DNA of 64,000 nucleotides, from NCBI GenBank assembly GCA_051294375.1, contig CM119263.1, positions 16,967,114 to 17,031,113 on the forward strand, given 5' to 3'. Both the position numbers and the translations under genes were made by a program. This DNA comes from Paraspadella gotoi (Eukaryota > Animalia > Chaetognatha). Under the pieces are notes generated by a model. It was not told the DNA's origin and did not search any database. It saw only the letters and a program-made list of their open reading frames with translations. This document shows, one piece after another, positions 1 to 64,000 of this stretch; position 1 is the first letter of the stretch, and every line of letters begins with the position of its first letter.

Positions 1-726
1 GATCGACTTTTAAAATGTCACGTACGGATATTATTTAAAAAAATAAAACCTATTGTAAAGATTTTTAGTAATTGCAATTCGCTGAGCGACAATGTATGAC
101 CGTTGCATTTACATTGTCGTTTGCGGTTTTTTGTTTTGTTTTGTTATTATTTGTTAATTAATCAAGTGTTCTTTATTTAAGTTCACGGCCTCTCACATTT
201 TCTTCCCCAGCCACTTTTTTCGTTTTCCTTTAAATCGCCTCACACTCTTTATCCCACGAGCGTCGGACTCGTTTTCCTCCCATTACGAGCTTTTGGGGGA
301 ATAAAGGCGAGGGGGGAACCTGTGGAGAGATAGGGGGCGGAAAATAAAAAAGAGGAAAAAAGGGTAGAAAATAGGAAAAAAAGAAAAGAAGAAAAAGGGA
401 AAAAAAAGTACTAAAAAAAAATGAAAGCAAAGAACGGCGAGAATTACCCATTACTGTTATTATCTATAAGCCAAATGCGAGACAAGAAAAAAAATCCGCA
501 GGAAAAAAAATGAAATAAGCGGATTTTTTTTCTTTGCGGTATTATCGGCGGATGGATTAAACAAATAACTCAACTGGCTCTTAATTGCGTTTGCAACAGA
601 ATGCTTGCAATCAAAGTTTGATGTTGCGTGGTTTTGCGTCAATTTATGCGTGGACGTTTCAATGTGATTGGAGTATGTTTATGCGTGCGTTTCTGATCCG
701 TAAAAGAGAGACAGAAAAAAAAGATG

Positions 727-729
<3 letters not shown>

Positions 730-792
<63 letters not shown>
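730..792. repeat. (AG)n microsatellite, one of many (e.g. 9428-9527, 39473-39569, 41288-41410, 46041-46148, 57330-57431)
   Basis: Read directly from the sequence. Confidence 0.98.
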
Positions 793-795
<3 letters not shown>

Positions 796-1083
796 TTCTT
801 AATCGCAGAAATAAAAAGAAAACAAAAGTAGTAGAAACCGAATGAAAGAAAAAGAGGGAAAGAGAGCAAGTGAGATGGCAAGAAGGATAAAATAAAAAGA
901 AAAGGAAAGAAGAAATAAAATGGAAACGAGAGAAATAAACCGTAAGATGATGAGAGACGGAATAAAATACTGAATTACAGAAACGGAAGGAAAAGTAAGA
1001 AAGTCAAAGGAGGAGGAATTAATGGAAATTGCGAAAAAGGGAGAAAGAAAGATACAAAAAAGAAAGAAAGAGAGAAAGAAAGT

Positions 1084-1085
<2 letters not shown>

Positions 1086-1167
<82 letters not shown>
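1086..1167. repeat. (AAAG)n microsatellite; the complement (TTTC)n occurs at ~55885-55976
   Basis: Read directly from the sequence. Confidence 0.97.
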
Positions 1168-1570
1168 AGGAAAGTAAAAAAAATAAGATTAAGAGAAAAC
1201 AAAAGAAAACGAAAGAGGAAAAGCAAAATGAAAAAAGATGAACGATAAACGGGAAGAAGATAATCAAAGTTTGCGAGAAAGAGGAATAAAGAGAGAAAAC
1301 CCAGGGTATAAAAGATAACGCCAGCGCCAAAAATAAGCGAGTTAAAACCGCGCAAGGGTTTCGTCGGAGCGAGGCGCGCTCTCGCCGCGTGGCGTCGAAT
1401 CGTAAAAACCAATTTCTGTTTTACGGAGAGAAAGAAAAAAAAGACGAGGAAAATAAGGAAACAAAGAAACGGGGGGGGGGTTATCTTTCTCAAAAAAACA
1501 CAAATTTATACGAAAGATTAAACCCACAAATTTCTACGGAAAGATTGAACAAATTAAAATTAAAATTAAA

Positions 1571-3033
1571 TTAAAAGATTAAAGATTTCTCTAATTGTCT
1601 TTTAGCCTCTAAATTGTCTTTTTTAGCCCTCTTATTTGCGCCCACGTCGTAATCGTCCTCGTCATCGTCGTCCTCCTCGTCGCGACAACGGACTTCTCCT
1701 CTTTCGCGAAATCCATCAGCGATTGGAATTCCAAGAGAGAAAGATAAACGGTTCCCAGATTTATCATCACCGTCTTGGTTTGACCAGCTTGCCGGTAAAA
1801 TGGTACAAACTTTAGAAAAAATATTATTTTTTATCAAGATAAAGTGATAAATGACAGAAATAAAATAAAAAAAAAGTACCGCAATTGAAACGGTGGTCCT
1901 GGCGAGCGGATGACACTTGATTCGGCGCTTTCCAATAAGAAAGCGCAGCGATAGCGAACGAGAGATAAAGATGCGATCGCCGGTTACGTTATTATACCCA
2001 GATGTTCTCGCAAGTACTTATATATATATAAATATTTTTTTATTTTATAAATTTTCTTTTTTTTAAAACCGGAAAATAAAAAAATTCACCTCTGGAAATG
2101 GTCAATGTCGGTACGGAGGTTGTCTAACGTAACCGATCGGTATAAAGCGTCTAATTCTGCGAAGGTAACTTAAGCTTATAGATGACCGAGACGATGACGA
2201 TGACGAAGAGGCCGAGCTGGAACCGCCGGAAGAAGAGTCGTATTTTCTCCTCTTTATGACAACGTGAGTGGTTACGTGACAATTACGGCGTAAGAGACAA
2301 GGAATCGTCATGGAACTAATGATGAGGGCAAAAAAAAAAAGTAAGAAAATTGATTCATTCATTCATTTATTCATTCATTCATTCTTCATTTATTCATTCA
2401 TTCATTCATTTATTCATTCATTCATAATCTTACGGGATCGATTGACGTTGTTATATTTGTCGTTTTCAGCCTTAATGGCTTCCAAGGACAACTAATAAAA
2501 AAAATACATAAATATGTAATATATTAAATGTCTCGTGTAATAAGAAGATGGAAAATGAATGGACAATTTTACTATTTTTACTTACTGAACTTCTTCATTT
2601 CTATCACCGCGGTTCCCTCCAGCCGCTTAGTGCCGAGAAAATGTGCCATCTCTTTCTTTTACCGATGTTCGGCGCAAGTGTTTCACCTTTTTTCTACAAA
2701 GAACGAAAAAATTAAATTAAGTTCCGCGTATATATAATATATTCAAAATTACCTTAAATTTAAATTTTTTTTTTTTTAAAGAATTAATGACATCATTTAA
2801 TTGAACACGAGTTCAACGTCTCTCGTCGTACGATTAATTTTATTTCTTTACACCCTTGGCAAGGGTAAATAAATTAGTCTTACAAGTTGGACATACAGCG
2901 TTATCTTTATCATTAATTAATAATTTTTCGTAACAAAAAAATACAAGTTGATGGCCTCCCGACAAACGATGGTGCGCCGTGGGCAGAAAAATCTTCGTAA
3001 CAGACTGGACAACGCATAGACATACTGTCGGGT
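1571..3033 (-). pseudogene. Frameshifted multi-exon RING-finger protein gene or pseudogene, possibly TRIM/RBCC-like
   Basis: After acceptor ttttacag (exon starts 3033), the ATG at 3023 reads MSMRCPVCYEDFSAHGA. A frameshift then gives HHRLSGGHQLVFFCYEKLLINDKDNAVCPTCKT, i.e. CxxC...(C>G)GH...C...CPxC, a degenerate RING. Further AG/GT-bounded blocks: 2693-2586 (tttgtag...gtaagt; TCAEH), 2315-2090 (CLLRRNCHVTTH, KRRK, poly-Ser), 2016-1880 and 1809-1571 (FVPFYRQAG..., acidic DEEDDDD). The last three are separated by ~70-nt AT-rich introns. Several phases do not join without indels. Confidence 0.55.
2353..2424. repeat. (CATT)n microsatellite
   Basis: Read directly from the sequence. Confidence 0.95.
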
Positions 3034-3449
3034 CTGTAAAATAGGTGAGAAAAAAGGTCTTATTTATACCCATACTGAAAAGCACTTGGAAATGTCAAAA
3101 GTCAAGAATAAGTGGCTCGGTTTTGTGATTACACAGTTGTAATTTTTATTTTTCCCCTCTATCTCTGTATTATCAAAAAAATCTTGGCTACGTTCCGCCG
3201 GCCTTATCGATTCTTTTAAAGAAATCAGTCTCGTTCCAAAATCGTCGTTGTAATAACGTTTGTAATAACGGCTAAAAAAATGAAAAACTATCCTTACAAC
3301 TTCGTTAATCTTTTACTTACTATTAAAAGATGTTTTTTTTTGCGTGGTGGAACCCGATCAGGTAAACTCGTTAGTAATACTTTATTTTATTAAAATTTTG
3401 TTTAATAATAAAAAAATCCATTAAGATACTTACGGTAAAACCGAAAGGG

Positions 3450-3960
3450 TCAACGGTGAAGAAACGCGTCCCCCTTTCTGGTGGACGAAAAGTCAACGAC
3501 GATGGTTAAGACGACGACGGTTTCCATCACGACACCACCATGGAGCACGACACGAGCGAGATGAAAACGAAAGAAGTGAGCGAGACGAACAAAATGACGA
3601 TGACGACCAAAGAGGTAGCCGCAACGACCCAAGCGATGGAGACGACTGGGGATTGCGAACGACCCATGACGAGTTGAGACGACTGAAGATTGGCGAACGG
3701 ACCCATGGACGAGTTTGAGACGTGAAGATTGCCAACGACCCATGGACAAGTTGAGACGACTGAAGATTGGCGAACGAGCGGAGGGAATACGATGGAAACA
3801 ACGATTGGCTCGACAAAGACGGAAGAGACGACGACGACCGATGAACCATATGCCAGAATCGACGAAACGACCAAAATTGATGAAACAAAAGCACGAGCGG
3901 CAAAATGTTAACTTGGACAACGATGATGACACGATGATGACACGAGGATAACAATGATGA
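3450..3960 (+). CDS. Probable Thr/Glu-rich mucin-like exon with 13-aa repeats, broken by indels
   Basis: ACG-codon-rich frames read STTMVKTTTVSITTPPWSTT / EMKTKEVSETNKMTMTTKEVAATTQAMETTGD / TTHGQVETTEDWRTSGGNTMETTIGSTKTEETTTTDEPY. The repeat unit is a multiple of 3. Single-base indels switch frame. Boundaries are approximate. Confidence 0.45.
3624..3773 (+). repeat. Four ~39-bp tandem units (TTHGQVETTEDWR)
   Basis: Units start at 3624, 3659, 3697 and 3735; the cleanest is acgacccatggacaagttgagacgactgaagattggcga. Confidence 0.85.
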
Positions 3961-5574
3961 TGAATTCATACTACTAGTATGATGGAACAAAATAAAACCC
4001 GGCTTCAAAAAAATAACTAACCATGGACTAGTTCCATAGGTTTGAAGATTCGACCATTTCGTGGGAATAACCAAAACGCTAACTGCAACAGAGATAAAGG
4101 AGAAGGGGATTTAACGATGAATTTGGTGATAAATTTTTTACAGTCGGGATGAGCGTCAGGAGAACTTATTGGTGGTTTTCACCATTTTATTAAAGTAAAT
4201 AAATTAATTCAACATCAAATTAAAAAAATCGACCCTCTCCGCCCAACGAACGTCGAGCATTAATAAATACTATAAAAGAAAAAATAAGAGTATTAGAAAA
4301 ATATGAGAGAAACAGGGAGAAGATCCTGATTCCGGCGAAAGAAGAGGAATCGATGGCGAAGTGACGCAAAAAACCTTCGCATCTCTGTGAAAAAAAAAGA
4401 AAAATTAAGGAGATATTATAACTTACCTTTCTGGAAAGTAAAAATAATAAGGTTTGAGATTCGGTGATAACCATTGTCATCGTCTTCTTCGACGAAAGAA
4501 CAATTATCACGAAGAAACAACGTTTATAGAACTACATTGAGGGAAAACCCCACTTCATTAAAAACATTTGGAAATATTGATAAAAAGAAACCAAATTGAA
4601 ATGACGTACGAAACTGACGAAAATAAAAAGTGGAGAAACTAATGAAAGCGAAAGTGAACAGAATATGGTAAAACTATCTAGCATAGTAATTCCAAACATT
4701 CCATTCGTCCTAAAAAATCAACGCGATGCCTGACTTATTTGAATAAACAATAAAGAGAGTGGGGTGAATAGAGGGAACTAAAAATTATTTGTTAATTTTT
4801 TTGACCAATTTTACTAATAAAACTAGAAAAATATCCGACACTGTTAGATCTATCAATAAACAAAAGACGTAAAGAGGTTCGATGAGAAGAGACACCTGGC
4901 GGTTTCGCGCGGCTAAAAAGCGTTACGTCAGCATTTTTTTTACGTCAGAATTTTTTCTGGCAGTCGGCTAGACAGTCGGCCAGATAGAAAAAGATAAGAA
5001 AGTCTAGTCGAATCGATTCGCTAAACGAAAGTGCGATTGTACCGTTCTTCTGAGTAACTTGATTTAAGCGATAAGTTTCGAGCGGCGCGAATCTTTATCC
5101 TGGTCAAGGTGTGGTCAAACTGTGGACCACGTCTCAGTCAGCTAAACAATCGGCTAACGATCCGTCGAAATCAAAACGCAGCTGGCGGTTTCACAGAGTG
5201 ATAATCAACAGCTAGAAATCGTTACGACAGCGTTCTTTCTGTGAATCTTGATAAAGCGATAGTTTTTTGAGTTTCGAGTGTCCGCAAACCTTATCAAGAT
5301 GGCCAGAGGTGTAATAGTATATCTCTAACGAACGAACGAAAAATAGTAATATGAATTTATTTGATAAATCTGTAGCAAGACAACGGACACCTTAGATCCG
5401 AGATCTGTCACGCGATTCGCCGGGGAAAGAGTACAGAAAGCTCAGATTTGGATCATGAGGGAAAGCGCGACAAGCGCTCGAGGCTCGAGCTGCTTGAAAT
5501 TCCGAAAACGATAGTTTTGGTGTTCTTGCATTCTCATTCTCATGCATTTTCACTGTTTCTTTGTTTTCTCTTCT

Positions 5575-5599
5575 NNNNNNNNNNNNNNNNNNNNNNNNN
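5575..5599. other. Assembly gap of 25 N (others at 12720, 19334, 32843, 42646, 59413; 10 N at 50860)
   Basis: N runs in the sequence. Confidence 1.
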
Positions 5600-5955
5600 A
5601 ATATGTAAAGAAAAAAAGAAAGAAAAAAAAACCATAGAAAGAAAGCATCTATCAAGAAGGCGACTTCAAGGCCACCCACGGCGTTAGAAAGGAAACGCTG
5701 TTTCATTGGCGGAAGTTCTCGTGGCGTCAGCTTCGTCTTACAAAGGATTTCAAGAAACGCCCCGTTGGTTTATTCTTAGTTTTTTTGCACGATTGCGGCT
5801 GTTTCATGTCCGCAATTAAAATGTATGTATTTAGTCTATCAAGGTTCCACTGGTTCCAGTCTGTTACTTTAACTGCTTTTTTGTATTGCTCGTACTGTCC
5901 TGAAGTTTTCCGAGGATTAGCTATTGGCAATTGATTTCTTTGGATTTGTTTTTAG

Positions 5956-6716
5956 AAAATAGTTGACATCTTTTGAAAGACTGAGTAACAAAGACGACGC
6001 CGACGACGGCGACGTCAATCGTCTGAAGGTCGTGCGAATGCATTTGAGCGACTTTGAAGATTTCCGATGCGAGAAGACGAATCGATAAAAATCGAAAAAT
6101 ATTCACAGTTGGAATCGAAAATCGTCGACGATTCCAACCAACGAAGCCGCCGCAGCCGCCGCAGCCGCCGCCGCAGCCGCAGGCGCCGCCGCACCCGCCG
6201 CAGCCGCCGCAGCAGCCGCCGCCGACGACACCACCTACTCAAAAGACGAACTCAAGGACTGAGAAAAAAACCTTGACTTGTCCTCGAAAGAAGCGAAGAT
6301 GAAGACGACGCCGACGACGGGCTCGTGGACCACAGCCCTTGACCCTCAGGACGGAAAGGAGCGGCGGAGACAGGAGTCGAAGATCATCAAAACTTTTTTG
6401 GGTGCAAAGAGGGGAGAGTTGTACTGAAGTACTAGTTCACGGAGCTCTTCTTGGATCGTATAAATAGTCAAAAGAAATGTACAACCCTGGTTGTTTATGA
6501 TTGAATTCTCATTCAGGAATCATTGGATACAATGCAACTGAAAAACGGAAATGCGGCGAGCTTAGAACCCCAGAATTTCTAGCCACGCCTTCGGAACTAA
6601 ATCGAATTCCTAAATAAAAACGAACTGCAGAAGAGCGAGAGAAGAGGAGAGAGAGGAGGAGAGAAGAAGAGCGAGAGAGAAGACGAGAGAGGAGAGAGAG
6701 AGACCTTTCGAGGCAG
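5956..6716 (+). CDS. Candidate exons of an unknown acidic/poly-Ala protein (frameshifted)
   Basis: Acceptor tttttag at ~5955. Frames read LSNKDDADDGDVNRLKVVRMHLSDFED / NE(A)n...DDTTYSKDELKD / SEDEDDADDGLVDH. A second block runs from acceptor attcag (6517) to donor cag|gtaaga (6717). No family recognised; the region lies next to a gap. Confidence 0.25.
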
Positions 6717-6797
6717 GTAAGAACAATTGAGCCGGCGGATGAGAGAACGCCCAGAAGAAAGACGAGACAGTTAAGCAACAAACGAAGAAAAGAGGCA

Positions 6798-6849
<52 letters not shown>

Positions 6850-7041
6850 GAGGAGAGAGAGCAGAGAGAGAGAGAGAGACTGGAGGAATCAAGTGAAGGG
6901 TAGATCGTATGAAAAGAAAGAAAAGGAACTGTCTGCCGAGTGAATCAATAGAAGAAAAATTTAAAAAGAAGATATTGAACGAAAAAGGAAAAGAAAAGAA
7001 AAAAACCATGGTATATGGTAGAGACGAAGAGAAGAGAGAGA

Positions 7042-7096
<55 letters not shown>

Positions 7097-9424
7097 CGGG
7101 AACGTCTCCGCCTTCCTTGGCTAAGAGGAGAAATATTGAATTTTCTAAGAATCTTTTGAATTTGAGTTGAAACTTCGATTTTTTTTTCAGTGCGTCTTCT
7201 AACGTTACCCAAGAATAAATATTTACAATAGGCAAAAGATAAGGGACGATGCAGATGACGAGGGTTTAAGCGGAAATTCGTCCTCCAAATTATAACAAGA
7301 AAGAAAAAAAGAAAAAAAAAGAAAGAAATTACAATTCAATTACTTTTCACTTTATACTTAATCTTAAAAAGGAGTTTTCTCTATTTTTATTTTTCATTTT
7401 TCATTCACGGTTAAAAATTAGATCTCATAAAGGTTTATTAGGTCTTTTCTCCCTCCTTTTTTTTCCACCATCAACTGGAGGCCAATCTCTGGAGTTTTGA
7501 TCCGACGCGGATCATTTCATCAAATTGAAAGAGGAGGAGGTTCAAGATCAGCTTCTTCGTCCTGTCTTGTTTTATCTCTTTATAATTATATATTGAAAAT
7601 TTTCGACTTTATTTTAGATTTTTTCATAGTCTTACCTCTCTTATAACCATTTTGAAATTAAACTTATCTAAAGACTTATCTCTTATCATATCTCTTTTCT
7701 CACACCACATCTTGTACCTCCCCCGATTTAACTGCCAATCTCACTCCACTTTTCCCTCCGATTTACTCAACACTTGATTTATTTATTCGCAATCCTCGTT
7801 TTTTTTTTCTTTTTCCCTTTTCCGTCTTTACTTCACCTCATACTCGCTGCGATCTTAACTCCTTCCTTCTTTCCTTCTCTTCTACGAATCTCAACTAATC
7901 TTTTCATCTCCCCCCCACCCCCTCCACCTCCCCCTCCCCAATCATCTGCCCCCTTGATCTGCCCTCCCTCTTCTTGATTCCATTGTTCCGATCATTTTTT
8001 TTCTCTTTATCATCCTTCTTTTTAGTCTCGGCTGCAGCGAAGATTCATTAAGACAATTTCTAGACGGTAGGTTGGTGTGGCTATCTTTTGTATTTGTCGA
8101 TATCTTTATGTTTCCATATTTCTCATAAATATAACATATAGATTAAAAAATATATATTTACATAAATATTGACCAAAAACTTCTTCACTCGACGGAATAA
8201 TTATATAACCATCCTTCTGTCTGTCAGTATAATAAACTAGAATAACATAGAGCGACAAGACTGATACGTTTCTTGAGTTTTTCTTCAGAACTCACAGTCG
8301 ATACTCCGTCTTTCAATTCCTTTCACCTTCCGGTTTTTATCTCGCGTCGTTTTTATTGCATTCATTCATTTCTTCATATTTTTTTTCTCCCCTACTTCCT
8401 TTTCCTTCATACTTCATTTCTTTCTCTCACGCTTTTTTTTAAAAAAACTTCTTCCTCGGCTCCTTCGTCGTCTTTTTTTCCCTTTTATTTCCTCATTTTT
8501 ATTTTCGTTACATCGTACAAGATGGCGGGAAGAAAGTAATATCGCGTTTGTTATTACCAATGGCAGTCGATCGTTGTTGTTTCGCCTTTTTTTTTTTCCA
8601 TTTCCTTTTTTTTTTCTCCCTTCTTCCCCTATCTCATTTAATTTCCCTCGTTCTCCGGCGACGAGACAGACTCCGTCGTCTTCTCTCATTTCATATTTCC
8701 TTCCGTTTTTCTTTCTTTTCTTTTTACGACATTTCTTCTTTTTTTTTTTTTAAATGTTAACGAAGGATCGGGGCGCCGCCATCGGAGGTGAATGAAACTT
8801 TGTGGCGACGAAAGAAAAGAAAAAATAAACGTCGGGCGATGGAGGAATTCATCATATAGCCCAGCGTAGGGTGGCGCGTCGTTAGGAATTTTTCTAGACT
8901 ATATAATGTCTGGTAAAAGATATTTGGCGATCGTAAAAGCGAAACGTTATTATCGGATGGATACGTTTTTATGTTGTCTGTTCGTTTGTCTATCGGTCCA
9001 TGTATTCGTCGGTCAATGAGATTATCAAAAAATGACGTAAAACGACAAATTTAACTGTAGTTAAATTCCCATTTAATAGTGCTGAAAGAATTAAGTCTAT
9101 TAAAAAACTTTGCAAAAGGAAAAAAAAACAAACTCGTTATTAATATTCCCACTCTTTCAGCGAATCGCAAATGTCAAAACTGCCGATATTTTTTTTTTCC
9201 CGCCGCGCGCCTAAAAGTTTTCGTTCCCCGGGGGATAAATGAAAATTTAATCTCCTCAACGCGGGGATTAGCGCGAAAAACTGGGAGTGATTGATGCACT
9301 CTAACCTTGGATTAGCCTCCGTCGTCTCCCCGCGCTTTTGTTCTTAGATTTTCTTTATGCAACGCTTCTAACTACTTTTTCTTCTTCTTTTATCCATTTT
9401 TAATTCAATTCATGTAAATTTCCC

Positions 9425-9529
<105 letters not shown>

Positions 9530-10688
9530 GAGTCGATTTTTTCTTCATTTTCTTCGAAGAAATATGCAGATGGTTCATTGATGGGTTTGTTTGAGGTCTT
9601 CAAATCACCTTTTCATTGTTTTTCCTGCTCAATTTCCGCTCTTCTCGGAAGCCACGAATTCACGAACCGCAAGGAAGACCTACGGGGAAAGTTGAAGTTT
9701 GTTTTCGAAACTGTCAACCCTGATGAAAGACTGCTGCGGATAAGACCAAAATTGTTGCGGAAATTCTGCGCAACTCTCTTCACCAGAAACAGAGCGATTC
9801 CATCGTCACGACGGCCTTGCCAACAGCAACGTCCTTACTAATCATTTTCTCTTAAAGATGGCCCCTAAGATTCTCAAACAGACAAGCAACGCATCTCAAA
9901 ACTTGGCAACAAAAAATGGTTGAATTTATGAAATGGTTCCCACGCGAATGATTAGAGTACAAAGGATTTCGGTTCAAATTCAGAGGCGCGAACCATTGTT
10001 GAAAAAAAAAGAGCAAGGGAGCGAAATGCTTTGTTGTCGTGGCTGTCAACAGATGTTTACTTCTTTTTGGCAGGAAAACGAAATGCGACTTTGCCCCGTA
10101 AATTAAGACCGACGAACGTTTTGACGAACACGACATACAAACGAAGGCTTTTCCTTGTACAATGTACATTATTCAAGGAGAAAAGCCTTCAATGTACATT
10201 GTACAAGTACATTAAAAATGAACTATTTGACATCAAATAACTGAACAGTTTATCAGTTTTCAGAAATTGCATAAACTTAATAAACTTGTTTCGAAAGTCG
10301 CGCCACCGGCCAGCGTCTGTTTTTGTTTACGAATTAATACCGTCGGAAAAAAAACAAGACGTGAGCGAATGAATAACGAGCCTCCGTAACAAACGAGCGG
10401 TTGTCTGCTTGGCAAGATACTTTGAATATTTGAGGCAGACTCGAAATGCATTATGCATGGAGAGTCGGCGGCGAGAAGAGAGACAAGAAAAGCTCGTTCG
10501 AGGAAAATATATCAGGTGAGTCTCGAGCGATCGATTAATAAACGTCTCTAGGATTTGAGTCGATGTTGGGATCCGCTGGCGACGAAGTAATCGGGAAGAC
10601 GATCGATCTTCCCTTCAATAATTTATTGGGTAATCTTTCGTCAATCGATTTCCGGCGTCGCGATTCGGCGTCGTGTGTCCAGGGGCAA

Positions 10689-11887
10689 AGATCCCGCTGT
10701 CTATGACTATCAAGATTGGAGAAGCAGCGCGTGGGCGGTGTTGCGGTTTTTGGAAACGTTGATGGATAAAAGAATGTTGAATAAGTAAGGTCAGAAGTTA
10801 GAAGCAGTTAGAGTAAGTTGGAGGGCATTTACCTCAGAGAAAAGCATGAGTCAGTCTAAGATTAAAAGTTGAAACGAATTATTTACTTATTTATAAAACA
10901 TTGAATTGGTTTGAATCAATACACAAAAAAGCGGCAGAGAACTGCAAAAAATTTTATATCATCGCAGCAGTATCAGTGTTAATTTACGTCATACGCTAAT
11001 CAGATAGCGACGTTTATTTATGAATAGATATGACGAATGAAGAGATAGTGAAACTGAGTGACAGACCGACGACCATACTTCACGCCGAGTTTGCTAAATT
11101 GAGAGGGCTATGGCTTATTACTGGATTATACGTTACCTGCCAATAAATCAATTAAATCACTACTTAATTTTCTACAACCTCACAATAATGCAAGTGAGAT
11201 TCTAAAACTTCAGAAATCATCCCCGTCGAAAACAATTAAACTCTTAAAAGCTGCCGTCCGTGAAAACGTGACTTCCGCCTGACGAAATTCTCTCGAGTAT
11301 CGAGAGCTGAGAATCTAGAAATTCCTCCTCATTCTTTTATAATTATGTATCTGACGCCTCCGTCATTTCTTTCTTGACAGCGGATTCGATATTTTCGTTT
11401 CATCGAGCAAAAATGTCTCGTCATTTGTTGTTGTTGTTGTTTTTCTTTTTGATTGAGGAGATTTCGATGAAAAGCTTTTTCCGAGTTTGTGACAGACAGA
11501 AATGCGGAATTGTGGAATTGCGGAATTGCGCTCATGTGTTTTTTATTTGATTTTTTGTCAATGCTATTACTTTTAAACGATTTTCTCTCAGTTTTAAACG
11601 ATTTTCTATCAGTTTTAAACGATTTTCTGTTAGTTTCAAACTAATGGACTAAACCATAATTTGAAAGTAAAAATAAAACGACATTAGGAAAGTGAACTCT
11701 TTCGATGCTGTTCCTGAAAGTATTCGATAACGATATTATTATCATTATTATATTTTTCTCCCCTCATTAGTTCGACCGCCCCTCGACGCCCCAACTTCCC
11801 CGCCTCAATTCCCGACGTGCATCTTTGCCCATAAAACGCCTCCAGTCTTCGCCCGCCTTCGAATCTTCCGCCTGCATCTCTTTTTTC

Positions 11888-11926
<39 letters not shown>

Positions 11927-12382
11927 TTTTGCAGCCCATTGCTCTTCCACCCAATTAGATCTTCGTTCCCTCTCGCCCACCATCGCCGGCGATCGTCCGA
12001 CCTCTAGAGGCTCCGAGTCATTGACGCCGCCGCCAGTCGCCCGCCTGCCCGACACCCGCCGCACGACTTCCTCTTCCTTGTTTTTTTCATTTATATCCTC
12101 GTTTCGCCCACACCACTCTCAGCCCACGACCCAATCCTTGCGGCCGAGTTTGTTTAGTTTTTTCTCAGATTTGCCGACGTCGCCGACCACAAACATGATC
12201 CCTCCTCTTTCCATTCCATCTTTCCAACACCAACCAACATTCCCAATTGACTCCCACTTACATACTTAAGCATTTCCTCTCCTCGCTTCTTTTAACCAGA
12301 CTGCCCTTTTTTTCCCCGCCCGGCACAACCAAACTCTCTCTCTTTCTCTCTCTCTCCCTCTCTCCCTCTCTATCTTTTTCTC

Positions 12383-12450
<68 letters not shown>

Positions 12451-12464
12451 TCTATCTCCTCTCT

Positions 12465-12509
<45 letters not shown>

Positions 12510-12719
12510 AAAAGCGCCATCTCTCTTTCCACCCACGGTTGTCGTGTTTTTCCCCAAAAATTCGAAGCCGTCCGGTTTTCCCCGCCCTCGTCTTTGGCAA
12601 GGCTTAAGCATATACGACGACGACGACGACGACGAGAACAACGAAGACGACGACGACGTGGCGAAAACGATTAACGTTGAAAAGCTAATAAACGCTCTCG
12701 TTCGGCGGCCTCTCTCTCT
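10689..12719 (+). repeat. Partial copy A of the triplicated segment, ending at a 25-N gap
   Basis: Starts agatcc..ctatcaagattggagaagcagcgcgtggg; collinear with the start of the segments at 12745 and 19359. Confidence 0.95.
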
Positions 12720-13942
12720 NNNNNNNNNNNNNNNNNNNNNNNNNAGATCCTGTCTATACTATCAAGATTGGAGAGAGCAGCGCGTGGGCGGTGTTGCGGT
12801 TTTGGAAACGTTGATGGATAAAAGAATGTTGAATATAAGTAAGGTCAGAAGTTAGAAGCATTAGAGTAAGTTGGAGGGCATTTACCTCAGAGAAAAGCAT
12901 GAGTCAGTCTAAGATTAAAAAGTTGAAACGAATTATTTAACTTATTTATAAAACATTGATTGGTTTGAATCAATACACAAAAAAGCGCAGAAACTGCAAA
13001 AAATTTATATCATCGCAGCAGTATCAGTGTTAAGTTACGTCATACGCTAATCAGATAGCGACGTTTATTTATGAATAGATATGACGAATGAAGAGATAGT
13101 GAAACTGAGTGACAGACCGACGACCATACTTCACGCCGGATTTGCTAAATTGAGAGGGCTATGGCTTATTACTGGATTATACGTTATCCTGCCAAAAATC
13201 AATTAAATCACTACCTTAATTTTCTACAACCTCACAAATATGCAAGTGAGATTCTAAAAACTTCAGAAATCATCCCCGTCGAAAACAATTAAACTCTTAA
13301 AAGCTGCCGTCCGTGAAAACGTGACTCTCACGCCTGACGAAATTCTCATCGAGTATCGAGAGCTGAGAATCTAGAAATTCCTCCTCATTCTTTATAATTA
13401 TGTATCTGACGCCTCCGTCATTTCTTTCTTGACAGCGGATTCGAATATTTTCGTTTCATCGAGCAAAAATGTCTCGTCATTTGTTGTTGTTGTTGTTTTT
13501 TCTTTTTGATTGAGGAGATTTCGATGAAAAGCTTTTTCCGAGTTTGTGACAGACAGAAATGCGGAATGTGGAATTGCGGAATTGCGCTCATGTGTTTTTA
13601 TTTGATTTTTTGTCAATGCTATTACTTTTAAACGATTTTCTTCTCAGTTTTAAACGATTTCTATCAGTTTTAAACGATTTTCTGTTAGTTTCAAACTAAT
13701 GGACTAAACCATAATTTGAAAGTTAAAAATAAAACGACATTAGGAAAGTGAACTCTTTCGATGCTGTTCCTGAAAGTATTCGATAACGATATTATTATCA
13801 TTATTATATTTTTCTCCCCTCATTAGTTCGACCGCCCCTCGACGCCCCAACTTCCCCGCCTCAATTCCCGACGTGCATCTTTGCCCATAAAACGCTCCAG
13901 TCTTCGCCCGCCTTCGAATCTTCCGCCTGCATCTCTTTTTTC

Positions 13943-13978
<36 letters not shown>

Positions 13979-14434
13979 TTTTGCAGCCCATTGCTCTTCC
14001 ACCCAATTAGATCTTCGTTCCCTCCGCCCACCATCGCCGGCGATCGTCCGACCTCTAGAGCTCCGAGTCATTGACGCCGCGCCAGTCGCCGCCTGCCCGA
14101 CACCCGCCGCACGACTTCCTCTTCCTTGTTTTTTTCATTTATATCCTCGTTTCGCGCACACCACTCTCAGCACCACCCAATCCTTGCGGCCGAGTTTGTT
14201 TAGTTTTTTCCAGATTTGCCGACGTCGCGCGACCACAAACATGATCCCCTCTTTTCCATTCCATCTTTCCAACACCAACCAACATTCCATTGACTCCCAC
14301 TTACATACTTAAGCATTTCCTCTCCTCGCTTCTTTTAACCAGACTGGCCCTTTTTTTTCCCCGCCCGGCACAACCAAACTCTCTCTCTTTCTCTCCTCTT
14401 CCCTCTCTCCCTCTCTCTCTCTCTACTTTTTCTC

Positions 14435-14504
<70 letters not shown>

Positions 14505-14771
14505 ATCTCTCTCTCTCTCTCTCTCTCTCGTCTCTCTCTCTCTCTCCTCTCTTTTAAAAGCGCCATCTCTCTTTCCACCCACGGTTGTCGTGTTTTTCCC
14601 CAAAAATTCGAAGCCGTCCGGTTTTCCCCGCCCTCGTCTTTGGCAAGGCTTAAAGACATATACGACGACGACGACGACGACGAGAACAACGAAGACGACG
14701 ACGACGTGGCGAAAAACGATTAACGTTGAAAAGCTAATAAACGCTCTCGTTCGCGGCCTTCTCCTCTCTCT

Positions 14772-14853
<82 letters not shown>

Positions 14854-15556
14854 TCTTCAATAGGTCTTTCCACTTGACCAATTGTCCGCGTTAGCTCTCG
14901 AGCAACTTTCAATTGCTTCTTGCCTTCGTAAATTGGTAACCGTTTTCATTGCAGATGGCGCACCGTCCACAAAGCGGCTTCTTTTACTGGCGCCGTCGCT
15001 GATTTATACGAATTACAATTATAATTTTCTTTCTACTGATTCGCCTGGCAACCGTAGAATCATTTCGCCTGTCAACCGCAGAATCATTTTGCCTGGCAAC
15101 TGCGAAGTCATTTCGTTTTTCCGGCTCGATTCGTCAACGCCTCCCAAGCCTCGTCTTCGCGTTTGAATTCACTTTCTTCTTGACTCTCTCTCCATCGAAC
15201 ACCATCTGTTGGCAATTCTTCTGGATGTCGTTGCATCGGTTGTTTTCTTTGTTTAAACAATTAAAAGTAGAAAACAGTTTAATAAGAATCAAATAATGTT
15301 AGCTACGTAAAATGAAAATTAATTGTATAGAATTTTATTAATCTCTACGTGAGCTTTTTTAAAGCTTTGCCATGCCAAGAATCTCGAGAAAAAAACCATA
15401 TTTCGCATTTCTGCCAGTTTTTCAAAAAATAGAAATATAAAAAAGGTCTTTATTTTCTGGAAGCAGCAAGACTTTTCGTGGCTTTTTAGCGGCGGCGTGG
15501 CAAGAAAGCTCTTCGTTCCTGATGTTGGAGGATGTTGAAACTGAGAGCGTCAGAAT

Positions 15557-15614
<58 letters not shown>

Positions 15615-16153
15615 TAACTGTTCCGACAGTCGAAAACCGTCACTGGAAGTCGGGATAAAACTCGGATTTATTTTCCCCTTTTATTTTTGGGAACCGAAAT
15701 CCAAACAAAATGAAAGTTGAAACGATAGTTGCGAACTTTGATCCTCGCGGCCTCAACCATCCACTTTTTTTCTTTTTTTCTTTCTATCACTTTTCAGTTT
15801 TTTTCTTCTTTTCTTTCTTTCTTTCTTTCTTTCTTTTCTTCTCCTCTTCTTCTTTATCTCTATCTTCTCTGTTCTTCTTTCTTTCTTTTTTTTCTCCCTT
15901 TCTTTCTTTTTTCTTTCTTCTTTCTAAATTTTATTCTTTCTCTTTCCAACTCGCCTCATTTTCTTTTAAAACTCTAAATGAGGAGCGTATGTTTTCTATT
16001 GCCGTTCATTGGATGACATATAAAGAAAAGTCTGCTCAGGTAATGTCTCAAAAAATTCCCTTCATTTCTTTTCTTTCAATTCAATTTATAATATCATTGT
16101 CACATATTTTCTTTCTGATCCGTCAAGGTTAGTTTTCAGCATTTAACTTTCTT

Positions 16154-16275
16154 TTCCCTTCCTTTCCTTTCCTTTCCTGTCCTGTCCTGTCCTGTCCTGT
16201 CCTGTCCTGTCCTGTCCTTTCCTTTCCTTTCCTTTCCTTTCCTTTCCTTTCCTTTCCTTTCCTTTCCTTTCCTTC
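16154..16275. repeat. Compound (TTTCC)n/(TGTCC)n pentamer repeat
   Basis: Read directly from the sequence. Confidence 0.95.
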
Positions 16276-16716
16276 TCTCTTTTTCATTTTTCTCTATCTT
16301 TAATTTTATCTTACTATCTAACTCTTTTTTTCTCCTCGTCTTGTGTTTTTCTTCCGAATTCCATTTGTTCTTTTGTTTGACTGATGAAAGTCAGAAAGTA
16401 GGAAATGAGGATCAGTGGCGCCAGATGCTGTTGTCCGCCCCTGCGCCACTTTTTTTTTCCTCTTCAGCGTCCAATATTTAATTATTTATCAACTCCTGTC
16501 ATATCTATTAAACCCGCTTCTGCTTTAGTCTCGGTCCGGTTATTCTTAGTTAGTGGGATTAAGACGTCAACCAGTTTTACTCGTTCTCAGCTTTGATTCC
16601 TCACCACATTCACATTAATTAATCTTTTATTTTACTGTAATTTAGTATAAATTCATCAACTACGGTTAAATACTCAAATTTATTTATCATATTGATTAGT
16701 ACCATGTCGACTTTTA

Positions 16717-17183
16717 CAGATGTGGTCAAAAAAAAGTTTAAACTTTGAATCCCCTACTGTCTCACTTGTCTGTTAATTAAAAAAGCTTTTTATAGAGGAT
16801 GGAGCTCCTGGACACAAAGCTAAAGCCACTCAAAAATGGAATGAGGAAAATGAGATAAAGGTGCTCGAAGGTTGTCCTAGAAATTTGCCTGACTGCAACA
16901 TCATTGAAAATGTCTGGTCAAGGATAAAAAAAGACATTTTGCTGTACCATGCAACGACAGTCGACAAAATCTAAAAAAATATAAAATACATTTGGCGGGA
17001 GCTGAATCCTTCATATTTGCGCAGCCTCTATGACTCTCTCCCTCATTGCATGGAAGCGGTGTTGAAAACAAATGGTAGTCTGACAATATATTAATTAACT
17101 GAATATTAAAAATATTATTTTCCTTCAAATAGTGAAATAAAATACTTTTATCCTAATTATTAAACTTTTTTTGACCACATGTG
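16717..17183 (+). mobile_element. Internally deleted Tc1-family DNA transposon (467 bp) retaining the C-terminal transposase remnant
   Basis: TA TSD at 16715-16 and 17184-85. TIRs cagatgtggtcaaaaaaa..gttta / taaactttttttgaccacatgtg. Translation from 16798: DGAPGHKAKATQKWNEENEIKVLEGCPRNLPDCNIIENVWSRIKK...*...YLRSLYDSLPHCMEAVLKTNGSLTIY*, matching the Tc1 motifs DNAPxH / WPxxSPDLNPIE / GGxTKY. Confidence 0.93.
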
Positions 17184-18140
17184 TATACTACGTAGTACGT
17201 TTACGTTACAATTCAACTGTTTAGTTTAGTTTAGTTCAAATTTTTTAACTTTTTAGAATTCCTGTTTCCGAAAAAATGGAAAAAATAAATTTCTAGGACA
17301 ACAAAAATATAAATGAGAGAAACAAAAATTCCTTATTTAAATGAAAAAAAAAGGCAGCAAACAGAAGATAGAAAAAAAGTAAACCCAAAAAAGTGAACGA
17401 AAAGACGATGCATTCAAAACTAAACGTACAAAAAAAAACCGGATTTTCATGCTGTTTTGGGTCTTAGGGAGAAACGGGGTAAACAAGCGAAGTCGTAAAA
17501 AGATATTTTTATGAGTCGACTTCGGTTCTAAGTTAGGGACGAGCAAAGCGCCGAGAACCGACGCCAATCCGTCCACGCGCCGTCGAAGGGATTGAGCGAG
17601 CTAATCGCCGTCGATGGGATCTGGTGTCGATCCGCGCCGCCGCATAGAAAAAAAGAGAAGACGATATCAGGATTCTTTTACTTAATGTAAGGGTGACGTA
17701 GAGTTCACTTAATTGCCGTCTACTAAGAATTTTGAGTCGCATCGAGAAACGTAGTAGTTTTCGAGAAGAGATGATGCCCGTTATTACCACATTTCAAAAG
17801 ATCGTTGTCCAATGTCTACCAACCAGATTCAAAACTGCCTTTGATGCACAAAGGCGCACGACGGTGAGCGATCCTCTTTAGATTCGAGTCTCGGGACTCA
17901 ACTCCGAAACGTTTGACGAATTAAGGCCGGTAGGAGGAAGAAAGAAGGAGGAAAAGGGAGGAAGAAATAAAGAAAAGAGAAAAGGGAGGAAGGGGTGAAA
18001 GAAGGAAAAGAGAAGGGGATAGAAATGAGAGTGTCTGATCGATCAACCGCGCACGTCATAGAGATGAGAGAGAGAGGAGAGAAGAGAGGGGGGGAGTGAA
18101 GAGAGAGAGAGAAGAGAGAGAAAGAGAGAGAGAGGAGAGA

Positions 18141-18193
<53 letters not shown>

Positions 18194-18953
18194 CAGAGTA
18201 CATTCGGAGGAAAAAAAATTGTGCATGTTCCAATATTTTAGGTATGGACTCGGAACTACTATTAACCGTTCCGTTCTTTGTCAAACAATTCCCGTAATTT
18301 ATTTCACAAGAGCTGAGCTTTGCGGCAAAACTCATTAGGTTATTGAAGGTAAGTCAATCTCCTTTCAAATTCAGACATTGTCTACTCTAAATTATGCGAA
18401 CCGTTCGAGGAAAAATTTTTTTTTTTCCCCTTTTTTTCTTCTTTTTCTCCGAAAATTTTCCCGGATCGTACGAATTTGCGGAGAAAATGGTTGGAGAGAA
18501 GGAAGGGGTATGGTCTGAGGGAGGAAGAGAAGAAGTGGCAGAAGGACCAAAAGAAAGAAAAGAAGGGAGGAAGTAGAAATGGAAAACAAATGGATGTAGG
18601 ATGGACAACAATGGTAGAAGGAAAAATAAAGAACGAAAAGGGCGGGTGGGTTGGGTGAGAGGAAGAAGGAGAATTTTGAAAAAGATGGAGGGAAAGAGAA
18701 AAAGGAAATAGAAAGAGAGTGACTAAACGACGCTGATGGCGGAGAATATGGCAAGAAGGCCGCAGACCGCGAAACAGAGGCGGAAATGGCAAAAAAAAAA
18801 ACCAAAGTTAGTTTGGCGAAACTGGCGAAACCGGCGGTAAGGACGGGAAAGGGGGAAAAAGAAAAACTGAGAACCTGATTTTTAGTTTCAACTCACGTAT
18901 CGACCCCATCGTCGTCGCGTCGTCTTTGTCGTCGGAGTCATCGTCTTTTGCAG

Positions 18954-18997
18954 AGTCGTCGTCGTCGTCGTCGTCGTTTCTCTTTTCGCCATCATCT

Positions 18998-19041
<44 letters not shown>

Positions 19042-19050
19042 CTCGTCGTC
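18954..19050. repeat. (GTC)n trinucleotide repeat
   Basis: Read directly from the sequence. Confidence 0.95.
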
Positions 19051-19358
19051 ATCTCCGCCACCGTCGCACGTTACGCATTGCCCGTCGGTCCCCTCCCCGA
19101 AATTCCAGATGTAAACCAAAAGAGCGAATCTGCCGAGACAGTTGACGACAGCTTGGTTCAGCCTTCCGGGGAGTTGCAAGCATTTATGAGGCAAGCTCGT
19201 TGTTAGGAACCCTCTCTTAATTAAACAGGAGAGATAAGGAGGTCGTTTTTAAAACGCGGGAGACCGACGCCAAGTAGATACTGGATGGTCTATCATTAAA
19301 CCTCGCTGAATGGTTCGACTGGTCTTGATTAGANNNNNNNNNNNNNNNNNNNNNNNNN

Positions 19359-20563
19359 AGATCCTGTCTATACTATCAAGATTGGAGAAGAGCAGCGCGT
19401 GGGCGTGTTGCGGTTTTGGAAACGTGATGGGAATAAAAGAATGTAATATAAGTAAGGTCAGAGTTAGAAGCATTGAGTAAGTTGGAGGGCATTTACCTCC
19501 AAGAAAAGCATGAAGTCAGTCTTAAGATTAAAGTTGAAACGAATTATTTATTATTTATAAAACATTGATTGGTTTGAATCAATACTACAAAAAAGCGCAT
19601 GATTAACTGCAAAAATTTATATCATCGCAGCGTTATCAGTGTTAATTACGTCATACGCTATCAGATAGCGACGTTTATTTATGAATTAGATATGACGAAT
19701 GCAAGAATACGTGAAACTCTGAGTGGACCAGACCGTACGACCATACTTCACGCCGGTTGCTAAATTGAGAGGCTTATGGCTTATTACTGAGATTATACGT
19801 TACTCCCCCTGCCCAAAAATCAATTAAATCACTACTTTAATTTTCTACAACCTCACTAAATATGCAAGTGAGATTCTTAAAAACTTCAGAAATCATCCCC
19901 GTCGAAACAATTTTAAACTCTTAAAAGTGCCGTCCGTGAAAACGTGACTCCAGCTGAGCGATAATTCTCTCGAGTATCGAGAGCTGAGAATCTAGGAATT
20001 CTCCTCATTCTTTCATAATTATGTATTCTGACGCCTCCGTCATTTCTTTCTTGACAGCCGATTCCGAATATTTTCGTTTTCATCGAGCAAAAATGTCTCG
20101 TCATTTGTTGTTTTGTTTGTTTTTTCTTTTTGATTGAGGAGATTTCGATGAAAAGCTTTTCCGAGTTTGTGACAGACAGAAATGCGGAATGTGGAATTCG
20201 GCGGATTGGCGCTCATGTGTTTTTTATTGATTTTGTCAATGCTATTACTTTTAAACGATTTTCTTCTCAGTTTTAAAACGATTTCTATCAGTTTTAAACG
20301 ATTTTCTGTTAGTTTTCAAACTAATGGACTAAACCATAATTTGAAAGTAAAAATAAAACGACATTAGGAAAGTGAACTCTTTCGATGCAATTAAGTTCCT
20401 GAAAGTATTCGATACGATTTATTATCATTATTATATTTTTCTCCCTCATTAGTTCGACGCCCCTCGACGCCCCAACTTCCGCCTCAATTCCCGACGTGCA
20501 TCTTTGCCCATAAAACGCTCCATCTTCGCCCGCTTCGAATCTTCCGCCTGCATCTCTTTTTTC

Positions 20564-20595
<32 letters not shown>

Positions 20596-21062
20596 CCATT
20601 TGCAGCCCATTGCTCTTCCCCCAATTAGATCTTCGTTCTCCTCGCCACCATCGCCGGCGATCGTCCGACCTCTAGAGGCTCGAGTCATTGACGCCGCCGC
20701 AGTCGCCCGCCTGCCCGACACCCGCCGCACGGACTTCCTCTTCTTGTTTTTTTCATTTATATCCTCGTTTCGCCACACCACTCTCAGCCCACGCACCCAA
20801 TCCTTGCGGGCCGAGTTTGTTTAGTTTTTCTCAGATTTGCCGACGTCGCGGACCACAAACATGATCCTCCTCTTTTCCATTCCATCTTTCCAACACCAAC
20901 CAACATCCATTGACTCCCCACTTACATACTTAAGCATTTTCCTCTCCTCGCTCTTTTAACCAGCTGGCCCTTTTTTTTCCCCGCCCGGACACAACCAAAT
21001 CTCTCTCCTTCTCTCCTCTCCCTCTCTCCTCTCTCTCTCTCTATTTTTTTCTCTCTCTATCT

Positions 21063-21142
<80 letters not shown>

Positions 21143-21388
21143 CTCTCTCGTCTCTCTCTCTCTCTCTCTCTTTAAAGCGCCATCTCTCTTTCCACCCACG
21201 GTTGTCGTGTTTTTCCCCAAAATTCGAAGCCGTCGCGTGTTTTCCCGCTCCTCGTCTTTGGCCAAGCTAAAGACATATACGACGACGACGACGACGAGAG
21301 AACAACGAAGACGGACGACGACGTGGTCGAAAACGCATTAACGTTGAAAAGCTAATAAACGCTCTCGTTTCGGCGGCCGTCTCCTCTC

Positions 21389-21467
<79 letters not shown>

Positions 21468-22181
21468 TCTTCAAATAGGTCTTTCCACTTGACCAATTGC
21501 CGCGTTAGCTCTCGAAGCAACTTTCAATTGCTCTTGCCTTCGTAAATTGGTAACCGTTCATTGCAGATGGCGCACGTCCACAAAGCGGCTTCTTTTTACT
21601 GGCGCCGTCGCTGATTTAACGAATTACAATTATAATTTTCTTTCTACTGATTCGCCTGGCAACGTAGAATCCATTTTCGCCTGTCAACCGCCAGAATCAT
21701 TTTGCCTGGCAACCTGCGAAGTCATTTCGTTTTTTCCGGCTCGATTCGTCAACGCCTCCCAAAGCCTCGTCTTCGCGTTTGGATTCACTTTCTTCTTGAC
21801 TCTCTCTCCATCGAACACCATCTGTTGGCAATTCTTTCTGGATGTCGTTGCATCGGTTGTTTTCTTTGTTTAAACCAATTAAAAGTAGAAACAGTTTATA
21901 AGAATCAAATAATGTTAGCTACGTAAAATGAAAATTAATTGATATAGAATTTTATTAATCTCTACGTGAGCTTTTTTTTAAAGCTTTGCCATGCCAAGAA
22001 TCTCCGAGAAAAAAAAACCATATTTCGCATTTCTGCCAGTTTTTCAAAAAAATAGAAATATAAAAAAAGGTCTTTATTTTCTGGAAGCAGCAAGACTTTT
22101 CGTGGCATTTAGCGCGGCGTGGCAAAGAAAGCTCTTCGTTCCTGATGTTGGGGGATGTTGAACTGAGAGCGTCAGAATGCT

Positions 22182-22220
<39 letters not shown>

Positions 22221-22462
22221 TCTCTCTCTCCTCTTCTCTCCTCTCTCTCTCCTTCTCTCTTCTTTCCCTAATGGTTCCGACAGTCAGAAACCGTCACTGG
22301 AAGTCGGATAAAACTCGGATTATATTTCCCCTTTTATTTTTGGGAACCGAAATCCAAAACAAAATGAAAGTTGAAACGATAGTGCGAACTTGATCCTCGC
22401 GGCCTCAACCATCCACTTTTTTTCTTTTTCTTTCTATCACTTTTCAGTTTTTTCTTCTTCTC

Positions 22463-22498
<36 letters not shown>

Positions 22499-24898
22499 TT
22501 CTTTTTCCATTTCTTTCTTTTCTTCTTTCTCTTCTTCTTCTTCTTTCTTTCTTTTCTCTTCTTCTTCTTTTTCTCTCTTTCTTTCTTTCTTTCTTTCTGT
22601 TCTTTCTTCTTTCTTTCTTTCTCTTTCTTTCTTTCTTTCTTTCTTTCTTTTTTTCTCCCTTTCTTCTTTTTTCTTTCTTCTTCTAATTTTATTCTTTCTC
22701 TTTCCAACTCGCCTCATTTTCTTTTAAACTCTAAATGAGAGCGTATGTTTCTATTGCCGTTCATTGGATGACATATAAAGAAAAGTCTGCTCAGGTAATG
22801 TCTCAAAAAATTCCCTTCATTTCTTTTCTTTCAATTCAATTTATAATATCATTGTCACATATTTTCTTTCTGATCAGTCAAGGTTTATTTTCAGCATTTA
22901 CTTTCTTTTCCCTTCCTTTCCTTTCCTTTCCTGTCCTGTCCTGTCCTCTGTCCTGTCCTGTTCCTTCCTTCCTGTCCTTTCCTTTCTCCTTTCCTTTCCT
23001 TTTTCCTTCCTGTCCTTTCCTTTCCTCTTCCTTTCTTTCCTTTCCTTCCTTCTCTTTTTTCATTTTCTCTATCTTTAATTTATCTTACTATCTAACTCTT
23101 TTTTTTCTCCTCGTCTGTTGTTTTTCTTCCGAATTCCATTTGTTCTTTGTTTTGACTGATGAAGTCAGGAAAGTTAGGAAATGAGGATCAGTTGGCGACC
23201 AGATGCTGTTTCCGCCCCTGCGCCACTTTTTTTTTTCCTATTCAGCGTCCAATATTTAATTATTTATCAACTCCTGTCAATATCTATTAAACCCGCTTCT
23301 GCTTTAGTCTCGGTCGGTTATTCTTAGGTTAGTGGGATTAAGACGTCAAACCAGTTTTACTCGTTCTCAGCTTTGATTCCTCACCACATTCACATTAATT
23401 AATCTTTTATTTCTACTGTAATTTAGTATAAATTCATCACTACGGTTAAATACTCAAATTTATTTATCATATTGATTAGTACCATGTCGACTTTTACAGA
23501 TGTGGTCAAAAAAAAGTTTTAAACTTTGAATCCCCTACTGTCTCACTTGTCTGTTAATTAAACAAAGCTTTTTATAGAGGATGGAGCTCCTGGACACAAA
23601 GCTAAAGCCACTCAAAAATGTGAATGAGGAAAATGAGATAAAGGTGCTCGAAGGTTTGTCCTAGAAATTTGCCTGACTGCAAATCATTGAAAATGTCTGT
23701 GTCAAGGATAAAAAAAAGACATTTGCTGTACCAATGCAACGACAGTCCGACAAAATCTAAAAAAATATAAAATACATTTGGCGGGAGCTGAATCCTTCAT
23801 ATTTGCGCAGCCTCTATGACTCTCTCCCTCATTGCATGGAAGCGGTGTTGAAAACAAATGGTAGTCTGACAATATATTAATTAACTGAATATTAAAATAT
23901 TATTTTCCTTCAAATAGTGAAATAAAATACTTTTATCCTAATTATTAAACTTTTTTGACCACATGTGTATACTACGTAGTACGTTTACGTTACAATTCAA
24001 CTGTTAGTTTAGTTTTAGTTCAAATTTTTAACTTTTTAGAATTCCTGTTTCCGAAAAAAATGGAAAAAATAAATTTCTAGGACAACAAAAAATATAAATG
24101 AGAGAAACAAAAAATTCCTTATTTAAATGAAAAAAAAAGGCAGCAACAGAAGATAGAAAAAAAGTAAACCCAAAAAAGTGAACGAAAAGACGATGCATTC
24201 AAAACTAAACGTACAAAAAAAAACCGGATTTTCATGCTGTTTTGGGTCTAGGGGAGAAACGCGGGTAAACAAGCGAAGTCGTAAAAAGATATTTTTATGA
24301 GTCGACTTCGGTTCTAAGTTAGGGCACGAGCAAAGCGCCGAGAACCGACGCCAATCCGTCCAACGCGCCGTCGAAGGATTGAGCGAGCTAATCGCCGTCG
24401 ATGGGATCTGGTGTCGATCCGCGCCGCCGCATAGAAAAAAGAGAAGACGATATCAGGATTCTTTTACTTAATGTAAGGGTGACGTAGATTCACTTAATTG
24501 CCGTCTACTAAGAATTTTGAGTCGCATCGAGAAACGTAGTAGTTTTCGAGAAGAGATGATGCCCGTTATTACCACATTTCAAAAGATCGTTGTCCAATGT
24601 CTACCAACCAGATTCAAAACTGCTTTGATGCACAAAGGCGCACGACGGTGAGCGATCCTCTTTAGATTCGAGTCTCGGGACTCAACTCCGAAACGTTTGA
24701 CGAATTAAGGCGGTAGGAGGAAGAAAGAAGGAGGAAAAGGGAGGAAGAAATAAAGAAAAGAGAAAAGGGAGGAAGGGGTGAAAGAAGGAAAAGAGAAGGG
24801 GATAGAAATGAGAGTGTCTGATCATCAAGCCGCGCACGTCATAGAGAGAGAGAGAGAGAGAGAGGAGGGGAGGGGAGGAGAGAGAGAGAAGAGAGAGA

Positions 24899-24969
<71 letters not shown>

Positions 24970-26109
24970 CAGAGTAACATTCGGAGGAAAAAAAATTGTG
25001 CATGTTCCAATATTTTAGTATTGGACTCGGAACTACTATTAACCGTTCCGTTCTTTGTCAAACAAATCCCGTAATTTATTTCACAAGAGCTGAGCTTTGC
25101 GGCAAAACTCATTAGGTTATTGAAGGTAAGTCAATCTCCTTTCAAATTCAGACATTGTCTACTCTAAATTATGCGAACCGTTCGAGGAAAAATTTTTTTT
25201 TTTCCCCTTTTTTTCTTCTTTTTCTCGAAAATTTTCCCGGATTGTACGAATTTGCGGAGAAAATGGTTGGAGAGAAGGAAGGGGTATGGTCTGAGGGAGG
25301 AAGAGAAGAAGTGGCAGAAGGACCAAAAGAAAGAAAAGAAGGGAGGAAGTAGAAATGGAAAACAAATGGATGTAGGATGGACAACAATGGTAGAAGGAAA
25401 AATAAAGACGAAAAGGGCGGTGTGGTTGGTGAGAGGAAGAAGGAGAATTTTGAAAAAGATGAGGGAAAGAGAAAAAGGAAATAGAAAGAGATGACTAAAC
25501 GACGCTGATGGCGGAGAATATGGCAAGAAAGGCCGCAGACCCGAAACAGAGGCGGGAAATGGCAAAAAAAAAAACCAAAGTTAGTTTGGCGAAACTGGCG
25601 AAACCGGCGGAAGGACGGGAAAGGGGGAAAAGAAAAACTGAGAACCTGATTTTAGTTTCAACTCACGTATACGACCCCATTCGTCGTCGCGTCGTCTTTG
25701 TCGTCGGAGTCATCGTCTTTTGCAGAGTCGTTCGTCGTCGTCGTCGTCGTTTCTCTTTTCGCCATCATCTTCGTCGTTCGTCTCGTCGTCGTCGTCGTCG
25801 TCGTTCGTCGTCGTCGTCCTCGTCGTCATCTCCGCCACCGTCGCACGTTACGCATTGCCCTCGGTCCCCTCCCCGAAATTCCAGATGTAAACCAAAAGAG
25901 CGAATCTGCCGAGACAGTTGACGACAGCTTGGTTCAGCCTTCCGGGGAGTTGCAAGCATTTATGAGGCAAGTCGTTGTTAGGAACCCTCTCTTAATTAAA
26001 ACAGGAGAGATAAGGAGGTCGTTTTTTAAAACGCTGGGAGACCGACGCAAGTAGATACTGGATGGCATCATTTAAACCTCGCTGAATGGTTCGACTGGTC
26101 TTGATTAGA
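19359..26109 (+). repeat. Copy C of the ~6.6-kb duplicated segment
   Basis: Begins at the same agatcctgtctatac position directly after the gap; indel-rich relative to copy B. Confidence 0.95.
23497..23967 (+). mobile_element. Second copy of the same deleted Tc1 element (inside duplicated segment C)
   Basis: Same TIRs, TA TSD and flanks as 16717-17183, so the same insertion is represented twice. Confidence 0.9.
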
Positions 26110-26217
26110 GAAATAGAGTGGGTTAGTTAAAAAACGAGGAGAGAGAGAGAGAGAGAGGGAGAGAGAGAGAGAGGAGAAGAGAGAGAGAAAGAGAGAGAGA
26201 GGAGACGGGAGAGAGAG

Positions 26218-26278
<61 letters not shown>

Positions 26279-26425
26279 GCTTCCGTTAACAAAGCGCGTT
26301 CACTTAAAGGCCGTCGACTTGAAGTTTATGCACCGAGCTTCATTATCGGCGTTTTTCGTGCGTTCATTTTTTGATTCAAGCCTTTTTCGATCTTAGTTTT
26401 TTTTTCGTTCCTGTCCTTTACCTTG

Positions 26426-27080
26426 TAAAAAAAGGTTTTCTTTTTTGAAAACTTTCCTTTTTCTTTTCCTCAATACATGAACTAAATTTTAACATTCATA
26501 TTTAATCCCAATCTGTTACCTAACCCAATGTCTATATTTAATCCATAACCCTAATCCTAACTCTATTCCCTAACCCTAATCCTTAATCCTAATCCTTAAC
26601 CCTAATCCTTAACCTTAACCTTTAGCCTAATCTTTAATCTTAAAAGCTAACTTAATTTCTAATTTAAGATGAAATGGACCTTTTTTGGAAAAGAGCATAG
26701 TTCCTAAAGCAACATTTAATAAACGAAGAGCAATGGATGATAGGCAACTAAATAAAAAGACAAGTTACCTTTTTTCTCCTCGTCTTTCTTCATAATTATT
26801 AAAATTTGTAATATCCGCCGCGACCCCCCCCCCCGGCGTTTTTTTTTTGTCTTCCGTCAAATTTTTTCATTTACCCGGTTGAAAAAACACTTTTTGTTTT
26901 CGGATTGAAACTTAATTTCAATTCAATTTTATCGCGCGTCGTTTGTCGAGACAACGCGAAGGAAAAAAAAAAATCACTTACGCTTAAAAACCTTTTTAAT
27001 CTAAAGAGACGAAGCGTTTCGGTTTTGCAATGAGAGCGCTTAAAACACCTGAACTTGTAGTAAGAGCTATCTCGTCGGGG

Positions 27081-27168
<88 letters not shown>

Positions 27169-27767
27169 GTCTATGCGAGAGCAATATACCCAGCGGTGCC
27201 ATGTACGTGATGAGCTTTTGTGTTGATTCAGGAAGGGAGAAACGTTTTATGATATAGGAAAGTGTAAATAAATGGGTTGGGAATTGCAAACGCGCGCCCG
27301 CCTATCAGGAAATCCCCTTTTTTTTGTAGAAAAAGAGAAATAGAGAGCACTATAGAGTTTTTTATGTTTTTAACATTTTTTCTCATTGTTTACAAAGATT
27401 TATGGCATCAGGAACTCACAGTAGAATACTGTTATACTAACTTAGAATGTCATTTATATACACAACATAAGTTCAAATATACTTTAATTAAATCATACGA
27501 TGAATAAATCAAAGTATCTTACTGCATCTATTGTTTCCTCCTCCTCAGCGGCATAAATCATACATTTTTAATTTCGAGAGTGGAAGACGAAGCGGGAGAC
27601 AAAGAGAAAAACTAAGAAAAAAAGAATCAAAAGAAAAAAGAAAGAAATAAAATAAAAGAAAAGAAAAGAAAAGACTTGGGCAACAGTGAAGGAGCAACTA
27701 ATTTTCTTCGTTTCACTAACTACCAAAGAAAGTTTCATAACCTCATCCCGGAAATGATTTATCATCC

Positions 27768-27834
<67 letters not shown>

Positions 27835-28349
27835 CCTCTTCCCTGTTCTTATACTCTTCGGCGCACATTATCTTCGTATTCCCCAGGTAGACAGATTCCC
27901 AACAGGTGCTTTAATTTCCAGTCTCTCTCTTCAGTTTTCTTGGCACAGGAAAAAAATTTGGCTTTTTTCTCATCAATATTTTTTATATAACAAGTCGGAT
28001 AGCCGGATCTAAGTATAACGTTAGTGACTAGTATTTATCTAGTGATTATCAAATGACTTATCGTGACAAATCCTAAGAAAAATACATTACAGCTTTTTTC
28101 TTTTTTATTTTACAATTCTCTTTTTCTTATGATATCCATTTCCAAATGATTAGTGTAAATAAAACTTTGACTATAAGATTCTAAACTCTGCCTGGGCGTA
28201 GCCCTTTTTCCGCCCAGCTTTATACGGGAGAGAAAGATGGGAGGGCGGGAAGAGGGTTGGAGGGAAGGGCGGGAAAAAGATATTCGTAATTCCGGCTTGA
28301 GGAACCTTGAATGTGAAGGCTTCATCCGGTTTTGCCGGAATGAGAAGAA

Positions 28350-28425
<76 letters not shown>

Positions 28426-28695
28426 TCCGAGAAAATCTATTATCTATTCAGCGAATTGGAAAACCAGAAAAAACGTAATGAAACAAACACTGCAAAATGT
28501 ACATTGTACAATGTACATTGTTTCTATGAATTATGAAATTGTAAAAAAAAAAAAAAATTATTGAAGTTGACTACACGTGAAACTAAGGGATTTATTCTGG
28601 TCGGCCTTAGTGCCTACTTTTTTTCCCTCCAGCTAATCGTTCGTCCTCAGAATTCCAACTCTCTTCCTCTTCTCTCTCTCTCCTCTCTCCTCTCT

Positions 28696-28734
<39 letters not shown>

Positions 28735-30098
28735 CTTGTTCATCAAATGTTTCTCATTAAATTCAACGCTGAAAAACAAACCTTATTACTTTTTTTTTCT
28801 TCCTCCCTTTTTTTACTCTTTTAGCCTGAGTTGAGCTTTTCGAAATTTTCTAAATGTTAAAAAGAAAATTAGTAAACCGAAACGAAATTTAACGATATAT
28901 ATATATATATATATATGTACTTGTTAGCTCGAAGATGTTAGATTTAAGATTTAAGATTTAATAAAAAAAAAAAAAAATTTAAGATGATACTTAATCTGAA
29001 ATTTGTTGCGTCCACAATACTTTGAATGTCGTCAATTTTCTTTTCTTAACATCTCAAAAAAGAGAAACTGCACATCACACTGCGGCACCACCTGCCATTG
29101 TCGCACGCGCATCGCAACGCGCGTGCCTCGATCGACTCTCGTCCTTTTTTTTTCGGGTGATTATCATTAAAACGAAACACGCGCGCGCGGTTCAATCAAC
29201 GCGGCTTTTCCGGGAGGAAGCCGCGCCCGCGGCTGCCGTTTGACGAGCGGCGGCTGACGCAGCGTTCGCGGATATTTTATCGGCGGAAGTTTTTACACGG
29301 TTGTCGTCGCGGTTGCTGTAATTGCTGCAGTCGTGCCGCCCCTTAAACGCTTTGTTGACGCTGAGGGCGGGGCACAGTCACTCCTCAGTCGTTAACGACG
29401 ACCGAGTCTCTCGGTTTTTTTCGTGATTGGAAAGAAGAGAAATCGGAGTTTTGGCTTTCGGGTTCGGGAAAAGGATTCGAACTCGGTACCTTTTTGAGCC
29501 ACAGAGGAACGCTCCACGAAAGCGCCACGGATTTTTCGAAGGCAGCAATTTATCGGTTTTAACGACGGAGACGGCGGCGGACGGCGGGCGGCGGGCGGCG
29601 GGCGGCGACCGCAACGGAGTGACTTTTTCGCTACAAACAAACGAAACCAATTAAATCGACGTTGGAGACTTTAAATTTAAAGAGAGACGGAAAAGTTCAA
29701 CCACCGACGCCAACAGACGCTGCCGCCACCCAATTAAACGCTGTCGCAGATATCTAAAATATTTGCGCGTTTGTATGAATATGACCTATTTATACTACCT
29801 TCAACTATACTTAACTATTTGTACGTTTATCAAACATACTCATTATTATTCTTCGCTATCAGATGGAATTGTCTGGATCATTAAAAAAAATATCATCGGC
29901 GCGGCATTGAAGAGGCGTCGCTCGAGCATTTCCGAGGTATCGACGTTGACAAAGGATTTCGCATCGCTATCGACGTCATTTTATCTGCGTTCGGCGTCAG
30001 AAAAACCGAGTTCGGTTGTCAATATTTTTCAACTCTTATCTACGGAGCAGAATCCTCATAAAAGCCCCATTAATGCGGATGCGGTGGCGGTGGCGGTA
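26426..30098 (+). repeat. ~3.7-kb segment duplicated at 32868-36641
   Basis: Collinear match with the post-gap sequence; the copies diverge after gcggtggcggTA. Confidence 0.93.
26460..26700. repeat. Dispersed repeat with a degenerate (CCTAAC/CCCTAA)n core, possibly a Helentron/HINE-like non-autonomous element
   Basis: Shares flanks tgaa..aattttaacat..atatttaatc..aatct and aatttaa..tgaaatg..tttt.gaaaagag with 41640-41967. Confidence 0.5.
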
Positions 30099-30449
30099 CA
30101 GCGGTGCCTCAGACTCCAGGAAAAAATTTCAAAATCGAGTGAAAAAAGGTCATGGGGTGGCGGGGGTGTATTGGAGGTCATCGATTTCGATTTTGATAGG
30201 TTAACTGATAAGTAGATGGTTCTTGGGGTGGGGCTTCTGATCAGAAAAGATCGCTAAACCGTAACCTATCTTTCTTTCTTTGACTTTTCTTTACTCCTCT
30301 AAAATAAAATATATTCTATCCTATTTCGAAGATTCATATTGGCCAACCTTGCGGCATTTCCTTCATGACTATGGTGTTAATTGCATAAAATGATACGGCG
30401 TCGAAAGCTGATTGTCTTCCCCTTGGAATAATGTCAGAGGCATAAGGAA

Positions 30450-31400
30450 AATGTTATTTTTTCCAACCAACGTATAAAAGTATCATAATTTTTCTTTAAC
30501 TACTTCATGTATTTACAATTGAAAAATATTTTAAGCAAAAACATTTTTTTTACTTTATGTCACCCGTTTAACCAGGTTTATCACTGCTGATAATATCACT
30601 TATAGATTTTATTCAGATAAAGGAGTTTACTTAGTCCTGTGGTCTGATGCGATTCATGCGATTTTAAAATTAAGAGAGAATTTGATTTTCAATCTGGTAT
30701 TCAACTAAGAACATTTCGCGCAAAATATATAGGAAATTACTATTTTCCAAGAATTTAAAAATTTTTCTTGCAGTTATCGTTTAAACAGGTTTATTAATAT
30801 TAACAATTGATAATAGTTTTATTAGTTATAATTCGGTTTGGCTCATTAATGGTCTGTTGCGGTTTTTTGCGGTTTTTGAGTTTTAGGAAAGAAATATACC
30901 TACCAGTTACATGTCAATCAATCGAAAAATAACAAAGAAGAACTAGTTTTCAGATTTTCTTTTCCGACTGATCTTCTTATATTCGTTTATCAGGTTTTAT
31001 CTGAACTGAATATCATTGTCAGTTGAAACAGGTAGCATAAGGTTCTAGTAATAATGGTTAAATGCGATTTTAGCGTTTTGGTATGTAAAGAGAGAAATAA
31101 GGCTTGTACCAATGAACTTCCCCAATATCCAAGAATAGACAAAGAAGAACTAGGGATTTAAATTGCCTCTGTACATCTTTTATTTTTGACGAATTCGTTT
31201 ACAAAGGTTTTTGGTAAAAAAGAAATATATTCATGTTTAAAAGCTGGACTGAGATTACAGTGATTTAGGGTTAAGTGATTTTCGTTAATTTTCAAGTTTT
31301 AATGGAGAAGAGAGCTCATCCAGTAACCCCATCAGACCCCCGAGATTATCAAGGTTTGATAAACTTGTTTTATAATTTCACTGTTTGGGCGATATTTGCT
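30450..31400. repeat. Degenerate ~210-bp tandem array (at least 4 units), likely transposon-internal
   Basis: cgttta..aggttt anchors at 30565, 30778, 30984 and 31196 (spacing 213/206/212); caaagaagaactag at 30933 and 31140. Confidence 0.75.
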
Positions 31401-31507
31401 TGTCTTGTTATCTTGTCTTTGTCTAATATATATCCTTGTACGTCATTTAATGCAATAAATACCATCAATCATTGAATCAATTAAACTGAATAAAAACTTA
31501 TATTCAT

Positions 31508-31544
<37 letters not shown>

Positions 31545-32269
31545 AGAGAGGCAACGAGACCGGACGAGAACGACGACAAAGAATCGACGACAAACCGAGT
31601 CGATGGACCTGACCGATCTGACCGGACCAAAGTTCGCCTCTCTCCTCTTTGCCGGTTTCTATTCTCCCGCCTTTTTCCTTTTCCCCTTCCCCAAGAAAAA
31701 AACGGTGTGAGAATTTGAGAACAGAATATCGATACAAAACGATTAGTATTTATTACAATATAAGGATCATCGACACGGGTTCATTTTCCGATGGCAAGAA
31801 GCCCTTCTTCTCATTGGTCGTCCGATGGTGATTCGTCCAATGAGAGAATCCTGGCAAATCTATCCGAGTCGCGGATACCATTCCATCTTTGGTTCGATTC
31901 CACCCTTCGAATGCTCTCATAGTTTCTCTTAGGAAAACTCAGACAGACCAACTTCAAGTCACTTTGACACTATTCCTTACGATTTTCTCTGGAATATCAC
32001 TATTTTCCTACGACTTTTACCGGACCGCCGTTATTTTTATTTCGGAGATTTTTTGTATGATTTTTGCTGGATTTCTGTTGATTTCGCTGGATTTTCGTCT
32101 GATTTACATCTTTTTATTACCATTTGATTTAACATTTCTACATTCGACCTTTAATTATTTGGTTTGCTTTTGAGAGATCGTTCGGGAGTCCTTGTCATGA
32201 TGCAGTTGAGACCTCCCTCACGAGACAGCCATTCCTACCTGCGACGCGGGAGAGCAAGTTCTCTACAGA

Positions 32270-32302
<33 letters not shown>

Positions 32303-32447
32303 GAAAAAGAAGAAGAAGAGAGATATAAAAATACGTATAATAACACGCAAATTAATTAATAAAAACAACGAGCTCTTTTTCCCCTTTTTCATTTTCCCTT
32401 CTTTAATTATGCAATCGAGATATGAGGAAACACAACCACTGACCATG

Positions 32448-32842
32448 TAAGGCGTAGTAAATTTCTAAATTTAACTTTAATTAAAATTCTAAAAGTGCAG
32501 GAACGAAAACATTATATTAAATGAACATTTATGTAATAAAAAATTTTATAAATAATTTTACAATTTACGCAGTAGGCCATATTTAATACTAGTACTAAAT
32601 CCAATAAATGTTAAAATTTCAAAACAGTTTTTTTCTAAATTTTTTTTGCGGATTGGATTCTCATAAAAAGTTGATATAAAAGAAATATAACTCTTTTGAA
32701 AAATTCCTTCATTAAGTGGGTCAAAAAATTAGAAAAAGCTATATTTTTTAAGCTGAAAATTAATTTTTTATACTATTAAATATAGATTTTTTTTTCAATT
32801 TTTAACCCACTTAATGAAAGATTTTTAAAAATGATTCTATTT
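32448..32842. mobile_element. Second copy of the fold-back MITE, truncated by a gap
   Basis: Starts taaggcgtagtaaatttc and is collinear with 55233-~55605, but has a different left flank, so it is an independent insertion. Confidence 0.85.
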
Positions 32843-32867
32843 NNNNNNNNNNNNNNNNNNNNNNNNN

Positions 32868-33556
32868 TTAAAAAAAGGTTTTCTTTTTGAAAACTTCCTT
32901 TTCTTTTCTCAATACATGAACTAAATTTTAACATTCATATTTAATCCCAATCTGTTACCTAACCCATGTCTATATTTAATCCAAACCCTAACCTAACTCT
33001 ATTCCCTAACCCTAATCCTTAATCTAATCCTTAACCCCTAATCCTTAACCTTAACCTTTAGCCTAATCTTTAATCTTAAAAGCTAACTTAATTTCTAATT
33101 TAAGATGAAATGCGACCTTTTTTGGAAAAGAGCATAGTTCCTAAAGCAACATTTAATAAACGAAGAGCAATGGATGATAGGCAACTAAATAAAAAGACAA
33201 GTTACCTTTTTTTCTCCTCGTCTTTCTCATAATTATTAAAATTTGTAATATCCGCCGCGACCCCCCCCCCGGCGTTTTTTTTTTGTCTTCCGTCAAATTT
33301 TTTCATTTACCCGGTTTTGAGAAAAAACACTTTTTTGTTTTCGGATTGAAACTTAATTTCAATTCAATTTTATCGCGCGTCGTTTGTCGAGACAACCCGA
33401 AGGAAAAAAAAAAATCACTTACGCTTAAAAACCTTTTTAATCTAAAGAGACGAAGCGTTTCGGTTGCAATGAGAGCGCTTAAAACACCTGAACTTGTAGT
33501 AGAGCTATCTCGTCGGGGGGAGAGAGAGAGAGAGAGAGAGGAAGAGAGAGAGTAGA

Positions 33557-33596
<40 letters not shown>

Positions 33597-34211
33597 AGAG
33601 AGTCAGAGTCTATGCGAGAGCAATATACCCAGCGGTGCCATTACGTGATGAGCTTTGTGTTTGATTCAGGAAGGGAGAAACGTTTTATGATATAGGAAAG
33701 TGTAAATAAATGGGTTTGGGAATTGCAAACGCGGCCCACCGCCTATCAGGAAATCCCTTTTTTTTGTAGAAAAAGAGAAATAGAGAGCACATAGAGTTTT
33801 TTATGTTTTAACATTTTTTTCTCATTGTTTACAAAAGATTTTATGGCATCAGGAACTCACAGTAGAATACTGTATACTAACTTCGAATGTCATTTATATA
33901 CACAACATAAGTTCAAATTACTTTAATTAAATCATACGATGAATAAATCAAAGTATCTTACTGCATCTATTGTTTCCTCCTCCTCAGCGGCATAATCATT
34001 ACATTTTTAATTCGAGAGTGGAAGACGAACGGGAGACAAAGAGAAAACTAAGAAAAAAAGAATCAAAAGAAAAAGAAAGAATAAAAATAAAAAAAAAAAA
34101 AGAAAAAAGACTTGGGCAACAGTGATGAAGGAAAGCAACTAATTTTCTTCGTTTCACTAACTACCAAAGAAAGTTTCATAACCTCATCCCGGAAATGATT
34201 TATCATCCTCA

Positions 34212-34288
<77 letters not shown>

Positions 34289-34808
34289 CCCTCTCCCTGT
34301 CTTTATACTCTTCGGCGCACATTATCTTCGTATTCCCCAGGTAGACAGATTCCAACAGGTGCTTATAATTCCAGTCTCTCTCTTCAGTTTTCTTGGCACA
34401 GGAAAAAATTTGGCTTTTTTCTCATCAATAATTTTTATATTAACAAGGTCGGATAGCCGGATCTAAGTATAACGTTAGTGACTAGTATTTATCTAGTGAT
34501 TATCAAATGACTTATCGTGACAAATCCTAAGAAAAATACATTACAGCTTTTTCTTTTTTTATTTTACAATTCTCTTTTTCTTATGATATCCATTTCCAAA
34601 TGATTAGTGTAAATAAAACTTTGACTATAAGATTCTAAACTCTGCCTGGGCAGTAGCCCTTTTCCGCCCAGCTTTATACGCGGAGGGAGAGAAAGATGGG
34701 AGGGCGGGAAGAGGGTGGAGGGAAGGCGGGGAAAAAGCATATTCGTAATTCCGGCTTGAGGAACCTTGAAGTGTGAAGCTTCATCCGGTTTTGCCGGAAT
34801 GAGAAGAA

Positions 34809-34892
<84 letters not shown>

Positions 34893-35165
34893 CTTTCTCT
34901 TCTCTCTCTCTTCTTTTCCTCTCTCTCTCTCGGATCCGAGAAAATCTATTATCTATTCAGCGAATTGGAAAACCAGAAAAAACGTAATTGAAACAAACAC
35001 TGCAAAATGTACATTGTACAAAGTACATTGTTTCTATGAATTATGAAATTGTAAAAAAAAAAAAAATTATTTGAAGTTGACTACACGTGAAACTAAGGAT
35101 TTATTCTGCGTCCGGCCTTAGTGCCTACTTTTCCCTCAGCTAATCGTTCGTCCTCAGAATTCCAA

Positions 35166-35262
<97 letters not shown>

Positions 35263-36641
35263 CTTGTTCATCAAATGTTTCTCATTAAATTCAACGGCTG
35301 AAAAACAAACCTTATTACTTTTTTTTTCTTCCTCCTTTTTTTACCTTTTAGCCTGAGTTGAGCTTTTCGAAATTTTCTAAATGTTAAAAAGAAAATTAGT
35401 TAAACCGAACGAAATTTAACGATATTATATATATATATATATATGTACTTGTTAGCTCGAAGATGTTAGGATTTAAGATTTAAGATTTAATAAAAAAAAA
35501 AAAAATTTAAAGATGATACTTAATCTGAAATTTGTTGCGTCCACAATACTTTGAATGTCGTCAATTTCTTTTCTTAACATCTCAAAAAAGAGAAACTGCA
35601 CATCACACTGCGGCACCACCTGCCATTGTCGCACGCGCATCGCAACGCGCGTGCCTCGATCGACTCTCGTCCTTTTTTTTTCGGCGGTGATTATCATAAA
35701 ACGAAACACCGCGCGCGCGGTTCAATCAACGCGGCTTTTCCGGGAGGAAGCCGCGCCCGCGGCTGCCGTTTGACGAGCGGCGGTGACGCAGCGTTCGCGA
35801 TATTTATCGGCGGAAGTTTTTACACGGTTGTATCGTCGCGGTTGCTGTAATTGCTGCAGTCGTGCCGCCCTTAAACGCTTTGTTGACGCTGAGGGCGGGG
35901 CACAGTCACTCCTCAGTCGTTAACGACGACCGAGTCTCTCGGTTTTCTTTCGTGATTGGAAAGAAGGAGAAATCGGAGTTTTGGCTTCGGGTTCGGGAAA
36001 AGGATTCGAATCGGTACCTTTTTTGAAGCCACAGAGGAAACGCTCCACGAAAGCGCCACGGATTTTTCGGAAGGCAGCAATTTATCGGTTTTAACGACGG
36101 AGACGGCGGCGGACGGCGGGGCGGCGGGGCGCGGCGGGCGGCGACCGCAACGAGTGACTTTTTCGCTACAAACAAACGAAACCAATTAAATCGATCGTTG
36201 GAGACTTTAAATTTAAAGAGAGACGGAAAAAGTTTTCAACCACCGACGCCAACAGACAGCTGTCCGCCACCCAATTAAACGCTGTCGCAGATATATCTAA
36301 AATAATATTGCGCGTTTGTATGAATATGACCTATTTATACTACCTTCAACTATACTTTAACTATTGTACGTTTTATCAAACATACTCATTATTATTCTTC
36401 GCTATCAGATGGAATTGTCTGGATCATTAAAAAAAAATATCATCGGCGCGGCATTGAAGAGGCGTCGCTCGAGCATTTTCGAGGTATGCGACGTTGACAA
36501 AGGATTTCGCATCGCTATCGACGTCATTTTACTGGTTCGGCTCAGAAAAACCGAGTTCGGTTGTCAATATTTTTCAATCTTATCTACGGAGCAGAATCCT
36601 CATAAAAGCCCATTAATGCGGATGCGGTGGCGGTGGCGGTA
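32868..36641 (+). repeat. Post-gap copy of 26426-30098
   Basis: Starts right after the 25-N gap at 32843-32867; differences are mostly indels. Confidence 0.93.
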
Positions 36642-39471
36642 ACGGCGGCGGCCAGCGGCGGCGGCAGCGCGGCGGCAGCGGCAGCGGCAGCGGCCTCAGC
36701 GACGACTCATTAAGCCTGTTCCACGAATCAATGACGTCATGAACGCTGTCTGATATCGTCACGAGAGCAGCGCGATGTTGCAAGCGAAATCGAATAGACG
36801 CGGGTCAGGTGATAAGTAATTAACCGGGTATCGCGCAACAATTCCGTAATTGTCGCTTAAATAAAAGGGAAAACAATTTTTCGAAAGATAAAATTAGTGA
36901 CTAACGTCAGTAATGACGGGGAAGCGACAACAACAACAAAATTCCCTCACTCGCTCTTCCGCTAGGAAAAAAAAAATCCGAGCCCAACCGAATCTCACCT
37001 TTTATCCCCTCGAATTTAATGCGTTCTTCCCCCCCCCACGCCCCCACGCCCCCAGCCCTCTATTCTCGCGCTCGATCAGCTTTTTGTTCAGATTTTTAAA
37101 TTTTTTATTTTTTTTATTTTTTTTTTTATATAAATTTTCATCTCATCCGCTTTTGATGAAAATATTCATGTTTCCCTCGACCGGAAACCACTGAACCGTT
37201 CCTTCGAAGACTTCGGTTTTTTTTAAGCAGGGAATTCCCGTAGTTCAAAGGAAGAGGCCCTCTAGCGGTGGCACGACTAAGTTGAAAGAGGAGAAAATGC
37301 TTATCATCTTCATCAAGCGAGCAATTCCTTCTCTGACTATACTAAACGGTGAATATTTTTTTTTCCCAACCGATAATTATTCTTTCCTCTTCCCCCCCAC
37401 CCCCCTTCTTGTTCTTCTTCGCTCCCCCCCCCGATTCTTTTCTTTCTTCTTCTCAGAGGCCATTTTCCCCTTCCCCGGGAATCCGAGAGAATCAAGAGAA
37501 TATCCAAGGCCCTTTTCCTCGGATGAGGGTCGGCGATTCTAATCCAGTTCTTGACCCATAACCTGCGCGGGGGAACTTGGCGCGACCCTTACTCATGGCC
37601 CCAAACCCCGGGCCCACCCCCCCATCACCCCGTCTCCATGGTTACCTCGGTGTTAGGCAAGTCGCTGTATCGACGTCTTCGTTTCTCGAAAGACTTACTA
37701 AAAACTCTCGCCAGTCACCAACTCTAAATGGTAAAGAGCATCTTTGCTGATCTTAAATCAAACTGCCTTTCCCTGACCGTCAATATTTTCATTCTTAGTT
37801 CCGCGTTACAGTTTATTTCAAGAACTTCCTTTAAAAAAAATTATAATTCAGTGCATTACGACGCGTATTACGTATTAAATATGTAAAAACGAAAGCGTTA
37901 ACGCAGGACTAAGTAAGACGCGAAAATATATTCATTGTATGCAAGATCCCCTATGATCGAATTTATGCAAATTAAAATTAATTTCGTTTTAAAACAGAAT
38001 TAAGTTTTTAGTTTTATTTATAAATACAAGTTCTTTTTTTCTCCTTCCTTCTTTTTAAAAAAAATAAAAACTAAAAACTGGAGAAAACCCTTTAAGCCCT
38101 AAAAACCTTTTTTTTGACACATTTTACAGAAAATATGAGGTAACAAAAAAAATATTGACTTGCAGATCGAGGGTCCGACTAATTCCAGCGCCCGACGCCG
38201 AGAACTCTCTCGGCTCCACAACTCGGCTCCTTACCCAACCCCAGACTACTTTCCCGCCGCACCGACCGAGTTTACCTCGCACTCACTCTGGAGCTCTTGT
38301 CGAGACCTCTCTCTTCCCACTTCTCATTACTCTGCCTCTCATTCGCGCGCGTTGACACGACAACGTCGCTCCCGCGTGCAGTGGATTCTATCACCGCTTC
38401 CACTCCAGTTGTGCGTGACAAAACTTTCATGTCGTTAGGAAAGTAAGTTCAACCCAAGACCCCCTTATCCTCGTTGTCATGAAGTTGGATGCCGCCGCCA
38501 CCGAAGCCCCCAGCCGACTTTACCAACTAGGCTGCCGCCGCCGCCGCCATCGAGTCTTGGACGTAGCATTTACGAGGCTCATAAAGGAGGATGTCATGAC
38601 GGGGCCGATACAAGGGGGAAAAGGCGTCAAAAGAAGATGACGATGATAACGACGACGAAGAGGATGACTATAAAAAAAAAATGGCGATGAAGTCGATCTA
38701 CTGAAACATGTCACATGACTGAAAACTTAAAAGGTTATATTTAGGAAAAAGAAAAAGTTTAAATGTGTAAACGTTCTCAAAAAACTATTCGTCCGATAAA
38801 AATCTCGACTTTCGTAAACTGTAAAAAATACGTTGAAAAAAAAAACACGTGAATTTAATCACCCATAAATCGGACTAGCGAAGCGAAATTGAGGCGTTTA
38901 ACTACCGTCACAAAGATGCCATAAATGGTCACAAAGTTGTCGTAAAGTATCTCGATGAAGATACGGACACTTGGACAGAAGGACGACGCGCTTAATGAGG
39001 CAGTTGAGAGAGACGACAGGCGAGAGAGGGACGATGAAGACGAGGACGTGGACGAAGACGATAACGACGATAATACCGTCAACATCGACGAAAGGTGCTG
39101 AAGTTTAAAAGTGGTTAAACAACTTCTAATAGTTATTATTCTTTACTTGAATATAGTTATGATCAATGGAATTGAAGGAACGAGTCCTGTGAATTTAAAT
39201 TTAATTTTGAAATATTTCGTATCAAAGTAGCAATGAAAGTTTCTCCAAACAAAAGGACTGAGCAATGTGAGAATGTGAGCAATGAAAGAATTGTGAGCAT
39301 TGTCAAATTCAAATTAATTTTTCAGCTTTAAAAAAAATTCATCTTAAAATTACCATGTTTTTGAAATATACGTTTTTTAGTGTGTAAAAAAGGAAGGGCG
39401 CGCGATTCTCGAGTTGACGCGTCGACCAGCTGCAAATGCAGTAAAAGTTTAAAAAAATGGGGAAAGACTAT

Positions 39472-39572
<101 letters not shown>

Positions 39573-41283
39573 CGAGAAACGTCGATAGCGTATTTGGAGA
39601 AGGTAGAAAGAACCTGGAGCGAGTTGATTGCTTTGTAGACAAAAAAGAGCGAGCGAATTGCCTCGTGCAAGGGGAGCACGTTCGGTCGTTTGTTTGGAGA
39701 GAGCGCGCGGTGAGACGGTAATGATAATTCCCTCAACTAAATCAGCAGTTAACGACCTTTAAAAGAGTAGTAATGGACAACTTTTTTTTTTCTACGAGCG
39801 CGGAGCGGCGATATTCTTGGTTTATGAGAAGAAAAAAAAATGGGAATAATTAATTGACGTCGAGATTTAATCGAGTTAAACCTCGAACTGGAATCTTCGG
39901 AGATGCCATCGTTATCGTGGACAGAAACGGATGGAAGGCTGGAACCGTTCTATCCAATCAGCTTGTCGATAGCGGTAGCGGTTGAAGCCGGAAATTTTTA
40001 TAAAACGTCATGATTTTTTTATTTTTTATTTTTTTGTCGTTTCGTTTAAGGTAAAACAAACAAGTTGAATTTCCGTACACAACATAAAATTCAAAGGGAA
40101 CTCGGTTGACCCCGGTCGCGGAGGGTAGTTCGGGAAAAAAAGATTTTATGGCATTTCTTGTGACAACAGTGGCAATGGACCTTTTTACTCTTTTGGAAAA
40201 AACTCGAAAAGTTTGAAAGATATGCGTTTTTAGATGTATACCAGTAAAACAGCTTGACGCATCGATAGAGAGAGAAAGAGAGAAAGAGAGAAAGAGAGAA
40301 AGAGAGAAAGAGAGAAAGAGAGAAAGAGAGAGAGAGAGAAATAAAAAAAAGGCTTATGAAAAATAAAATCCCCTGCCGAGTGGCGGACGCCAACTCCGCC
40401 TGACGCGGCGTGGCGTGATCCCAATCCATGACAAACTAGGGTCGCCGCAATTCAGATAGTTTGTTTTGTTTTCTTTGGTCTTGTTTTCTTTTGTCGCGCT
40501 GGACATAATAGATTAAAAACCATTTTTCTTCCGTATGATATCATTGAATCAATACATGCAACATACCCAGTGATTTGAAAGTGTAGCATCTCAAAGAAAG
40601 GTGAGGAAAAAAAGAGACGCGTCATATGTTTGCTCATCGCCAAGAGAGTTGGCGCGAACGAGTTCGGGGCAGCAGCTGAGTGTTTCTTCATTTCCGTGAG
40701 GGACCTAGGAATCCATCGGGAGCCAAAGAAGCCGCACAAAGAGGAGGACAAAAAGGTCAAAACTGAAATTCTCTCTCCCTTTTTTCGTAGCCATGCCTCC
40801 GACCTTTTCTCGTTATCAGTCTCTCGGTTTTCTCTTATCTTGTCCTCAACGGTTCGCTCTTTCAATCGCTCGCTCGCTCTCTTGATCGGGCACCACACAG
40901 TCTTTTCGCAATCCACTCTTGACCTTCAACGCTCAAATCATTCTCCTCTTAATCTTCAGAACGAAAATAATTCTTCATCTTTTTTCATTCTTCTCTGGTG
41001 GCATATCTCACTTTTTTTTTATCCAAAACTGATAACTTCTTTTCTTTCACTTTCCTCCACTCAGCGAATCACTGCTCGCTGTCTTTTCTTTTCTTTTCCA
41101 TGACCTAGTGATTCACTTTTTCTTTCTTTTTTTTACCTTGTGACTTTTAAATTCTTTACTGAACACGAGAAAACAAATCAGGCACAAAACGTTCACGAGT
41201 TGTAAACGACTCAGAAAAAAAAAATATCAAAAAAAAAGAAGAAGAAAGTACATTGCTTATAGATTGTGCAAGTTCAGGGTACA

Positions 41284-41413
<130 letters not shown>

Positions 41414-41639
41414 CCGGTCCGAAATTGAAACTGATTTTATTCGTCTTGAGATAAAAGGCGATGAGAGCGACGATAAATCTTCCTTCGCCGCGAGAATTCG
41501 TCTCCTCGTTTTGTTTGTTTCTCTCAAAATTCAAACAAAACCTTTCATGTTTCTATCCGACGCATTCGGATCATTTTTTTGGGGTCCCACTTTTTTTTTT
41601 GTCGTCGTTCAGTTTCCGGCACTATTTTGTGAGAGCGCC

Positions 41640-41967
41640 CCATTTTTGTTCCTATTCTCTGAATTTAATTTTAACATAAATATTTAATCGTAATCTATAC
41701 TATACCAAACCCTAATACCTAACCCTTACTTTTATCTCTAACTTAATCCTTAACCCAAAATCTATAAATGTATTTTTCAACTATGAACACTTATTTCTTC
41801 CTAATTTTAATGCTTAATTAAATCGTTAACCCAAACCCTAACCTATACTCTAAACCAAATACTTAACCTAACTATACTAATTTAATCTAATCTAATCTAA
41901 TATTTAAATTTAAAAAATTATTTAAATCTCAATTTAAACTGAAATGTGGTAATTTTGAAAAAGAGGT
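41640..41967. repeat. Diverged second member of the CCTAAC-core dispersed repeat
   Basis: aaccctaatacctaaccc..aaccctaacc core with the same flanking motifs as 26460-26700. Confidence 0.5.
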
Positions 41968-42720
41968 GGAGACGATAAAGTTACCAGCATTGACCGATTT
42001 GTGACCTCACGAGTCACGAATATGCTTTAAAACGCGCATCTTCCATGGCGTCTTCAATTCCCAACGATCGATAAATTGACTGACTGACTGAAACATTTTT
42101 CCTCCAAACCTCCAAACATTTGTCTCTTTAACGGATGCGTCGCCGCTCGCAATTGGGGGATAAGTTGCCCCGTGAATTATGTGAGAGGTGAATTTCTCCC
42201 GAGTAAAGTTGGGAAACGCGGGCGAAAAGGTGAAGAGTTTTATGAATTATAGCTGGAATGAGGGGGGCGGTTTGGAAAAAAAAAAAAAGAGGTGAGAGAC
42301 GATAAAGTTACCAGCATTGACCGATTTGTGACCTACGAGTCACGAATATGCTTTAAAACGCGCATCTTCCATGGCGTCTTCAATCCCAACGATCGATAAA
42401 TTGACTGACTGACTGAAACATTTTTCCTCCAAACCTCCAAACATTTGTCTCTTTAACGGATGCGTCGCCGCTCGCAATGGGGATAAGTTGCCCCGTGAAT
42501 TATGTGAAGAGGTGAATTTCTTCCCGAGTAAAGTTGGGAAACGCGGGCGAAAAGGTGAAAGTTTTATGAATTATAGCTGGAATAGGGGGGCGGTTTGGGG
42601 GGGAGTGATAAAGACGAGGATGTCACGTGGTTCGACCGATGAATCNNNNNNNNNNNNNNNNNNNNNNNNNGGAGTGGAGTGATAAAGACGAGGATGTCAC
42701 GTGGGTTCGACCGATGAATC
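41958..42720 (+). repeat. ~320-bp tandem duplication plus a 45-bp overlap across the gap at 42646-42670
   Basis: 41958-42275 matches 42284-42598; 42602-42645 matches 42676-42720. Confidence 0.9.
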
Positions 42721-43755
42721 GGCGGGAAAAGAGAAGGTTAAAAGGAAAATGGGAGGAAGAGAAGAAAAGGTGAAAGGAAGAGAGTGAAAGGTCGAGAAAG
42801 GAAGATAAAAGGCGAGATCTATCATCGCTTCCTCGGCGAGAAAGGAAGAGGAAGAATTAAAAGGATGGTCGGAATGTGAGATTAAAAAGGAGAAAATGTG
42901 AAAGAGAAAGAGAAGAGGATCTCTGAAATTAGGGAAGAGGCGAAATAAGGATCGAGAAAGCCCGGAGTCAAGTTTGATCGAATCAATACAAGAATAAACC
43001 ATTCAATATTCAAGATATTGATAGCAAAAAGTAGCAAAAATTAAATAATTTTAAAAATGCATTCATCCAAAAAAGGGGGTCAGAGCATGAACGCGGAGTG
43101 ACATATTATGAATTATGCGAGAGAGAAGCCAAGTCACATTTTTAAGGAGGTTGAAACAATTCACGTTCATTCCATCCTCGAACGGAATCCATCAGTTTTC
43201 ACCGAAATGAAAAATAGTATAAATCTAGAGTTAATCTAAAACAATTTTGACTTTTATCGTTTCTTTTTATTCGAAAAAAAAAATATTCGGAAGAGTAAAA
43301 TTTCAGAGAATAAAAAAAAAAACCCCACTCGTTCTCACCTTTAGGATTCTCCCAAATAGAGCCTCACTCACTTTTTTTCCCTTAATTTAGTCACGCAAGT
43401 TTCTTCCCCTCGCTAAGTTCGTATAATTTGGTCATTTCTCTTCATCCTTTTTTTTTTTCCTTCTCATTCCTCAACCGCTAAAATATCACATTCAAGGACT
43501 GGATTTCATTCTCATTTTTGTCTTTCCTTTCTACTCATCTCTATCCTCTATTTCTATTCGAACTTTCTTTCTTCTTCCTTTCTTTTCCTCTCATCCCTTT
43601 CTCCATCCTCCTTAATTGTTCTCTCCCCCCCCCCCCCGCCCCCCTCAATCGCCCTGAGGGATAGGCCCGAAACAAGAAAATCCAGGGCGAAGAAAAATCA
43701 AAAGAAAAAACTGAAAAATCAAAGCAAATCTTAATCTCAATCTTGTCTCTTCTCT

Positions 43756-43801
<46 letters not shown>

Positions 43802-45315
43802 CCCTCTCTCTTCTCGTTGAAATGATTTATAATTTTTTGCCTTTAAATTTTTTCTGAGAGGATGCCTGCCGCCTTTTTTTTATTCTTTTATGTTGTGTGC
43901 GAGGAGAAAGAGAGAGAGGAGAGGGGGGAGGGCGGATAACGACATTTTCTTGCAAATATGGTGGAAATAAAAGATATGCAAAAAAGTTGATTGTGATTTA
44001 TTGAATATTTTTTTCATTGTTTCTTAAGGTTAGAATTCAAAATATCCCCACTCCCCTCTCTAGAATCTACATAATAATAGGAAATCGCGGTCGGATCAAG
44101 CGACGTACACGGAACAAAATATCTCAGCCCTCAACGACGCGGAGTTGCAGAAAGCCGGGATAAACCGTACGATCAGAGAGTAACGAAAAGCCACATACAA
44201 TAAATCACATGCCTCTGAAATTAAAACAGTTTGTTTATTTGTAGAATATTCAATGTAACAAGGGACATCATTAATCGTCTCTAGGCGGGAAAAGAGAAGG
44301 TTAAAAGGAAAAATGGGAGGAAGAGAAGAAAAGGTGAAAGGAAGAGAGTGAAAGGTCGAGAAAGGAAGATAAAAGGCGAGTCTATCATCGCTTCCTTCGG
44401 CGAGAAAGGAAGAGGGAAGAATTAAAAGGATGGTCGGAATGTGAGATTAAAAAGGGAGAAAAGTGAAAGAGAAAGAGAAGAGGATCTCTGAAATTAGGGA
44501 AGAGGCGAAATAAGGATCGAGAAAGCCCGGGAGTCAAGTTTGATCGAATCAATACAAGAATAAACCATTCAATATTCAAGATATTGATAGCAAAAGTAGC
44601 AAAAATTAAATAATTTTAAAAATGCATTCATCCAAAAAAGGGGGTCAGAGCATGAACGGCGGAGTGACATATTATGAATTATGCGAGAGAGAAGCCAAGT
44701 CACATTTTTAAGGAGGTGAAACAATTCACGTTTCATTCCATCCTCGAACGGAATCCATCAGTTTTCCACGAAATGAAAAATAGTATAATTCTAGAGTTAA
44801 TCTAAAACAATTTTGACTTTTATCGTTCTCTTTTTATTCGAAAAAAAAATATTCGGAAGTAAAATTTCAGAGAGATAAAAAAAAAACCCCACTCGTTCTC
44901 ACCTTTTTAGGATTCTCCAAATAGAGCCTCACTCACTTTTTTTTCCCTTAATTTAGTCACGCAAGTTTCTTCCCCTCGCTAAGTTCGTATAATTTGGTCA
45001 TTTCTCTTCATCCTTTTTTTTTTCCTTCTCATTCCTCAACCGTAAAATATCACATTCAAGGACTGGATTTCATTCTCATTTTTTGTCTTTCCTTTTCTAC
45101 TCATCTCTATCCTCTATTTCTATTCGAACTTTCTTTCTTCTTTCCTTTCTTTTCCTCTCATCCCTTTCTCCATCCTCCTTAATTTCGTTCTCGTCCGGCG
45201 CGCCACCCGCGCCCCTCAATCGCCCTGAGGGATAGGCCGAAACAGAAAATCCAGGGCGGAAGAAAAATCAAAAGAAAACTGAAAAATCAAAGCAAATCTT
45301 AGTCTCAATCTTGCC

Positions 45316-45363
<48 letters not shown>

Positions 45364-45646
45364 CTCTCCTCTCTCTCTCTCTCTCTGTTGAAATGATTTA
45401 TAATTTTTTGCCTTTAAATTTTTTTCTGAGAGGATGCCTGCCGCTTTTTTTTATTCTTTTATGTGTGTGCGAGAGAAAGAGAGAGAGAGAGGGGGGAGGC
45501 GGATAACGACATTTTCTTGCAAATATGGTGGAAATAAAAGATATGCAAAAAAGTTGATTGGATTTATTGAATATTTTTTTCATTGTTTCGTTAAGGTTAG
45601 AATTTCAAAGATTCCCCACTCCCCTCTCTAGAATCTACATAATAAT
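42721..45646 (+). repeat. 1.36-kb direct repeat pair (42721-44077, 44284-45646) separated by a ~205-bp unique spacer
   Basis: Both copies run from ggcgggaaaagagaagg to ctctagaatctacataataat, with indel-type differences. Confidence 0.92.
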
Positions 45647-46036
45647 TTGATTAAAAACGAGTAAAATTTATAATCTAACAGCAAACCTTGAATTTTTTAG
45701 TACCTGAACATTTGAGTCTATGTATTTTTCTTGGATAAACGCAACTACTACCAAAGCATCTTTATTTCCTTTTCTCTCCAGTTCCTGAGCCACGAGTGTA
45801 ATATACATATTACATAATGTATATAATATATATATATATATATAATGTATCTGGGTTCCGTCGTAATGTCGGGAAAAAAATTAGGGGGAAGGAGAGAATG
45901 AAGTGAAGAGAGAGAATGCGAGAGAGAAAGAGAGAGACCGCGTCACAAACTATACAACTCCAGCTTTTCCCCGCTCCGTTTCTTTTCTCTTCCTCGTTCT
46001 CTCTCTTTTATCGCTTTCTTCCGGTGAAATTCACAA

Positions 46037-46151
<115 letters not shown>

Positions 46152-46169
46152 AAATAGCCAAAGTCTAGA

Positions 46170-46640
46170 GAAATTGAGTCAATACTGACGTTGACATTTA
46201 GTAGTGAGGTTGACATAGGGACAAAAATGGAATCTGTTCAAGAAAGTGATTATTATATGGGAGATGAAAGATGAGTGATGAGAGATATAAGATGAAATAT
46301 TTAAAGTATAAGAAATATCAGAAAAAACGAAGATTATGAGAAAGAATGACAAGCAAAATGCTAAACTCGTAAAAATGGCGATAATCAGTTTTCAGGAAAA
46401 AACATTACTCTAATGAAAATAAGACGAAAAAAAAATTAAGTTGCTTTCAGAGGAAATGCAAGGAAAGAATTTGAACGTGGCCATGAATGAAAGGACGAAG
46501 GAATGACTAGAGTGATCATCAGTGTGAAAAATTGGGAGAAATAATTAAAGTTAATAGCAGAAAATAACTAAAAGGAGATACTTGCACTGTGTGAGAGTTA
46601 GAGGTATGTATGAGGCCAGTAAAAGTATTAATCGTGTAAC
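46170..46640 (+). mobile_element. Possible ancient RTE-clade LINE reverse-transcriptase/3' fragment
   Basis: Fragments LTFSSEVDI..RYKMK..EKTKIMR..VAF..ELEV occur in the order of the RTE motifs LRFADDI..YGMKIN..KTKxM..AF..LEAFE, but are heavily decayed. Confidence 0.3.
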
Positions 46641-47464
46641 TTACAGCGCATGAAAATGTAATATACTACAAATATAGAGATGCGAAAAAAACCCATCAGT
46701 AAATCATCTCCTTTTCCTCGCGGTTAATCCTGGGCCGGGGCCTTTCACCGCTTATCCCAAACTTCTCAGGTTTTCGCTTCGCCAACCCTCACCTTTAACT
46801 CGTGAGGAAAACTCGTGTCCTTTACTCACCTTTTGATTCGACACAAGGAAACTTACGTTTTCGCCTCATTTTCAACTCACGTTTAATTCTTTGTCCCTAC
46901 TCGCCTTTTCACAATCCAAAAAAACTCGTACTATGCCCTAACAATTCCTATGAAATTGATACGACCAATGTAAAATTATCCATACATTCAATCCTCGGTT
47001 ATTTATTAAAGAAAAAGACGAATTCTTAGAACGAAAGATGTACTAATGTACTTTGAATTCGAAGAACTTCCCATTCTCTCGTCTCAGCACTTAAAAGCGA
47101 TTCTTATCTTACTCTCTCTTTTCGTTTAAAACACACATTTTTTTTTTCACACGTTTCAAATTTGTAAAATTTCTTTCGTGTCAAATGTTGTCAACGGGTT
47201 TTCTCCTTCGAAAAGAAGAAGAATAAACTAAGCGGCTTCACTTGGAGACATTCCAATCGAATTCCAACCTCTTGTTAGAAAGTTGATTGTCTCTCCCTCG
47301 TACCACCAGTCTTCGCTCGGTTTTTTTTTTCTGTCTCAAACTTTCATTCGGGGAGAAATAGTGAGATTGAGAGAGAGAGAATAGGGGGAAGAGTAAAAGA
47401 GAATGTGAAGGACGTTGGAATTGTCTGAGATTTTCCTATCTCGATTTGTGGGGGATCAGGCTGC

Positions 47465-47575
47465 CAGGTCACGTGGTCTCAAAGGCGTCTTGCGATTGGT
47501 TTAAATTTCGCGGATGAGCGGCCAATGGGAAACGGAGGTGGAAAGGCGATATGGCGCGTGAGCGGATTGGGGTTT
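47465..47575. promoter_or_regulatory. Candidate promoter-proximal cluster: E-box plus three CCAAT boxes
   Basis: gtcacgtgg (~47468), gattggt (~47494), gccaat (47521) and gattgg (~47565) within ~100 bp; no linked transcript identified. Confidence 0.3.
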
Positions 47576-47851
47576 TAATAGGAAAGAGAAAGACATGAAG
47601 AAAAGGAAAGGAATATAAAAAAGACGGAAGGGAATTAGAGGGGAAAAATGGCAGGTAAAAATATTTATTTAGAGAAAATTATTTGGTGGAATCGTGAAAC
47701 AGTTATATATAAATCTAAAATTAGAAACAGAAGAGAAAACCAAGAGATCTACCAAAATAAAAAATAAAGAAGAGAAGACCGAGATAGAGCTCGTGACAAA
47801 GACCTCATAGAAAAAGGACATGATGACAAGAATCAAATAACCAGGAAGAGT

Positions 47852-47917
<66 letters not shown>

Positions 47918-48016
47918 TGGAAAGATGGAAAAAGAAATCCAGGAGCTCCGGCGAAGCGTGGCATCGAGAACTCTGATGTTTGAATTACCTCCTTTTTTTT
48001 CCCTCTACTCTTCAGG

Positions 48017-48061
48017 GATGGCATCTGATGGCATCTGATGGCATCTGATGGCGTCTGATGG
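48017..48061. repeat. (GGCATCTGAT)x4 minisatellite
   Basis: gatggcatctgatggcatctgatggcatctgatggcgtctgatg. Confidence 0.93.
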
Positions 48062-48382
48062 ATTTCAAATTGGCAAACCGAGAAAAAAAAATCAAAAAGG
48101 GTGATTTTCTGCTCGACGCTGTAAACTGTTGCTGAAAGCTGTGGTCGTCGTCGTCGTCGTCGTCGTCGTCTTTGTTTCGCCTGTTCTTGCCCCAAGTCTT
48201 GATCGTCATCGTAAAAAAAAGTTAGGTCATACCCTCCCCATCAAAAAACGCATTTAAATCTGGTTCCATGTTGACTGACGCAAACCTCAATAAAACCCTC
48301 GCTGCGTTAAACGCAAAACGAAAACCAGAAAAAATGAGGGAAAAGTGAGAAACTAGTAAAAGGAAAAAAAAAGGAAAATACT

Positions 48383-48627
48383 GTGGCGGTGTATTCACAC
48401 GTCCACAATCAGTCAGCCAAATCGATTGGCTAAGAAGTGGAACACACCATCCCAGGCTTAGTGTTCCATCCACAGTCCTAACAACTTCCCTCTGAATTGG
48501 CAAAGCGAGCCCGTCCTAGGGTAACCGCGCCAGTGACTGGAGGCGTCACTGAGGGTCGGAAGCCCCCAAAGCCAACAGTGAGATGCCCCATCCCAAGGGG
48601 TATCACAGGCAACCCGGCTGTTGCAAT
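48383..48627 (+). mobile_element. 245-bp hairpin-rich insertion with candidate 6-bp TSD (AATACT); retrozyme/SINE-like
   Basis: AATACT at 48377-82 and 48628-33. The block is GC-rich within A-rich flanks. Hairpins: TGTGG/CCACA, AGCCAA/TTGGCT, TGGAACAC/GTGTTCCA, CAGTGAC/GTCACTG, GATGCCCC/GGGGTATC, GCAAC/GTTGC. Confidence 0.6.
48497..48575 (+). ncRNA. Twister-ribozyme-like motif, type-P5 permutation (possibly degenerate)
   Basis: UUGGC-AAA-GCGA-GC-CCGU-CCUAGG-G-UAA-CCGC-GC-[CAGUGAC/GUCACUG]-AGGG-UCGG-AA-GC-CCCC-AAA-GCCAA follows the twister order P5, P2', G, T1', P1, UAA, P2, T2, P3, P4, T1, AA, T2', P4', P5'. Confidence 0.62.
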
Positions 48628-50448
48628 AATACTTTTAAATTATACTCAGTTTTACTCACTGCAAGGCAAATGTGAACAAGGAAAATCTTTTAAAAATATT
48701 GAGAGTTAAAAAAGGGTTGAAAAAAATTTACAGATTTGAAAAACAATTTTAAAGAAAAAAAAATTTCGATACTTCGTCGCAGGCGTCGCTGCGTAAACGG
48801 CCTGACATCCGCCAACGTCATTTCCGCACACCTCGTTGTTGTTGTTGTTGTCATGAAGCGGAAAGCGAAGACTTCACCAGATAATTTTTTTTATTTACTC
48901 CACCGCGTTTCCTTCCACTATCGGCGCTTCAGTCGCTCGCTGCTCAAACCCGGAAGAATTTCGACATTTACGGCGCGAATTTCGCCGCCGGCGCCGATTT
49001 CCGCATTTGGATTTATTCCCGGCGTCCTATCCGGCCTCATTTCCGGCGTCTTTTTTCCGGCCTCCTTTTTTTTGGCGCTATTTCCGGCGATATACATCCG
49101 TTGGCAGCGGCGAGCGGCGCCAACGTCACTTCCCGTCTCGCGACGCCGAATGTCCGACGTTGATGGGAGGGCGACGCCGTCGGGAAAAGGTGGCGCGGAT
49201 GGCGCGCTTATTTGTCGACCGACGTCAAAAAAGTCAGGAGGGAAAAAGACGGCAGGAGGTGGGGTGGGAGAATGGTACGAGGAATGTGGGTGGCGAGTGT
49301 GAAACCTTTCAGAAAAAAGCGGGCGCCAAAGGGAGAGGCTGGTTAAGACGTTGCCAATGAGAAAAGCTCACTCTCGTGACGTGAGTGTGAGGAGTGATAA
49401 TGGTCATTGGTCAAGGGCCCTGGACGTTGCCAAGATCAAGAAGAAGAAGGTTTGATGAGTCATGCCGAAAATCCTTTCGCCGTCCCGATCTCCCGGTGGG
49501 CGTGGCAGAGGAAATAGGGTCAATGAAAAAGGGGAGGAAACTTCCGGTTTGGGTCATCAAAGCAGCGGGAGGGAGATTCGACCAGAGTTTGGAGAGGGAG
49601 GTGAGAGGTCGCGGAGAGAACAGTAACAGAATCCATAGATTGACGGGGATATTTATTTCCCCGCGACTGAACAAGATTAAGACTAAAGATGTAAGTGCAA
49701 TCAATTTGGGCGAACGACCTGGTATAATTTGTTATGCATACGTTCGATGTGAATTAAGTATCAAGGAACACCGACGTGAGTGGCTGCCAATGAAAGTCGT
49801 TTCTTTCACTGTCTTACGAAATATCCGATCGTTTCCATATTTCTCGCGGCAGTCGCGAGGGTCGTTGACATTTCAGCCAGTCGGAAAAAGCATAAATGAC
49901 GTAATAAAGTCATGAAAAAAAATATCAGGCAAAAAGAGCTATCGCCCCGTCTTTAATCTGCATTATATAAATACTTAAAAAGAGGCGCCTCTAAAAAAAA
50001 AGGATTCTTCGGTGCCCCAAACTTCCGGCAGATGGAAGCGTTTAACCTTTCGCCGTCCGATATCTTCGACTATCATTGCCCGCTCTCTGGCACCCGCCGC
50101 CGTCAATCAGTGGGTCATCGCCGCCATAAAACTCGGGACGATTGCTCTTTTGTTGAGTTTGTTGGAGGAGGAAGAGGGAAGATGAGGAAGAAGGATTTCG
50201 AAGGAAAAAGGAAATCATGAAGAGTTCTCTGCTCGAATCTTGTGTTCATGGGAAAGTTTAATTACAATTATTTCCCTATCAGTAGAAAAGGATAAGAAAA
50301 TGAAAAAAAGGATTTTTGGCCCGATAAACCTATCTCTGTCTCATTGAAAGTTACATTTACGGTATCTTATATTTATTTAAATTATAATTATAATTATTTT
50401 TATAGTTATAATTATTATTTTTAACACTTTTTTTCCCCCTCTTTTCTT

Positions 50449-50541
<93 letters not shown>

Positions 50542-53500
50542 GACACTCGTTTTTCACGGTCATAGACCCCGAGTTTAATTCGAATCAACGACTCACGGCT
50601 CAGCAAATGTTGCGAGTCACCGCCAGCGAGAGAGCCAAAAATTACTCCAAATCAATTGGCTCGAACGAATACCATTGGTGACTCCATCGGGGCCAAAATC
50701 GATGCTCAATGATGGAAATTGACGTTTCGATCAAGACGGCGATAATCGTGGAACCGCGGTTTTATTCACGAGCCATGACGTTTGTTAAACCAATTCAGGA
50801 CATAGCAACAGTTTCCTGAGTCACTTCATGTAGATGCAGTCACCGAAACCGCCGCCGCCNNNNNNNNNNCCGCCGCCGCCTTCTTCCTCGCTTCAAGGCC
50901 TAATTCCCTCCTTTTATCGTCTCGAGCGGAGGGATCGGAATTTATGGGGAAAACTTGATCCTCGCCGAACCGGTGACAGGAATGGGATAGGAGATTGAGG
51001 GATCGGGGATGGAATCGGGGATGGAATCGGGGATTGACATGGATGAAAGATCAATACGAGACGAAGACGAATTCTAAGAACCAGGGTACCAAAAAAAAAA
51101 AAAAATAAATGAAAACAAACAAAATAAAAAAAAACATAAAACAAACGAAGCAAAACAAAAAAGGTTGGTAAAGGTCAACGACGATCTCCGTGAGTAAAAA
51201 AAACCCGCGACAATAAAAGGCGACGATGACGACGTCGAAGACGAAGAAGACGACGACCACGACGACTTCCGTAAGACGGTGGAGCGAGCGGAAGTGGGCA
51301 GGGACAGCTGTCGTTGACGCGATAATGCCGGCGGAAGGAGGCGACGCTGAGTTATTTTTAGAAACTAATTTTCGAGTCAAATATACAAACTCTGTCGTCG
51401 GGAGCATTTTTTTTTTCCGGCCAGGACCAAAATGTGGGAAAGGAACGAAAAAGAGGGGGGGGGGAAAGGAAAGCCAATTCGAGTCTTCGAATGGAGGACG
51501 AGATGGCCGCTCGAGAATGTTCGCCAATCATCGGTGAATCATCTTCTTGATTTAAAAAGCCGCCGAGGCTGATGAGGAGTTGATTCTTAATTAATTGAGT
51601 TTTATTATCGGAGATCGTCAGGGGGGGGGTTATGGAAATTTTGGCTCTTTACGTCTGATCGTGGAAATCTACAATAGGTGATATGTATCTTTTTGTAACT
51701 ATTTGTCGATGGTAATTGGCACAGAAACTATTGTAGTCTGTAGGTTTGTCTTTTCTTTGTTTACTATAACGAAACTAAATAGTAATGAACATTTTAAAGA
51801 AAGAAAATACATACATAAGAAAGAAGGGCTAACAAAAAGATCGAAAGGGAAAAAAAATTGGCGGGAAGGGGTTGAAATAAAGGATGAAGCGCGAGAGAGA
51901 GAGAGAGAGAAAAAAAAAGATGAGATGAAAGATGAGATGAGTTGAGAGGAAGAGCCGAGGAGAGTGGCCGGCCGCTCCTCGTTGGCCAAACACTATTACC
52001 AACATTTTATCGCCCATGACGTCGATGATGACGACGACGACGACGGAGACGACGGCGACGACGTCGATAACGACGATGAACGACGCTGACTGCTCCTCAA
52101 TGTTTTTCGAGGTTCCTGTCTGTCAAAGGAACGAGCCTTCTGTGATAGACAAGAAATTGGTAGGGAGCAGAGAATCAGGAAGAAGGGGTGGGGAATGGGG
52201 GTGGGGGGTAGAGGGGCCGAGGATGGAAGAAGGAACGCTTCCAGAACACGACCGAGAAATCGATATGAAATGGAATGAAGGAAGGCGGCTCGCTCTCACT
52301 CTCTTTTTTTCTTCTTCTTCTTTTTTTCTTTCCTTCTTTCTTTTTATTTTTTTCTCTGACACATTCGTTTTCGATATCATTAACAAAATTGGCATCATTC
52401 TGTGCAATTATTCCATCGACTGACCGATGTCGAGATATCAAGAACAATATTTTACATCGTAAGGCCTGGGGGATTATTCCGCTTATATTCGTTGTGTATC
52501 GTTATCCAAAACTATTCAAGTTACTTTCGATTCGGATGTCAACTTCTGAGATTATCCTCCGTAGTCCATACAGTTCGTATTTGATTTTTTTCCCCATTTT
52601 CTTAGTCACATCCGATATCCACTTTTCTTCCGAGTTATCAATTTCTCTTACGTTTCCGCGTCCACGTTTCCTCCATTATTTTTTGATATCAACATTTTCC
52701 TCCGCCCACTTTTCCCGCGTTATCAACGACTCAAGATTCCTCTTCCATTTTTTTCCCCGGGTATTTTTCCACCTCCCCCCCGCCCTCTCCACCTTGTCGC
52801 CCTCTGTCCATTAAAAAAAGGATTTTATCCAACTTCTCGAAAATGACTTGTATTTTCCCGGTCGCCATTTTCCTTCCTTACCTTCGTCGTCGTCGTACCC
52901 GCTGGTTCTTCTTATCCGATACAAACCTCCCCCACCCTTTTTTCAACCACGCACACGCGCACCCGGTTATCAAGACCTCTCATGTTTGACTCGCGGTTTT
53001 CCTCACATTTTATGGCTGATTAACTCGAGCCTTCAAAACGTTGGAGCGAGGAAGATGTCAAGAAGGCAGCGCCTCCCATATTAGGAAGTCGAGAAGGAAA
53101 TGGTACGGAATTGAAAGAGACGGAACCGATGGGGTGAGAGTTTCTGCGCACGCGTGCGCGTCAGCGTGCTCCCGAGGCGCGTGCGAGCGTTTTATTTCGT
53201 GCACCGGGGTTTTTTTTCGGTAGTCGCTTTTTTTTTGGTCGGACTTTCGGTGGGAATATTGCATTGAAAGTAGATGATTTATATAAAAGAAGATTAGGAG
53301 AATTTCCAATTGTGATAAGGCTTGAGTTGCACACGACCCGTACTGTGATACATAAACATTTCAAAAATTACTTTCCATATCATTTCTTTTTCACGAAACT
53401 TTGGTGCGAATTTTACGTTTTTACTAAGTTTTTAAAAAAACAAACTTAAAAAAAATTTCTTTTTTTCGTGTTTTTTTTTCGTTCTCCGCCCTCTGGTTTT

Positions 53501-53929
53501 TCGTCGTAACTTGCCTGTCGTTAACTCCAAAGTGTGAAAAAAATTTATGACACGTATCTACTCCGTAATAAATATTGGCTCGTCGCTCTCTCGTAAAACT
53601 GCGACGCTTTTCTCGGTGGTTACTGGCCTGGAACGAGGGTTCTGACGTGATTGAAGAACAAGATGGAACGTTATACAGAATTAAATTAAATTAATCTTAT
53701 TGCATGTATATTACCGCATCGTTCCTACGATTGAGTCAAAAAATAGAACGTGAAAACATTTATTTTATATTAACCCCTCACCCTCAACTTCTAAATTGAG
53801 TTTCGTCTCAAGTATCACATTTAAAATAAATGTGAAATAAATGTACTCCTCAATTTCTTTCTCTCTCTTTCTGATTCCCAAGTGAATGGCCGACGCAAGG
53901 ATGGCACGATCCTCCGCGCCCTCTGCAAG

Positions 53930-53972
<43 letters not shown>

Positions 53973-54086
53973 GAGACAGTGAGCACGACTTGACCCTATC
54001 CGACTGCATAAAAGCGCTCATCCATCCCCGATCTCCAGTGGCCTCTGACGATTTACCGGCAGGTCAAAGAAAACTCGATCGGTGAG

Positions 54087-54138
<52 letters not shown>

Positions 54139-55232
54139 GAGAGGAGAGAGAAAGGAAGGGGAAAGACCACTTGTAAACATGGGGCTTCAACAGTTGGACC
54201 TAATTTATTGATCAGTAGCTTAAGTTGGGCCGAAACAAACTTCCGGCTAAAGAATTAAAAGCCGAAATAAAATTCTCAGACTTAAATTTGCATGAAAATT
54301 TCAAGCAGTTAACTGTTAAGCGTTTTGAGCCGGATCTGCTCACAGCAGATTCCGACTCTATAATTCAATTTGTCGGTCCGTCCGATCATGTCAGCACATC
54401 AAATTATGATAATGATCGTAATGATAATGATCGTGGGCAGATCTGGCATTGTTTGCTCAAACTTGTTGAGTCAGCAGCAGCCCTGTCCGAAGTGCGGGTC
54501 AAGGCGGGAGCGTGGAAACATTTGCAGGTGGTTAGTGCGTATATAAAACGAGCTTTACCGCAGAGAGTGATTAGAAAGGAGGGGTAATGGAGACGTAACC
54601 TCGAATGTCCATTACAGGGCGCCCGCGGTCGAATGGGCGTGTCGAGCCAAAGGCCATCTCGCGGTTTTTCGACGCAAAGATTCAAAAGTGAAAAGAGATT
54701 TTTTTTCTTTTTTTCTTTCCTTTTGGCTCTCGACTTTTTTGAGTGTTGAGTTTATTCCTTCTTTCCTCACTTCATCCTTTTCAAAAGATGCAAAGGCGTT
54801 GATTGGATATAAACTCCGCCTCTCTCTCTCTCTGCATCTCGTCTTCTCGTTCTCTCGTACGCCTCGTCTTCTCTCATCTCCTCTCTCCTCGTGGGTTTTT
54901 CGAATGAAAAAAAAATTAAGATAAAACGGGAATCAAAGGGTTCGCATAATAACGAAGTGAGTCAAGGCCAGAGTCGTTCATCATCTGCTTTACCTGCCTT
55001 TCTCTTTCCTCTCTATCTCTCTCTCTCTCTCTTACCTCCCTTTTATTTGCTCTCAACTTGAATTTAAACTCTGTTTTTGTTTGTTGTTTTTTTTAATAAG
55101 GTTTTAGTGATGAAAGCAAAGCTTACTTTTCATATAAGTCATGGAAACATTTTAAAATATTTTGTTCTAGGGACTGAAGAATTTAGAATTTTAATAAGGT
55201 TGTTTTTTAAACTCTACTGATTGATTGGTTAT

Positions 55233-55831
55233 TAAGGCGTAGTAAAATTTCTAAATTTAACTTTAATTAAAATTCTAAATGTGAGGAACGAACAAAATTA
55301 TACATTTATGTAATAAAAAATTATAATAAATTTTACAATTTATGCAGTAGGCCATATTTATACTTGTACTAAACCAATAAATGTTAAAATTTTAAACGTT
55401 TTTTCTAAGATTTTTTTTGCAGATTTGGATTCGTCATAAAAAGTTGGTAAAAAAGAAATATACTCTTTTTCAAAAATTTCTTCATTAAGTGGGTCAAAAA
55501 TTAGAAAAAGCTATATTTTAAGCTGAAAATTAACTTTTTATATATTAAATATAGTTTTTTTAATTTTTAACCCACTTAATGAAAGAATTTTTAAAATGAT
55601 TTATATTTTCTTTATCAACTTTTGATGAGGAATTCAAATCTGCAATCAAAATTAAAAAAAGCCTATTTTGAAATTTTTCGATTTTATAAGGATAGTACTA
55701 TATATAAATATAGCCTACTGCGAAAATTAAAAAACAATAAAATTAATTTTTTTACAAATTAATGTTCACTGAGGTATGTTGTTCAATAATTGACTTTTAG
55801 AATTTTCGTATGTAACTTTCACTACTCCTTA
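55233..55831. mobile_element. 599-bp palindromic (fold-back) MITE with 8-bp TSD
   Basis: TSD ttggttat at 55225-32 and 55832-39. Ends are taaggcgtagtaaaattt / aactttcactactcctta. Nested inverted arms: gcagtaggc/gcctactgc, ttgcagattt/aaatctgcaa, ttcattaagtgggt/acccacttaatgaa. Confidence 0.9.
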
Positions 55832-55892
55832 TTGGTTATGTGTTTTTTTTTCTTTCCCTTTTCTTTCCCTTTTCTTTCTTTCTCTCTTTCCT

Positions 55893-55976
<84 letters not shown>

Positions 55977-57066
55977 TATTTATTTCTTTCTCTCTTTCTT
56001 TCTTTCTGTGAATTTTTATTTAACTTTTAAAAAAAGAAGAAAGAGGCTTAAATATGAAAAAGTAACTGATAAGATAAAAAAAAGTGAAACCGTTTTATCG
56101 CTTAGCCTTAAGACCTAAATTGGCGCAAACGAAAATCTCTCTTCGGAATTAATAGTCGTTATATGGGCTTCATTTATGCCGCTATTTTTGCCCTGATGTT
56201 TAAAAGAAAGAGAGAGAGCGAGAGAGAGAGCCATAGTGAAATGCAGGAAATTGTGATGAATTTATAAAAATGATGAAGTCAACCATATTGGCTACATACA
56301 ATTCAGTTAGAACTAAGAAATAATAAAAATATCAAACAATCAATTGGCTTCCTCGCCGCTCAATCAGTGATTCCGACAGAATTCCCCGATTCCGATTGAA
56401 GGAGAAAAAAAAACCGGAATTTGATTTAAAAACATAAACACATGGAATAAAAGAGGAAAAAGCTAAAGGAAAATCTCGGCGGTGCGAGACCGAGATGACG
56501 ACGACGACGACGATAAGGATGACGTCGACGATAAATAACTATTCCAAATTTTAAATAATTGATTGAAGCGAATTAAAACATGAAATTACAAAAAAAATTT
56601 TAGAGATACTACAATCAAGATACGATCCGGTTGACGTTAACTATCACAGTCGGGCACGAAAATATCAACGATAACGACGATCCCGAAGTCTAGAAATGGC
56701 TAAGTATATCAATATAGCAGCGACGATGCTGACGACTCCTGAGAAGACGACGACGACGAATATTCGTGGAACAGAAAATCTTTATCTCGCGGGAGAGAAA
56801 CTCTTTTTCTCTTTTTTCACATCATTTTTCGCTTAAAAGAATAAAAAGAATGAAAAAGAGAAGCAAAGAATTTCATTTCTTTTGCCCAAAAGAAAAAAAA
56901 AGGCGGAAAAAAAAATGGCCAGAGATAATCGGCAGAAACGGGAGAGAATGTGGGGTAATGGCGGCAGGGTGGAGGTGGCCAGGTGGCCTAATGTGGCGGG
57001 TGGGGTTTGAAATAAGAAGAGATAGAATAAAGGAGTGGGATGACCGGATGACGGGGCATGGGGTAG

Positions 57067-59412
<2,346 letters not shown>

Positions 59413-59437
59413 NNNNNNNNNNNNNNNNNNNNNNNNN

Positions 59438-62112
59438 GATGAGCGACATGCAGGGATTCAGATAGTGGAAGAACCCTGACTTATTAAACCAACGCATTGT
59501 ACATATTTGCTTAAGAATTGGTGTGAGCGGACTGCAGCTGTGTTTTAAAAATAGTGCCAGGTGTGACCAAAGCGTGATCCGAAGAAAGAATCGGCAGACG
59601 TCGACTTCCCGACACAGAAATATTGCGCGAGGAAAAATGTGCCTAAAAGGCGATCAGGAAGGGACCCCAAGGAAGCGAGGGAGGCGGACCGCCGCGAACA
59701 AAACTACGTCATTCCACAAGGTGCAAGGAAAGAACGAGAGAGGAGAGGATGGAGATGAGGAGACAGCAGAGAGAGAGGGACGAGAGAGAGAGGAGGAGAG
59801 AGAGAGAGAGAGAGAAAACAGAGAGAGGCAGAAAAGAGAGAGCAGAGAGACGAGAGATGATAGTAGGGGCGGAGTGGGGAAACGAGTGCATCGTGGCGCA
59901 CGAGACATCGAAGATTTGATGGAAGCGGTTCTTGACAAATGAGCGATTGGGGGACCAATAGCCAGTGTTGCATTACGAAAGGACAGGCTGAAAACAATGG
60001 GAATTTGATGATAGAGAAAATTGCCCACGGTCCTGAAATATTTTCAAACATACTCAGGGCGAATAAACCTAAACAAGTTTCCCACAGTTTTAAAAGATTT
60101 AATAAAATATCGCTTAAAAAATCTTCTAAACATCTTTTGTTTACTGTAAAATAATTATACCATGGATACATTGATACAACGTCTGTAACAAAAACCAAAA
60201 TTCAAAAAAACATCGTAAAAGATGTTCACCATGGGAAAAGTAAAGATAATCCAAACAATAGAACACAAAGGTGGAACCTGAAAAAGCCATTAAAGAAAAA
60301 TTGCATAAACGTGGAGCCACGGAGAATTCTATAGATAAAGACACATACAATGCGCGTTAAATGGAATTGGGGCTGAGCAAAGAGAGTTAATTGAATGCGA
60401 AATGGAATGGATAGACGCTGGACTGAAAGTCAGCGTGTTAGAAAAATGCGGTTTGGGTTTAAAGTGCGCGGCCAAGTGAGCCTTTGCAACGGTGAGGGAT
60501 GGCGCAGGGAAGTCTTTCGTATTGTTGCGGAAGTATGAAAGAGTCGCGCTGATGAATTCAAGTATTTTGCGCGTTTGTCACGCGCAGATGCTTTGGCCCA
60601 CTACGCGCGCCCGTCCGTCTCTACAATATGAGAAAAAAATTAGCCGTGCGCAGGGAGTTTAACTTTATGAACTTTGAAATTACAATGGCAACGTAAGCCG
60701 GCAGGAATGAGGAGGGAAAAATGTAAAGGACGCTTCGTTGTCAGGTGCGAGCATCGTTGCTGCTCAGGCTGTCAGAGGGAGAGGGAAACGGTTCTTCTTG
60801 CGACCGAGATTAAGACCCAGGAATGCGGCGCCGAACGCGGGCGACAAGACGCAACTGACATGTTAAGAAAGCAAGTCGCCAACAGAAAGGAAAAGCAATC
60901 GGGCGCCAGCTGCGGAAAAGGTAAGCAAAAGGCGCGAACAGTGCATGACACATTGAACATTGCTGCACAAGCAAGAAATAGAAGCTGGACACAAGACGCC
61001 CAACAAAAAAGATGTGAAAAAAAGGCGCATAGAGAAAGGTAAGCAGAAGGGCCAACTGGAAAAGCTCGGCGACTGCAGCGACTGTTCGCTCCTCTTCAAA
61101 TTTCTTGGCCCGGAGCAAAGACAGTATGGGACTTTTTGAAAAATTGGACTCGAATTTCGGAAAATAAGGTTTTGTTCCATCCGGAGAAGCTAATTAAATG
61201 CGGCGACAAATAAATAGGGAAGGGTAGCGATCCGTCGGCTTCTGAAGAGCGGCTGATAATGCGACGGCAAACATTGTGATAGGCAAAGCCGAGAGTATGT
61301 GATAGCGAAAGCGAGGTCGTGGTAATGAAAGCAGAGGTTGAGCAGGACTATGATACGACATGGTAGTCTACGTATTCAACGCTCCTGAGAGAGAAAGACT
61401 TGAATTTGCGAAGTTTGAGCAATCCCGCGCCGCGACGACGGGAAAACGACGACGCACGACGACAAAGAACGAACGAAAGATAAGACAACGACCGATCGAC
61501 GACGACAAATTGATGTTGAGGCAAATGAAAACGACGCGCACGTCAACCGAATTGTTTTGCGACGGTAATCGAACGACGTTGACGACGAAAGCTGACAACT
61601 ACGAAGTCGAAAGAACGAAAAAATATGATTGAGCAATTACGACTATCCTGGTTAGATTGTTGCAGGGTTGGATGAGCATAATAATCATATGGCATAATGA
61701 GAGATAGCGCAGACAAGGAGAATTAAGGGAGGAGAAGACGCATAAAATTCCGGATCACATCTTCAGTTGGCGATTTTGCATGACGCCCTTGATTGCCCCT
61801 GATTGCCGAGCGACGACTAACAAATATGACCAATCCTCCAGCATGAAATTGAGGCGGCGAAAACGACAAAGCCCGAATGAAATGAGAAGACCGACGAACT
61901 AAGGCGAACATTACGCAGACGACATAAACAGAAGTCGGAGGGGCGAGCCGGCGAGCGGAGCGCAGTCTCTTCTTTCCGTCCGGCTCGATGGGGCAACCGC
62001 TCGTTCTCGTGGGGCGGAACGTGCGTTGCTCCGCCGTAGAATGCGGAAGGATGAATGAGACCGCGAGCGCTTCGATTCGTTCCATCATTAAACTGGTATT
62101 CTTCTTCGTCGC
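59438..62112 (+). repeat. Very noisy, insertion-rich copy of 57067-59412 (looks like an unpolished long read)
   Basis: About 330 bp longer than the first copy through scattered single-base insertions; starts at the 25-N gap. Confidence 0.9.
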
Positions 62113-63524
62113 GACGCCCGACGTTTCGAGCCTCTCTCTCTCTCTCGTCTCTCTTCTCTCTCTCTTCCTCTCGTCTCTCTGCTCTCCTCTCTTCTCTCTC
62201 TCTCTCTCTCTGCTCTCTCTCTCTCTCTCTCCTCTCTCTCGTTTCTCTTCTCTTTCTAGCGGTTACGAGGACGGATTTTTCGCAGACGAATTAGAGGACG
62301 ATTTTGAGGACGAAGGGACCTGAAGGTCTCGAGACTGGGAATTGAGTGGGAGTAAGGGGGGTGTCTTCCAGTCTCTCGTTTTCAAAGTTTTGAATTTTGA
62401 GTCTTCTGGATTTCGTAGTCGAAATGAGGCCGGGAAAATGGGTTGGTGGGAACCCTAATTACAATTTCGAGGGAAAAAAATGAAATGATAAGACGAAGTA
62501 TCGCTCAATCGTCGTTAAGCGAGCATAATTTCGGCATTGTCAGATTTAACAAGTCTTTTTTTTTTTTGTTGTTGAGTGACTGTAATCGTTCTATTCATTC
62601 CCTCTCTTTTTTTTCCTTTATCCTTTCCATTTATTTTTATTTAGTTCCTTTCCCTTTCCTTTACTTCCTTTAATTTTCCTTTACTTTTATGTCTTTACTT
62701 TTCCCTTTTTTTCCCCCTTCTTTCATTCCCTTTTCGCTCATTCTTATGCCCATTTTCGTCTCTGCAACTTAATATTTCTTGAAAGAAATAAGGAAGACAA
62801 AAACTAGAATGATTAATACGATTTTAAGTTTTACTCAACCGAAAAGAAATTTTGGAGCGAAAAAAAAAATGTAGCCAAGAAAATGAAGTTTTTCTCTTTT
62901 TCCATCTGCGTAAAAAGAAACGCGAGATTGGATGGTTTCTCTGGGGGGGAAAAGGGATGAGCCATGAGGCGTTAGTGGCGAGATGGAAAGGGAGAATAAC
63001 AAAAGGCAAAGAGAGAAAGAGAAGTTTAGTAAAAGCGACTGAAAAAAGATATAGTAAAGGGGAGAACAAAAAAAAAAGAACATAATGAAAAAACGAACAG
63101 AAAATGAGAAAAAAATAATATTGTAAAAAGTAGAAAAAAGTCAGAAACGACGGGCGGGTAAGGCGCGTCATGGGAGGAGGGTAAGGGCTAAAAAAAAATC
63201 AGCCAGAACCGAAGCCAAGATTATGATGGCTAAGAGGAAAAACCTCAAGTCAAACTGCGCGCGATGAATCGGGCGAACGATAAACTGAAAATGGCCCTCG
63301 GCGCTGGAGAGAAAAGAGGGAGAATATGGGAGGTCATCAAAGCGGCTGTGAAAATAATGACGGCGTGGAATATGGAATCAGGCGTCTAAGGAGTTCGCCT
63401 GGCGGTTAAAGAAGAGCTTTTATCGGGCGTGGGCACGAGGTGTCTCGAGTACAACAGCACTCACGTTGCTGGCGGAGGATTTTATTCTTTTATTCGATTC
63501 AATGTTAATATCTAATGAGTAGAG

Positions 63525-64000
63525 TACTTGGCTTCCCTATCAATGAAGTGGAAAATATTTCAAAGAATGTTTCAATTGTATGAAAAGACCACTCCCTTAA
63601 GTATTAGATCGGGGAATACTTATTGTAACTCCGCACTAGCATCCAAAATACAGAGGAGCTTGAATTTTATGAAAATTGGTACAAGACCAATATAAAAATT
63701 ATCCATTCATTTAATAAATAAGCTATCTTGCCCCTGACTTTTGGACAGGCTTTTGGTGGTTTAAGGCCTCCATCACTCTTACAAGATAATGACATAGCAG
63801 GTCCCTGCAAGCTTTCAATCAAGACTGCTCTCAGCAGTCCCGTTTATTTCACTCGCCAGATACTTGGCTTCCCTATCAAATGAAGTGGAATTTATTTTCA
63901 AAGAATGTTTCAATTGTATGAAAAGACACTCACCTTAAAGTATTAGATCGGGGAATACTTATTGTACTCCGCACTAGCATGCAAAATACATAAGTGAGCT
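63525..64000. repeat. Start of a ~335-bp tandem repeat or duplication running off the window
   Basis: tacttggcttccctatcaa..gaagtggaa at ~63526 and 63861; collinear up to the window end. Confidence 0.85.

What the first reader, a model, noticed from the sequence alone, without database searches (positions are those of the whole stretch)
48497..48575. Type-P5 twister-ribozyme-like core in an animal genome
Seen: UAA (48522-24) - P2 CCGC - GC - perfect 7-bp P3 - AGGG UCGG AA GC CCCC. Upstream, at the expected register, lie P2' GCGA (3/4 pairs), G48509 and T1' CCGU (3/4 pairs with loop UCGG). A 5-bp closing stem UUGGC/GCCAA completes it. Established: this order and spacing is the twister consensus as in the env22 and Oryza twisters (UAA-P2-GC-P3-P4-UNNN-AA-GC...P2'-GA-T1'), and having the ends in P5 defines type P5. 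Deviations: the conserved GA is GC, there are two A-C mismatches, and P1 is only the palindrome CCUAGG. Inference: cleavage would fall between U48522 and A48523. The palindromic P1 might favour dimeric folding, or this copy may be decayed.
Basis: partly seen in the sequence, partly recalled or inferred. Interest (0 to 1): 0.85.

Follow-up and report, generated by a model that had tools for sequence, protein, structure and literature searches.

The report
Twister ribozyme inside a 10,000-copy repeat
This stretch is one mutated copy of a roughly 245-base repeat with an estimated ten thousand copies in an animal-like genome; the repeat family has the layout of a twister self-cutting RNA, which likely processes the RNA of a small jumping element, possibly related to Naiad retroelements, while cutting is untested and this copy is predicted to be inactive.

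Summary
The motif is there and is unlikely to be chance: a twister descriptor hits once in the window and in 11 of 2,965 shuffles. It lies inside a ~245-bp dispersed repeat whose summed contig depth is 8,000-19,000 times that of the flanks. At 48510 the family reads A in 98-99.5% of depth, so the 'GC for GA' defect is private to this copy; the equivalent change leaves the rice twister 9% active, so this copy is probably dead. Family-wide departures remain: C.A in P2, A.C in P4, a palindrome instead of P1, and a competing fold. Rfam Twister-P5 gives no hit and my own model is not significant. By eye, 7 of 53 published Naiad retroelement 3' ends have the same type-P5 layout, five with palindromes for P1. 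Best reading: a short non-autonomous retroelement with an attenuated, perhaps dimer-acting twister. Cleavage, expression and the partner element are untested. The scan reported P5 twisters in repeats and Naiads before, on other genomes (three notes); my literature searches found no such report.

The parts
48383..48627 (+). One copy of a dispersed high-copy repeat (~245 bp); 3' limit firm, 5' limit approximate
   Evidence: Summed depth up to 1.6-1.8 million over 48439-48627 against 80-220 on flanks; 14 of 21 listed family records end at 48619-48638 with unrelated sequence beyond. Folds better than 199 of 200 shuffles, z -3.3. No second copy in the window, not tandem here.
48377..48382 (+). Candidate 6-bp target-site duplication, left copy (right copy 48628-48633)
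   Evidence: Longest match between the two 40-nt boundary regions; short and AT-rich, so chance is not excluded.
48383..48406 (+). Predicted 5' terminal hairpin
   Evidence: end pair probability 0.96. Few other copies match this part at 80% (depth 3,701 in X1 at 48397-417).
48410..48414 (+). Predicted helix with 48616-48620 that brings the two ends of the RNA together
   Evidence: Minimum-free-energy and centroid structure; prediction only.
48427..48471 (+). RNA polymerase III A-box-like (48427-37) and B-box-like (48463-71, one mismatch) motifs
   Evidence: Pattern match with consensus recalled from memory; spacing is short; no tRNA found by ARAGORN or Rfam. Weak.
48432..48494 (+). 5' structured domain: helix 48432-38/48488-94, hairpin 48439-67, small hairpin 48474-86
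   Evidence: Inverted repeat; majority letters make Watson-Crick pairs at five places here where this copy has mismatches (partners chosen by eye); a minor subfamily swaps the 48444/48462 pair from A-U to G-C (loose-end consensus in X1 and X2).
48497..48501 (+). P5, 5' arm (pairs with 48571-48575; the family majority adds a sixth pair 48496-48576)
48505..48513 (+). P2' (48505-08), catalytic-type G48509, position 48510 (A in the family, C in this copy), T1' (48511-13)
   Evidence: layout from PMC8501958 Table 1 and the Rfam Twister-P5 consensus
48514..48521 (+). P1 region: at most 2 bp in a monomer; holds a 6-nt palindrome at 48515-20
   Evidence: Position 48518 varies in 2-3% of family depth.
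48522..48530 (+). UAA with predicted cleavage site U48522|A48523, P2 (48525-28), T2 GC (48529-30)
   Evidence: site inferred from the twister consensus; no family variant at 2% or more
48531..48551 (+). P3, 7-bp hairpin; family variation falls in its loop and at 48545
48552..48567 (+). P4 and loop L4 (U48556, T1 48557-59, A48560, A48561, T2' 48562-63)
   Evidence: the part matched by Rfam twister-P1 and by model R1; 48567 is T in 1.8-4.3% of depth, which closes the outer pair
48571..48575 (+). P5, 3' arm
48582..48604 (+). 3' hairpin; its loop repeats the 8-nt motif found in the loop at 48447-54
   Evidence: family D1

Best explanation
The motif is a divergent type-P5 twister layout in the middle of a ~245-bp repeat with very many dispersed copies; the repeat is likely a non-autonomous retroelement whose RNA is predicted to cut itself at U48522|A48523 and is likely copied back into the genome by a Penelope-like (probably Naiad-type) partner, while this copy is predicted to be inactive. 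Shown: layout, repeat nature, fixed 3' end, family A at 48510. Inferred from known twisters: G48509 as general base, A48523 as general acid, products with a 2',3'-cyclic phosphate and a 5'-OH. Inferred and untested: with P1 replaced by a palindrome, two family-wide A.C mismatches and a competing helix, a single unit cuts slowly and two units paired through the palindrome cut better; unit-length RNA would then come mainly from rare tandem master copies, be re-ligated or circularised by a host ligase, and be reverse-transcribed from a fixed start near 48628, giving scattered monomers that contain both sides of the cut site. The monomers, such as this one, are dead ends that decay.
For: Descriptor hit rare in shuffles. 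All conserved core letters are present in the family majority, T1 3/3 and T2 2/2. T1 is free to vary in natural type-P5 twisters: 15 different complementary T1 pairs among 91 distinct phage cores that passed my pairing filter. The rice twister tolerates the same P2 mismatch (G44A 0.97) but not the 48510-type change (A46C 0.09; both together 0.05) (PMC5113685 supplement). P1 is dispensable and P2/P4 imperfections are tolerated in natural twisters. Depth ratio 8,000-19,000, sharp 3' end, AT-rich unrelated 3' flanks. Seven of the ten copy-specific letters weaken a Watson-Crick pair that the majority letter makes, one gains a pair (partners by eye). None of 11 listed 5' limits falls at the cut site, so copies are not made from the cut 3' piece. 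By eye 7 of 53 Naiad 3' ends shown have a type-P5 layout; five bivalve ones have palindromes in place of P1, and Naiad_Bpla shares a 9-nt junction-P2'-GA run followed by T1', one U and a 6-nt palindrome with this family's majority (PMC8557442 File S5). Hammerhead retrozymes derive from Penelope-like pLTRs and are often monomers.
Against: No significant covariance-model support: Rfam Twister-P5 absent, twister-P1 15-16 bits; my model from 44 phage cores gave 6.5 bits, E 5.8, on L4/P4 only. Nested folding does not give P2 plus P4: a competing helix wins by about 9 kcal/mol even with three copy-specific letters held unpaired (pseudoknots not counted), whereas 16 and 19 of 22 natural controls keep P2 and P4. 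None of 33 phage pattern matches with C.A at the first P2 pair passed the pairing filter, against 13 of 38 with C-G. In rice, G44A combined with weak P1 or P4 changes drops to 0.08-0.79. No sign of extra conservation of the core: minority variants at 1 of 34 core and 15 of 163 other positions, p 0.32. No tandem junction among the 15 joints shown of 16. No reverse transcriptase in the 145 frames scanned, and no match of the five core or 3'-end motifs to Naiad consensus sequences. For this copy, one study found A-to-C changes at the A.A pair not significantly harmful on average, so it may not be fully dead.
Confidence: 0.5

Rival explanations
1. The copies are the 3' ends (pLTR or tail) of an autonomous Naiad-type element, mostly 5'-truncated; the twister does there what the hammerhead does in other Penelope-like elements, and no separate short element exists.
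For: [quoted passage not shown]
Against: Depth falls about 300-fold between 48460 and 48397 and to single-copy level above it, steeper than gradual truncation would give, though divergence of this copy's 5' part could mimic that; no RT or GIY-YIG frame found in the window.
Confidence: 0.2
2. It is an RNA polymerase III SINE mobilised by an ordinary LINE, with an internal ribozyme used as in the Schistosoma hammerhead SINE to free units from multimeric transcripts.
For: A-box-like and B-box-like motifs upstream of the cut site, candidate 6-bp target-site duplication, T run just after the 3' end; precedent described in PMC6765202 (passage).
Against: No tRNA, 5S or 7SL match; box spacing is short; boxes begin about 45 nt inside the apparent 5' end; the twister resembles those in Naiad ends.
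Confidence: 0.15
3. The twister is vestigial in the whole family: inherited from an ancestral element, inactive in the master copies, and retained only because the copies are young.
For: Family-wide P2 and P4 mismatches, almost no P1, competing fold; copies contain both sides of the cut site; core conservation is not significantly above the rest.
Against: All catalytic and pseudoknot letters are intact in the majority, and 3 of 3 T1 pairs are complementary in a sequence unlike the common T1 types; about 94% of natural twisters tested were active despite imperfections (PMC11662667 abstract; type P1 only).
Confidence: 0.12
4. The resemblance is chance within a structured GC-rich repeat.
For: No significant covariance-model score; descriptor written after seeing the motif.
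Against: 11 and 1 of 2,965 shuffles; the family majority independently supplies the missing conserved A and a sixth P5 pair; twister-P1 is the top Rfam family over the element among 4,227.
Confidence: 0.03

Closest known systems
Twister ribozyme, type P5 (Rfam RF02684, clan CL00120)
   Same: Order P2'-GA-T1'-P1-UAA-P2-GC-P4-L4-P4' with ends in P5; both pseudoknots complementary; catalytic G and A.
   Different: Rfam model has an 8-bp P1, no P3 and perfect P2/P4; here P1 is a palindrome, P3 is 7 bp, P2 and P4 each have an A.C mismatch, and T1 is a pair not among the 15 types in 91 phage cores. Not detected by the model.
Naiad Penelope-like elements (Craig et al. 2021, PMC8557442)
   Same: High copy number, AT-rich sites, no hammerhead; 7 of 53 published 3' ends show a type-P5 twister-like layout by eye, five with palindromes for P1.
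   Different: Naiads are 3.4-4.4 kb and encode GIY-YIG plus RT; this unit is ~245 bp with no coding partner seen. The paper does not mention twister (0 occurrences).
Non-LTR retrozymes (Cervera and de la Pena 2020, PMC7229834; bioRxiv 10.64898/2026.07.22.740005)
   Same: Short (170-400 nt), highly self-paired, non-coding, high-copy, ribozyme-bearing animal repeats, linked to Penelope-like pLTRs; weak ribozymes in axolotl act as dimers.
   Different: They carry type I hammerheads and are defined by tandem arrays and circular RNA; here the ribozyme is a twister, the copy is a monomer, and tandem copies and circles are not shown.
Twister variants at the 5' end of Perere-3 (RTE) in Schistosoma mansoni (PMC8501958)
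   Same: Twister in an animal retrotransposon, with weak P1.
   Different: Those are type P1 and the cut defines the 5' end of the insertion; here the type is P5, the cut site is internal and no listed copy starts at it.
Schistosoma hammerhead SINE (as described in PMC6765202)
   Same: Short repeat with an internal self-cleaving ribozyme and a possible polymerase III promoter.
   Different: Hammerhead instead of twister; promoter here is only a weak pattern match.

Membership tests
Twister ribozyme, type P5 | Block order with termini in P5 | tested here: met
   P5 5 bp, 6 bp in the majority
Twister ribozyme, type P5 | Catalytic G after P2' and N-A-A cleavage triplet | tested here: met
   G48509, U48522-A48523-A48524; no family variant at 2% or more
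Twister ribozyme, type P5 | T1 (three Watson-Crick pairs) and T2 (two pairs) | tested here: met
Twister ribozyme, type P5 | A.A pair capping T1, in this copy | tested here: not met
   C48510; present in contigs of X1 and X2? not shown directly, see report; equivalent rice mutant 0.09
Twister ribozyme, type P5 | A.A pair capping T1, in the family majority | tested here: met
   A in 98.4-99.5% of depth in X1, X2, X9 and in the one contig of X10
Twister ribozyme, type P5 | Four-pair P2 | tested here: not met
   Three pairs plus C.A, family-wide; tolerated alone in rice (0.97); 0 of 33 phage matches
Twister ribozyme, type P5 | P4 with invariant G-C and U.A closure | tested here: met
   Outer pair is A.C; the rest is canonical
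Twister ribozyme, type P5 | P1 stem | tested here: not met
   Two pairs at most, probability 0.0 in nested folding; P1 is dispensable for cleavage
Twister ribozyme, type P5 | Rfam RF02684 gathering score (37.6 bits) | tested here: not met
   phage controls score 43-63 bits
Twister ribozyme, type P5 | Covariation of core pairs among relatives | tested here: inconclusive
   Core nearly invariant at the 2% level; no relatives found elsewhere
Twister ribozyme, type P5 | Site-specific self-cleavage | not testable with these tools
   Needs an assay
Naiad Penelope-like element | ORF with N-terminal GIY-YIG and RT | tested here: not met
   None among 145 of 758 frames scanned in the window; rest of genome not available
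Naiad Penelope-like element | Partial tandems forming pLTRs, 5' truncation | tested here: inconclusive
   Monomer here; 5' limits 48397-48486 may reflect divergence, since loose letters at 48463 are still homologous
Non-LTR retrozyme | Type I hammerhead in tandem units | tested here: not met
   No hammerhead hit; not tandem in the window; no tandem joint listed
Non-LTR retrozyme | Expression as circular RNA | not testable with these tools
   Only contigs available; no holder on record as RNA
tRNA-, 5S- or 7SL-derived SINE | Head homologous to a polymerase III RNA, with A and B boxes | tested here: inconclusive
   No homology by ARAGORN or Rfam; box-like patterns only
tRNA-, 5S- or 7SL-derived SINE | Target-site duplication and fixed 3' end | tested here: inconclusive
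   3' end fixed; one 6-bp AT-rich candidate duplication

The most novel reading that the evidence does not exclude
A twister-based counterpart of the hammerhead retrozymes: a ~245-nt self-cleaving, circularising RNA parasite of Naiad retroelements, amplified to about ten thousand copies, whose type-P5 twister has traded P1 for a palindrome and fires as a dimer, which would be a mode not described for twisters and would identify twister as the ribozyme that replaces the hammerhead in the Naiad lineage.
Probability: 0.25. Interest if true: 0.82.

Novelty: new variant of a known kind. Interest (0 to 1): 0.57.

Why it matters
Twister ribozymes have almost no assigned biological role; the one animal case in the papers I read is 5'-end processing of RTE elements by type-P1 variants. 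A family of about ten thousand short repeats with an internal type-P5 twister that standard models miss suggests that eukaryotic twisters are under-counted. It also bears on an open point in Craig et al. 2021: Naiads lack hammerheads yet amplify strongly. The family gives a ready test set: one master sequence, natural single mutants such as this copy, and a clear prediction of monomer versus dimer cleavage. The value is limited by the lack of any activity or expression data and by the scan having noted the same kind of association on other genomes.

Tried and rejected
Whole genome: not held, so copies could not be read one by one; family data are position-wise tallies from contigs of 4 of the 10 listed runs, variants from 2% up. 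No RNA holder listed; runs X9 and X10 are only guessed to be RNA, so expression is open. Relatives elsewhere: a family motif found nothing in metagenome or viral contigs; a looser pattern gave 22 viral loci, none of the 20 scanned with an Rfam hit and 1 of 22 with P2 3/4 and P4 2/3, and 119 metagenome loci from half of the collection, 11 with partial pairing and none similar to the element by BLAST; no match in plasmids or phages; no look-alike among earlier findings by sequence or place. MAFFT misaligned the window core against 22 phage cores, so that alignment was not used. Own covariance model not significant. A CpG-decay argument for selection was dropped: the window is not CpG-depleted (observed/expected 1.24) and the core-versus-rest test gave p 0.32. 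A two-state switch through the repeated 6-mer at 48531/48576 was considered; it dominates only with this copy's private letters and falls to 0.03-0.04 when they are held unpaired. A resemblance of short pieces to 5S rRNA is recalled, not from a call, and Rfam showed no 5S hit at E 10. LTR origin considered and not favoured: no terminal dinucleotide pattern or fixed 5' end was seen. Taxon could not be fixed. The bacterial promoter scan is not relevant to a eukaryote. Several pair checks (closing helix, hairpins 3 and 3') and one line used wrong indices and were ignored; those helices are cited. Lunse et al. 2017 is not held.

Full report
Observation. Mapped on the published layout (PMC8501958 Table 1; PMC5408937 passages; Rfam Twister-P5 consensus) they give: P5 48497-501/48571-75, P2' 48505-08, G48509, 48510, T1' 48511-13, an 8-nt P1 region with a 6-nt palindrome, UAA 48522-24, P2 48525-28, T2 48529-30, a 7-bp P3, P4 48552-55/48564-67 and loop L4. 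T1 is complete (3 of 3), since its fourth element is an A.A pair and the loop U pairs inside L4. A descriptor found only this site on both strands of the window; 11 of 2,965 shuffles had any hit and 1 had a hit with P3 and P5 (descriptor written after seeing the motif). Rfam gives nothing at gathering score and only twister-P1 at 15-16 bits, E 0.25-6.3, at relaxed thresholds. A model built from 44 phage type-P5 cores ranked this site first of 2 matches in the window but at 6.5 bits, E 5.8. So the layout is convincing, the model scores are not.

What it sits in. No genome is held and the window has no second copy. Contigs of four public runs laid on 48250-48850 at 80% likeness show summed depth of 80-220 on the flanks and up to 1.6-1.8 million over the motif, a ratio of 8,000-19,000. 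The tool warns that this is no copy number; I read it as the order of ten thousand. Of 25 records listed (10,170 more not shown), 21 are other family copies; by my reading of the table, 14 have a 3' limit with unrelated sequence beyond, all at 48619-48638, and 11 have a 5' limit with 20 or more unlike letters beyond, at 48397-48486, none at the cut site. Some records are the same locus in different runs. The 5' limits may be divergence and not truncation: the loose letters before 48463 are still homologous and show one compensatory change in a hairpin. 3' flanks are AT-rich and disagree with each other. A 5' hairpin and a 6-bp candidate duplication put this copy at 48383-48627. The whole unit folds well (z -3.3).

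This copy against the family. It differs from the majority at ten places in 197. One is 48510, where the family has A in 99.5%, 98.4% and 99.4% of depth in X1, X2 and X9. Seven others weaken a pair that the majority letter makes, one gains a pair (partners chosen by eye). The window is a gapped scaffold with near-duplicate blocks beside several N runs, so an assembly error at 48510 has to be considered: contigs identical to the window cover 48250-48468 and 48571-48850, including six of the ten private letters, but no listed record spans 48510 with the window's letter, so that single letter is not independently confirmed. If real, the equivalent rice change leaves relative activity 0.09, and 0.05 together with the P2 mismatch (PMC5113685 supplement); the main text names this A among four positions where every change falls below 0.20. 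Against that, a survey of natural twisters found A-to-C changes at the A.A pair not significantly different from controls, without my seeing which A.

Is the family ribozyme competent? For: all catalytic and pseudoknot letters are invariant at the 2% level; T1 varies freely in nature (15 types in 91 filtered phage cores); the P2 mismatch alone costs little in rice (0.97); P1 is dispensable and stem imperfections are tolerated. Against: the mismatch is costly in combination (0.75 and 0.25 with two P4 changes, 0.08-0.79 with the three changes at one P1 position); 0 of 33 phage matches with that mismatch passed my filter against 13 of 38 and 33 of 118 for C-G and U-A; nested folding replaces P2 and P4 by a competing helix worth about 9 kcal/mol even with three private letters held unpaired, while 16 and 19 of 22 natural controls keep P2 and P4 (pseudoknots are not counted and the majority sequence itself was not folded); the core is not significantly more conserved than the rest (p 0.32). 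The balance points to an attenuated ribozyme.

Link to Naiads. Earlier scan notes reported type-P5 twisters in Naiad Penelope-like ends. I checked this on the published consensus file (PMC8557442 File S5), reading by eye the last ~300 nt of 53 of 54 entries. Seven show the layout: Mley and 1_Movir in canonical form, and Mgal, Bpla, Mphi, Scon and Mmer as variants with palindromes in place of P1. Bpla shares with this family's majority a 9-nt run (junction, P2', GA) followed by T1', one U and a 6-nt palindrome. These were not scored by a program. Six short motifs of the element were searched in that file: four were absent, and the passages shown for the other two lay in unrelated context (3 of 7 occurrences shown). 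[quoted passage not shown] Hammerhead retrozymes are reported to derive from Penelope-like pLTRs and often occur as monomers, and weak axolotl hammerheads cleave as dimers.

Mechanism. Chemistry is inferred from known twisters. Because copies hold both sides of the cut site and none listed starts at it, the cut does not set the 5' end as it does in Perere-3. The template must be uncut, re-ligated or circular RNA. I favour a retrozyme-like cycle: rare tandem masters, cleavage helped by pairing of two palindromes, ligation, and copying by a Naiad-type RT from a fixed site (0.5). Rivals are truncated ends of an autonomous Naiad (0.2), a polymerase III SINE (0.15), a vestigial ribozyme (0.12) and chance (0.03). 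No tandem joint was among the 15 shown of 16, which weakens the favoured model, although this copy's atypical 5' part could hide such joints.

Novelty. It works like a type-P5 twister but fails the Rfam score, four-pair P2 and P1 tests, so I file it as a variant and not as a member of RF02684. Twisters in animal retroelements are known (type P1, PMC8501958; RTE 5' ends mentioned in PMC7761336). Seven searches listed no paper on a type-P5 twister in a short animal repeat or in Penelope-like elements; the library lacks most subscription papers, and I did not see the lists of Roth et al. 2014 or the supplements of PMC11662667, which may hold animal examples.

Papers seen: PMC5408937, PMC6765202, PMC7229834, PMC10085705, PMC7761336, PMC13725137 and 10.1101/742940, passages only; PMC8501958, abstract and sections 3, 17, 19; PMC5113685, first of two parts of the text and supplement passages plus part 10 of 12; PMC11662667, abstract, sections 31, 32, 35 and passages; PMC8557442, passages, supplement part 1 and searched places; bioRxiv 10.64898/2026.07.22.740005, part 1 of 5 and passages, supplements closed. 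Roth 2014, Lunse 2017, Cervera 2014 and Ferbeyre 1998 are known to me only through citations or recall.

Noticed in passing
PMC8557442 File S5, 3' ends of Naiad_Mley, 1_Movir, Mgal, Bpla, Mphi, Scon, Mmer: Type-P5 twister-like layouts, unreported in that paper; several other Naiad 3' ends (nematodes, ostracod) show hammerhead-like cores instead, so the ribozyme class seems to switch within the clade. Read by eye only.
   Followed up: partly
window 48447-48454 and 48588-48595: The same 8-nt motif sits in two hairpin loops of the element, 141 nt apart (family D1); a candidate protein-binding signal.
   Followed up: no
run X10 (organism B), record 9: One 276-nt contig from a second organism carries 48439-48629 at 95% identity with majority letters: a close relative, shared sample material or contamination.
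   Followed up: no
window 16777-17090 (+), inside the block duplicated at about 22532-26109: Remnant of a Tc1-type DDE_3 transposase with an in-frame stop.
   Followed up: partly
window 10697-21388, 26426-36641, 41958-45646, 57067-62112: Near-duplicate blocks (83-97% identical), most beside 25-N gaps: likely scaffolding artefacts or uncollapsed haplotypes.
   Followed up: no
L224, L279, L406, L210, L221, L376: Phage contigs with two to five type-P5 twister pattern matches spaced about 300-600 bp apart.
   Followed up: no
L029, L031, L037, L041, L056, L063, L074: Phage loci where a type-P1 twister is preceded by a second copy of the GA-T1' motif, so both permutations can be drawn on one stretch.
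   Followed up: no
window 3450-3960: Short internal repeats giving threonine-rich reading frames on the + strand; no Pfam match in the frames scanned.
   Followed up: no
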